A stretch of 64,000 nucleotides of DNA, taken from Azolla caroliniana. Its lineage: Eukaryota > Plantae > Polypodiophyta. A model generated the notes under the pieces. The model searched no databases. It saw only the letters and a program-made list of their open reading frames with translations, and was not told the origin of the DNA. How positions within the stretch are numbered: position 1 is the stretch's first letter; every line of letters begins with the position of its first letter. Positions 1 to 64,000 of this stretch are shown here, one piece after another. The position numbers and the translations under genes were made by a program. The DNA lies in contig JBHGNT010000021.1 in the NCBI GenBank assembly GCA_043228905.1, forward strand, positions 10,230,001-10,294,000, in the 5' to 3' direction.

Positions 1-2
1 TT

Positions 3-1313
3 CCAGATTTACCAAATGTTAAACAGAAAATTTTTCATGAATGTCATGATGCACCATCTGCTGGTCATCCTGGAATACAACGCACACTCGTTCTCATCTC
101 GTGTACTTTTTTCTGGCCTAAGATGCGCTCTGACGTGCATAAATACGTAACTCAATGCTTACAATGTCAGATTAATAAGTCGGAACGACTTAAAGCTGCT
201 GGTCTTTTACATCCCTTAGATATTCCCAACAATAAATGGGAAAGTATCTCGATGGATTTTATTGTTAGTTTACCTCGTACACAGAGGGGTCATGATGCCA
301 TATGGGTTGTCGTTGACAGGCTAACAAAATTAGCTAGATTTATTCCTACAAAAACCACGGTAACCGCTCAACAGTTGGCTTATCAATTTGTTGATGAGTT
401 ATTTCGTTTTTATGGATTACCGATGGATATTGTTAGTGATCGAGATTCCAAGTTTACTAGTGACTTTTGGACTCAGGTCTTTAAGAAATTAGAAACTACG
501 TTGAGCATGAGTTCCGCAGATCATCCTCAGTCTGATGGACAAACTGAACGAGTTAATCAAATTATTGAGGACATGCTTCGAGCTTATGTAGCAAAAACCC
601 CTTCTAAGTGGGAGCAATACCTTCCTATCTTAGAATTTGCCTATAATAGCTCTAAACATACATCCACTGGATATAGTCCTTTTATGTTGATGTATGGTTT
701 TCAGCCACGTGCCCCAGTTGATGTCACGATTCATCGTGATACATTAGACAGTACACGCAATTTTTTGCAAGACATGAACCAAATGTTGCATATTGCCAAA
801 GAAAATGTCAAGACAACTCAAGATCGTGCTCGATTTTATGCTGATCAGGATAGACGCCCTCGTGCATTTACTATTGGTCAAAAAGTTTTTTTGCGTGTCC
901 CGACTGATTCTACGTCATTATCTACGGGCAAGTGCGCTAAGTTAGCCCCACGATATTGTGGCCCATTTGAAATCCTTAAGCGAGTTGGGTCATCTGCTTA
1001 TCACCTTGCCTTACCTCGTAACGTTGGTATTCATCCTGTTTTTCACGTCAGTCGTCTAAAACCATTTTTAGGCTCTGGTGATAACACCATCACGATCCAA
1101 GATCTTGTAACATTAGAGGATTTTTCTTACAAACCTCATGTTCCTGAACGAATTCTTGATTCTCGTACTAAACGTTTACGTTCTAAAGAGATTCGGCTAT
1201 TCAAGATCAAATGGATGGATAAACCTATTGATGATGCCACATGGGAACGCGAGCATTCGCTTAAGGCACAATTTCCTCACTTTATATTGCAAGAGTGCAA
1301 TCTTTTGAAGTAG
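3..1313 (+). CDS. Ty3/gypsy chromovirus pol C-terminus: integrase plus chromodomain (5'-partial, frame open from window edge)
   Basis: HHCC zinc finger (HDAPSAGH...CLQC), core ISMDF / IVSDRD / DGQTERVN, GPF motif (RYCGPF), then chromodomain PERILDSR...KIKW...DATWE; no internal stops. Confidence 0.95.
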   Translation, partial: PDLPNVKQKIFHECHDAPSAGHPGIQRTLVLISCTFFWPKMRSDVHKYVTQCLQCQINKSERLKAAGLLHPLDIPNNKWESISMDFIVSLPRTQRGHDAIWVVVDRLTKLARFIPTKTTVTAQQLAYQFVDELFRFYGLPMDIVSDRDSKFTSDFWTQVFKKLETTLSMSSADHPQSDGQTERVNQIIEDMLRAYVAKTPSKWEQYLPILEFAYNSSKHTSTGYSPFMLMYGFQPRAPVDVTIHRDTLDSTRNFLQDMNQMLHIAKENVKTTQDRARFYADQDRRPRAFTIGQKVFLRVPTDSTSLSTGKCAKLAPRYCGPFEILKRVGSSAYHLALPRNVGIHPVFHVSRLKPFLGSGDNTITIQDLVTLEDFSYKPHVPERILDSRTKRLRSKEIRLFKIKWMDKPIDDATWEREHSLKAQFPHFILQECNLLK

Positions 1314-1320
1314 GGGAGTA

Positions 1321-1791
1321 TGTTATGTACACATAACGTTGGTGAGGGTAGGTCACTAATATTTACATTAGTGAAGGGTATGTTCACTATTATTAAAAAG
1401 GGGACTAATGATTGGATAGAATGAATGATATGTGCATGCACTATCATGATTTAGACAACCAATGAATAGAGAGCCTTTTAGAAAGGCACATCTATTCAAG
1501 GGGCCTAGGAAAAGGTATAAATATGAGGCTTAGCTACCCTCATAGGGATCACGTCGGAAGGCTGCTGTCGTAGACACCGGTGGTGCGGGCTAGGCTTTCG
1601 TCTCGACGATCGTGTTTATCTCTTCCAAGGTATTAGTCATCCTAATATCCGGCGGTATGGGACGTCGGTGGTAGGTTGGCTATGTCTAGATCATAGCTCG
1701 GGGGTGGTCGGGTGGAACGGGTTCTTCTATCCAATCTATTTTCTTCCTTTTTACTTGATTTGGTCTATTGATTAGTAATAGACTCTTAACA
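1321..1791 (+). mobile_element. 3' LTR of the chromovirus
   Basis: Follows PPT-like TAGGGGAGTA (1311-1320); termini TGTTA...TAACA; TATAAATA near 1516. Confidence 0.85.
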
Positions 1792-1959
1792 CCACCGGGA
1801 GCGACATAGCCATGCCTCTATCCATGTCTTCTACTGTGTCTGTTTTCAACCTGTTAGGGTTTTCTTCACAAGAGTAAATGTCTGCAGCAGAGGTTCTCAA
1901 CCCTCGCGCTCTGATACCATGAAAACGTAAGTGTTTGCGGAAGCGTAAAACAGAGAACA

Positions 1960-2006
<47 letters not shown>

Positions 2007-2333
2007 AGAACACAAGTTCGAAATTATATCAAGACTACGTACGCACACTGTGCTAAGTAGCACTATTTATACAAGTCCTCTTGGGACTGACAGAAGTACC
2101 ATGTACTTCAATGCTCACACGAGCATCTGACACTTACTACGAGACTATAGCTACCTAGTAGTCTATCCTATACTAGGCTTCCGATTGGACTCCCGTTTAC
2201 GGATTGCACCGGCCTCCACTGCTTGCCGGTTCGGTTGCTCATCGTAATACCGATCCGTTTCGCCCGATCCGTCTCGCTTACCGACTCCGGCTTATTCAGC
2301 CGATCCGGCTCCGGTTGAGCTTGCCGCTCAACA
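1792..2333 (-). mobile_element. 5' end of a Ty1/copia element (LTR 1920-2333, tRNA-iMet PBS, gag start) interrupted by the chromovirus
   Basis: PBS TGGTATCAGAGC on minus (1908-1919); LTR and gag start MDRGMA.. resemble the copia at 57430-63214. Confidence 0.85.
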
Positions 2334-2650
2334 AAGATACAACTCCGGCTTCGAGCCAGACTGAGGTAGGTTAGGTCACAACAACAATATGCTGCCAAGC
2401 CGCCGATCGGGGAGCTCTCAAGCTCGTTGCGCCGAGCGGGGTCTTGCATAGGAGACCGAGGAGAAGCAAACTCCACAAGACATACAAGCTCTTCACCAGA
2501 CTAAAACCTAAACAGACACGAAGAAGAAGAGCTCAAAGAACTCTAAAGTAAGAAGAAGAAGAGCTCAAAGAACTCTAAAGTAAGAAGAAGAAGAACTAAC
2601 ACACCTTCGACCTAAGTGGTATACCCTCCTAACTCAAAATGGGCAACCCT
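2334..2650 (-). mobile_element. R-U5 fragment of a Trp-primed gypsy LTR (family of solo LTR 27459)
   Basis: Matches reverse complement of ~27690-27900 (CCGGCTTCGAGCC; GGGGAGCTCTC..GCGCCGAGCGGGGTCTTGCA; CAAAATGGGCAACCCT); contains a 32-bp tandem duplication at ~2521-2590. Confidence 0.75.
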
Positions 2651-3966
2651 CCTAACTTCGACAGGAGCTAAACAAAGTGCAACAGAGGGACATGTCGATC
2701 ACCGGCTATATCTTGAAAATGAAGGAGCTGTGCAATACCCTCAGTTCGATTAATGTCATCATCGACAATGAAGAAATGGTGCAAAAGATGCCTCGACAAC
2801 TTGGCACCTCAATTCGGCACGATCAGATTGGCCATTCTTGCGAGGGAGAAACCTCCCTCCTTTTTCGACCTTCTATCGATTCTGTTGGTTGAAGAAAATC
2901 ACGTTCAACAAAGGAACAATGCGCTTGATGGTCAGATGCTCTACTCATAGTCGGATGATAGAAGAGGAGTCAGTCGTGGACATAGAGGTCGGTTCAAATG
3001 AGGCCGACATGGTCGTCCGACCCAAGACCGTTACTTCCACCAATGGCAAGAGGATAGAAACAGTCCCAGAGAGTTTGGCAGCAGGGGGAGCCAGCCCGCT
3101 AGACCGAGCAATTGTAACAACCCGATTGAATGCGGGTACTATGGAAAATAAGGCCACTATGAAGAGGAGTGCCAGAAAAAAGATATGAGACTCGACTTCG
3201 ACTAGCCGACAACTCACAAACTACACTTTGAATTCCGACTACGACGATCGTGGCGGGATGTTCGTAATGAGGCATGAAGCACATTCGATGTCGGCACAGG
3301 CCCCAACTAGCACCTCTTCTTCATATAACATATGGTTTGTGGACTCGGGAGCATCCAATCACATGATGTCCCATGAAGATTGGTTCCGAGAATTATGAAA
3401 GCCCGATCGACCCGGCTATTTCGAAACAGAAGATGATACGACTCACCCAATTCAGCATGTCGGAAATGTTCCATTCGGAAATGACAACAAACAAACCTAC
3501 CTCAAGAACGACTATCATGTCCCAAACATCACAAAAAACCTGGTCTCGGTTGGCCAGATTGTCGAACAAGGTATGCAAGTACGATTCAACAATGAAGGGT
3601 GCTTCATCGAAAATGACGATCAAATTATAGTGCACAGTCGCCGAGAATGCCGAATGTTCATCCTCGAATTAGAGGAGGTGAAATCGGCTATGTTCGCAAA
3701 AGGCCTCAAAGTCAAAATAGACTTGAAACTATGGCACACGAGAATAAGCCACATCAATCTTCAAAAGCTCCAGAACATGCAGTCAAAAGGAGTCGTAATT
3801 GGACTCCTGATATTTACTGAGAAGTAGATTACAGGTGTATGCGAGGCATGCTAGTTCAGAAAACAACGCCAACATCCATTCCCGAAAGAGAGGAATGTGA
3901 GCAAAGGGACCCTAGATGTAGTACATTCAGATATGTGGGGACTAGCCCCAACGGCAATATTCGGTG
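2651..3966 (+). pseudogene. Degenerate Ty1/copia gag-protease-GAG-pre-integrase fragment
   Basis: QQRDMSITGYILKMKELC, zinc-knuckle remnant, WFVDSGASNHM, LWHTRISHIN, VVHSDMWG; stops and frameshifts. Confidence 0.85.
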
Positions 3967-4134
3967 TGTTGAGATTCAAACTCAACTTCCCATAGAGATA
4001 GGTTTCACACTAGCTCATGGACACACCAGGCTAGTTTTTTAAATAGTTGAAAGGGAACTTGCCCTAGCCTAGTTGGTATTTAAACCAACCCTTTGTAACT
4101 TAGTGGTTGTTGGAGTAATATACAATTTCATATT

Positions 4135-4193
<59 letters not shown>

Positions 4194-5675
4194 TGTCTTA
4201 CGTGCACACACACACACACACACAACCATCTTCCGCTGCACTAAATCTCTCTCGATTCTTTACATGGTATTAGAGCGTGTGGTTATCTGATCAAACTCGC
4301 TCAACTATGCCATGATCACAACACCGACGATCGACTACCCAACTTGGGAGCAATCCATGAGCCGTGTGTTGTACTGCCTTGCATCATGCGTTCAGGATCA
4401 CATCCTCAACTACATTCGATAGTCGAAAACGCCGAAAGAGGCGTGGGGCAATCGCAAGAAGATTTTCAAAACCAACATGACTGCACGTAAGCCCCAACTC
4501 CGATAGGAGCTAAATAGTATTCAACAGAGGGACATGTCAATTTGCACCTACACCTTGAAGATGAGGGAGCTGTGCGATGCCCTTGGGTTAATTAATGTCA
4601 TCATCAACGATCATGAAATGGTGCAAATATGCCTCGGAGGCTTGGCACCTCGATTCAGCGCAATAAGGTCGACTATTCTCGTGAGAGAAAATCCTCCCTC
4701 CTACTTCGATCTCTAGTCGATATTGTTGGTCGAAGAAAACCATGTTTGACAAAGGAACAACTCACATGATGGTCAGATGCTCTAGTCGAACCTCGATGGA
4801 GGAAAAGGACAAGGTCGAGGAAATAGAGGCCAATTTGGACGAGGCCAACACAACCAAGAGCAACCCCGTGAAAACAACTTCTACTACCGACAAGACGCGT
4901 CAAACATGCGAGGCGAAGCGTCAAGAAGAAGAGGGAGCCATCTTGCCAGACCAAGCAATCATAACAGCCCGATTGAATGCGGGTACTGCGGAAAACTCGG
5001 TCACAACGAAGAGGAGTGCCGAAAGAAGAAGCGAGACTCTGCTTCGACCAGTCGACAACTCACGAACTACGCATCAAATTCCGACTACAACGATCGTAGC
5101 GGAATGTTCATGATGAGGCACAAAGCGCACTCAATGGCGACACAAGGTGAAACAAGCACCACGCCCTCAGATAATGTATGGTTTGTTAACTCCGGAGCAT
5201 CCAATCATATGACATCTCATGAAGATTGGTTCCGAGAATTCCGAAAGCCCGAATGGTCCAGATATGTTGAAATAGGCGATGACACGACTCACTTAATACG
5301 GCATATCGGGAACCTCCCATTCGGAAACGACGACAAACAAACCTACCTCAAAAATGTCCTGCATATCCCAACCATCACGAAAAACCTGGTCTCGATCGGC
5401 TAGATTGTCGAACAAGGCATGCAAGTATGATTCAACATTGATGGATGCTTCATTGAAAAAGACGATCGAGTCATAGCTCACGACTGTCGAGAAGGCTTAA
5501 TGTTTATCCTTGAATCGAGCGAGGTGAAGTTCGCTATATTTGCTAATGGCATCGAAGGAGAAACTGTCTTGAAACTATGGCACAAGTGAATTGGCCACAT
5601 CAATCTCCAGAAGCTCCAGAGCATGCAATCAAAAGGAGTCATAATCAAACTCATGAACTTTACCAAGAAGGAGAT

Positions 5676-8600
5676 TGATTATGACTCCTGAACTTTATCA
5701 AGGTTTGGTGAAGCCCCCATATTGGTGAAACCGATTAGATGGAGTTATGAATCATAATATATTATATAGATCAAGGTATCTACGAATTAGAGAGAATGAC
5801 TCAAGAAATTAAGAAAAAAGATTGAGAAGATGAGCAAGAAATAAGAATGTTCTCATATTCCACTATCAAGAGAATACAAAGGAGATAAACTCCACTAAAA
5901 CCAAGTGACCTTCCTCTTCTATGACACTTCCTCTTCCACTAAGACACCTCTTCCTAAGACTCCTCCTCCACTCTTACGATCCTCCTCCACTCTTCCTAAG
6001 ACTCCTCATCCACTCTTAGGATCCCCTCTCCATTAGTTCCTCCGTCTAAGACTATCACTTTCTCTTTCATAATTTTCTTCTTCTTCCTCGTTCACGCTAT
6101 TTTTAGAAGCTTTTTATCTCCTAATTTTAGCTAAGACCCAACGACCTTCTAATCGTCATATCGCCCTCCTCAGAGCTCGAATTTAGTGATTTAAAATGCT
6201 ATAGATAGCTCTCTTTACAAGCTTTCTAACATAATATTTGGGTGAAAAACGAAGGAGTTATGACCATTCCTTTCTTACTGTTTTTCATGGTCCGTTTTTC
6301 TCATTTTACTTTTCTCTTGGTCTCTTACTTTTACTTTTGACTTTTTCCTAAGGTCTTGGTTCGTGTTCTTAGCCTCCAAATGTGAATTATCCATACTTTA
6401 TATCCATCTAGTGTTCAATGGTTTGAATTCAAAAAACACTTTCACATTTAGCACTCCCCCTTGCTTGTTGAGCGAACCATTTATGGTGAGCCGAAGATAA
6501 AAAGAATAAAAAAAACTCCTTCGCCTTATGGTAGGCTATAGACAAAGAAGGAGAGAAGAAAAAGAAACAAACTATGTGAGTAAAACCCCCGCTAGTCGGT
6601 AGGAAAAACCTCACACTCCTAGACACACCCACACACACATTGACAATTCCATCAACATCTTTCTCCTTGTCAACACAAAGAAAGATGTTACCACAATCAT
6701 TATGTCTTCGTAACTCTCCAAAGACTAGTAGGGCCATGGGATACATCACTCTTGATAGCAGTAAGCATGTCAACATATAAATGAATCTTTCGAGCGAGCG
6801 CACCTTTTGCACAAATACCTTCAAAGCTTCAAGACTTGTCGGAATTGTCATCTTTTTAATTATGTTAATATTTGAATCATCCACATGAAATCCTTCTTGG
6901 CACAACATATTGTCCACACTACCTTGTTTTGTATAAACAACCATTTTATCGACAATCTCATCTCGGGAAGGAAGTGAAAATTCATCTCGTTTGATCGAAT
7001 TGCTCATGGGTTTGAAATCGATCTCATTCTTCGTGGGAACCAAAGCCATAGATGGGACACTCTTTAGATCCTCCATCTTATAATTGAAACATTCTTGCAA
7101 GCATGCTTTGAACTCTTGTATAAGTTCCCCTTCAACACCCAATTGCCGAAGCGTTGGGAAAATTGGTACACGTTCCTTCAAGTTGATGTGGGATTTGTTG
7201 CAAGCTTCTCCTCTTATTTTGAAACATTCAATGACCACATCCTCCTCTATGCATGTGCAATTCACCACTTTGCCATCTGCTACAACCACACTTGCTAAAG
7301 ATGAGCTACTAATAGGAATTCCCACTTTGTTAACCACCAATTCAGAAATCAAGCTTACTCTAGCATCACTATCAACCAAGGCATCTTTAAAGTTAAACCC
7401 CTCGATGGAAATGGGGTTGGTGGGTCGTATGTCCTTTCGATCTTCTACTCGCACAATCCCCACATAATGCACAGTTTTTTGACTTTGGCAAATACTTGCA
7501 AGCCACCCCCACTCCTTTTGTAATTTCGGAGATAATTGGAGAAGTTGTGGCCATGTTATTCTTGGTCCACTTGATATCAACTCATGCTTCAAATTGGAAG
7601 CTTCTACACCTTCTCCCATAGAAATATCCTCCATCTTTATCTTCCTTTTAGAGCGTCTCCTTCTCAATTTCTCCTTTTTCTCATTCTCTCTCAACTTCTT
7701 TTTGTGTCGTGATGCACTAGATTCTCCATCCACTTCTTTCTCCTTTTGAGAGGCTCTTGTCCTTTCCATTGGAGCTACTTCACAAACATCATCACTATCA
7801 TCAATAAAATTAAGAAGATTCACATTATGAGGAATTGTAGGAATCTGAGTCATTGGAAGTGTTATGGATTCGCCTCCTTCGACTCCATTGTTGATAGGTC
7901 GTTGTCCATTCCATTGCACTTCATACATGTCTCTTTCCATACCTCTTTGTTGTCAATGAGGACATCTTGTGGAGATGTGTCCCTCCTCTTGACAAGAATA
8001 ACAAATTACACCTTGATGCCCTCTAGAGCCACCACCATCGGGAATAGTGTTGCGAATTGCTTGGGATTGTTGCAAGTGGGCCGTCACTTCATCAAAGCGC
8101 TGATTCACCAATGCCATTGTATCTTGTTCACTCTTCACTTGTTCCACTTCTTGGGATATACTTGTTGGGTTTATTGTTGTGGTGGTATACACATTTGGAA
8201 ACACTTGTCCACCATGCACAATTGAAGATGAGGCTTGAAAGTTGGCACGAGGCATCAAATTTGCACCCAAAGCTGACATTTGGGGATCCCCCATGGAACT
8301 CATCATCTTCACTCGTCGATCATAATCTTGACAAACTTGGAGAAGAGCTTGAAAAGTTGTTGGATCCTTCAAGCTTGCCTCCAAACGGAAATGCATATCA
8401 AGGCCCACCTTAAATTGTTCTATCTTAAACCACTCGTCTTCGGTGCCACCACGAAGACGAATCCACGTTGTCCACCATTCTTGGAAATTTCTTTCATACT
8501 CTAAAAAACCAAAAGGTGATTCCATCTTTAGTTGAAAAAGCTCCTCCCTTACCTCAGTTGCACTTTGCCATTGAATATATCTTGTACGAAATTGATGCAC

Positions 8601-9274
8601 CAACAATTGATATTCTCCTTGTTCATTTTGCGGAAGAGAGTCATACCAATCTTGAGCACGACCATAGAATGTAGCTACCAACAAGGGCAACTTTTCGTTG
8701 TCGGTGATGCGTCCAATAGAGATGGCATGATGCTCAAAGCATGCCAAAAAGGCACCAACATCTTGTGTTCTTTCACCCGAAAATGCAAATTGCATAGCTA
8801 AGTTAATGTAATATAGTAACACAATTAAATGATAACTTCTCCTCCTATACGGAAAGGATCAGCCCTCCCTGGAGCGCCAAAATGATAGGGTGTTTAAGAC
8901 AGATGATAGTCGTACACAATATGAGGGCTTGACCAAAACGGTTAGATGGAGTTTTGACTCATAATATATTATATAGATCAAGAGAGATTCAAGAAATTAA
9001 GAAAAAAAGATAGAGAAGATGAGAAAGAGATAATATTGTTATGATATTCCATCATCAAGACAATACAAAGGAGATAAACTCCACATTCAACTAAGAAACC
9101 AAAGACCTTCTTACTACCAAGCACTCAAAAACCACAACTAAGACCCTTCCTCTTTCACTAACTTTTGACTTCTTCCTAAGGTCTTGGTTCGTGTTCTTAG
9201 CCTCCAAATGTGAGTTATCCATACTTTATAGTCTTCTAATGTTCAATGGCTTAGATTCTAAAAACACTTTCACA
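5676..9274 (-). mobile_element. Non-chromovirus Ty3/gypsy deletion derivative (LTRs ~5676-6446 and 8883-9274; tRNA-Arg-like PBS)
   Basis: Both LTRs end CACTTTCACA on plus; PPT AAGGGGGAG(TGCTAAA) at ~6447-6465; PBS TGGCGCTCCAGGGAGGG at ~8863-8879; LTRs only partly alignable. Confidence 0.75.
6700..8822 (-). pseudogene. gag (capsid + CCHC) - protease - truncated RT remnants
   Basis: FYGRAQDWYDSL, CYSCQEEGHISTRC, one in-frame TGA at 7953-7955, ALVDSDARVSLI protease, RT fragments DEFSLPSRDEIVDKM and PTSLEALKVF; no RNase H or integrase. Confidence 0.8.
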
Positions 9275-10574
9275 GTATGCACCAAAGACAACTTCGACTC
9301 TGATTCCGCTCGACCCGGAATTCACTGAAATAGAGATAGAAGACGAAGATCAGTTCACGCACATATTCGAAGAAAGCCCCGATTATGACAAGGTTTAGTG
9401 GGCCTCAAGAGCCTCCGAGCGATCAAAGCACATCTCAGCCATGTCCGAAGCTAGACAAAGGGAAGGCGAAAATGCCGGAGTATGAAGACGATCACTTTGA
9501 CGACAACGAATCAACTCACTCCCTCGATAGTGAGTTCGAAGGCCTTGACATCTGGACAAATGGAGCGAAGAAAGCCTTAGTATCCGCAAACGAGAAGCTC
9601 CACCGAACCACTTGTGAAAAGAACCTTAAGCCGATTCGGCTACAATGATTATATGGCATACCATTACGTCTTTATGATGAAGGTAGCGACAGTACGGGAG
9701 CCGGAAACGTTTTCCGAAGCCACGAAGGACCCCAGATGGTTGATGTGATGAATCAAGAAATGCAAGCCTTATGCAAAAACGAGACATGGGATCTAGTTCC
9801 TGAGTTTCCACACAAGAAAGCGATTAGATGCAGATGGATTTACAAAGTGAAACACAATGCCGACGGCTCTGTAAATTGCTCCAAAGCACGACTACTTGTC
9901 TTCTTGGCTTATGGGGATAGTTCATTGCAATATGCCCTGGTCCACTGCAATAAAGACAGACGATTTGCTCGGTGTTGCTGCTTTTCTTCTTCCGATAATG
10001 GTCCGTGACGACGTGTAGTGTCAATTTCCATCGAAGTTCGAGTATTCACTAGAGATGCATTATATGACTCCCTTGGAAAAGTTTTTGCTACCCACTGAGG
10101 CGTAGGTGGGCATTCGAAAAGACTGTTGTTGCACTCACCGTGCGACTGATTACTTCTGTCAATGACTTTGGTTCTTTGGGGAAGGTCTAGAGTAAATCCT
10201 TGACATCGTTACATAGACCATAACGAAATTGCTCCATTAGTGCTTGGTCATCCCAGGGGATATCGGAGGCAAGTAGGCGGAAATCTGCAGCGTATGCTGA
10301 GGCTAGATGATCACCATGACGAAATCGTCAGATTTTGTTGATTGCTGTCCTTATTCTGTCAGTATCTCCAAAACAGGCTTTAAACTCACTTAAAAACTCT
10401 TCAAAATTGTTTAATAAAGAAGATTCCTTTTCTGACAACGGAGCGAATCATGCCAAAGTTGAGCCACAACGTGCCTACTAAACCCACTTGTGATACATCG
10501 GTAGGATATGGGGAAGGATTCATTTGAATGACTAATCGTACCTGATTAAGGAATCCTCTAAACTACGATCGCGA

Positions 10575-12170
10575 TGTTGCGCAAATACGACAAGGACACG
10601 TGAACTTGAGGCAGGACCCGGGGGCCTTCGACTAGAGGATATCAAATTCGTGCATTTTTGTATTAAGAATTAACTGATATGACAAAGTTTGATAAATTTT
10701 ATTAGTAACGAAAGAGAAAAATTACAATCTATCTTGAGGTTGGGATTATAAAAGTTAAGGAATTATGAGGCTTCGATAAGAAAAAAAAATAGGGTTAGGG
10801 TTTTCCAAGCTATGGCTTAGATAAGAAATTTAGGGCTTTTGAGAGATATAACTTTCGTATGGAAAATTAGGGTTATACGAGAGATATGGCTTTGATCCGA
10901 AAATTAGGGTTTTTGGATTCGATAGGAAATTTAGGGTTTTTGGATTCGATAGGAAATTTAGGGTTTTTGGATTCTATAGGAAATTTAGGGTGTTTTGGAT
11001 TCGATAGGAAATTTAGGGTTTTTGGATTTTATAGGAAATTTAGGGTTTTTGGATTCGATAGGAAAATTAGGGTTTTTTGATTCTATAGGAAATTTAGGGT
11101 TTTTGGATTCGATAGGAAATTTAGGGTTTTTGGATTCGATAAGAAATTTAGGGTTTTTGGGTGATATCTTTCATTGATGGATGGTCCCCCTAAGAAAATT
11201 AGGATTCCTAGTTTTGTTCCCGCTAATACACTTGCATGAAGGAACTTCAGTTTGCATCTCCAATTCCATTGCATGCATCCCACATGGCGTTTAGTTTAGT
11301 TGCATGGCCTCCACCTTTCTTTTGCATGCCTTCCACATGACCTTTACTTTATGCATGGCCTCCAACTTCAGTTACATAAGTCCACATCGCCTTCACTTCA
11401 CTTCATTTTACTTTACTTTACTTTACTTCACCGCATGATCCTATCATCCGTCCATCTCGATCGTCGCCCATCCGATCTGTTCGGTCCATGCTTGATTGGT
11501 TTCGTCGTTGGTCCCGTCGTTGGTTCCGTTCGGTTGCCAACTCCGTCCGGTTGCCGGTTGCCGGTTGCCGACTCCATCTGGTCGCCAATTCCCGGCCTCG
11601 TTGCCGGTTCTATCTGGTTGCCGGGTCCATCCGGTCACTAGTTCCTAGCTTCATTGTTAGTTCCGCCGGTTGCTAGCTTCGTCCGATTCCCGATTGCTGG
11701 CTTCATCCGATTCCTGGTTGCCAGATCCAACCGGTCGTCAGTCCCGGTCATCGATTGCCGGGTCCATCCGGTCTCCAGTTGCCATCTCCATCCAATTTCC
11801 GGTTGCCAGCTCCATCCGGTTTCTGATTGTCGGTTCCTTAGCCACATTTGTCCATGTAGACAAATTGGTCCAAGTCCAACCATTCCTTTTGTGCTCTCAA
11901 CACATAGATAAGAACTATTGGTTTTCAATCTGGTTATATAGCTTGATGCTAAAGTTTCCTATCTATGTGGGATATCTTAAAATTTTAGTATTTCCTCATC
12001 CTCTTAAGCTTTATAGTTACATAACTTAATATGTAGCTATCCATTTTATATGTAGTAAAATGCATTCGAAAACTCTTGGAGGCGTTCATCTTTCTATAAC
12101 AAGCCACTAAGCTAATATAAAATAATTATTTCATTATTTTTTTACATAGTGTGTGAAGAATCACACGACA
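10575..12170 (-). mobile_element. ~1.6 kb solo LTR with Trp-gypsy-type termini
   Basis: TGTCGTG start and GCGCAACA end on minus; interrupts gag; flanks GCGA / ACGT (no clean TSD). Confidence 0.65.
10861..11160. repeat. 27-bp tandem array GGAAATTTAGGGTTTTTGGATTCGATA (~10 copies) containing the plant telomere heptamer
   Basis: Direct inspection; 9-aa periodicity LGFLDSIGN in the ORF track. Confidence 0.95.
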
Positions 12171-12694
12171 ACGTTCCATCGAATTTCATGGGAAGATCGA
12201 TCTTGGGTTCTTTATGAATCCCTTGCGTATTACGCCCTTGTTGTTACATCACTACTATGGTTGCTTCAAGCTGTTGCACACGTAATGCTAGTTCCCCATG
12301 TTGTTGTTGCGTCTGCTGCTTCTCTAAGTAGATTACTTGAAGCTCCCCCAACAGTTGTTGATTTTCTTGTTCCAATGCGAGAAACTTCTCTTTCTATAAC
12401 AAGCCACTAAGCTAATATAAAATAATTATTTCATTATTTTTTTACATAGTGTGTGAAGAATCACACGACAACGTTCCATCGAATTTCATGGGAAGGCCGA
12501 TCTTGGGTTCTTTATGAATCCCTTGCGTACTGGGCCCTTGTTGTTGCATCACTACTATGGTTGCTTCGAGCTGTTGCACACGTAATGCTAGTTCCCCATG
12601 TTGTTGTTGCGTCTGATGCTTCTCTAAGCAGATTTGTTGAAGCTCCCCCAACAGTCGTTGATTTTCTTGTTCCAATGCGAGAAACTTCTCTTTC
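12089..12694. repeat. 300-bp tandem duplication spanning the solo-LTR/gag junction
   Basis: Sequence lines 12121/12421, 12181/12481 etc. are near-identical at an exact 300-bp offset. Confidence 0.95.
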
Positions 12695-12945
12695 AAGCAT
12701 TGCAACTCCAAAAGAACGGATTGATATTCTTGAGCGCTAACAATGGCCATAGTATGAGAGAAAAGAGGAATAAGAGATTAGTATTGAGGGAGGGAGAAGT
12801 AAGAAGATAAAGGAAGAGAAGAAAGGAGACCAAAATCGGTTCAAACTGTCAGGAACAGTACTAAGACAAAGAAGGAATTAGTACTAAAAGATGAGGATTA
12901 GTACTAAGGAAGGTGTAGAACTCTCGAGAGAAGGAAAGAGTGAGT

Positions 12946-12997
<52 letters not shown>

Positions 12998-13351
12998 TGA
13001 TAACAAAAGATATATATTATGTGAAGAGCATATACAATAGTCACTAGGAGGCTTAAGACTAGCATTGAACCGATTTGGTTCGAAATAATTCCTTGTGCCT
13101 CCTTTTATAGTGTTCTCAGGAGTACTCTTGAAATTTCTGGAATGTTCTAGAGAAATCTGGAATATACATCAATTTTCTATAGTAAAACTAATATCTTTCG
13201 TATTACAACATATAGTCTAATTGTCAATAGCTCGACCCATGTAACATAAGGTCATGGCTTCGAGTCTTGCCATATCATGACAATCCTTATAAAAAGGGAT
13301 AGGGGAAGCCTGTAAAAAGCTACTCGAATAGTGTTGTATTATCTACATCTT

Positions 13352-16300
13352 TGTTAATACAATTGAAGAGATGGGATCATAATTCTATGAGAAAGATAAT
13401 GCAGAAATACACAACTCTGAACAGAAAACAACAAATGGACAAAATATGCATAGTACACAGGTTTTACGTGGAAAACCTTAGTGGCGAAAACCACGAGAAC
13501 AAAGATCCACTATACAATAGAGAATACTGGAAACGTTTACAACTCTCTCTAAAACTAAAGGATAACCACTTAAGGTTCTTGGCGAGTTCACTAAACTTTG
13601 CCGACGCTCCCTCTCTCTCTCACACACACCTATCTATGCAACACTTTCTATTCTACATACACATACCATAATGTTTGCCCTAGGTATATTTATACTCACA
13701 CACCGTATAGGCTATTTACAAATATAGTTGTTATTATTGTTATCATTAATAATGATAATAATTAATTAACTGACTGATCGACTAGTCGATTCTACTAGCC
13801 GACTCTTGTGTTGACTGTTTAGTCGGCCCGACTAATCGACCTTGTTGTTGATCATTCGGTCGACCCAACTAGTTGATATTGTCTTTGACTTGGATCATCT
13901 ACTATCAACTTTCTCTCAGTTGACTCTCCATGTCTTTAATTGTTGGCTCTCAACCTGACATGTCGACTACTCCTTGTCTTCGATTGTTAGCTCTTCCTTT
14001 GTGAACTATGCAACACTTTGTTGTATTCTACTCTTTCTATTCTACATACACATACCATAATGTTTGCCCTAGGTATATTTATACTCATACATCGTATAGG
14101 CTATTTACAAATATAGTTGTTATTATTGTTATCATTAATAATGATAATAATTAATTAACTGAATGATCGACTAGTCGATTCTACTAGCCGACTCTTGTGT
14201 CGACTGTCTAGTCGGCCCGACTAATCGACCTGGATCATCTACTATCAACTCTCTCTCAGTTGACTCTCCATGTCTTTAATTGTTGGTTCTCAACCTGACA
14301 TGTCGACTAGTCCTTGTCTTCGATTGTTAGCTCTTCCTGAATTGAACAGTCGGCTCCTCCGACACGAGGGACATATTCCTAACAAGCTCCCCCTTCACTC
14401 ATGTGGGAGTCAGCTAGTCCTATCTTTTACCGATTTTCCCTTAAATGACGCAGTCCCGAACGAAGCGATATTGAACGTCGATATGTTTGGAGGCGTTGTA
14501 GTGAACCGGATTTTTTGACAAAGCAACAACACCCTGACTATCGCTGTAGACAACTGGCGCCGAGTCGGAGTCGACTTGTCGAAACGTGTGGGCCAGCCGA
14601 CCGAGCCATAAGGCTTCTTTTGCCATGTTGGACACGACTGTATATTCTGCTTCGGTCGTTGAGGTGGCTGTGCACTCCTGAAGTTTCAACTTCCACGAGA
14701 TTGCTCCATTGCCGAATTTGAAACAATATCTGGTTGTTGATTTCCGACTCCTACAACGTGAGAAATATCAGGTTATTTTGTGACCATCGCGTACATAAGC
14801 GAGCCGACTGCCGGTTCATACGGTACCAACTTCATATCTTCCCCCTTCGAACTGGATGTCGGGCAGTTTCGCTGAGATAGTCGAAGGTTAATGGGGAACG
14901 GGGTCGAGGCAGACTTGGCCGAGTGCATGTTGAAGCGTTCCAAGACACGTCCGATGTAGTCGGTTTGAGACAAGAAAAGTTGTCATTTATCGAGATGCCA
15001 ACTAATCTTCATACCAAGTATGTGTCTTGCCGTGTCCTCAATGGCAAACTTGAACCGTAGTTTTCAAACGAGTTCAGTGAGCTCTCCGACATGCCGACTA
15101 GAGAGTAGCATGTCGTCCACGTAGATGATGAGGAAGACGGGAGACCCGTCTTGAGCTATTTTGGTGAAGAGACAGTGGTCCTCATCGCTCTTTGAGGAGC
15201 CGACCGATTCGATGAAATCGTCGAACTTTGTGTACCACTATCGGGGTGCCTATTTTAGGCCATAGAGACTCTTCTTGAGTCGGCAGACTAGATATTCCTG
15301 GCCCGATGCCACAAAGCTTTTTGGCTGCTCCATATAGATTTCCGCCTGTAGGTCACCATGGAGGAATGTTGTTTTTACATCTAGCTGAATCAGCTCCAAG
15401 TTGTCGGCAGCCACGACGCCGGGCATGAAATGAAGGGTTGTCATTTTCACCGTTGGTGAAAAGATTTCGTCAAAGTCGACGCCATATTCTTGTCTAAATC
15501 CCTTCGCAACTAATCTGGCCTTGTACTTTGGGTTGGTCCAGTCAGACGTCTCTTTTAGTCGATAGACCCACTTACATGGAAGAGCACGTCGATTCTTCGG
15601 TAATTCGACCAAGTCCCAAGTCTTGTTTGCCCGAATGGAGTGCATTTCCGACTCCATCGCCAGATGCCATGTGGCTGAATCGGCAGATGCCGATGCTTCT
15701 TCGTAAGATGTCAGTTCGCTGGCGTCGGTAAAGAAAATTCCAGGAGAGTACCTCTCCGGAGGTTGCGACAGTCTCTCAGATCTGCGAGGTATGACTGGAC
15801 TAGTCGCACCAGGTGTCAATGTCGGATGGTCGAGAGCCGAGCCATTCGGCTGTGCCAAATTGGTGGATTCGGTGCGAGAGTTGTGGGTTACTCGTGAAAC
15901 CGATCTTGTGTTGTGGGCTGGGCTGTCATGAAGGGTTGGCACTTCGGAAAATATTACCCTTCGGACTTCAATAGGCCTTTCGGCCGTTTTATGCATAGCC
16001 GACTCATTGAACACGACGTCCGAACTTCGGACGATTTGTTTGTGCTCGGGGTCCTAGAGTCGGTATCTGATCTCGCCGTCGGGTCCATACCCAAGGAAAA
16101 TGCATTTCCTTGATCTTGGTTCGAGTTTTCAGCGATCGTCTTTTGGCATGAGGGTGTATGCCTCACAACCGAAGATCCTCAACTTGTCATAATTCGGCTT
16201 ACTGCCGGTCCATATTTCCTGAGGTATTTGAAGTCCTAGAGGTCTACTTGGCAACATATTTATTATGTGTACTGCCGTAAGTAGAGCCTCCGCCCAAAAG

Positions 16301-19148
16301 CCATCCGACAGGCCGGACTTATGGAGCATGGATACTACGCGTTCTTGAATCGTGTGATTCATGCGTTCAACAATTCCGTTCTGCTTTGGACTATAGGGTG
16401 CCGTATATTCACGTTGAATGCCACGTTCCCGACAAAATTTGACGAATTCCCCCTTCGTTGTCGGTTCGTAGACATTTCAGTTTTCGACCGGTCTGATTTT
16501 CGACCATTGCAACCCAATCAGAGAAGATCGAGAACACCTGATCTTTGGTTCTGATGGGGTAAGCCCACACCTTCCGAATCGAGTCGTCAATAAAACTGAC
16601 GAAGTACAAAGCACCGTCGAGAGACTGATGTGGCATCGGGCCACAAATGTTTGAGTGGACCAAATCGAGGGGACTCGATTCTCTTGGTGCTGATGTCGGG
16701 TGTGATGCGGCTACCTGTTTGCCGTACTGGCAATGCTTGTAGAATTGGTGATCCGAGAAGGAGAGTTTGGGGATGTAATCGGCTCTGGATAGGTGCGTTA
16801 TGCCGGCCTTACTGAGGTGTCCAAGTCGTCCGTGCCATAATGATGACATAGGGATATCAACCGAAAATAAGTCACCCTCTTTGAGTGTGACATATGAAGG
16901 ATACAAGGAATGTACCTTTGGTCCTCGAGCAAGCAGGAGGTTCCCTTTCTGGAGTGTCCACCCTCCTGATGAGAATCCGGCACGGATGCTGGCTTCGTCA
17001 AGCTGTCCGACTGAGATCAAGGGTCTTGAGAGCTCATGAATGTGTCGGACGTTGTGTAGTTCGAGTGTAGAGCCACCCGGAAGGTTGAGCTCTACGGTGC
17101 CGATTCCGATTATAGCACAGTGCTGCGAGTTGCCGACTCAAACTGAGTCGGAGTGTTGGTCCGAGTATTGCCGAAACTGAGATCGGTGAGGTGTCACATG
17201 ATATAATGCGCCCGAGTCCAGGAGCCATGTGCTCGATTCCTCATTCGTAAGCAGAACTTCTGATTTGATTGGATTCTCTATGGACAGTATGTTCGGGTCG
17301 GTCGTCAAAGTTTCGGCTGAAGAGCCGACGTAGTTGACCTCCTCATGCCGGCTACTCTTCTGATTCGCCCTTCGAACTTTGTTGGTTTTTGCTTTGAGTG
17401 CTCGACAGTCAGCTTTGATGTGCCCCGGTTTTTCGCAGTAGTTGCAGATTCGGTTGTTCCGAGACTTGCTCTGGCTTCGTTGATTGTTCGACGGTCGGGA
17501 AGAACTTCTTCCCCGGTTATTCGATCGGTCGGTCGAACCTTGTACTACGTAAGCTTCATCTACCGAGTCTTTGGCGAAAGACTTTCTCTGAGCTGCTTTA
17601 GTCAGGATTGCGCTCGTGACTTCGGAGTACTTAACGGCAGGTGTTGAAGCATTGCAGACGGTTGTAACGAAAGTTTCCCATGAAGAGGGAGACTAGTCAT
17701 GAGTATCATTGCTCTGAGTTCATCCTCGATTGCCGTCCCCTGAGACGAGATTTGGGAGTTTATGCTTTCGTACTCGTTAAGGTGTGCCTGAACCAAATCG
17801 GATTCTTTCATTCGCAAGTGGTAGAGACGCCGGATCAGATACATCTTCTTCGCGACGACCTTCTTTTCATAAGTTTGACAGTGTTTTCCAAAGTTCAAAA
17901 GTTGTTGTGCATGATTGCACTGTGAAGTACATTGACTCTGACAAGTGCATCCGAATCGTGGCGTAGACAATTCTGTCCAGCTTTAGCCACTCGTTTGCCT
18001 TGTATGATTCTAGAGGATTTTCACTCTCAATCGGGTCTATCTGACCCTTGACTATGAGATAGTCCTGCATTTGTTCCTTCCAGAAATTGAAGTTCGAACC
18101 GTCGAACCTCCTTAGACTCATCTCCGATGAGCCGGATGTTGATGCCATCTACTTCGGTTTCAGTTGGTAAGACTCGGTTCGGAGTTGACAACGAACCTTA
18201 GTAGGGTGCAGCCGGTCGGCTCACCCGATATCATTCTAGTTGGTTTTGAACCCAAGTCGATTTGGTTTCGGATACTTGTTGCTAAACTTGCTCGGAGTGA
18301 CTCCGATAACTTGAGGGACAGAACCGGCTGGTCTTCCCGAATGTTGCCAAGTCGGAGTGAGCCCGTTAGCTTCCGATTGTATGCCGAATACCAATTACAA
18401 GAAACCAATTGTTTGGGCCGATTCTGCTTCGGATGACTACAACGATGAGAGGGACGGATCCAACTGATCCTCCCGACTGTCGATCAGCCGAATGAAGCAC
18501 GAATTTGGTTGTTGTTAGGAGACCAATTTGCAGCGGGTGGTTACAACAAGCGAGTGAATAGCGTTCGGTGACCTATTCGGATGTCGTTTAACCGAATGAA
18601 GCATGATTGGGTCGGGTGTTGCACAGGGAGCTCCCCTCAAGCGGTTACAATCACAGGAATAGAGTACAACTAACTGGCTTACTCCAATTTGTGATTTAAC
18701 ATAGTTAGATGCGAGCTTTTTGTTTTACTTCTCCCTTCTCTGTTCTTCAAAGAAAACGAAAGCAGAATGTTGTGTGTTGTACTATGACGGCCGACATCAG
18801 CTTAAAGAACCTCCAACGCTCTGATACCAAATGTTGGGGACAAGGCTGTCAATGCGGAAGTGCAAGCAACATTCGTCATGAAGAAGAACCTGTGTATGCG
18901 CATAAGCAAGATAGACACACAAAGAGAGAGAGAGAGAGAGATAGGCACAAAGAAAAAACGTTATATTCCAATAGCCAAACGTTACAAGGAACGACAACCA
19001 ACCTTTTCTAAAGGTTACAAAGTCACTTTATATAGTGACTATCCTAGGGCAATTGTGATTTATGCTATTTACAGAAATAGGCCAAACTTGGGCTGTCCAA
19101 AGGGATAGTGTGAATACAGCCGTTATACAGTCGTATTCGACAGGTCGG
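13352..19148 (-). mobile_element. Near full-length degenerate Ty1/copia (Tork/Tnt1-like); 3' LTR 13352-14384 with internal ~370-bp duplication, 5' LTR from 18832 interrupted at 19149
   Basis: PBS iMet 18818-18829; gag RRFDGSNFNFWKEQMQDYL; LWHGRLGH, LVHSNICGP, FWAEALLTA, YKARLVAKGF, QLDVKTTFLHG, STTEAEY, KHIDVQY; PPT GAAGGGGGAG at ~14386-14395. Confidence 0.9.
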
Positions 19149-19514
19149 TGTCACAATATTCCACGTGTATGTGTCGGAACGGGGCGGGACCACCGGGGTC
19201 TTAAACTAAGGAGTCGGTGAAGAGAGGGAGTGGAGTTTAATTGGATCGTTTCCGGATAACTTTGCCGGCACACAGGCTCGGGCACGCCACTGATCCAAAC
19301 TGGCCACCGAACACCGAATGAAGAGCACACATGCTTGGGTTCGTAAGCTATTCCGGACTAGTGGCCGGATACCAGCTGATGAGAACATGGGCTCGGAACA
19401 CAGACAACGCGTGAGGCAAGAAAAGAAAACAGAAAGGGGAACATGAGCTCAACACCGAGAGAAGAATCGAAAATAGCAAAACAAATGGATTATACAACAA
19501 CGGAATACAACCGG

Positions 19515-22500
19515 TGTCGTGAAGAAAACCGGCCATAGGCGGAATCGGAGAGAAAGCGCGTAAACCGGCCCTTACACGGATGAATGCATGACTGGATACT
19601 TTGCACGCGAACCGGTGGATGTAACTACTAAGCCGCACACATTTATGAGAGGGGATTGTGCGTATCCCGGTCAAGGGGGGGGGACAGGGAATAAAGGCAA
19701 GGGTGGAAGAGAAGAACAAAAGGCGCGCAGGGAGGGAGAAAGGGGGGGTTGCAGAACGGAAGGCGGAGCTCTCTCTCTTCGACTTGAATCGTCGCTCTCT
19801 GCGAGTGTCGGGAGGTCGCTGCCTCTGCTTCGTGGACAGCCCGTGTGCTTCTAGCAGAGTCGCTCCCCTTCCCCCTTTGTTTCCTTGAGTCGGTGACTGT
19901 TGTCAGTGTGCGTGAGTAGGGTCCCCGTGTCGGGCCCGTCGCCGCTTTGTCGGTTGTAACCGTCAGAGTTTGTAATCTCTGTCATTATAATTAAGTGTTG
20001 CATTCTGTTTCTCTCTCTCTCGCTTCTACGTGTCGGTGAATCTTTCTCTCTCTTAGTCTCTCTCTCTCGCTCCTCGGTCCAAGACCCCCGTGGTCCTGCC
20101 CCTTTCCTACACGTACGCGCGTAACAACGCGACATATTTGGTGAACCCGACGTGAACAGGGCAGCAAAGGAGTCGAAAGATGAGGGGATCAAAGCTAGCA
20201 GAGGCAATGGTGGTGGTCGTCGACCGGCTGGTGAGCGCTCGTGAGGGAACGGGTACCCTTGACAGAGCCATTGAATCGATCGTCGGTTCTATATGCCGTT
20301 TCGGAGGGAAAGACGCCACAAGTTATTTGGAGGCTTACCGGGCCGAAATGATCCTGAGGGATATCCCGGTGGATAGGCGGTTGTCTGGATTCCCTCGGGT
20401 GGTGACGTTAGGCATCCATGCGGAGGTGCTCGAGGTGCTGGCCGGATGCCAGACTTGGGAGGAGTTCGAGCTGCAGCTCCTCGAGAAGTACGGGTTTGAC
20501 AACTCGCTCTGACTGTCAAGGTAGGACTTCATGGTGTGGGTGGAAAGCCCTGGAAAAGGGAGGAACACGTCGGTGCTCCTCCAGGAGTTCGAAAAACGGT
20601 TCGCGTGGCTGTCGACGTTGGACTGGACGGTGCTCGAAACGAGTCAAGTGCTGCTGTTTGTCAAGTCGGTGGATGCGCTCGACAGGGAAAAGGTGGGTCC
20701 CCTACTGGAAACGGACGAAGGGCTCACGACGGATTGGGCCATGGTAAAACGGGTCTACAGCCGTTTCGACAAACGGCGCGATTGGAGCGACGGAAGCGCG
20801 TCGGGGTCGGGGCCGTTCCCGGGGAGGAGGCTCGAGGAGCCGGTTTCGGTGCCGGTTGGGAGGAAGGAAGAGACCCGAATCTGGCCGGAGTCGAGGTCGG
20901 CATCGAACGACGTGGTCAGAGGCCCGTCCGGAGGAGTAGCTCTGGAGGAGTTAACACAGATGGTGCGCGACCTGCAGATTGCATAGGCCCGAAGAGACAG
21001 CGGTGAACAACCTTGCGATCGGAGGCCGCCGGCTGGGCAGCGGTGCATGTGGTGTGACGCGATCGGTCTCATTCGGAAGGATTGCGCGGATTTCGCCGAC
21101 GCGCTCAGGACCAACGTGGTGTACCTCTAGAACGGGCGGGTGCACGCGAGCGAGACCCGGAGAGCCTTGGAACTGAATACGGGGCACGACGGCATGAAGA
21201 GGTTGATGGAAGAGGCCGCGGCACGGCACGTCGAAGCCGTTAACTACTCAGTGTCGACGCGAATTCGGGTCGGGGGTGATGAGACCCGAAAGGCGAAGGA
21301 CTCCGGATTCTGGCCGCTAGTGCTGGAAGGCCTCTCTGGAGTTCGGCTGAGAAAGGAAGAGGCGGACCGCCTGGAACAGCGGGTCCAGGAGGTCACCGGT
21401 TGGGACGATCCGGTGGAAGAGAAAACGGGCTTCGTAGAAGCCACTTGCCAGAACTACGAGGTTCTGGTGGAGGACAAACAGGCAGGAAAGGCCGGAGGGG
21501 TCGGCCCCCCGAGGTATGAGACTCGGTTTGAACCGAAACCGACCAGTGCCGACAACCCAGGCGTGCCGGATGGGAAGAAGCAGGCGGGGTTTCAGTTGAG
21601 CACCGAAATCGAGAGAGCAACGGACCTACGAAAGGTCCTTGAAGAGTGAATCCTCGACAGTAAAGTGGAGCTGTCATTGCGGGAGGTGCTGGGGATCGCC
21701 AAGAGGGAGTTCCACAACTCTATCGTAGACTTGGTGAAGCGTAAGAGGCTCTCGACGGAGCCGGAACCGGAGAAGCCTGTGGAGGTGCGGACCACACACT
21801 TGGAAGACGAAGCCCTGGAAGACGAGCTGGCGGGAAGCCACTACACGAAGCCGCATTGGGCCAGGGCGACTACGGAAACCCCTGTACGGATCATCAACGT
21901 TCTGGAACCGGTGGTGGCGTTGGTAGACCATGGATCCGAAATCAACCTGATGTCCATGGATTTCTACAAGAAGGGTAATTGGCCGATCAACACCAAGCAC
22001 AGATGGAAGATACGGGCAGCGACGCGCGCCACGGAAGAAATACATAGGGCCTGTCCGAACGTACGGGTGAAAATCGGCGATGTCGAGATCGACCAACACT
22101 TCTTCGTGCCGGAGACGTCCTCGCATCCGGTTATACTAGGAGAGCCATATATCACGGCGGCACGAATGGAGACCAAGGTGCTGGACAACGGTTCAGCCTA
22201 TGCAAGAATCAAGAACCAAGACGGGCGTCACTCGGTCCAGTTCCTAACGGTGCGACCAAATCACGAGCGTAACCGCGAGGCCCTCGGCAGCGAAACCCGA
22301 GGGGATTTTTAGAGAGGGCTATCAAGGCGTGGGGCCGCGATAGTCCGGACTCCCGAGAACAACCCCACAAATGTACAGTACGGAAGAAGACTTGTACCAT
22401 GGGTAGGAAGTTTTGGTTCACCGACAACGGAGGTTGTACTATAACCAGCGTCAGCGGCCGGGAGAGGAAGCGAGCAGAGGAGCAACTCAAGGGATGCGAA

Positions 22501-25500
22501 GTCCTCTTCCCCGACGAAGACATCAGCGGCGCCGTGGAGGCGGTCTCTTTTGACGACACCTTGGGCGAACTACGAAAGGTGATCGATGAAGACCTTAGAG
22601 AAGACCGGACCGTTCCAGTAGGGTCGATGGGAATGTACGAAGTCATCGAGGACTTCGGGGAAAGGATCGGGTCGGATTGGACGGCCCGCGTGGATACAAA
22701 ATACAAGACTGTGGACCGGAAGGTGAGGCCAGTCGCGGCACCCTTACCGGAGGGCAGCGAGGAGTGGATAAAAGGGGTCGCGCGTCGGACCCAAGTTTAC
22801 AAAATCCGGTTGGCATAGGGCACCGGTTCACCGACATAACGCTACGGGAGCTCAAGGTCGGTGGGGGCGGCTTTCTACTGCCGGCAGAGGAGGACCGGTT
22901 CCGGAGAATGCTCGGGAGGCACAGGAAGACTTTCGCATTCTCACCGGAGGAGATCGGGTGTGTAGACCCGATAGTTGTCGAGCCGATGGTGATCTTCACG
23001 GTGCCGCATGTACCGTGGAATCTCAAGCCGATTCCGGTACCAAGAGCTCACATCCCGAAGTTGATGGAGCTCCTGAAGCAAAAGGTGGAGATGGGCATCC
23101 TCGAACCGTCGAGTGCCCCGTATTCGAATCGATGGTTCACGGTGTCGAAGAAGAACGGCACGTTGCGCTTCATTTAGGACCTGCAACCGGTCAACAAGGT
23201 AACCATCCGTAACGCAGGAATCAAACCGACCGTAGACGAGTTCGCAGAGGCTTTCGCCGGAAGGTCGATTTACTCTGTCGGTGATCTGTACTCGGGGTAT
23301 GATCAGTTCCAACTAGCCGTGGAAAGCCGAGACATTACGACGATGCGGACTCCTCTCGGCCTGGTGCGGATGTGTACCCTACCACAAGGAGGGACGAACT
23401 CAGTGGCTCACATGGTGAACACGATGAACAAGGTGCTCAGGGACTGTATCCCGGACATCACCATGCCATTCTTAGAAGACATCCCGATCAGGGGATGCCC
23501 GGTGGAGGAAAAGGACGAGGCAGTCGGGCCGGACGGATGTCGAAATTTCGTGGCGACTCACATCGATGATTGCGAGAAGGTGCTGCAGTGACTAGAAGGC
23601 GCGAGGCTCACCTTCTCTGAGGAAAAGTCGGCCTTCGGACAGTTGGAGATCTTGGTGGTCGGACACCTGTGCGGGCCCTACGGTAGGAAACCATCTCCGG
23701 CAAAGGTAGAGGCCATCTCCGCGATGGGGAACGATTGCTGGTCGGTCACGGAGGTCCGCAGATTCTTGGGAGCATGCGCGTTCTACCACATCTCGATCCC
23801 GCACTACGCACATGTCGCGGAACCCCTCTACGGACTATTGTAAAAGGGGCATAGCTTTGAGTGGAGGACGGAGCACACGGAGTCGGTTCGGAGACTAAAG
23901 GAGGCGCTTATGGCAGCGCCAGCTCTCCGTAAAGTGGTTTACGGCAAGGATGTTCCCATTTGTGTGACGGTGGATACCAACCCGATCGGGATTGGGTGGG
24001 TAATCAGTCAAGAGGACAAGGACGGCGTACGATTCCCGATCCGGTTCGGGGCGAAGGTACTGAGTGAGCGGCAGCGAGGGTACGCCCAAGTTAAGCGCGA
24101 ACTTTGGGGTGTCGTTTCGGCAGTCAAGGCCGACAAGGATTATCTGATCGGGACGGAGGTGATTATCGAGACGGATTGCATGCCGATACTCGGCATGGTT
24201 TCCGGATGCGCGACGCCGGACCTAGCAATGCTCCGGTGGATAGCGTACATTAAGTCCCTGAACCCGGAGATACGACACATCTCCGGAAAGGACAACGCCA
24301 TGGCCGACATGCTCTCGAGGGCAAGGTTCAACGATGAAGACGGCATGGCATGGTTTCGGATGACGAAGAAGTCGGCGAGGACTTCTTCGGGTCGGCTAAC
24401 ATAACGACAAGGAAAGGGAACACTCCGGCGCTTAACGGATTTGACGAAAGCAGGTACGACGGGGAGTGGCTCCAAATCGGGAGGTTCCTACGGACGATGA
24501 CGCCGGACGCAGCATGGGCAAGAGAGGAGGCGAGCCGGATACGGAGGAAGGCGTACCGATTCTTCCTCCGAGATGGGTGCATATGGAGGCACCCAAAGAA
24601 GAGAAGCGGCATCCCACTCCGAGTAGTGGCAAAGGAAGAAGAGCAGGGGAAACTACTGGCGGCATTCCACGAGAGCCCATGGGCCAGACACTGCGGAACG
24701 TGGGCCATGTTCGAGAAGCTGAAGGAGAAGTGCTGGTGGCCGGGGCTATACCAGGACGTGCATCGGTTCGTAACGACTTGCGAAAGCTGTCAGGTGTACT
24801 CCGTAGTCTGACACCGGGACGAGCTACACCCGACCTACCCGCCTACGGTTTATTTCAAGTGGATGGTGGACTTGGTGACGATGCCGATTGGGGTAGGATA
24901 AATGCGATACCTGGTGCTTGCATGGGAAGACTTAACGAACCAGGTGGAAGGCCGTGCACTGCAAAGCAAGACAACCGCGGCGGTATGCCAATTCCTGATC
25001 GAAGAAGTAGTGTGTTGGTACGGGTGCGTTGGGAGGATCGTGGCGGACTGGGGAGAGCTGGATGCGCGGGAGGCCGAAGAGTTGTTCGACCGGCTAGGCG
25101 TCAAACTCTCCCTCACCACGGCGTACAATCCGGAGGCAAACAGAAAGGTGGAACATGGGCACAGACCGATTGTAAAGGCGTTGGTGCGTGCATGCGGTGG
25201 GCAGGTCGGGAATTGGCCACGACTCCTTCCTTACGCACTATGGGCGGACCGAACTACGCACAGTTCGGTGACAGGGTTCATGCCGGCGGAGCTGATGTAC
25301 GGACAAAAGCCGATCATGCTGGTGGAGCGGATGGTTCCTTCGTGGGCGATGGTAGATTGGAAGGACGAAATGAGCCGGGAGAAGTTGCTGGCGACGCGGA
25401 TTCGGCAACTCGAGCGGAGGTCGGAGGACGTGATACGAGCGAAGGAAAAGCTGAGAACGGCGAGGGAGCGGAACAAGACCCGGTTCAACCAGACGCACCG

Positions 25501-26464
25501 GTTGCAACCAAAGAAGATCGAGGAAGGCGACTGGGTCCTGGTATACGACAGCAGCCTCGACAATCAGCACAAGGCGGTGCGAAAGTTTGCTAGGAGATGG
25601 TGCGGGTCCTACATGGTGACGAGCGCGAACGGCAACGGCACATACCACCTCGCGGAACTCGACGGGACACGGTTAGCGGTGCCGGTGGCCGACGAGCCGG
25701 AGCCTGTGAGCGGGAGCGACAACGACAATCAGTTCGGGTCCGGCGGAGAACCGGAGAGCAACGAGTGAGGCCGGTTTTCTTCGATATCTACCCAGCTCTG
25801 GCGCATGCTGGTGGATGCGCGGTTTGGTGGGGGTGGATGTCGTGAAGAAAACCGGCCATAGGCGGAATCGGAGAGAAAGTGCGTAAACCGGCCCTTACAC
25901 GGATGAACGCGTGACTGGATACTTTGCACGCGAACCGGTGGATGTAACTACTAAGCTGCATGCATTTATGAGAGGGGATTGTGCGTATCCCGGTCAAGGG
26001 GGGGGGGGGGGGGACAGGGAATAAAGGCAAGGGTGGAAGAGAAGAACAAAAGGCGCGTGGGGAGGGAGAAAGGGGGGGCTGCAGAACGGAAGGCGGAGCT
26101 CTCTCTCTTCGACTCGAATCGTCGCTCTCTGCGGGTGTCGGGAGGTCGCTGCCTCTGCTTCGTGGACAGCCCGTGTGCTTCCAGCAGAGTCTCTCCCTTT
26201 CCCCCTTTGTTTCCTTGAGTCGGTGATTGTCGTTAGTGTGCGTGAGTAGGGTCCCCGTGTCGGGCCCGTCGCCGCTTTGTCGATTGTAACCGTCGGAGTT
26301 TGTAATCTCTTTCATTATAATTAAGTGTTGTGTTCTGTTTCTCTCTCTCTCGCTTCTACGTGTCGGTGAATCTTTCTCTCTCTCAGTCTCTCCTTCTCGC
26401 TCCTCGGTCCAAGACCCCGGTGGTCCCGCCCCTTTCCTACACGTACGCGCGTAACAACGTGACA
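19515..26464 (+). mobile_element. Full-length tRNA-Trp-primed Ty3/gypsy (Phygy-like) element; LTRs 19515-20134 and 25838-26464
   Basis: Highly similar LTRs TGTCGTG...GACA; PBS TGGTGAACCCGACGTGAA (20139-20156), complementary to the plant tRNA-Trp 3' end; G-rich PPT 25821-25837; flanks CCGG/CCGA. Confidence 0.95.
20180..25768 (+). pseudogene. gag-protease ORF1 (to 22312) and RT-RNaseH-integrase ORF2, with multiple nonsense mutations and frameshifts
   Basis: CMWCDAIGLIRKDC knuckle variant, LVDHGSEINLM protease, DLYSGYDQF / LPQGGTNS RT, VTVDTNPIGIGW..KRELWG RNase H, HESPW..CESC / YNPEANRKVE integrase. Confidence 0.92.
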
Positions 26465-28220
26465 CCGAACTCGACCAAAAATAGAGCTTCGCGTTCCTGA
26501 AAACACACAGAATGATGAGCCTCTGGTCGGGAGCACACGAGCTTCCTACACGAGCAAAGGCCTCACCTTCTTCCCAAATCAGCACAAAGAGAAAACAGAG
26601 AAAGAAAAGAGATCTCCGGACCTCAAACCAACAACAATTCCTTCTCCAAGAAGATGGATCCCTTCTTAGTCCTCTCTCCCCCCCTTTATAGATCAAGGGG
26701 AGAGAAAAGTCGTTACATCAGGCTATTAAGAGAACCAGTTTCGATCCTGGATTCTCTCCTCGAGCTCCTCCCATCAATCCCTTATTCCTCTCTATACGTT
26801 GTCGCGTTGTTACGCGCGTGCGTGGAGAACAAGGCGGGACCACTGGGGTCTTGGACCGAGGAATAGGTGAGGAAAAGAGAGAGAGAGAGAGAGAGAGACG
26901 CTCACTCACGTATAGACAAAGAAGCACATGGGGATGCGTCACAACAACACAGGAGACGCGAGTTGAGAACACTAGAGTGTGTATGTAAATATAGGCCTGT
27001 ATATGTATGTATGCAGACGACTCGAACCGTTACAGCCGACCAGGTCGGCGAGGTGGATGCCGACGCCTGATCACCCATGCACATAGGAGAGCAAGATGGA
27101 GATTCTGCCGGAAGCACACAGGCGTTCCATGGAGCAGAATCAGCCTCCTGAGAACCTGCGCAAAAGAAAGCTATGGAGAACGACAGAGAAGAAGAGCTTG
27201 ATCCCAGTCCGACAACACTTCGTTCCTTCTAGCGCACGTTCCCTTCTCTCCCCCGTCTCCCTCTCTTTTATAGCTCAAGGAGGGAGGCCGTTTCACCCGT
27301 TTACATCACATTAATTCTCTGTCCTTTCGGACAGAGATACTCCTCGATTTCCCTTCTAGAATATTGCTACCTAGGATTTAACCTTTGTGCCTACCTATCT
27401 ACTATACGACAAGGGACGTGCCCACGTGTAAGGGCCGGTTCACACACACTATACACGGTGTCGTGAAGAATTTCGGCCATAGGCGAAAACCGGGAAACAT
27501 TGTCTACATCGGCGGGGTGCATCGTGTGTACGCACCCATGTACATTTGGTGTGAACATCGAGGGCTCCTTTATGGCGCCGAAGAGTAGTCAAGTCGGGAC
27601 AGACGATCCCATGAAAGTCGGTATTTGTCCCACATTGTAACGCGTCCCTCTCCTTGTTCTAGAAAAGGGAGGGAACGCCCTTTGTAAAAGGGTTGCCCAT
27701 TTTGGATTAGAGGGTATACCGGTAGGTTTAGGGTTAGGGTTCTTCTGCTTCTTCTTCTTCCCCTTTGTGTTCGTTTAGGGTTGGCTGCAGCTTGTCTCCT
27801 GTGCAAGACCCCGCTCGGCGCGACGAGCTCGAGAGCTCCCCGATGGCGGCTTGACAGCAGACGACTGTTGTAAACTATCTTGGTCCGGCTCGAAGCCGGG
27901 AGTGTATTCTCTATATATATATATATACATATACGTTTGCGTCTATCTGTGTATATTGGCGTCTTGTTGGTGTCGGGTGCTCCACTCCTTCCTTGCGTTT
28001 CCTGTACATAAGGGCGTGAGTCGGGTCGGGCTGTGTGTGCGTGTGTGTGCGTGTGTGTGCGTGAGTCGGTGTTAAGCACGCTCTCTCTCCCCCTTTGGTT
28101 GCTTCCGGTGTGTTTCTGAGATGCCCCAGAGGCCGTGAAGCACGACTTCCTACGCTCCGTCGCTCCCTAGTCCAAGACCCCCGTGGTCCCGCCTTTCTCC
28201 ACGCACGCGCGTAACAACGC

Positions 28221-31200
28221 TGTCGCGTTGTTACGCGCGTGCGTGGAGAAGGGCGGAACCACGGGGGTCTTGGACTAAGGAGAAGGGGAGAAGGAATAGG
28301 ACTTCGGAATGGAGCTTAGCACAAGAAGAGAAAGAATGAACAAGAGGAAGATGGAGGCAAAATGCTCAACAAGATATATTAGAACCGAAAACCGATTACA
28401 AAATGGCGGCCGCGTAGGCCGCACCGAACGACTATGATAAACCCGAAACCCTAATCCGACGAAGAAGAAAGAAACCCTAAACCTAACGCTCGTCCTATGT
28501 GGTATACCTTTCGCACTCAAAATAGGCAACCCCCACAATGGTGCTCTTCCTCTCCTTTTATAGCACAAGGAGAGAAGACCGTTTACAAAAAGGGTGCTAC
28601 AAAATATCCCCTTTCAATCAATGGGGATATTTCCCTTGATTTTAGGGGAGGTGGGAAGGACGGGTCTTAACTCCCACCTCTACACGAACTACTATGTACC
28701 TATCTCTCTCTCTCACGTGGATGTGCGCGCAAAAGCACATCACCTTTACACTTTACAAATCCTAAGGTGAATTTCTAGCACCATACTTATCACTATTGAT
28801 AAATAGAAATACAACATGTTGATGTGCAACATTGCACATCGCGGGTTTGCTTACTTCGTTCGGTTTTCCGCCTATGGACGAAAATCTTCACGACATCCGC
28901 CCCCACCTAACCGCACATCCACCGGTATGTGCCACAAGGGGAACCAAACGCGAGATTTTCGGCCAAGGCGGCCAACCGAGCCCTTGACAACCTCGTGGGC
29001 TTGCCCGGCTTCGTCTTCCACTTCGAGCAAGTCCACCCCGTCCACACGAACCACCGTCGCCTTCCGGCCCACCATCTCCGCCGAATGGTCTCGAACCGTC
29101 GGCTCCATCCGATCCGCCACACTTGACGACGCTCGCCGAGTCGTTGCCTCCACCCGATCCGCCACGTCCACCGTGTTTCCTCGAACCACCGACTACACTC
29201 GGACCGCCATATCCGATGCCCGCGCTTTCCTCCCCGTTCGGTCCTCCCGAACGCCGTTGCCGACCCTTTGTCCGCCTCGCATATTCTCCGGATCCGCCTT
29301 TTTCGTGCCACGCACCTCGTCGTGCCGACTCTTCTCGCTCCGCGCTTGCCTTCTGTAGGCTTTCCCCGTACGTCGGTGTTGTCCTCCGAATGCGTGCTCG
29401 TGCTTCGGTCCTTCGATGACCCCATCACGCATTTTTCGCCTTCCCTTTGCTTGCCGTGCTCTCTCGCCGTAGAGCATACCATCGTTCCCGTGCTCGTTGC
29501 TTGGACCTCATGCGGCCGCATTGCACGTTTCGCATTCCGCTCCTCTTCGCGTACCCTTTCGGAAAGGTACCTTTCTTCCCCGACCTCCGTTACGCTCGGA
29601 GGAACACCCTCTTGGCCCTCTTGGCCCGCTCGACCGCACACATCCTTCGCGATGTTGTGTTCGTTCTTTTGGGCACATACATCTTCGTTCTCCGCGACCT
29701 CCCTTATGCCTCTCTCGGTGCCTTCATCCGTTGTGGCCTTCGTCCCCTCGCCGCCACCGTCCGCCACTCTTGGTCTCACGTCGGCACTCGCGCCGACCGC
29801 CGGAGTCTCTATAGCCGGTGTGGAGGATCCCTCTCGGGCCTTATCTTCGTGGCCGCCGGTCTTAGCCTCTCCGTAGGCCACCTCTTCCCACCAATCTTCC
29901 CTAGCATCGTGCCAGGTCTTGTCGTCGCCGCCTTCCGCCTCGTATTCGCCTCTCGAAGGCGTGATCCGACCGTCATCTTCGGTCGCTCGATGTGGCTCCT
30001 TCGTAGGCATGCTTGTGTCTTGGCCCTCCGTCGGCCGTATTGCATGCATCTCGTCTCGCTCTTCCGCCGTAGACCCGACCTCCGTGTCGGTCTTCTCCTC
30101 CTTTGTCGCCGTAGCCCGTTCCGACACGGGCTCGCCGTCTTGGACCCACCCGTCCACCATCTCGTACCGGATATCCGTTCCGGTAACCTCGTACGCTCCG
30201 GCCTCCGACTCCTCGCCGCCACCCGCCGTCTCTCCGGTCTTATGTTGATCCGCAACCGCCGTAGTCTCTAGAGTGGGTATGGAGGGTCTCGTTTGTTTCC
30301 GTTTTTCCCCCGAACCATGGTCGTCGTGCCCGGTTAGCCTCCATCTCGCGCTTACCGGCTCCCATCGTAACCGTAACCGTAACCGTAACCGGCCAATCGG
30401 TCTCGCCGGCTTCCTTCGGTTTGGGCCCGGTTCGCCGACCCTTACTCTCTTCTTCTTCCGTGCCGTATTCCGGTCGGGTCGGTTCCCGACTCTCTCCTCG
30501 TTTCCGCTCCGGTCCTCTCCGTCGGACCCACCGTATACGCCCATTCCGGGCCCCGCATACTCGTCTTCGTATGCGCTCTCTCCGGGCCTCACCTCCTCAC
30601 GGTCACCGCCCATCTCTCCGGTCTCACGTTGGCATTCGAGCACAACCGCCGAAGTCTCCGGCCCCGGTGTCAAGGGGTCTTGCCTCCGTCCGCTCCAATC
30701 TTCCTTCTCGTTTCCGTTGCCCGCCTTGCCGCCGTCACCACCCGTCGCACTAAGCCTCATGCCGGCACTCGGGCCGGCCATTGGAGCCTCTAGGATTGGT
30801 GTGGATAAGGACCCGGCACCGCCGCTTGTTGTCTCCGTAGCCGCTTTCGTTCGGACGTCGTTGTCCGCGGCTCCCCCATCTCCGATTCCGTAAGCCTCTA
30901 GTACGCTTGCCACCTCCTCTTCTTCGCCGTTCTCCGCGTCATTTTGTTTGCCCGCCTCGCCGCCGCCACCGCCCGTCGTTCTAGGTCTCGTGCCGGCACT
31001 CGGGCCGACCGCCGAAGCCTCTAGGGCCGGTGTGTGGAAGGTCGCGGCACCACCGCTCGCCTCCTCTCCGCTCGATGTTTTGGGCCGCCGTGCCCCGAAT
31101 CTTCCGCCCACTTTCGAAGTGGCGCTCTCCGCTTCGTAGTCACCGGCCTCATCCTTGGCCGTCCATTCGCCGCAAGACGAGAGGGTTGCTCGCTCCGCAC

Positions 31201-33517
31201 CCTCTCCCATGTCGTCGTCGTTTCGGTGGCCCGCCTTGCCGCCGCCACCGCCCGTCGTTCTAGGTCTCGTGCCGGCACTCGGGCCGACCGCCGAAGCCTC
31301 TAGGGCCGGTGTGTGGAAGGTCGCGACACCATCGCTCGTTTCGTCTTCCTCCTCCATTTCGCAAGCCTCGAGTATGCTCGCGAAATCCTCGTAGAATGTT
31401 TCGGGCAACCGCGTCCCGAAACTTCCGCCCACTCTCGAAGTGGCGTCCATCGCTCCGTAGATATCGGCCTCGTCCATGGCCGTTCTTTTTCCCCGAGATG
31501 AGACAGTCGCTTGCTCCGCACCTTCTCTCGTGTCGACGCCGTGGTCGCCCGCCTTGCCACCGCCACCGCCTTTCACCATAGGTCTTACGCGGGCACTCGG
31601 GCCGGCCGCCGTGATCTCTAGGAATGACGCGTGTAAGGTCGCGGGACCGCCGCTCATCGATGTAATGTCCGTAGCCACCTCCGCTCGGACGTCGTTGTCC
31701 GTGGCTACCCCGCCTCCGTATATGCAAGCATCGGTTATGCTTGCTGCCGCCTCTTCTTCGCCGGTCTCATCCTCATCTCGGTTGTCCGCCTTGCCGCCGC
31801 CACCATCCGTAGCTCTAGGTCTCGTGCCGGCACTCGGGCCGACCGCCGAAGCCTCTAGGGCCGGTGTGTGGAAGGTCGCGACACCGACGCTCGTCTCCTC
31901 CCGACTCGATGTTTCGGGCCACCGTGTCCCGAAACCGTAGTTACCGGCCTCCATGGCCGTCGCTTCACCGCAAGGCAAGAGGGTCGCTTGCTCCGCACCC
32001 TCTCCCATGTCACCGTCGTACGCTCTTCCGGCCTCGATTTTCGCCGTCACAATCTCGCACGCCTCCCATACCAACGCCTCGAAGTCGTACTCCTCCGGTT
32101 GGTCGTGCATCGAGCTCTCTTTCGGCGGTGGTGTGTAGCCGCCCACCGCCCTCTCTTCTCTGCCGGTCGCGGGTCGTGTTGTGGCCGACCACCTCTTATC
32201 ATGTTGTCGGCACACCCGTTCTACTTCGGGCCACTCCTCGGTGAGACCATGCGCCCCATAATCGTCTTGAAGCTCGAACATGATGTCCATCCTCTCCTCA
32301 TGATGGACCGTCTTCAAAAATAGGAGGACTTTGTCCGCCCCCACCGATCTTCGTTCCCACTCCGAGAGTTGAGAGAAACGACGCTCGAACTCTCGGAATG
32401 CCTCTATTGCGCTCCGATGGCGCCTCGCCGACGCCATCCACCGATCGAACTCTCGCCGACCTCTTACCTCCGATTCCGCGCACCCGTATGCCTCCATTAG
32501 AGCCCCTTCAAAGGACTCCCACGATTCGTGAGCTTCTTGGAGCTCCTTGACCTCCTCGTACTTTGATGCGGCCGCCGCTCGACGAAAGAACTCTAGCCTC
32601 GTCGCTTCGTCCACGCCCATCCCCGTCATTTCCGCATCGTAGGCTCTCAAAAATTTTGGGACCTCCTTCCCATCGAACCGGCCGACTAGACGGACCACCC
32701 TTTCGACCGCTTGTTGAGCCGCCTCTCGCCTCGCCCTCTTCCGTCCGGCGTCCATCAAGATCTTTGTCATCATCTCCTCGAAGTCGAAGCCTTCTTCCAT
32801 CTCTTTCTCCCTTGCCGCCCTTCACGTCGGGTTCACCAAAGATGTCGCGTTGTTACGCGCGTGCGTGGAGAAGGGCGGAACCACGGGGGTCTTGGACTAA
32901 GGAGAAGGGGAGAAGGAATAGGACTTCGGAATGGAGCTTAGCACAAGAAGAGAAAGAATGAACAAGAGGAAGATGGAGGCAAAATGCTCAACAAGATATA
33001 TTAGAACCGAAAACCGATTACAAAATGGCGGCCGCGTAGGCCGCACCGAACGACTATGATAAACCCGAAACCCTAATCCGACGAAGAAGAAAGAAACCCT
33101 AAACCTAACGCTCGTCCTATGTGGTATACCTTTCGCACTCAAAATAGGCAACCCCCACAATGGTGCTCTTCCTCTCCTTTTATAGCACAAGGAGAGAAGA
33201 CCGTTTACAAAAAGGGTGCTACAAAATATCCCCTTTCAATCAATGGGGATATTTCCCTTGATTTTAGGGGAGGTGGGAAGGACGGGTCTTAACTCCCACC
33301 TCTACACGAACTACTATGTACCTATCTCTCTCTCTCACGTGGATGTGCGCGCAAAAGCACATCACCTTTACACTTTACAAATCCTAAGGTGAATTTCTAG
33401 CACCATACTTATCACTATTGATAAATAGAAATACAACATGTTGATGTGCAACGTTGCACATCGCGGGTTTGTTTACTTCGTTCGGTTTTCCGCCTATGGA
33501 CGAAAATCTTCACGACA
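28221..33517 (-). mobile_element. Very young non-autonomous Trp-primed LTR element; 675-bp LTRs 28221-28895 and 32843-33517
   Basis: LTRs differ at only two positions that I could find; PBS 32821-32838; family PPT 28896-28915; TSD ACGC/ACGT; no pol. Confidence 0.95.
28907..32800 (-). CDS. 1297-aa Gag capsid domain fused to a long repetitive low-complexity E/G/A/T/R-rich tail
   Basis: N-terminal ~205 aa align with gag at 20180 (RFDGKEVPKFLRAYDAEM vs RFGGKDATSYLEAYRAEM; GLTEEWPEVERVC vs GLTTDWAMVKRV); uninterrupted ORF from PBS to PPT. Confidence 0.8.
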   Translation of the reverse strand: MEEGFDFEEMMTKILMDAGRKRARREAAQQAVERVVRLVGRFDGKEVPKFLRAYDAEMTGMGVDEATRLEFFRRAAAASKYEEVKELQEAHESWESFEGALMEAYGCAESEVRGRREFDRWMASARRHRSAIEAFREFERRFSQLSEWERRSVGADKVLLFLKTVHHEERMDIMFELQDDYGAHGLTEEWPEVERVCRQHDKRWSATTRPATGREERAVGGYTPPPKESSMHDQPEEYDFEALVWEACEIVTAKIEAGRAYDGDMGEGAEQATLLPCGEATAMEAGNYGFGTRWPETSSREETSVGVATFHTPALEASAVGPSAGTRPRATDGGGGKADNRDEDETGEEEAAASITDACIYGGGVATDNDVRAEVATDITSMSGGPATLHASFLEITAAGPSARVRPMVKGGGGGKAGDHGVDTREGAEQATVSSRGKRTAMDEADIYGAMDATSRVGGSFGTRLPETFYEDFASILEACEMEEEDETSDGVATFHTPALEASAVGPSAGTRPRTTGGGGGKAGHRNDDDMGEGAERATLSSCGEWTAKDEAGDYEAESATSKVGGRFGARRPKTSSGEEASGGAATFHTPALEASAVGPSAGTRPRTTGGGGGEAGKQNDAENGEEEEVASVLEAYGIGDGGAADNDVRTKAATETTSGGAGSLSTPILEAPMAGPSAGMRLSATGGDGGKAGNGNEKEDWSGRRQDPLTPGPETSAVVLECQRETGEMGGDREEVRPGESAYEDEYAGPGMGVYGGSDGEDRSGNEERVGNRPDRNTARKKKRVRVGEPGPNRRKPARPIGRLRLRLRLRWEPVSARWRLTGHDDHGSGEKRKQTRPSIPTLETTAVADQHKTGETAGGGEESEAGAYEVTGTDIRYEMVDGWVQDGEPVSERATATKEEKTDTEVGSTAEERDEMHAIRPTEGQDTSMPTKEPHRATEDDGRITPSRGEYEAEGGDDKTWHDAREDWWEEVAYGEAKTGGHEDKAREGSSTPAIETPAVGASADVRPRVADGGGEGTKATTDEGTERGIREVAENEDVCAQKNEHNIAKDVCGRAGQEGQEGVPPSVTEVGEERYLSERVREEERNAKRAMRPHEVQATSTGTMVCSTAREHGKQREGEKCVMGSSKDRSTSTHSEDNTDVRGKPTEGKRGARRVGTTRCVARKRRIRRICEADKGSATAFGRTERGGKRGHRIWRSECSRWFEETRWTWRIGWRQRLGERRQVWRIGWSRRFETIRRRWWAGRRRWFVWTGWTCSKWKTKPGKPTRLSRARLAALAENLAFGSPCGTYRWMCG

Positions 33518-36500
33518 ACGTGACAACGGTTTGCGCCTGGGGACGGTTTTCTTCATGACATCCGCCCCCACCTAACCGCGCATCCACCGGTATCCGCCAA
33601 AATTGGGTTCCTATGGGAGAAAACTGATCCTTGCTTTTATTCCTCGTTTACCGGTTCATCCTCCGCCTCAGGCTGCTCGTCGTCGTTGTCCATGCCCCCT
33701 AGCCCCGGCTCCCCGTCGTGCCGTTTCTTGAACGCTTTGATCCTCTTCCCCGGTACCGGTATCGCCATTCTCGTACCGTCGAGCTCCGCGAATGGTACGT
33801 CCCATTGCCGTTGGCGCCTGTTACTACGTAAGGCCCGAACCACCTCCTCGCAAACTTCCGCGTGGCCATGTGCTGATTGTTGAGGCTGCTGTCGTAGACT
33901 AGCACCCAGTCGCCTTCCTGGATCTTCCTTGGCCTGAACCGGTGTGTTCGGTCGAACCGGGCTTTGTTCCTTATCCTCGCTACTCGAAGTTTCTCCGCGG
34001 CTCGCTCTACGTCCTCCGGCCTCTGCTCGAGCTGTCGAATCTACGCCGCCAACAGTTCCTCCCGGCTCATCTTATCCCTCCAGTCCACCATGGCCCACGA
34101 GGAGATCGTTTGCTCTGTTGGCATGATCGGCTTCTATCCGAACATCAGCTCGGCCGGCATGAACCCGGTTACCGAATTGTGCGTAGTCCGGTCCGCCCAC
34201 AAGGCATAAGGTAGGAGCCGTGGCCAGTCCCCGACTCGGCCTCCGCACGCCCGTACTAGCGCTTTGACAATTGGCCCGTGTCCGCGCTCCACCTTCCCGT
34301 TTGCCTCCGGATTGTACGCTGTGGTGAGCGAAAGTTTGACTCCTAGCCGGTCGAACAACTCTTCGGCCTCTTCTACATCCAACTCACCACGGTCAGCTAC
34401 GATCTTCCCTACGCACCCGTATCGGCATACTCCGTCCTCAATCAAAAACCGGCACACGGCTGTCGTTGTCTTGTTCTGCAGGGCTCGGCCTTCAATCTGG
34501 TTCGTTAGATCTTCCCGAGCCAGCACCAGATACCGCATCTGTCCTACCCCCATTGGCATCGTCACCAAATCCACCATCCACTTGAAGTGGACGGTCGGAG
34601 GGTAGGTCGGGTGAAGCTCGTCCCGATGTCGGATCATGGAGTGCACCTGACAGCTTTCGCAAGTCGTCACGAACCGATGCACGTCCCGGTATAGTCCCAG
34701 CCACCAGTACTTCCCCTTTAGCTTTTCAAACGTGACCCACGTTCCACGGTGTCCAGCGCACGGGCTATCGTGGTACGCCGCCAGCAAATCCTCCTATTCC
34801 TCCTTCTTCGCCACCACTCGGACCGGGATGTCGTTCCTCTTCTTCGGGTGCTTCCATATGTATCCGTCCCGGAGAAAGAATCGGTACGCTTTCTTCCAAA
34901 TTTGGTTGGCCTCGTCCGTTGTCCATGCCGCTTCTGGTGTCATTGTTCTCAGGAACCCGCCGATCTGCAGCCACTCCCTGTCGTACTTGCTCTCGTCGAA
35001 ATCGTTAAGCGTTGGAGAGCATTCCCTGCCGGTTGTTACGTAAGCCGCCTCGAAGAAGTCCACGCCGACTTCCTCGTCCTCTGAAACCTTGCCGCCGTCG
35101 TTTTCGAACCTAGCCCTTGAAAGCATGTCGGCCATGGCGTTGTCTTTCCCAGAAATGTGTCGTATTTCCGGATTCAGGGACTTGATGTACGCTATCCACC
35201 TGAGCATTGCCAGGTCCGGCGTCACGCATCCGGAAACCATGTCAAGGATCGGCAGGCAGTCCGTCTCGATAATTACCTCTGTCCCGATTAGGTAGTCTTT
35301 ATCGGCCTTTACCGCCGAAACGATACCCCAAAGCTCGCGTTTAACCTGGGCATATCCTCGTTGTCGTTCACTGAGGACCTTCGCGCCGAACCGGATCGGG
35401 GAACGCATGCCGTCCTCATCCTCTTAGTTGACGACCCATCCAATCCCGGTCGGACTCGTGTCTACCGTTACGTAAATTGGAGTGCTCTTTCCGTAGACAG
35501 CCTTTCGGAGCGCCGGAGCCGCGGCAAGTGCTTCCTTCATCTTCCGGACAGACTCCGTATGCTCGTCTCTCCACTCGAATTTTCGCCCCTTTTTCAGCAA
35601 CCCATATAACGGCTTTGCGACGTGAGCGTAATGCGGGATCCATATGTGGTAGAACGTGCATGCTCCCAAGAACCTCCGAACCTCCGTGACTGAGCTGCAG
35701 TCGTTCTTCATCGCGGAGATGGCTTCTACCTTAGCCGGAGACGGTTTCCGGCCGTATGGCCCGCATAGGTGTCCGACGACCATGATCTCTGATTGCCCGA
35801 AGGCCGATTTTCCCCCGGAGAAGGTGAGCCTCGCTCCCTCCAACCTCTGCAGCACCTTCTCGCAGTCGTCGATGTGCGTCGCCACGAATTTCCGGCATCC
35901 GTCCGGTCCGATCGTCTCGTCCCTTTCCTCCACCGGGCATCCCTTGATCGGGACTTCGTCCAAGAACGGCATGGTGATGTCCGGGATACAATCCCTCAGC
36001 ACTTTGTTGATTGCGTTCACCATGTGAGCCACCGAGTTCGTCCCTCCTTGCGGCAGGGTACACATCCGTACTAGGCCGAGAGGAGTTCGCATTGTCGTGA
36101 TGTCTCAACTGTCTACGGCAAGCTGGAACTGATCGTACCCCGAGTAGAGGTCACCGACCGAGTAAATCAACCTTCCGGCGAGGGCCTCCGCGAACTCGTC
36201 TATTGTCGGTCTGATTCCTGCGTTTCGAATGGTCACCTTGTTGACCGGCTGCAGGTCTTGAATAAAGCGCAGTGTGCCATCCTTCTTCGGCACGCTAAAC
36301 CACCGATTCGAGTATGGGGCACTCGATGGTTCAAGGATTCCCATCTCGACCTTCTCCTTTAACAGCTCCATCAACTTCGGGATGTGAGCTCTAGGTACTG
36401 GAATCGGTTTGAGACTCCACGGCACATGCGGTACCGTGAATATCACCATCGGTTCCACGACTTTCGGGTCTACGCACCTGATCTCCTCTAGTGAGAATGT

Positions 36501-37065
36501 GAAAGCCTTCCCGTGCCTTCCGAACATTCTCCGAAAACGGTCCTCTTCCACCAGCAGTAGGAAGCCGCCCCCACCGATTTTGAGCTCGCGCAGCGTTATG
36601 TCGGTGAACGTGTGTCCTATGCGGGCCGGATTTCGTAAACTCGGGTCCGACGCAACCCCCTTTATTCGCAACTCGCTGCCCTCCGGCAAGGAAGCCGCGA
36701 CTGGCCTCACCTTCAGGTCCACAGTCTTGTACCTCGTGTCCACCCGGGCCGTCCGATCCGACTCGAGCCCTCTACTGAAGTTCGTGATGACTTCGTACAT
36801 CTTTTCCAAACATACCGGAATCGTCCGGTCCTCTTTAAGGACTCCTCCGACTACCTCCCGCAGCTCCCCCAAGGTATCGTCGAAAGAGACCGCCTCCACG
36901 GCTCCGTTGATTTCCTCTCCGAGGTCGAGGACGCCACATGCCCGAAGTCGCTCCTCCACCCTTCTCTTCTTCCGGCCAACAACGTCGACTATCGTACACC
37001 CTCCGTTGTCGGAGAACCAAAATTCCCTACTTATAGCACAGGTCTTCTTCGCTATCATACACTGG

Positions 37066-40000
37066 AAGGGTTGTCTATTTTGAGGGAGAGAGGCATACCA
37101 CTTAGGTCAAGGGTTTCCTATTCGGTTTTAGGGTTTCGGTTAGGGTTTTCTTCTTGGGTTTTCCTTTAGGGTTCTTATAGTCGTTTGGTGCGGCCATGGC
37201 GGCCACCATTGTAAAGCGTTTATGTTTTCTTAATAGAACTTCTTGTTGAGTATCTTGACTCGATCTTCTTCATCTTCTTCTATCATAATGTTATATTCGT
37301 TCTCTTCTCCTCTTGAGCTATGAGCTAATCTTCCATTCGTTGTCTTAACCTTTCTCCTCTTCTCCCTAGTCCAAGACCCCTGTGGTCCCGCCCCTTCCAC
37401 ACGCACGCGCGTAACGCGACATCTTTTGGTGAACCCGACGTGAAGGGCGGCAAGGGAGCATGGAGATTGAAGAAGACTTCGACTTTGAGGAGATGATGGC
37501 AAAGATCATGATGGATGCGCGACGGAAAAAGGCGAGGCGAGATGGGGCTCAACAAGCCGTCAAGAGTGTGGTCGATCGAGTCGGCCGATTCAACGGGGAC
37601 GATGTCCCGAGGTTCTTGGAAGCATACGATGCCGAGATGGCAAAAGGGGGCGTAGACGAGGCGATGTGGCTAGAGTATTTTCCTCGAGTGGCGGCGGTAT
37701 CGGTGCACAAGGAGGTCAAGGAGCTACGAGAAGCTCATGAGTCGTGGGTGTCCTTTGAGGGAGCCCTATTGGAGGCGTACGGGTACACAGAACCGGAAGG
37801 AAGAGGTCAACATGATGCGAGGCGGTCGGCCACAACACGGCCCGCGAGCGGCAGAGAAGAGAGAGCGGTGAGTGGGTACACACTACCGCCGGAAGAGAGC
37901 TCAACGCAAAACGGTTCGGAGGAGCTCAACCTAGACGTGCTAATACGGGAGGCATGTGAGCTTGTGAAGACGAAAATCGGAGCCGAAGAAGGGCTTGTCA
38001 TGGAGACGGGCCGGAGACAATCGGAGGATGTGGAGGAAGAAGCCTCCCTAGACGTAGAAGACGGGGCCTATACGGAGGCCGGGAGAGCGTACGACGGCGA
38101 CATAGGAGAGGGTGCGGAGCAAGCGACCCTCTTGCCTTGCGGTGAAGGGACGGCCATGGAGGCCGGTAACTACGGATTCGGGACATGGCGGCCCGAAACA
38201 TTGAGTGAGGAGCGGACAAGCGGCGGTGCCGCGACCTTACACACACCGGTCCTAGAGACTCCGGCATCCGGCCTGAGAGCCGGTGTGAGACCTAGAGCGA
38301 CGGGCGGTGGTAGCGGCAAGGCGGGCTACCACGGCGACGAAGAGAACGAGGAAGAGATAGCCACGGACCACGGCGTCCGAACGAAGGTGGCTACGAACAT
38401 GGCATCGGCGAGTAACGGTACCGGGACTTTTCCCACATCTATTCTAGAGACTTTAGCAATCGGCCCCGAGAGCCCACATGAGACCGGAGAGACGGAAGGT
38501 GGCGGCGGCAAAGGTTTAGGGTTTAGGGTTTGAAACGACGACGACGACGAGGAAGGTCATAGCGGACGGAGGCAAGACTTCTCGACACCGAGACCGGAGA
38601 CTATGGCGGTTGCGCTCAAATGCCAACATAAGACCGGAGAGAAGGGCGGTGGTCGTGAGGAGGCGTGGCCCGGAGAGAACACGTACGAAGATGAGGATGC
38701 GAGGCCCGGAACGGGCATATACGAGAGGACCGACAGAGAGGTCGGGAGCGGCAAAGAGGAGAGAGTCGGGAACCGACCCGACCGGAAGATGAACCGGTCG
38801 ATAATCCGACATGACCGGAAGACGACGCGGAAGAACATTGGAGCGGGGTCCGGTCAACCGGGCCCAAACCGAAGAAGAGCCGGCAAGGCCGCATTTGTTC
38901 GGACAAACATGTACCGGCCGGTTACGATTACGGAAGGGAGCCGACCAAACCGGAACTCGATTGGCCGAGACCGATCCGGGCGAAGGCTAAGTCGGCATGA
39001 TTGGAGGTCGAGGCGAAAGGGCCACAACACCCAATGGGAGCCGGTGAGCACGAGAAGGAGGCCAAGCATGCACAAGGAGTACAACTCGGTGGGAGGCCAA
39101 GAGGGAGAGGAACCCTCCTCACACATTCTTGAGACTTTGGCGGTTGCGGATCGACGTAAGACCAAAGAGACGGCGGAAGGTGGTGAGGAGACGGAGGCCG
39201 GAACGGACAAGGCTACCGGAACGGGTACCCAGTGCGTGAAGGCGGACGAGCATGGCCAAGACGGCAAGTCAGAGTCGAAAGGGGCTACGGCAACGAAATA
39301 CGAAGAGGCCGACGCGGAGGTCGGGACTACAACAAGGGAAGCGTGTAACACGAAGCATGCATTACGGCATAGAACGGAGCTTGCACTATGGCCGGCGAAG
39401 GGCCAAGAAGCAAGCATGCACCTAGAAGAGCCGCAACGAGTGACCGACGATGACGGTCGGAGGAAGCCTTCGAGAGGCAAGCGCGGGACGACGGGCAGTG
39501 CGACGAGACGCCAAGATCGACAGAACGAGGCGGGCGTGATCGGCGTGAATGAAAGATTGTGTCTGGGAAAATGGAGGGGATGCACGGAGAACAACAGGGT
39601 ACACACCGGGAAGAGAAAACGTGGCGGCTTCCCGGAGGGCATACAAGGCCAAGCGGGCCAAGAGGGCGCAAGTCGAGGCGAGGCGATAACGAGAGCCTCG
39701 AGGGACACCGACACGGAGGTCGGGATGATGGTACGCTCTACGGCGAGAGAGCACGACGGGCAAAGGAGAGGCAAGGAATGCGGAATGGGGCCACCTAAGG
39801 GCCAAAGAATGAGCGCATATTCAAGGGACAACATCGACGCATGGGAAGAGCCTACGGAAGGCAAGCGCGGAGCGGGAAGAGTCGACACACCGAGGTGTTC
39901 GACATGCGGAGACGATGAAACCAAGGGAGCGGCACGCAAAGAGCGGAAACCGGAGTGCGACCGGAGAGATCCGGAGCGCATCCGGAGGACATGCGAGGCA

Positions 40001-40505
40001 GACCAAGAGGGTGTACCTCGGGGCGAAGCGGCAACATCGGAGGTTGTGGAGGACACCGAAGATGAGAGCACTGACATGGATGTCGGGGAAGCAACGTACC
40101 TTTTCGAAAGGGTACGCAGAGCGGAGCGGAGCGCGAGACGTGCGATGTGGCCGCGTAAGGGCCGAACGACAAGCACGAGGATGATCGGCGAGCATGGAAG
40201 GCTATGTCTTGAGAACCGGAGGAGGTGCGTGGAGTACAATGGGCTACGGAAGCGCGGCGTCCCAGAAGGCATGCGAGGCGAAGCGGGCCAAGAGGACGAG
40301 AGACGGGATGAAGCGGTGACGGGAGTTGCGAAGGACATTGACATGGTGGTCGGGATGATGGTACGCTCTACGGCGAGAGAGCACAGCGCGCAACGGAGAA
40401 GCGAGGAGCGTGTAATGAGGTCGTTGAGGGACCGAAGAACGAGCGCATGTTCGGGAGACAACAAGGGCCCACGGAAAGAGCCTACGGAAGGTGAGCGCGA
40501 AACGG
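37066..40505 (+). mobile_element. Second, diverged copy of the gag-long-tail element (R-U5 to 37421, Trp PBS 37427-37444, ORF pieces 37460-38533 and 38603-~40500; 3' end missing)
   Basis: MEIEEDFDFEEMMAKIMMD, RAYDGDIGEGAEQATLLPCGE and EERVGNRPDR match the 1297-aa ORF. Confidence 0.85.
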
Positions 40506-40822
40506 ATATGTATATATACTTTTGGATCCAAAATTCTACAATTTATTTGATTTGGTATGTGGTAAAAAAATAATTCAACATGTTCTAGTTGACATTAAAA
40601 CTCGTAGAAAAGTGGTCAGTTAAAATTTTTAAATTCCAGTTAGGATCACAATAAGCAGGAAAAAGAAAATTTCCAAAAAAAAACACTACTTCCCATTAGT
40701 TAGCAAAAGAATTACATCGAAGAACAGCCATAATCAAAACAGCATAATACTCACCTAACTATTTACAACAAGAGTAACCCACTGCCTCTTTTCACATAGT
40801 GACCACCATGGTGACCACATAT

Positions 40823-43370
40823 TCACAACGAAGCCAATGGCGGAAACAGCCATCTTGGTGCTTGGTAATTCCATTTAGGACCAGACGCTGAATTAACCAT
40901 CATAGGAGAGCGACCCCATTTCAGCAAAAACTTTGAGCGAGCCCTGTCTGCTGCATCCGAGTTCCCTTCAATTGAGTTATACTGTCCGCGCAGCCAAGAT
41001 ACCAGCTCGAACCAAATGTTTAGCAACACCTCACCGCTTGGGAGTTTTCGTTGCTGAAAAACCAGCATACATCGTCTGGTCCAAATGTGCCAGACCGAGA
41101 AGCATGCCACCAACATCCATATCTCCTCAAAAAAACCAGAGTTTGTACCAGGTTCTACTCCCACACTTTTGAATACACTGCCGCCCTGCAATATAAAACC
41201 ATGACCATGTGGATTTAATTGTTCCGCCCAACCTTCCTTAGTTAGTTTCAAACCCTGTAAGGACCCCCACACAACTCTCCCATTCACCCCGCATGCTGCC
41301 ACTATCCTGAGACTTCGACCCCAAATGCTGATTGCCTCTGCACAATTCCAAAAACAGTGAGGTATCGATTCCAAAGAGTGACCACATAACAGGCAACCAG
41401 CCTCCCCACCACGAGACCTCATCCACTCCCCTACCGGTAACGCCTTATGACTAAGAAGCCAAAACCACACCTTGATTTTTTCTGGCATATCAGATGCCCA
41501 TAGTCTCCGCCAAAACGACTTCAACAAGTCATCTGATATGCCTTTATCCCTCCAACTATTGCGAGTTTGAGCAGCACCCACTGATTTGGAGCCAATGATT
41601 TGCCTTCCGAGCTTAGTACTATAATCAAAAAAACCCTCCAGTTTGTTCGTTCCCGGTTTTTGCGACCATACCTCTAGTGGATCCCACTCCAAATCATGTA
41701 GAGGCTTGTTGTCCAATAGCCATAGTTTACAATCATTATCTAGCTTCCCTGGGTCTGGGTTTAATTGCCACTTCTTACCTTCCAACACTGCCACCCGCAC
41801 TGCCAACCACTAACCATTGTCGGACAAAGCACTTAGGTTTCCCCACAAACGATATTCATTAGATGGACACTTGCCACGGATAATTTGTCCATCACTCTCA
41901 CCTACAAACCACCCAGACCAGACCCCCTCTTCCTTATCCAACCTATCTATACCATCAACAGCCTTATTTATCAGTTGGGTCACTTTCTCAAGCCTACAAG
42001 AAATGCTACCAAACTGACCCTCCCTCCTCTTCATTTTGAAAACATCCCACTCTCTTACTGAACTAACATTGTACCCTAACATGCGGCCCCATGGCAAATA
42101 TTTTTTCTGTCCAAGCATCATGCCGTCCTCGTTTCTAATCCTAGGGTTCCAAAATAACGGTTGTCGGAGTTGTTCCTCCAATGTTTTCGGTTGCATTAAG
42201 ACCAACCCATCTCTTACACTTGACCAAGCCATCATTATGGCACGGGCCACCCTGTCCTCCATGCTATTTGGTTGTTTCAGCTTTAAATCTGGACTGAACA
42301 ACCACCACAACTTTGCCTTCCAAGGGCCGCCATTCCTTGGACACCAAAGGTCAGCTCTATCCCTAAGAAGCAACTTCCACAGTTCAGGACCAGGTTGTAA
42401 ACTTCGCACAAGTAGCTTACCTAGTAAAGCTTTACTTTGGTGAACTGGATCCACCAACCCAAGTCCACCTTGGTTTTTCGCCTTGATCAAACAACTCCAC
42501 GCCACTTTAGCTGATGCCCTCTCATGGTCTCTACCCGACCATAGGAACCCTCTCACCATTGCCTTAATATTTTTGATGCAAGTTTTGTCTAACACCCAAC
42601 ATGCCACCGAGTGCCACATGGTGGCTAACAAAATGTGGTTTACCACGACCACCCTACCTGCAAGAGAGAGCTTTACTGATGCCCACACCCGAAGCTTTTT
42701 TCTGATTTTGTCTTTCACTTGCTCAAGTTGCTGATTTTTGGGTGTCTCAACGCCCACCAAAAAACCCAAATATTTAACAGCCATTCCATTGGGGACCCAT
42801 TGAAAATCAGCATTAGGGCACCAAAGAGGCCATGGGTTTGAACTTACCCAAAATCCCTTGCTTTTATTCCAATTGATTTTCCCTCCTGATGCTCTACAAA
42901 ACAACTCAATTCGACTTTCAGCAAGCTGTAAATTATCATCATTGCCTTGTAGATAGAGCATAGTGTCATCTGCGTATGATGAGTCCAACAACTCCTTGCC
43001 CGCTTGTGGGACAACTAACCCCCTTATTCCTGCATCTGGTTTGTTTAAAAAGAAAGAGAATGCCTCTGCAATAAATAAATAAAGGTAGGGGGCCAACGGG
43101 CACCCTTGCCTGACAGACTTGCATAATGGAATTCGTGGGCCCCGATGCCCTGACACCATCACCCTACTCAAACTTCCTTCGTAAAGGGCTAACGCAGCCG
43201 ATCTCCATTTGGAGGGTAGTCCCAACCTCTCCATCACTTTATCTAAGAAAGGCCATTGTACTTTGTCATACGCCTTCTCGAAGTCAAGCATGAGACATGC
43301 AATATGTTGATTGGTTTTCTTTGCCAAGGCAATCGCCTCCCAAAAGGTCAACACATTATCAATTATGCAT
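40823..43370 (-). mobile_element. 5'-truncated L1-clade LINE: ORF2 RT + zf-RVT region with one in-frame stop
   Basis: LDFEKAYDKV, VRQGCPLAPYLY, YADDT, YLGF, CLLCGHSLESIPHCFWNC, WHIWTRRC; TAG at 41810-41812 separates two same-frame ORFs. Confidence 0.92.
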
Positions 43371-45355
43371 CTGTTTACCAAACTTTCATGTTTACCAAAC
43401 TTTATTGATGATTTATCATATATGTCTACCAAATTCATTATAGATAGATTCTATATATTATGTTGATCTCAAGTATCTCTCCACGGTATAGTATGCCATC
43501 AAGTCTATCCAAGAAGGATTAATCAAACCAAACAGAATTAAATAGAATCTTTCTAGACTTAATATACTCTTCCAAGTATTTGCCCATGGTAACATGTCAT
43601 CAAGTTCATCTAATGATTGCCTATCAAATCAAACATATTTGAAATGAGTCCTTTTGTATCAGGTCTACACATGTAATATTTGCTCACTACATACCCTCAA
43701 GTTCATCCGAGAGTGATGCTTTAAATCAAACATATTTAAAATCAATTTCTTTGTATTACATCTAGAGAAGACATTTGCCCAATAACTTTTACCCAATAAC
43801 TTTACTAATTTGGAGCACTATGATCATGTCAATATTCAACAATAGAGGACTCAAAAGTTGTTGGTGAAATATTGATAGATTACACATCGACAAACTAATA
43901 AATGGACTCTTTTTTAGAACAATGTGCATATTGGAATATCGAAACCAATAAACAAGTTATTGATGTTGTGCAAATTTATGAAGTAACAAAAATCAAGGAA
44001 AGAAACATGACAACAAAATCTTTTAAATGGGGTTTCCATCTAATTATAGGAAAATACTTAAAAATACCCCTAATTTTGTATTATGTCAAGAACGCCTTTG
44101 TACCATTGAAAATTCTACTTTCTTCCATCGCCATGATTTGTGACTTTGGCTCAATTTAGACCTCCGATGGCAAAACAAATATACATGCATAGGCATGGTA
44201 AAAGTAACTAAGAGCATTTCGAGAAATACGAGAACTACACAAATTGGTACAAACCAACCATTGCCCAATTCCTATAAGGATTGTGTTAATGATTTCATCA
44301 TTGTAGCAATTACTCCATTATTTGTAGCAAATAGTTCAATATTTGCACCAATTACTACATTCAGTTTTCTTTGTCTATGACATCAACATTTACATTTGCA
44401 TTAATAGGCATTAAGAGTGACAAGCAAAAAGCTCTTTCTAATCCTTCAACTCCCCATATGGCTATTGTATCTCTCTTTATTTTTCTACTTAGTGTGTTGA
44501 TTAAAGAATCAACAGAGCTTGGAGTAGATTATTTATTCATGAGGATTATCTTTGCATAAAAGATATCTTGAACATTGCCGTCAAAAGAATAGAATTGCTA
44601 GACATCATTTTCACAATGTAAGACATCTAAGCGTGAATGACAATGTCTTTTCATGACACAGCACTTTATTCTACAAATAATATGTATGACATCCTCTAAC
44701 ATATATCTGATGTTGGAAGAACAGTTTTGAGGCATGGAACACAATTGATTGTCAAGATGTCAATCTAACATCTCCTTTAGACAACATTGAAATTAAAACT
44801 AGTTTGTATGGTGCAAAATTTTGACCTCTTAAAGAATCTTTGAACTCAACCTTCACACTAGGAATAATTTAGTACATTTTGATAGGTTTCTCTGATCATA
44901 TAATTCAGTAGATTTTGTCAACATGTTTGGCCTTCGAAATGCTTTATGTTCTTGGAATTAGCTTTTGCATTTACATATGTATTGTGACCCAAAGATGTGA
45001 TGATGGCTCGACCCCATGTAGATGATACATTCTCCACAAAATCATATTTTACAAATAGTTGTAGAAAACAAGGGAGTGATTCAAGACAGTAGAATCACAT
45101 ATGGGAGGAACTTATTTTATTTCCTCAATTTTTAACGAATGAGAATGATGTTGTCATTTGAGGTCAAGAGACATCGTCATCAGCTCGCTCAGTACTTAAA
45201 ATATTTGCTTCCGGAAGGGAAATGGCTAGAGAATCACAGTTACCAAGTTTCCATAGTGATGATGTTCCATGGCCCCTCCAATTATATTGTGTTGGTCAAA
45301 TGCGGTAAATCAAGTCATATGATTATTGAAATGACTCTCCAGGATTTTAGCATAT

Positions 45356-45521
45356 ACATGATCATTTTCTACAAACAATCTATCCATCAAATACCTGCAA
45401 AAATACAACATGGACACAGATATCTTATGACAAGGTGTACATGATCATTTTCTACAAACAATCTGTACATCAAATACCTGCAGAAATACAACATGGACAC
45501 AGATATCTTATGACAAGGTTT
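45356..45521. repeat. 83-bp tandem duplication just downstream of the NIPA stop codon
   Basis: ACATGATCATTTTCTACAAACAATC... at 45356 and 45439. Confidence 0.9.
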
Positions 45522-45559
45522 ACATTCTTGCAGTGTTAATAAATAACTCAATCATACCA

Positions 45560-47800
45560 TCATTCAACTATCAAATGTAGACAATCTTTACAGTCTCCAA
45601 GAAGTCGTTTCGAGATAGATGGAGAAAATGCTGAATATAAACCTGGAATTTGCTCGCAATATTCAGTAATTGCAATCAAATTCTTTGGATTTGTTAGAAA
45701 GAGTTAGACAAATTAGTATATAAGATTACACACATATAAAGACTCACTTATTCTGAAGAGATCACAATTCCCAAGTTCCTTTGTTGTAATCAATAAGGTC
45801 ACACCGGATAAGATGATCAAGAATCCACACATCTCTGAAATGATACTTGATGCGGTCTGCCCTTGCCAACTCTGTTTGAGAAACAAAACAACCATTACAA
45901 TAGTCACATAACGTATCTTCATTTCTAAATGAAGAAATTGTTATTGTGATTTACCTTGAACATGATGACACTGGCCAAAATTGTGAATGAAGTAAATGTA
46001 ACATAGTACATCAAAGATACAACTGCCGTATCGAATGCATCCAATGCCTGGGATCACTGCGAGTCTACTAGTAAGAATTGAGTAAAAAAAGTCTTCGATA
46101 GAAGAAAATAATAGGAAAGCCCACCTTGTTTAAATAGTTCATCTGTGTTAAGCCACATATGACCACCACAGCTACAAAAACCCATGTGTGCGGATAGAAA
46201 ATTTGATTATCCCCTTCAAAAGTTAGTTTGATCACAATACCCATAGCTTTTACGCTCATTACCTATCCATGAACAACATTGAGTTTAGACACTCAACTCT
46301 TAAACATGCTCACAAACAAACAGATTTTCGTCTAAACGCATACATACCGTCAGTGAGCCGGCCAATGAGCAAATACTTATACATACTATTACATGGGTCC
46401 GGCCATAGTGAGGTACAAAGAATATAATCAAGGTCAACACAATGAGAGAGACCGATATCATATATATTACAAAGGCTGCAAAGATGTAAGAATAAGTATT
46501 TTGAGAAATACGAATATGATGCATATATATAACATTGTAGACAGGTGTAATAGAAAAGTTTTTTTCGTAAAATACCTGATTGTGTTGCGAGCTCCCATAT
46601 CTCTTCCACAGAATCAATCGATTGATCCCTTGGGGCATGAAGTACCATAGTGATAGACCCAACAACACTCAAGATGCAACCCAACACTCCGAGGGCATTA
46701 AGCTTTTCACTCAAAAATAAGTGGGCTAAAATAGCACTGTGAAAGAAGAGACATTCGATTCAGTCTCACTTCATTATATTTGAACAATTATATGGTTCAT
46801 TTTTTCCCTCTTCCTAGGGTTGACAAGGGGCATTTGGAGAAATAATGAAAACTCAGTCTCATTTGGTCCAATCTAACTATTCACATTTACAAGAAATATA
46901 AATCAACATTTTGTACAGTACATGTATACCTTACTATGATGCTAACAGCACCGAGAGGTGTGACCAAAATGGCTGGTGCATATGCGTATGCAGCAAAATT
47001 CGCCACTTCGCCAGTGATCACTGAAAAGATACATTACACCATCATCGTAGCGATAAATATATCCAACATAGCTTGTTTCCATTAAACATTAGTCGGATCA
47101 AACTTTAACAAAGAAAATGCAAAAAAGAACAGTATGTGTGTTTGTGTGATTCTGAAGTGATGGGACATGTGCTTATGATATCAAAACATCGTCCATAAAA
47201 CATGGGGTTATTCCCACCATCCTCAGCAATGTAAAATAATGCAGCCCAACTCATAAAAAAGAAAACATACACCCCATGACCACATAAATCATCGCAGAAA
47301 TGAGACACTGTCACAAACAAGGTCTTTCCTTTGGAAAACAAGGACCGAGGCATACACAAAACACGAATGACCATCATAGACTACAAAACAGAAAAAGCAT
47401 TCAACAGGTAAAACTACAATGGTGAAAAAGAAAGCTTACTTGTGAGCATTCCAGACCACCAAAGAGGCTCAAGAAGGTATGAATGTCCTCCAGCATCTGA
47501 ATATATGAGGAAATTAAAGTAAGTAATGATCAAATCCAATTGCATTAAGTGATGTGAGATCATAGATGCATTGATACAATACTACAACGTGCTGGTTTTG
47601 GAATTAAGAGAAGAAGAGAGGGGACGACCAGCAGAGAGGGAGAGGGCTCCTGCTTTCTTCAGCCCTTTCTTCTTCATGATGAAGCTAGATCCGATGAAGA
47701 AGCAAGAGGTGAGGGCGAGGGCGAGGCCCTTGGCATTGGCAGGAGTGAAGGAGGATGAATCATATAGCACCTTCATCATCATCATCATCATCATCATCAT
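45560..47800 (-). CDS. NIPA: NIPA-family magnesium transporter, 9 coding exons, ~348 aa
   Basis: Exons (minus) 47800-47629, 47496-47440, 47020-46930, 46736-46576, 46475-46348, 46262-46125, 46047-45955, 45871-45748, 45642-45560; all introns GT-AG, total 1047 nt in frame; motifs [56 protein letters not shown]; last exon least certain. Confidence 0.92.
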
Positions 47801-49824
47801 CTCTGCTGATCTCTAATCTCCAAACCCTCTGTCTGTGTGTCTCCCTCCCTCCCTCCCTCCCTCTCTCCCGCGCAAACTGGTAGGGTGGGGGTCATTGTCT
47901 GACATATACCATACATACATACATAGCCTTTAGCCTTACTCTCTTTTCTTTTCCAGAAGCATTGAATTGAACACACACTGCACTGCTGAGTCACGACAAG
48001 CCACGCTTCTCTCGCCCCCCGCATAACAAATTCTGCTCTAATCTACGTACATATGTATATGTATACTGTATATGTATATTGTATATGTACATATATGTAT
48101 ATATCATATCCAATACGAATGTTGGTTGCTCCCATTATTTGCGTCTTTCTATCGGTTCGTCACATTGTGCAACGCTTATGCCGGTTAGATTTAACATGGT
48201 GTACAGGTCGGTCCCACTTGTGTACAACGACAAGAGTTCATGAATGTGACTGCAACAAATATGATACCAGCGATTAAGAGAAGGATTATGAGTGCTTAAT
48301 TAAGGATCTAGATGGCATTTGCCATCAATAAGTGGAAGTTGGCCCTTTTGTAGGTCAACGCCATATCGACCAATGCAAGAATGAGGAGGGTGGCATAAAG
48401 ATGCGATGTACATAATTATGTGGATGACTCATCACATGTACAAGATGGCATCCATTGGACTATGTCGTTTTCAATAATCAAAATGAGATGGAATGAAACC
48501 ATGACTTAAATCTTGGAGAATCAGATGATGGGAAGGGAGCATGCAGAAGTTTTTATCATGTGAATAAGCATCCTTCAGACTATATGCCTAGGCTTAGGTC
48601 AACTTAGTTTGGTCTAGAGACGTATCAACACAAAAATGTATCTTGGAACTTCCCCAACGTTGGATGAACTAGTCAAAACATTGATGTCTCAACTTTGATA
48701 TGACTCTTGAGCCATAGATAGGGATTTTGAATCAATACATACATGTGGATTTTACATTCGTTGCAAAATAGAATAAATTAGTATGTGTTTATGTGGAATT
48801 TATTATCATGCACAATGAGGCAAAATTTGGCTTATGTAACCAAATCAACAAATGAGATTTTATGTGACTCCTTCCTAAGGAAAAGGGTTACTTCTATCCG
48901 CTCAAGGTGTTTTCATTAAGAGTATATCTTTGTCTTGACGAAACTATGACTAGAGATTTTTTGTCAAGGAGTCTAGACCATTGTACACCTATTGATTGTA
49001 AGTTGGGAAAGAGTGGTTGCGAACATTCCCGGGGACTCCACTATACATATATATGAAGGTTATATAACGTGCGTTCATGACATCATTTATAAACCCCTTA
49101 TACGTATGGTTTTTACTATTTTAGTGACCCTTCTGTAGAAAAAATATTAATAAAAATACCCCTTATTACCAATATATTTTTTGATAACTACCCATTTTAA
49201 ATACCTTTACATATAAAATATACATGCACATATAGTTTCCAATCCTAGAAGGGATCAATGATCGTCTTTACAATTGGTGACTAACAAAATTATGAATGAA
49301 CATTAAACATCATGTGCAAATTCCTAGAAATGCTTCATCAAGTGCCACATAGATTGAAAACACAATGTGTAAAGTACAAAGTAATGCACACACAATTAGG
49401 AAACATTACCCAAAAACACTAGAGGTATAACATATATAAGCCACATATAAGTTTTATTTTTTAGTTTATTGAGACATATGAAGAATATAGAGTGATAAAA
49501 AACAACGTAATTTACAATAAAACAATGATATCTTAAACTTGACATATATATCTCAAAGAGCACGCATGGAACGATCCAAAATGCATATCAATAATGAAAT
49601 TACAAACAAATTAACATTATGTTTGGTTTCATGGATAGACTCACATGAAGCCATAACATTATTTTTTCTCAAACACATTGATCAAACAAATTGGCAACCT
49701 ATTTCATATTTCCATTTGAAATGTAAGACATCATCTATTCACATATTCTTACCCAAATCAAAATGAAATAAAATAAATCATTTTGTTATTGCAATGTCTA
49801 CTTAAAAAACTTATTACAATTTGT

Positions 49825-50910
49825 CTAGGTTAGATAGATTCTATGCTAATAAGTTTCTATGGGACAAAGGAGGCTCCATGGAAATTTTAACTTCATTTTC
49901 CTTTTCTGATCAAGCACCACTTCGTTTAGTTATAGTCTTATAGGAGCACTATAAAACTTCTAGATTTCGAATTATGAATCATGTGTTTCTTAGACAAGAT
50001 TGTGTTCCTGTTGTGTATAATATTTGGAATAAGTATGATTATTCTTATGACTATGCATTATCTAGTGTTCAAAAGGCTATTACTGAAATACACCAATTCT
50101 TTCAGTATAAGGCCAAACAAATATGTCAAGCATCTTTCACTGAAATAGGAAGACTTCATAGGGGGTTGAGGTCTTTGCAACATTTGCAAGAGAGAAGGCC
50201 CTATTCGACTTATATAAGTTCTACAATGATACAAGTAGGGAATCAGATATTGGAATTACAAAAGGTTTCTACTAAATTTACTTACCACAATATAGCATCT
50301 AAATGGGTAGAGTCGGGAGATAAAGTAAATAAACTGTTCTTTAAAATGCATAATCACCATAATTCAACTACTAGGATTTCCCGTTTAAAATGTCATGATG
50401 GCTCTTATACCAATGATCCTAGTAAGATGCGGCAAATAGCCTTCGAATATTATGATAATTTGTTGAAGGCTCAACCATTTTCTGGTGAGGATTTGGCTAA
50501 ACAGGATATTATATGACCGAGGATTCAACATAGAGTGTATGTTAAACTTTCTGAATGTCTTTTGCAACCACTAAGTCCTCAAGAGATTTTTAAAGTAGCA
50601 AAGGCCTTAACAGAGGATGTTTGTCCTGGATTAGATGGATTGGGGGTTCGATGGTATATACAATATTAGGATTTGATATGTGAGGGACTGACTAAAGCTT
50701 ATCAACAGGTTTTAGATTCTGGAAATATGCCGCAAGAAAGGAATGACAGTTTAATCTACATGATTCCCAAATCAAGTCGTCAGTTAGAGGAGCTTCGACA
50801 TTGGAGGCCAATTACTTTGTTGAATGTTATTTATAAAATATTAGCCAAAACGTTAGCTAGACTTCTACAACCTTATCTTTCTGAATTAATTCATGATTCT
50901 CAGACAGGTT
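49825..50910 (+). pseudogene. LINE ORF2 fragment (endonuclease C-terminus to start of RT)
   Basis: SRLDRFY, SDQAPL, GDKVNKLFF, CPGLDGL, MIPK..WRPITLLNVIYKILAK..QTGF. Confidence 0.85.
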
Positions 50911-52890
50911 TTACTCTTATTTATAGGTTTAGGATTGCTTGCTTTTTTCCCCTAAAAAAAAGCTTGTCTATATGAGTCAACTTTTCTTTTCCTCACTATT
51001 TTTGTTTTCTAGCCCCAAATTTCACATACAAGATATTCTTGAAAGCTCTTTGGGTTAGCTTTCTTATGCATCCTTTCTTTTCTAATTTGGACATTTGATG
51101 AGGAAATTATGAGCTGTTTACTTGACCTTGCTCCTCATATCCATAGCTAACTTTTCTTTTCCCATTTTTTTCTCTATTTTTGTCTAGTTTCGAAAACCTC
51201 TTATAACTTTTTATCCTTTCATTTATTGCTATAGTTGAGTTAAGAAAATTAGTTTATTTAGACCACTGTTTTATTATCTTTTGAGGATGGTTTCACACTA
51301 TGTGTCGAAAACATCATGACGTCCACCCCCACCAAACCTACACATCCTCTGGTATATGCCAATGATTGTTAGCTGCTATTGCTTATTCTTTTTAAACCTC
51401 GAAGTCTAGAGGTTCGATTTCAGGATTTGTGGTCTCTCTTCTTTTAAAGATCTTGATTCTCTTCCCTACAATCGGCAAAGCAAGTCAAGTTCTATCTCAT
51501 TCATCTAGAAAATAGGTTGCATTGTTTTCAATTTCCTTAACCACGTATGGGCCAAACCATCATTTCACGAACTTTCGAGTAGTGTTATGCTGATTATCAA
51601 GGTTGCTATCATAGACAAGTACCCAATCTCCTTCTTCACTTTTTCTTAGAGGAAGACGATGCTTTTTATCAAAATTCTCCTTGTTCCTCAATCGAGCCTC
51701 ACATAATCGTTCTATTGCTAACTCGACATCTTTGGGTCTCCGTTCTAATTGTTGGATCATTGTAGCTAGCAAGTCTTCTCGACTCATCTCCTCTTGCCAT
51801 GGCAAATCCGTCCGTGAGGTAACACTTTACTTGATAGGCATTATTGGTTTTTGCCCTAATATGAGCTCGGACGGCATATATCCAATAGTCGTGCTATGTG
51901 TAGTTCTATCGGCCCACAATGCATATGGTAATAATTGTGGCCAATCCCCCATCTTCCCATCGCAAGCCTTTCCTAGAGTTTTTACAATCGAGCTATGCCC
52001 CGCTCCACCTTCCCATTTGCCTCCGGGTTGTATGCCATGGTAAGTGATAATTTGACGCCTATCCTTGAGAAAAATTCTTTAGCTTCATTTGCATCTAATT
52101 CTCCTCTATTGGCTACTATTTTGCCGACACATTCGTATTGACAAATAACATCTTCAAGGAGAAACTTGCAAACTGCCAAAGTTGTTTTATTCCTTAGTGC
52201 CCGACCTTCTACTTGGTTGGTGAGATCCTCTCTTGCTAGCACGAGGTATCTCATTTGCCACAATCCCATTGGCATTACCACTATGTCTACCAACCACTTA
52301 TAGTGCATTGATAATGGAAATGTCGGATGAAGTTCATCCCAATGTTGAACATTCGAGTATAATTGGCAGTGCACACATGTTTCAACATAGCTTGCTACAT
52401 CTTTGTAAACACCCGGCCACCAATACTTCTCCTTGAACTTTGCAAAAGTTGCCCATATTCCTCGATGACCTGCCCACACACTATCATGAAATTCAACAAT
52501 TAGTGTTTGTTGATCTTGTTTCTTACAGGCCACTTGAATTGGAGTTTCATTCTTCCTCTTTGGAAACTTCCATAGATGTCCTTCTTTGAGGAAGAACTTT
52601 TAGGCCTTCTTCCTAATTCGGTAGAAGTCTTCCTTTGACCATGATTCATCCTTTGTAAGAGAGCTTAAGTACTTGCCGATTTCGATGAATTCCCCCTCAT
52701 AATCTTCTACTTTAAACACCGCTAGCACCCGAGCACAAGAAACCGTAAAGAAGTTTAGGCCAACATCCTCTTCATCGGAGCGCGGATCTTCTTCACCCTC
52801 GTACCTTGCCCTTGAAAACATATTGGCCACCACATTATGTTTCCCAGTTATATGTTGAATCTTGGGGTTGAGTGACTTGATATAGGCAAT

Positions 52891-53600
52891 TGTTAGGAAT
52901 TGAGGCCTTCAAAACCTTCACCTCTTGGCCACAACCGAGGAAACACGGATCAATGCAGCAGTAAATCGAAACCACAGAGAGAGACTCGAATGCACAGGGT
53001 TTAGCGTGGAAAACCCTGGACGGGAAAAACCACAGGAGTGCAAGACTCCAACTATCACTATACGCAGGGAATGTACAATGGCGAGCTGCAAGACGACGAC
53101 CTTGAGCTCGCTGTCCTCGCCACAGGCGGCGGTATTACACAGAGGCGTCTACCTCTTCCTTTCGCTCTCTCTCTCTCACTCTCTCTCTCTCGGCTGCTCT
53201 CACTTCGCTCCCTCTAAGTGGAAAACAGAAAAAAAATGAGCAACAACAACAAAACTGTTTGCCCTAAGTCATATTTATACACATATGACTTTCGGGCTAT
53301 TTACAAATATGGCCTCAAGGACCCTTGGCAGACATATTCACAAATATGTCCCCGCATCCGGATTTCTCTCCGGGTACATTCGTCATCCGGCTCCGTAGTC
53401 GGGGTCTTCATCATCCGGATCCGGAAACCGGGTCTTCATCATCCGGCTCCGGAACCGGGTCTTCATCATCCGGATCTGGAACCGGGTCTTCATCATCCGG
53501 CTCCGGAACCGGGTCTCCATCATCCGGCTCCGGAACCGGGTCTTCATTCCCGATTCCCGGACATCCGACCATCCCATCCGGAGGGACCGTAATCCCAACA
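52891..53600 (-). mobile_element. Copia-type solo LTR with perfect 5-bp TSD GCAAT, inserted in RNase H
   Basis: TGTTAGG...CCCAACA; GCAAT on both sides; shares GTGGAAAACC..AAAACCAC and GGCTATTTACAAATAT motifs with LTR 13352-14384. Confidence 0.92.
53385..53550. repeat. 27-bp tandem array GAACCGGGTCTTCATCATCCGGCTCCG (~5-6 copies) inside the solo LTR
   Basis: Direct inspection; HHPAPEPGL periodicity. Confidence 0.92.
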
Positions 53601-54890
53601 GCAATCCATCGTATCATAGCAATATCCGGCGTAGCACAACCGGATATCATCCTGAGAATAGGTAAACAATCGGTTTCGATTATGACTTCCGTTCCGATAA
53701 GGTAGTCGCGATCGGTTTTAACTGCGGACACTATCCCCCATAGCTCTCTCTTTACTTGGGCGTACTTTCTTTGTTTTTTGGCCAACACCTTTGCACCGAA
53801 TCAGATTGCATACCGATTTTTGTCGTTGTCTTCTTGGTTAATCACCCATCCAATTCCGGTTGGGCTTGTATCCCCTGTCACATATGTCGGGGTACCTTCG
53901 GTGTAGTCAGCTTTGCGCAATGCTGGAGCTTCCAATAATAGTTTCTTCAACTTTTGAACCACGTATGTATGCTCGTCTTCCCGTTCAAACTTCTTCCTTT
54001 TCTTTAGTAGTCCATACAATGGTTCAACGACATGGGCATAGTGTGGAATCCATATGTGGTAGAATGCACATGCTCCCAAGAATCTTCTCACCTCTGTTTG
54101 GGACTCACAATCCTCTTTCATCTCTTGGATAGCATTCACCTTGGATGGAGATGACTTCCGACCATAAGATCCACACAAGTGTCCTACTACCAATATTTCT
54201 GGTTGACCAAATGCGGACTTCTCTCCCGAAAACGTGAGATTTTCATCCTCAAGCTTTTGCAACACCTTCTCGCTATCCTTTATATGATCGATGACGAATC
54301 TTCAGCAACCATCTTCATCTTTTTCTTCCACCAAGAATCCTTTGATTGGAATGTTATCTAAGAAGGGCATTGTGATATCACGAATACAATCCTTTAACAC
54401 TTTGTTCATGGCATTCACCATGTGGGCTACGGAGTTTGTCGCACCTTGGGGTAAGGTGCACATCCTTACCAACCTGATCGATGTCCTCATTGTTGTAATG
54501 TCTCTACTATCGACTGACAATTGAAATTGATCGTAGCCCGAGTAGAGATCACCAATGGAATAGATCGATCTTCCTGTGAAGGCTTCGGCAAATTCATCCA
54601 CGCTTGGACCAATTCCGTCATTTCATATCGTCACCTTGTTAACGGGTTGGAGATCTTGAATAAAGCGTAAGGATCCATTCTTCTTCGGCACCGTAAACCA
54701 TCTATTGGAGTAGGGAGCATTGGACGGCTCAAGAATTCCCATCCTAACCTTTTCCTTTAGAAGCTCAAAACTTTGGAATGTGAGCTCTTGGAACCGGTAT
54801 CGGCTTGAGGTTCCAAGGTACATGTGGCATCGTAAATATCACCATCGGCTCTATCATCTTCGTGTCAGCACATCCGATTTCTTGTGGAGA

Positions 54891-55350
54891 GAAGAAAGAG
54901 ACGGTTGTGGCTCTTATAGACCATGGATAAGAGATTAACCTTATGTCAACGGATTTCTACAAGAAGGGAAGATGGCCTATCAACATGAACCATGGATGGA
55001 AGATTCATGCGAAGGCCACAAAAGATCTTTATGGAGCATGTCCCAACATTCAAGTCACAATCGAGGATGTAGAGATTGACCAACACTTTTTTTTGCAAGA
55101 TTCGGCTTCCCATTCGGTGATTCTTGGGCAACCCTACATAACATCATCAAGGATGGAGACTAAGGTGTTCGATAGTGGAGTAGCATTCACTCGGGTGAAG
55201 AGTCTTGATGGTCAAAAGTTGGTTCAATTCTTGATAGTGCGAGCTAATCATGAGAGGAATCGAGATAGCCTCAGAGATGAGGCCTCAGATTTTTAACACG
55301 GACTATTGAAGAATGGGGCAAAGATAGTTCGAGAAAAAGTAAGTCCCCGA
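54891..55350 (+). pseudogene. Trp-gypsy protease fragment and ORF1/ORF2 junction
   Basis: VVALIDHG, GRWPIN, VILGQPYI, VQFLIVRANHERNR..DF*. Confidence 0.85.
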
Positions 55351-55379
55351 AAAGAAGAAACAAGCAAGAAGGAAAACTA

Positions 55380-56254
55380 AATTTAACCGTTCAAGCGACA
55401 TTGGTGAACCTGACGTGAAAGAGCAGTAGAGGAGGACAAAGACGGATGAAGAAGAGATTATGTCAAAGCTAATGGTGGATTTCGTGTGGGCAAGGTGCTA
55501 TGAAGCAAAGAAAACAAAGGTTGTTAACCTTTGGCCTCACCACATCACTTTTCTTTGGCACATGCCGGAGGATGTGCGGTTTGGTGGGGGTGGATGTCGT
55601 GGTGTGGTGTGTGTAGTGTGAGAAAAACCGAGGTTCCACTCATATCTCATGAAATAATGTATAAATAAATAAATAATAATAATAATAAGTAAGTTGTAGT
55701 AGCATAGTGGTTAAAACTTATAAGTATATTTAGAGAGGTGTAGAGTTTGAGTCTCTCTTCTTACAAATCAATAACAACTTTAAGCACCTAATGATAGTTG
55801 GGACACTACTCACTTGTTGGTCTCAAGTACAACTATCACCTTGTTCAAAGGTATGTATGCGTAACTAGTGTCGTAGTGTATTTTGTATAGTACGTGAAAA
55901 ACGTATAAAGTACCCGATTTAATAAATATCAAGAAAACGAAGAAAATATGAGAATACATGTATGGGGTAAGATTCAAACCTTGTACCTCCATGTTAATAA
56001 TTTGAAGCATTACCATTACACTAACACATCATGAGTGTTAAAAAAATACATATCCCACATACAAATGTTACTTCACGCATACTTTCTAGGAAAAATCTTT
56101 TGTTAGAAGAAAAACGCATGATAGAAAAAAGCTACACATGCACATCTAGCGTGCGTGAACACTATAGTCGATAAAAAAACCCCATGAGGTTAGGAAAAGC
56201 ATAAAGTTTAGAAGAAAACATATAGTCAATAGATAGAAAAAGCATGCCTTTCGA
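55380..56254 (+). mobile_element. TRIM-like remnant: LTR end, Trp PBS (55402-55419), ~195-bp internal region, PPT, LTR from 55595
   Basis: GCGACA-TTGGTGAACCTGACGTGAA; GGATGTGCGGTTTGGTGGGGGTGGA-TGTCGTG. Confidence 0.6.
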
Positions 56255-56789
56255 TGTCGGATCGTTGCGTGAGTCGAGTGGGAGCCGCTAGGGTTTTGGA
56301 CTAGGAGGAGGAGAGTTTTAAGGCTAATAAGAATATAAATAGATTATAAGAAAGAGAGATTGAAACTTGTGAATCCCACAAGTATAATGTATTTTATTAA
56401 TCAATATATAGATAAGAATATGAATTTAGATTGAATGAGAAGGACATAGAAACCTCGTGAATCCTTAATAATAAATTAGAATAGATTGGAAGAGAAAGAT
56501 ATAGAAAACTTGTGAATCCCACAAGCATAGTTTATTTTATTAATCATTATTTTTGAACCCTAATGATTTTTCATCCATAATTTTCTCTCTCCTCATTACA
56601 TTGTGCTCCCCATCCTTATATAGTGATAAGAGAGTTTTAGCAATCCATACTTTTTCTCTAACTATGGACTCCATGCTTTCTCTATCTATAGACTATATGC
56701 TTTCTCTAACATGCTTTTCTAACCTCGTGCGTTTTTTACAGACTATAGTGTTTATGCACGCTAGATATGACTTATCTTTGACCACAACA
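56255..56789 (-). mobile_element. Trp-gypsy-type LTR in opposite orientation
   Basis: TGTCGG..GGGTTTTGGACTAGG terminus and CACAACA end; ~56710-56770 is an inverted match of ~56140-56200. Confidence 0.55.
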
Positions 56790-56799
56790 AGCTTAAACG

Positions 56800-59700
56800 T
56801 GGTGTCGACGAAGCTGCAAAAATTAATAGCTTTAGTCGAGTCGCTGCGATTGGGCTACAAGAGAGGATCCAAGACCTATAGAGGGAGCATTAGACATGGG
56901 CGACTTTCAAAAGAGCATTATTGAATGAATACAACCTCAACGATATGTCAAGGATGACAAGGCGAGCTTTCATTGATTGGGTAGAGTTTGTTAAACATTT
57001 AAGTGTTTTGGAAGTATTAAAAGAATTTTCAGAAAGATTTGAGCAATTAAATGTTAGGGATAGAAATATAATAATGCTAGATAAAATAATATTGTTTCTA
57101 CAAGCCACTAATATTAAAGATAGGAAGGACTTGGGAATGCTTCTGGAAGATCAGAATAGTCCAAGTGGACTTACCAAAGACTAGGAGGAGGTGAAAAGGG
57201 TGTGCAACCATTTCTGTAAAAGAAATTTATGGTTTATGGAGTTTCCTGAGAGAAAGGGAGATGAAATGGAAAACAATTCGGGAGAGAAGAAAATAGAAGA
57301 TTCACTCTTGCATGAGTTGGTGAAAGGCATGAAAGACTTGTCGATCAAAGTGACGAAGCTAGAATCGGGACAAAGATAAACTTCGTCAAGGCCAGGAGGT
57401 GGAATGGTCCGAAGGCATATGTGGTGTGATGTTGAAACGTATGTGCGGAAGCGTAAGACAACAGCTTGGCTGCGTAGCAGCAGAGAGAGAGAGAGAGAGA
57501 GAATAATACACAAAATATAGAGAGTACTCGGGAGAGATAGAGAGAGCAGAACAAGAATCTAGATTCAAAAATTATATCAACACTCTGTACATACAACGTG
57601 CTCAATAACACTATTTATACAAGTCCTCATGGGACTGACAGAAGTACAACGTACTTCAATGCTCACACGAGCGTCTGACACTAACTACGAGACAATAACT
57701 ACCTAGTAATCTAAGCTATTACTCGGCTTCCGGTTACTGCTAGATCCGGCTAACTGGCTCCCCAGCTCACCGGCTCACCGGCTCACCGATCCGGTTCATC
57801 GTTCGGGATGCCGATCTGGCTCAGGCTTATTCAGCCGATCCAGATCCGGTTGAGCTTGCCACTCAACACTCCCCCTCAAGCTCAACTTGAGGTCGGATCG
57901 TAGTGTCAGTCTCCATGGCAGCCGGTCCATCCACCCCGCTCCTTCTAGTGTCACTCCGCCTTGCTCACGCTCCTCGTCCGGTCCGGTCCCGTTTGCCGCA
58001 ACCCTTCTTGTTCTGCGCACCTCGACGTTCTCGGTCAGCTCGTCTTCTCAACAGGCCCAATTCAGCTCCCTCGCTACTACGACTCCGGCGCTTGTCGACC
58101 TGCCGATTCCTTCGTGTTGGTGTCGACTTTTGCTGCCATCTCATCCTCTTGGCCTTGAATTGATCCGGTTCTTCCGAATCCGTCTGTTGAACCGAATCGG
58201 TTGTCTCTGATTCGTTCCAGCTCTTGTCTGAATCGGTTGCTCCCGATTCGTTTTCCGGTTCTAGGCCCTTCACCACATTGGACCATGTCCGGGTCTTGGC
58301 CTTCTTCTTTTGGTTGGCTCTGTCCTTCTTGACTCTGCCGCCGCTGCTGCTTGTTCCGACTTGTTCGGATGTGCCAACTTCCTTTGTCGACTCGGCTCCT
58401 TTCTTCTTCTTGTCTCCCCCTTTGTCGGTTCTTCCCTCACCGGCGCAATCGGCAGTTTCTTTGCCTTTGCCCATTCCGGTGGCTTTGCCCGTTCTCCCCC
58501 TCAAGTGTGGCACGTCGAGATGCTGAACATTAAGCATTTCGGTGAAGTGCTACAACTTGTCCGATCCGAGCGGTTTGGTGAAGATGTCAGCAACTTACCG
58601 ATCTGTATGAACATACTGAAGTTCGACTTCACCGCTCAGGACACGCTCATGCACGAAGTGGTAGTGCACTTCTATGTGTTTTGTGCGAGCATGGAATACT
58701 GCTTATGTTGTCGCAATAGATCAGGATCGGGGTTGGCACCTCAATCCGCAGGTCTTGCAGCAGTCACCGAAGCTAAATGGCTTCATGGGTGGCAACGGTA
58801 ACGCCCCGGTATTCAGCCTCAATGCTCGAGAGGGCCACTGTTGGCTGCTTTTTGCTGCTCCATGCATCACCGGCCCAATCGGCATCGGTGTAGCCGACTA
58901 GCTCTTCGGTTAGACCATGCCGGTATACCAGTCTCCGGTCCTTCGTGCTGCTCACATATTGCAAAATTCGATGCGCGCACAGAAGGTGCTCCACGGTCAG
59001 CTTTTGCATATATTGGTTGATGCCGCCGACCGGATAACTGATGTCGGGTCGGGTGATTGTCAAATATATGAGGCTTCCGACGATTTGTCGGAACCGCTTC
59101 TCATCGCAGGCCGGTCTGGAGTCGGGACGGTGCTTCTGGTTCCAATCTAGGGGTGTGGAGATTGGTCGACATTCCGTCATGCCAAAGTTGTACAACTTAT
59201 TCAACACATAGTGTCTTTGTGAGAGCAATATGCCGTCGGGGGTTTGGATCACCTCGATCCCAAGGAAATAGTGAAGGTCCCCGAGGTCCTTCATCTCAAA
59301 TGCTCCGACAGCTGGGACTTGACTCGGCTGATTTCATCGAGTCCGGGTTCGGTGATGACAAGATCATCAACATACAACAAGATGCAAACCGAACCGTCCG
59401 GACCTTGCCAGATGAACAACGAAGAGTCAGACTTGGAGGCCACAAACCCCATCTTACGCAAGCGGTGCATGATCTTCGCATTCCAAGCTCGAGGGGCTTG
59501 CTTTAGGCCATAAAGTGACTTCTTCAGCCGGCATACCGCCGACTTGTTCATCTCCGTCTGAAAACCGGGAGGTTGGGTCATAAAGACCTCTTCTTCAAGA
59601 TCTCCTTGAAGAAATGCATTCTTCACGTCCATCTGGTGAAGATGCCACTCCCTTGCCGCAGCAACCGTCAACACCACACGAATCGTCGTCATCTTCGCTA

Positions 59701-62700
59701 TTGGACAAAGGTCTCATCGTAGTTGATTCTGTGGGTCTACGCGTATCCCTTCGCCCCTAACCGGGCCTACTGGTTAACCGATCTGTCGGCATTGTACTTT
59801 ACTTTGTACACCCACTTACATCCGATCGGTTTACAGTGTCGGGGAGGGTCAACTAGGTCCCATGTGTCATTTGCATCAAGTGCCCACATTTGTTCTTTCA
59901 TAGCGGCACGCCAATGTGCATCCTTTGCCGCTTCTGCGTAGCTTTCCGGCTCACGCACCTCCGCCACCTTGGTCATGTACGCATAGTGATGCGCCATGTA
60001 CTCGTTGTATCTGTACCGCTTCATGGGTTCCTTCTGGCGGGAAGACCAACTTAACTCACCGTTACCCGGTTTTGGACCCTTCATGGCCGGTTCAGTCTTC
60101 GTTCCCGAAGATCCTCCATCTTGCTTTCCGGAGTCGGATCCGCTCCGTTCCAACTCGTCATTGCCGGTTTCGTATTCCCTTCTCTTTGTGCATGAACTAC
60201 CTCCTCGGTTCCTTGCATGGGGAGAGCATGGTAGAGTCTCCACTACTCGCCGGTTCATCATCCGACTGGTCTGGCAGTCCCAGTCGCTCGTTCGGCCTGC
60301 TCAACCGAAAAGATTCCAGACTCTCTTCTTGAGTCTCGGACCCTTTGTCTTCTAACTGGACTGGTTCAGGCTCACTAGCATCATCCTCCGGTAAGGCATC
60401 GGGGCGGAGGTTGGTAAGGCATACCATGATGCCGTTTTATCAAACTCAAAATCTCGGCTAACTCGGACATGCTTCGTCCGGGGGTTATAACACTTAGACC
60501 CCTTTTGCTCATGCGAGTAACCGACCAGAATGCATTTCTCCGACTTTCCATCCAACTTCCTCTGCTTCGCATCCGGCATATGCACATTTGCAATGATACC
60601 AAATATCCGAAGGTGTCGCAAATTCGGCTTGTGCCCGAAATATAGCTCGTGCGCGGACACCTTTTCACCGATCCGGTTTTGGATGTAGACGGCCGTCCGA
60701 ACCGCCTCTGCCCAGTAGAAATGGAGCATGCTCTTCTCTTCCAACATTGCCCTTGCCGCATCCACAATCGACCAATTTTTCCTTTTGGCCACGCCGTTTT
60801 GCTCCGGCGTATATTTGCATTTGAATTCGCGCCGAATTCCCATATGTTGCAGATACCCGTTGAATTGACCAGAAAAGTACTCTTTTCCGCCATCCGACCA
60901 CAAGCACTTGATCTTTCTCTACGATTCCCGCACCACCATGCTTTGGAGGTTCCGGAAACAGTCGAAGACTTCGCTCTTCCGCTCAATGAGGTATATCCAT
61001 GTGTGCCGGCTGTAGTCGTCGATGAAGGAGACGAAATATCGACTCCCGCCAAGACTCATGTTCTGTGCCAGTCCCCATACATCCGAATGAATAAGGTTGA
61101 GCTTGTTACGGCCACGGTTTCTTTCGGTGGGGAATGGAAGCCGGTTTTGCTTCCCGAGTTGGCAGGCTTCACACACTTGGGCCTTCCGGCCACTAAACTT
61201 TGGCAAACCGAAAACAACTTGTTTCGTTTGTAGCTCTTGAAGCCTCCGGTAATTGATGTGGCCGATCCGCTTGTGCCAGAGATCAATATTCGATTCGATC
61301 TTCTGTCCCTTGGCAAACAAAGCGGTGCCGACGTCATTGGTGTTGAGGATAAACATCCTCCCGTCTCTGTGCCCTTGCGCAATGATTTGGCCCTATTCCT
61401 CGATGAAGCACCCGAGGTGCATAAACCGCACCTGCATCCCCTGGTTGACAATCTGTCCAACCAACAACAGGTTCTTCGTGATGGTGTGAACGTGTAATAT
61501 GTTCATCAACTTCCCCCTTTGTCTGAAGTGGCTCAAAGGGACTTCTTCGATATGCACGATTGGGTGAGGAGTGTCGTCTCCGATTTCGACAACTCCCGGT
61601 TGATCCGGTTTCTCCAGAAAAGAGAAGCACTCTTCGTGGCTCGTCATGTGGTTCAACGCACCAGAATCAAAATACCATACTTCCTCTGATTTGGAAGTGG
61701 TGTTCTTCATCGAATTTGCCTCATGCTTCATCACCAAGCCTAGCCCCTTACCGGTCTTCCCGGTTCGGGATCCTTTTGATCCTTGTGTGTAATGCGAGCT
61801 TTGTTGGTTCTCCTGAATGGTTTTGCCGTATCTAGATCTGTCTGAATCGGCACGCTTCTTCTAGCACTCGCTTTCTTTGTGGCTCTTTTTGCCACAATAC
61901 CTGCATTCCGTGGTGGATTTGCTGCCTTGACTCCCCTTGCTTGTGGAAGTCCCGGAATTGCTGTCAACATGTTCTTTGTGCTTTCTTTCCTGCTCTTGCC
62001 GGCCGCCTCTAGTGCGTGTCGACCCACCTCGTCCCCTATGCCCACGGGGCCTATCCGCCTCTGTGTACAACATCCGGTTGTCCGATTGAGTGGTCCTGGA
62101 CCCACTTGCATGGTTTTCTTCGACCATCAGCATCGATCGCAAGTCAAAGAAGGTCGGTGGTTTCTCCCGGGTGCAGATCGCTGTCCGGATTAGCCCGTAC
62201 CTTTGCGCTAGACCACCAAGGCATATTTGTACCATTTTGTCTTCGTCCACCGTCACATTGATGGACCTGAGCGCGTCGCAAATCTCCTTTATTTTGGCGG
62301 TGTAGTCCATAACCGACATGTCTCTTTGTCGGATGTTGTTCAGCTCTTGCCAGAGCTGCAACTTACGGGCTGTGGTTCTTGCGGCGAAAATCTTACGTAG
62401 ATTTTCCTAGGCCTCCTTCAACGTCTTTGCATCCTTGATGTAGCCGAGCATCTGGTGGTGCACACAGGACGTGAGTCAGTATAATACTCCGCTCGATCTT
62501 TTCTCCCATACCGAGAAGTCCTTATGTCTAGGCTTTGGTGCTACCTCATTCGTTCCTTCCATGAAACTCCAATACCCATGCTCCAGTAGGTACTGGTGCA
62601 TTTTGTATGACCAAGACATGTAGTTGCTCTAGTCGAGCTTCTCTGTAGGAAGTGAACTCGCCATACCTCTGTCCATATTTTTTCTGTCTACTGTTCTCAC

Positions 62701-64000
62701 AACCTATAGGGTTCATCTTGTGAAAGCAAATGTCGGTTGTAGAGGTCTTCAACCCTCGCGCTCTAATACCATGTTGAAACGTATGTGCGGAAGCGTAAGA
62801 CAATAGCTTGGCTACGTAGCAGTAGAGAGAGAGAGAGAGAATAATACACAGAATACAGAGAGTACTCAAGAGAGACAGAGAGAGTAGAACAAGAATCTAG
62901 ATTCAAAAATTATATCAACACTCTATACATACAACGTGCTCAACGACACTATTTATACAAGTCCTCATGGGACTAACAGAAGTACAACATACTTCAATGC
63001 TCACACGAGTGTTTGGCCCTAACTATGAGACAATAACTACCTAGTAAGCTAAGCTATTACTCGGCTTCCGGTTACTGTTGGATTCGGCTAACCGGCTCCC
63101 CAGCTCACCAGCTCACTTGCTCACCGGCTCGCCGATCCGGCTCATCCTTCCGTATGCCGATTTGGCTCAGGCTTATTTAGCCGATCCGGATCTGGTTGAG
63201 CTTGTCGCTCAACATGTGACAATATCGACCATCAGAAGAAAGACTATCAAGAACATAGGGATGCTCTTAATCATGATAAAATCTATTATCAAGATGGTAA
63301 GATTCACTCGATAGAGACCCGACAACCACTTCAGCTCAACTTCGGGCGAGGTGGAATGAAAAAGCTAATGGAAGATTCCGAGAGAGAAACAACTCAAGCG
63401 ATACAATTTGTCACAACGTTAGGGTTGCATGTAGAAGACTCATATGGTGGACCTGGCTTTTGGCAAGATGTGATGGATTATGCAAGAAAAGGGAAGGTTC
63501 GAGTGGATGAATTAAAAAGAGCAGGAGATGAAATACGAAACTTCATTGGATGGAATGATCCAGTAGATGCACTATCAGCATTCGCCCAAGCGAATGCACA
63601 GGAGGTACTAGTGGAAGAGAAGTGAAAGAGAGTTGAGGAGGCTGATTCGGCAAAGAAACATGAGACACAAGAACAAAAGAGAAGGGATATGGAAAAGGGT
63701 GCTCCTGAGACGAAGGAAGCTGATAGAGTAAAAGGGAAGACATGCCCATCTTTCAAGCTTGCTTCAGACATAGAAACAACGACGGATATAAAAAAGGTAC
63801 TACAAACAAGAATATTAAATAGTAAGGTAGAATTTACTTTAAGAGAAGTATTGGGTATAGCAAAGAAAGAATTTGATGAAGTTATCATAGATATTATTAG
63901 AAGAAAGAGATAGGTGATGGAGGAAGTTACGGGAGGGTGTGCAGCAACACTTCGAGATTTGTATGGTGGTACCATTAACGCTGCAAGTGTAAAAATAAAA
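56800..64000 (+). pseudogene. AT-rich Trp-gypsy gag remnant split by the copia insertion
   Basis: FIDWVE, LFLQAT..GLTKD, MWCD|NIDHQKKD knuckle across the insertion, FKLASDIE..RILNSKVEFTLREVLGIAKKEF. Confidence 0.85.
57430..63214 (-). mobile_element. Full-length degenerate Ty1/copia; LTRs 57430-57868 and 62772-63214; TSD TGTGA
   Basis: PBS TGGTATTAGAGC 62760-62771; PPT 57869-57880; WYFDSGALNHM, LWHKRIGH..CEAC, IHSDVWG, HQMDVKNAFL, LYVDDL, YTDADWAG, ADIFTK. Confidence 0.95.

Follow-up and report, generated by a model that had tools for sequence, protein, structure and literature searches.

A Gag-only LTR retroelement of undescribed form in Azolla caroliniana, with a long tail apparently selected for frame and a candidate Arg/Trp tip

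A pol-less, gag-only design is known among LTR retroelements as TR-GAG. TR-GAG1 encodes 433 aa in an ORF that includes a zinc finger and is without internal duplication, and the class was defined as shorter than 4 kb (PMC4350172; see also PMC13570524); transposition of a TR-GAG has been demonstrated in Arabidopsis (PMC8704663). Phygy is described as a non-chromovirus Ty3/gypsy lineage with a 4-bp NCGN target-site duplication (TSD) and a Trp primer-binding site (PBS), whose listed elements measure 7.7-10 kb and have a polyprotein and no extra ORF, and the passages and table entry consulted contain no pol-less form (PMC6317226; see also PMC6911290). Gag-derived proteins that contain only the C-lobe of the capsid are also known, namely Ty1 p22/p18 (PMC8458377) and Drt2 (PDB 9rxy), and these are described as restriction factors, encoded either by a transcript that starts internally or by a gene that has been endogenised. 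Among other systems, Drosophila HeT-A is Gag-only, borrows its RT, has a length-polymorphic Gag region and co-localises with the Gag of its partner (PMC2173066), and MaLR elements are non-autonomous LTR elements without pol (PMC4724089).

Here we describe a Gag-only, non-autonomous LTR element of undescribed form in a 64,000-nucleotide stretch of Azolla caroliniana DNA, hereafter the window. Like TR-GAG, it has LTRs, a PBS, a polypurine tract (PPT) and one Gag-capsid ORF, it is without protease (PR), RT, RNase H (RH) and integrase (IN), and it is recent and multi-copy (at least two copies). However, because its 5297 bp exceed the 4-kb limit, it works like a TR-GAG but is not classed as one, and this 5.3-kb element further differs in the absence of a zinc knuckle, a repetitive tail of ~1090 aa, a seemingly conserved Arg/Trp (R/W) tip, the N-lobe-less forms in its family and a capsid clade far from that of its helper. 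With Phygy it shares the 4-bp NCGN duplication, a PBS that we take to be of tRNA-Trp identity, a helper without extra domain and a helper Gag that matches a Physcomitrium protein; judged by TSD, PBS, helper domains and Gag similarity, it appears to be of Phygy type. Unlike Ty1 p22/p18 and Drt2, the C-lobe-only gene of the pol-less family has no other ORF beside it in its LTR element, and its product has a long tail. HeT-A is a non-LTR, telomeric element with a jockey-type Gag, to which no homology is claimed, and MaLR elements are mammalian and ERV-L-related; they have a single ORF, and we know of none with a tail like that of the present family. The initial annotation knew of no description of this architecture, which is true of the capsid-linker-tip protein, and of an N-lobe-less mobile element, in the literature searched (mainly open-access, as distinct from repeat databases), but not of the pol-less gag-only design itself.

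The element occupies positions 28221-33517 of the window on the minus strand. Its LTRs (5', 32843-33517, with TATAAA at 33184-33179; 3', 28221-28895) are 675 bp each, with TG..CA ends and two differences, which at the plant rates that we assume would presumably date the insertion to ~0.11-0.16 million years ago. The PBS TGGTGAACCCGACGTG (32823-32838, minus strand) lies just inside the 5' LTR and is identical in the helpers; it is taken to pair with the 3' terminus of plant tRNA-Trp. The PPT adjoins the 3' LTR, and positions 28897-28939 (minus strand) hold a ~30-nt cis element common to the helpers, translated as the last codons of the ORF, followed by the stop (28907-28909, a few nt from the PPT) and the PPT. 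A 4-bp NCGN-type duplication flanks the element, the left copy being ACGC (28217-28220) and the right copy ACGT (33518-33521), one transition (C>T at a CpG) apart. The insertion point is 4 nt before the end of a solo LTR (27459-28220, plus strand; remainder 33522-33525), which has its own perfect TSD, ACGG, at 27455-58 and 33526-29, and sits in the LTR of a decayed pol-bearing element. Given the near-identical LTRs, the 4-bp duplication and the nested position in the solo LTR, the element is a true recent integration. These findings uphold the initial annotation in its view of a recent pol-less satellite with its own capsid, whose LTRs differ at two positions and whose PBS, PPT and termini are shared with the complete family, the LTR ends being common to both. 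In three sequencing runs guessed to be RNA, 26-29 of 30 bins of the element are covered, which alone does not establish transcription, and one contig ends ~77 nt past the TATA box, which is likewise not proof of it.

The neighbourhood is rich in related elements. The decayed host of the solo LTR retains its RT-RH-IN part and the start of its 3' LTR at 33530-37074 (minus strand), with the rest of that LTR at 26800-27458. Across 26800-33560, three related elements are thereby inserted one within the next, and every insertion used an NCGN site in the LTR of the earlier one. A decayed complete helper-type element lies at 19515-26464 (plus strand), with a knuckle-bearing Gag, PR, RT, RH and IN and the TSD CCGG/CCGA; NCGN duplications thus occur at the element itself and at these neighbours (ACGG/ACGG and CCGG/CCGA). 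An older pol-less copy, truncated at both ends, is found at 37068-40500 (plus strand), with part of an LTR, the PBS, the capsid N-lobe and a tail. The annotation had described this diverged copy, at 37066-40505, as keeping long stretches of the frame, and one frame indeed runs for 1012 codons (37460 to about 40500), but with one stop, and the capsid C-lobe is missing, the reverse of the N-lobe-less deletion described below. That sole stop arises from a short insertion of plant telomere-like repeats (GGTTTAGGGTTTAGGGTTT, 38514-38532). At 37066-37074 the 5' part of the pol-bearing element lies head to head with what remains of the 5' LTR in the second pol-less copy, probably a deletion or inversion junction. 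Other decayed elements at 6429-8858, 15250-17692, 57429-63214, 40823-43450 and 51838-54902 comprise a gypsy gag, two copia elements, a LINE with zf-RVT and gypsy pol pieces, and 10860-11212, 12089-12694 and 13635-14338 hold one 27-bp tandem array and two short tandem duplications.

The interior of the element is filled by a single 1297-codon ORF (28907-32800, minus strand, ATG at 32800) without internal stop, as annotated. We found this to be far beyond chance: ~43 stops are expected from base composition and none is observed, the longest ORF in 900 Markov shuffles of order 1-3 had at most 778 codons, and the other five frames contain 16-36 stops each. The caveat that GC-rich sequence is stop-poor therefore fails to explain the ORF, whose sense strand has only 10-11% T. 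An antisense ORF was rejected (no Pfam match, 16-24 stops per antisense frame). The protein, encoded throughout on the minus strand, starts with an N-terminal helix (aa 1-32; 32705-32800), a capsid N-lobe (aa 33-107; 32480-32704) and a capsid C-lobe (aa 111-208; 32177-32470), the slowest-changing region of the family, after which about 1090 residues follow. These form an acidic, mostly disordered linker with in-phase repeat units (aa 209-1146; 29363-32176; net charge -71, with 84% of windows below 0 in a FoldIndex-type score) and a basic Arg/Trp-rich end (29006-29362) with two W-R-I-G-W copies (aa 1212 and 1227) and C-S-K-W-K, aa 1147-1297 having a net charge of +33. The repeats and basic patch noted earlier could be placed precisely, with near-identical units at 31787-31879, 31232-31324 and 30953-31045, a diverged unit at 31550-31642, and the patch RKKKRVR ... 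RLRLRLRLRW, whose form is not conserved across subfamilies, at 30323-30460.

We found no CCHC, YxDD or HHCC motif in the ORF, the sole DHGS match lies in disordered sequence, unlike the protease context of the helpers, a Pfam search of the 1297-residue protein returned no match, and there is no Pol-like similarity to three helper sequences, all in keeping with the annotated capsid without CCHC, PR, RT or IN. A decayed pol was rejected on the absence of homology to pol in the three helpers. A membrane anchor was rejected because no 19-residue window exceeded a hydrophobicity of 1.1 and, across 16 proteins, the helical moment stayed within the level of shuffled sequences.

The N-terminus is, by its predicted fold, a two-lobed retrotransposon capsid. 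The first 215 aa are modelled at pLDDT 93 (67-row alignment), and the best 23 matches in structural comparison are all retro-type capsid or capsid-derived chains, led by dArc1 (Z 10.2, rmsd 5.9, 158 aligned residues), a match below the caution level for helical proteins, though the rows agree; the C-lobe compared with Drt2 (PDB 9rxy) gives Z 6.7. Foldseek with this model returned nothing at E<=0.001, its best ten rows being Arc, PNMA2 and Ty3 capsids. A single-sequence fold reached pLDDT 66 and its structure search gave no matches, a profile search of PDB sequences gave 0 matches, and an Atlas search had no usable match for the tail and only Gag clusters for the relative P0177, which also has no relatives in the viral sequence collection. 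Named capsid relatives come from Physcomitrium, Riccia and Adiantum, which points to a non-seed plant as the likely host.

We identified 5 long relatives, 16 more distant ones with shorter tails, which are known as proteins with their LTR context outside the data, and 119 fragments; further copies are the second copy in the window, locus L001 and near-identical contigs in four DNA runs. Tail length ranges from about 280 to 1200 aa, and the zinc knuckle is absent in every distant relative inspected. In a C-lobe tree of 29 rows, which excludes six candidate autonomous rows without the anchor pattern, 15 of 16 tail-bearing capsids form one branch (support 96/99) apart from the helper capsids, to which they are ~32-35% identical. 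Because of this separate branch and identity of about one third, the pol-less lineage is old and not a recent deletion product of the local helper. The clade of pol-less Phygy-type (Ty3/gypsy) elements of which the window element is a member is both ancient and diverse. In two separate, well-supported branches of the tree the N-lobe is absent, and the N-terminal helix is joined directly to the C-lobe (L003, L004, P0003, P0310, P0183 and P0340). P0055 and P0082, which stand apart from the family, each combine a capsid with an acidic tail, have no knuckle and group among other autonomous Gags; the same design may have arisen there independently. P0179 has the family tail on a divergent, helper-like capsid, either a capsid swap or an assembly chimera; the swap was rejected as a claim, a single clade being compatible with the data (p-AU 0.28).

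An intact helper is present on the metagenome contig L004, where a Gag with knuckle and protease is followed by a frame change and then RT-RH-IN; its pol contains RT, one RNase H region and integrase and nothing else at E 0.01, with neither chromodomain nor aRH, and the helper Gag is similar to the Physcomitrium protein. The frame change after protease falls at GGATTTTT(A/G) (L004 ~3131-3149; window 22301-22311), likely a -1 frameshift site. The helper on L004 is followed by a pol-less element whose ORF reads into the LTR, but as the LTRs on either side of the junction differ, it may be an assembly join. Sequence shared between parasite and helper is confined to the LTR ends, the PBS and the ~30 nt that precede the PPT. 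In the pol-less subfamilies (L004, L005 and L012 versus the window) the LTR 3' end occurs in two forms, which correspond to two different helper subfamilies.

Next we consider the selection acting on the ORF, using DNA alignments of six sequences (the window element, its second copy and four of 16 loci, with the near-identical L001 excluded). All 77 merged indel events in the tail keep the frame versus 14 of 36 in the LTRs, events that are partly dependent because one deletion can count against several partners, and single gaps are a multiple of three in 85/107 cases in the ORF versus 60/239 in the LTRs. For four DNA runs, the 12 of 235 joint rows that were listed give 10 distinct joints with known filler, every one of them in frame, and the 12 small indels listed, out of 38, lie without exception in LTRs; the runs presumed to be RNA contain two frameshifting ORF indels, each supported by a single contig of low depth. 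Three intact pairs have 0 stops each versus 4.7-5.1 expected, and the frame is retained across 20-30% DNA divergence. Among the other 11 loci, seven old copies of low coverage have accumulated 13 stops in 1264 aligned codons, as well as several frameshifts, while no stop occurs in L002, L009 and L012. Given two frameshifts in L010 and two stops in each of L005 and L007, all at high coverage, an intact frame is not an absolute requirement in cis.

The capsid is constrained, with dN/dS of 0.30-0.45 versus ~0.8 for neutrality in five pairs (below the neutral 95% range in two of them), including 0.39 between two C-lobe-only subfamilies. In the tail, substitutions are spread near-evenly over codon positions, dN/dS is 0.67-1.18 versus 0.72-0.81 in neutral simulation (10 pairs), and private changes include 1 stop versus 6.8 expected and 71 synonymous changes versus 75 expected. 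Tails are mosaic, L004 being 90% identical to the window element over 770 nt of tail and 75% in the capsid, which limits comparisons between regions. Selection on tail composition was rejected, polarised changes being near neutral with only a weak hint of acid retention. Collectively, these comparisons indicate that the frame of the tail is under selection while its amino-acid sequence appears to drift about neutrally. The annotation had proposed a functional tail and had named random indels and stops, or a dN/dS of about 1, as evidence against it: indels and stops prove not to be random, but dN/dS in the tail is near neutral, and the repeats or tail sequence are not supported as the functional part.

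The end of the tail is a further candidate for conservation. Family ORFs end in a basic Trp-rich stretch, W-W/R-I-G-W, often with W..W.CSKWK, which is reached by 47 of 58 distinct family proteins of at least 440 aa. The stop follows the motif at 10 (eight sequences), 15, 17, 26-34, 66-70 or 85-107 residues, and at 113 in L004. The other 11 fall short of the motif, owing either to a contig end or to a true break, which look alike here, and P0168 and P0196 look frameshifted. Motif identity between GC-rich and AT-richer subfamily groups is 0.51 (core 0.71), compared with 0.20-0.34 in the rest of the tail, 0.56 in the C-lobe and ~0.3 in a neutral no-stop simulation; this comparison depends largely on one deep branch, and constraint at the nucleotide level is possible in the distant subfamilies, which are known as protein only. 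A 27-aa tip match at 59% has p 0.005 at a background of 0.33, uncorrected for windows, and by site rate the motif core ranks 12th of 270 tail windows (top 5%), other tail windows being equally slow. The motif DNA has no counterpart in the three helpers. Conserved RNA structure at the motif was rejected (z 0.1 in the window element and -4.5 in L003, against only 12 shuffles). There is thus moderate evidence that the R/W tip is conserved, and the data point to a length-free linker with a conserved C-terminal R/W motif, a design beyond the initial annotation.

Accounting for these features, we consider it somewhat probable that the protein combines a capsid anchor, a length-free linker and a C-terminal RNA hook for packaging in cis into helper particles. 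The C-lobe would enter particles for which the complete helper supplies most of the protein, and the long acidic tail would serve as a spacer with no demand on its length or sequence. The basic Arg/Trp tip would take over from the missing zinc knuckle and hold the RNA of the element itself. A cis preference could arise because the tip is the last part of the protein to emerge from the ribosome, which by then has reached the 3' end of the RNA being translated, and reverse transcription and integration would be performed by helper Pol via the common PBS, PPT and LTR ends. Translation, co-assembly with helper Gag, RNA as ligand of the tip and cis preference are all presumed in this model. Since a linker joins two needed ends, it would jointly explain frame selection, neutral sequence, free length and the stop pattern, and with the knuckle missing, no part of the protein is a better candidate for RNA binding than the +33 tip. 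A shell of the uncleaved 141-kDa protein alone is unlikely because 540 tails of 117 kDa exceed the 17-28 MDa capacity of the lumen, taking the subunit number and radii of Ty3, and N-lobe-less forms presumably could not build a lattice alone; for both reasons the protein would supply only a minor share of the subunits of helper particles, or act there as an adaptor. That C-lobe fragments of Ty1 Gag act by binding Gag favours an adaptor, but such a fragment blocks assembly in Ty1. Further points against an adaptor are the defects of L005, L007 and L010 and a capsid only ~32-35% identical to those of helpers. A complex prediction of helper capsid with a C-lobe-only protein, run without alignments, scored 0.00, which counts neither for nor against the model.

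The neutrality of the tail also fits the main, though rather unlikely, alternative, namely that the tail protein is inert and that an open frame to the PPT keeps ribosomes on the whole RNA, avoiding nonsense-mediated decay or translation-linked silencing. Under this alternative a dN/dS equal to neutral simulation, the near-expected number of synonymous changes and an ORF ending a few nt from the PPT, or within the LTR in L004, are all natural, and translation-dependent silencing of a plant LTR element has been documented (PMC8892269). Neutrality is expected under it as under the adaptor model, but the stop pattern is not: stops cluster after the motif and not before it across subfamilies, and the Trp-rich end, most exposed to stop mutations, is still open. 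Furthermore, the C-lobe is constrained even in N-lobe-less copies, and short non-coding derivatives could presumably serve more cheaply. Adaptor and surveillance effects may both act.

Whether the tip need bind RNA at all is a separate question, as it could bind protein reached via the linker, either Argonaute as an anti-silencing GW hook or helper Pol, which we regard as quite improbable. GW pairs number 1-5 in the last 130 aa versus 0-2 in the entire rest of 18 proteins, though binding itself is putative, and GW motifs are reported to act in viral silencing suppressors (PMC6563293). Some members, however, have WWIGC in place of the motif, or a motif without G. The context is strongly basic and aromatic, unlike known GW Argonaute hooks, which are Ser/Gly-rich, and the C-terminus of a capsid normally faces the RNA-filled lumen.

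The loss of the N-lobe in two separate branches and the resemblance of the C-lobe to Drt2 (Z 6.7) could also suggest a copy-number brake like Ty1 p22 or Drt2, in which C-lobe and bulky tail poison helper particles and the element is a passive passenger; indeed, C-lobe fragments of Ty1 Gag such as p18 act by binding Gag and block assembly rather than help it (PMC8458377). This is very improbable, as the gene resides in mobile elements of high-coverage contigs, where selection would favour their own spread, and the conserved tip is left unexplained. That the long ORF is an unselected by-product of a stop-poor, recently amplified repeat region or of decayed pol is hardly credible: low T content and recent amplification, which hides decay, would favour it, but it is already contradicted by the in-frame indels and by old single copies, which readily gain stops and frameshifts, and the frame persists despite 20-30% divergence in sequence without homology to pol.

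Returning to the capsid-anchored linker and tip, we tentatively raise the possibility that a satellite lineage has rebuilt Gag as a cis-acting tether. Its parts would be the dimer lobe of the capsid, a stretch of as many as 1200 residues on which selection demands nothing but frame, and an Arg/Trp hook for nucleic acid that is new to the lineage; a restriction-factor design would thereby have become a boarding device. The family offers a natural dissection, with a constrained capsid lobe, a seemingly frame-selected linker, a short conserved tip and mobile forms without N-lobe, and it makes a protein adaptor versus evasion of RNA surveillance directly testable. It would be a clean natural case of an open frame selected without selection on amino acids, and it bears on how non-autonomous retroelements enter helper particles and why Gag-only elements keep their gene.
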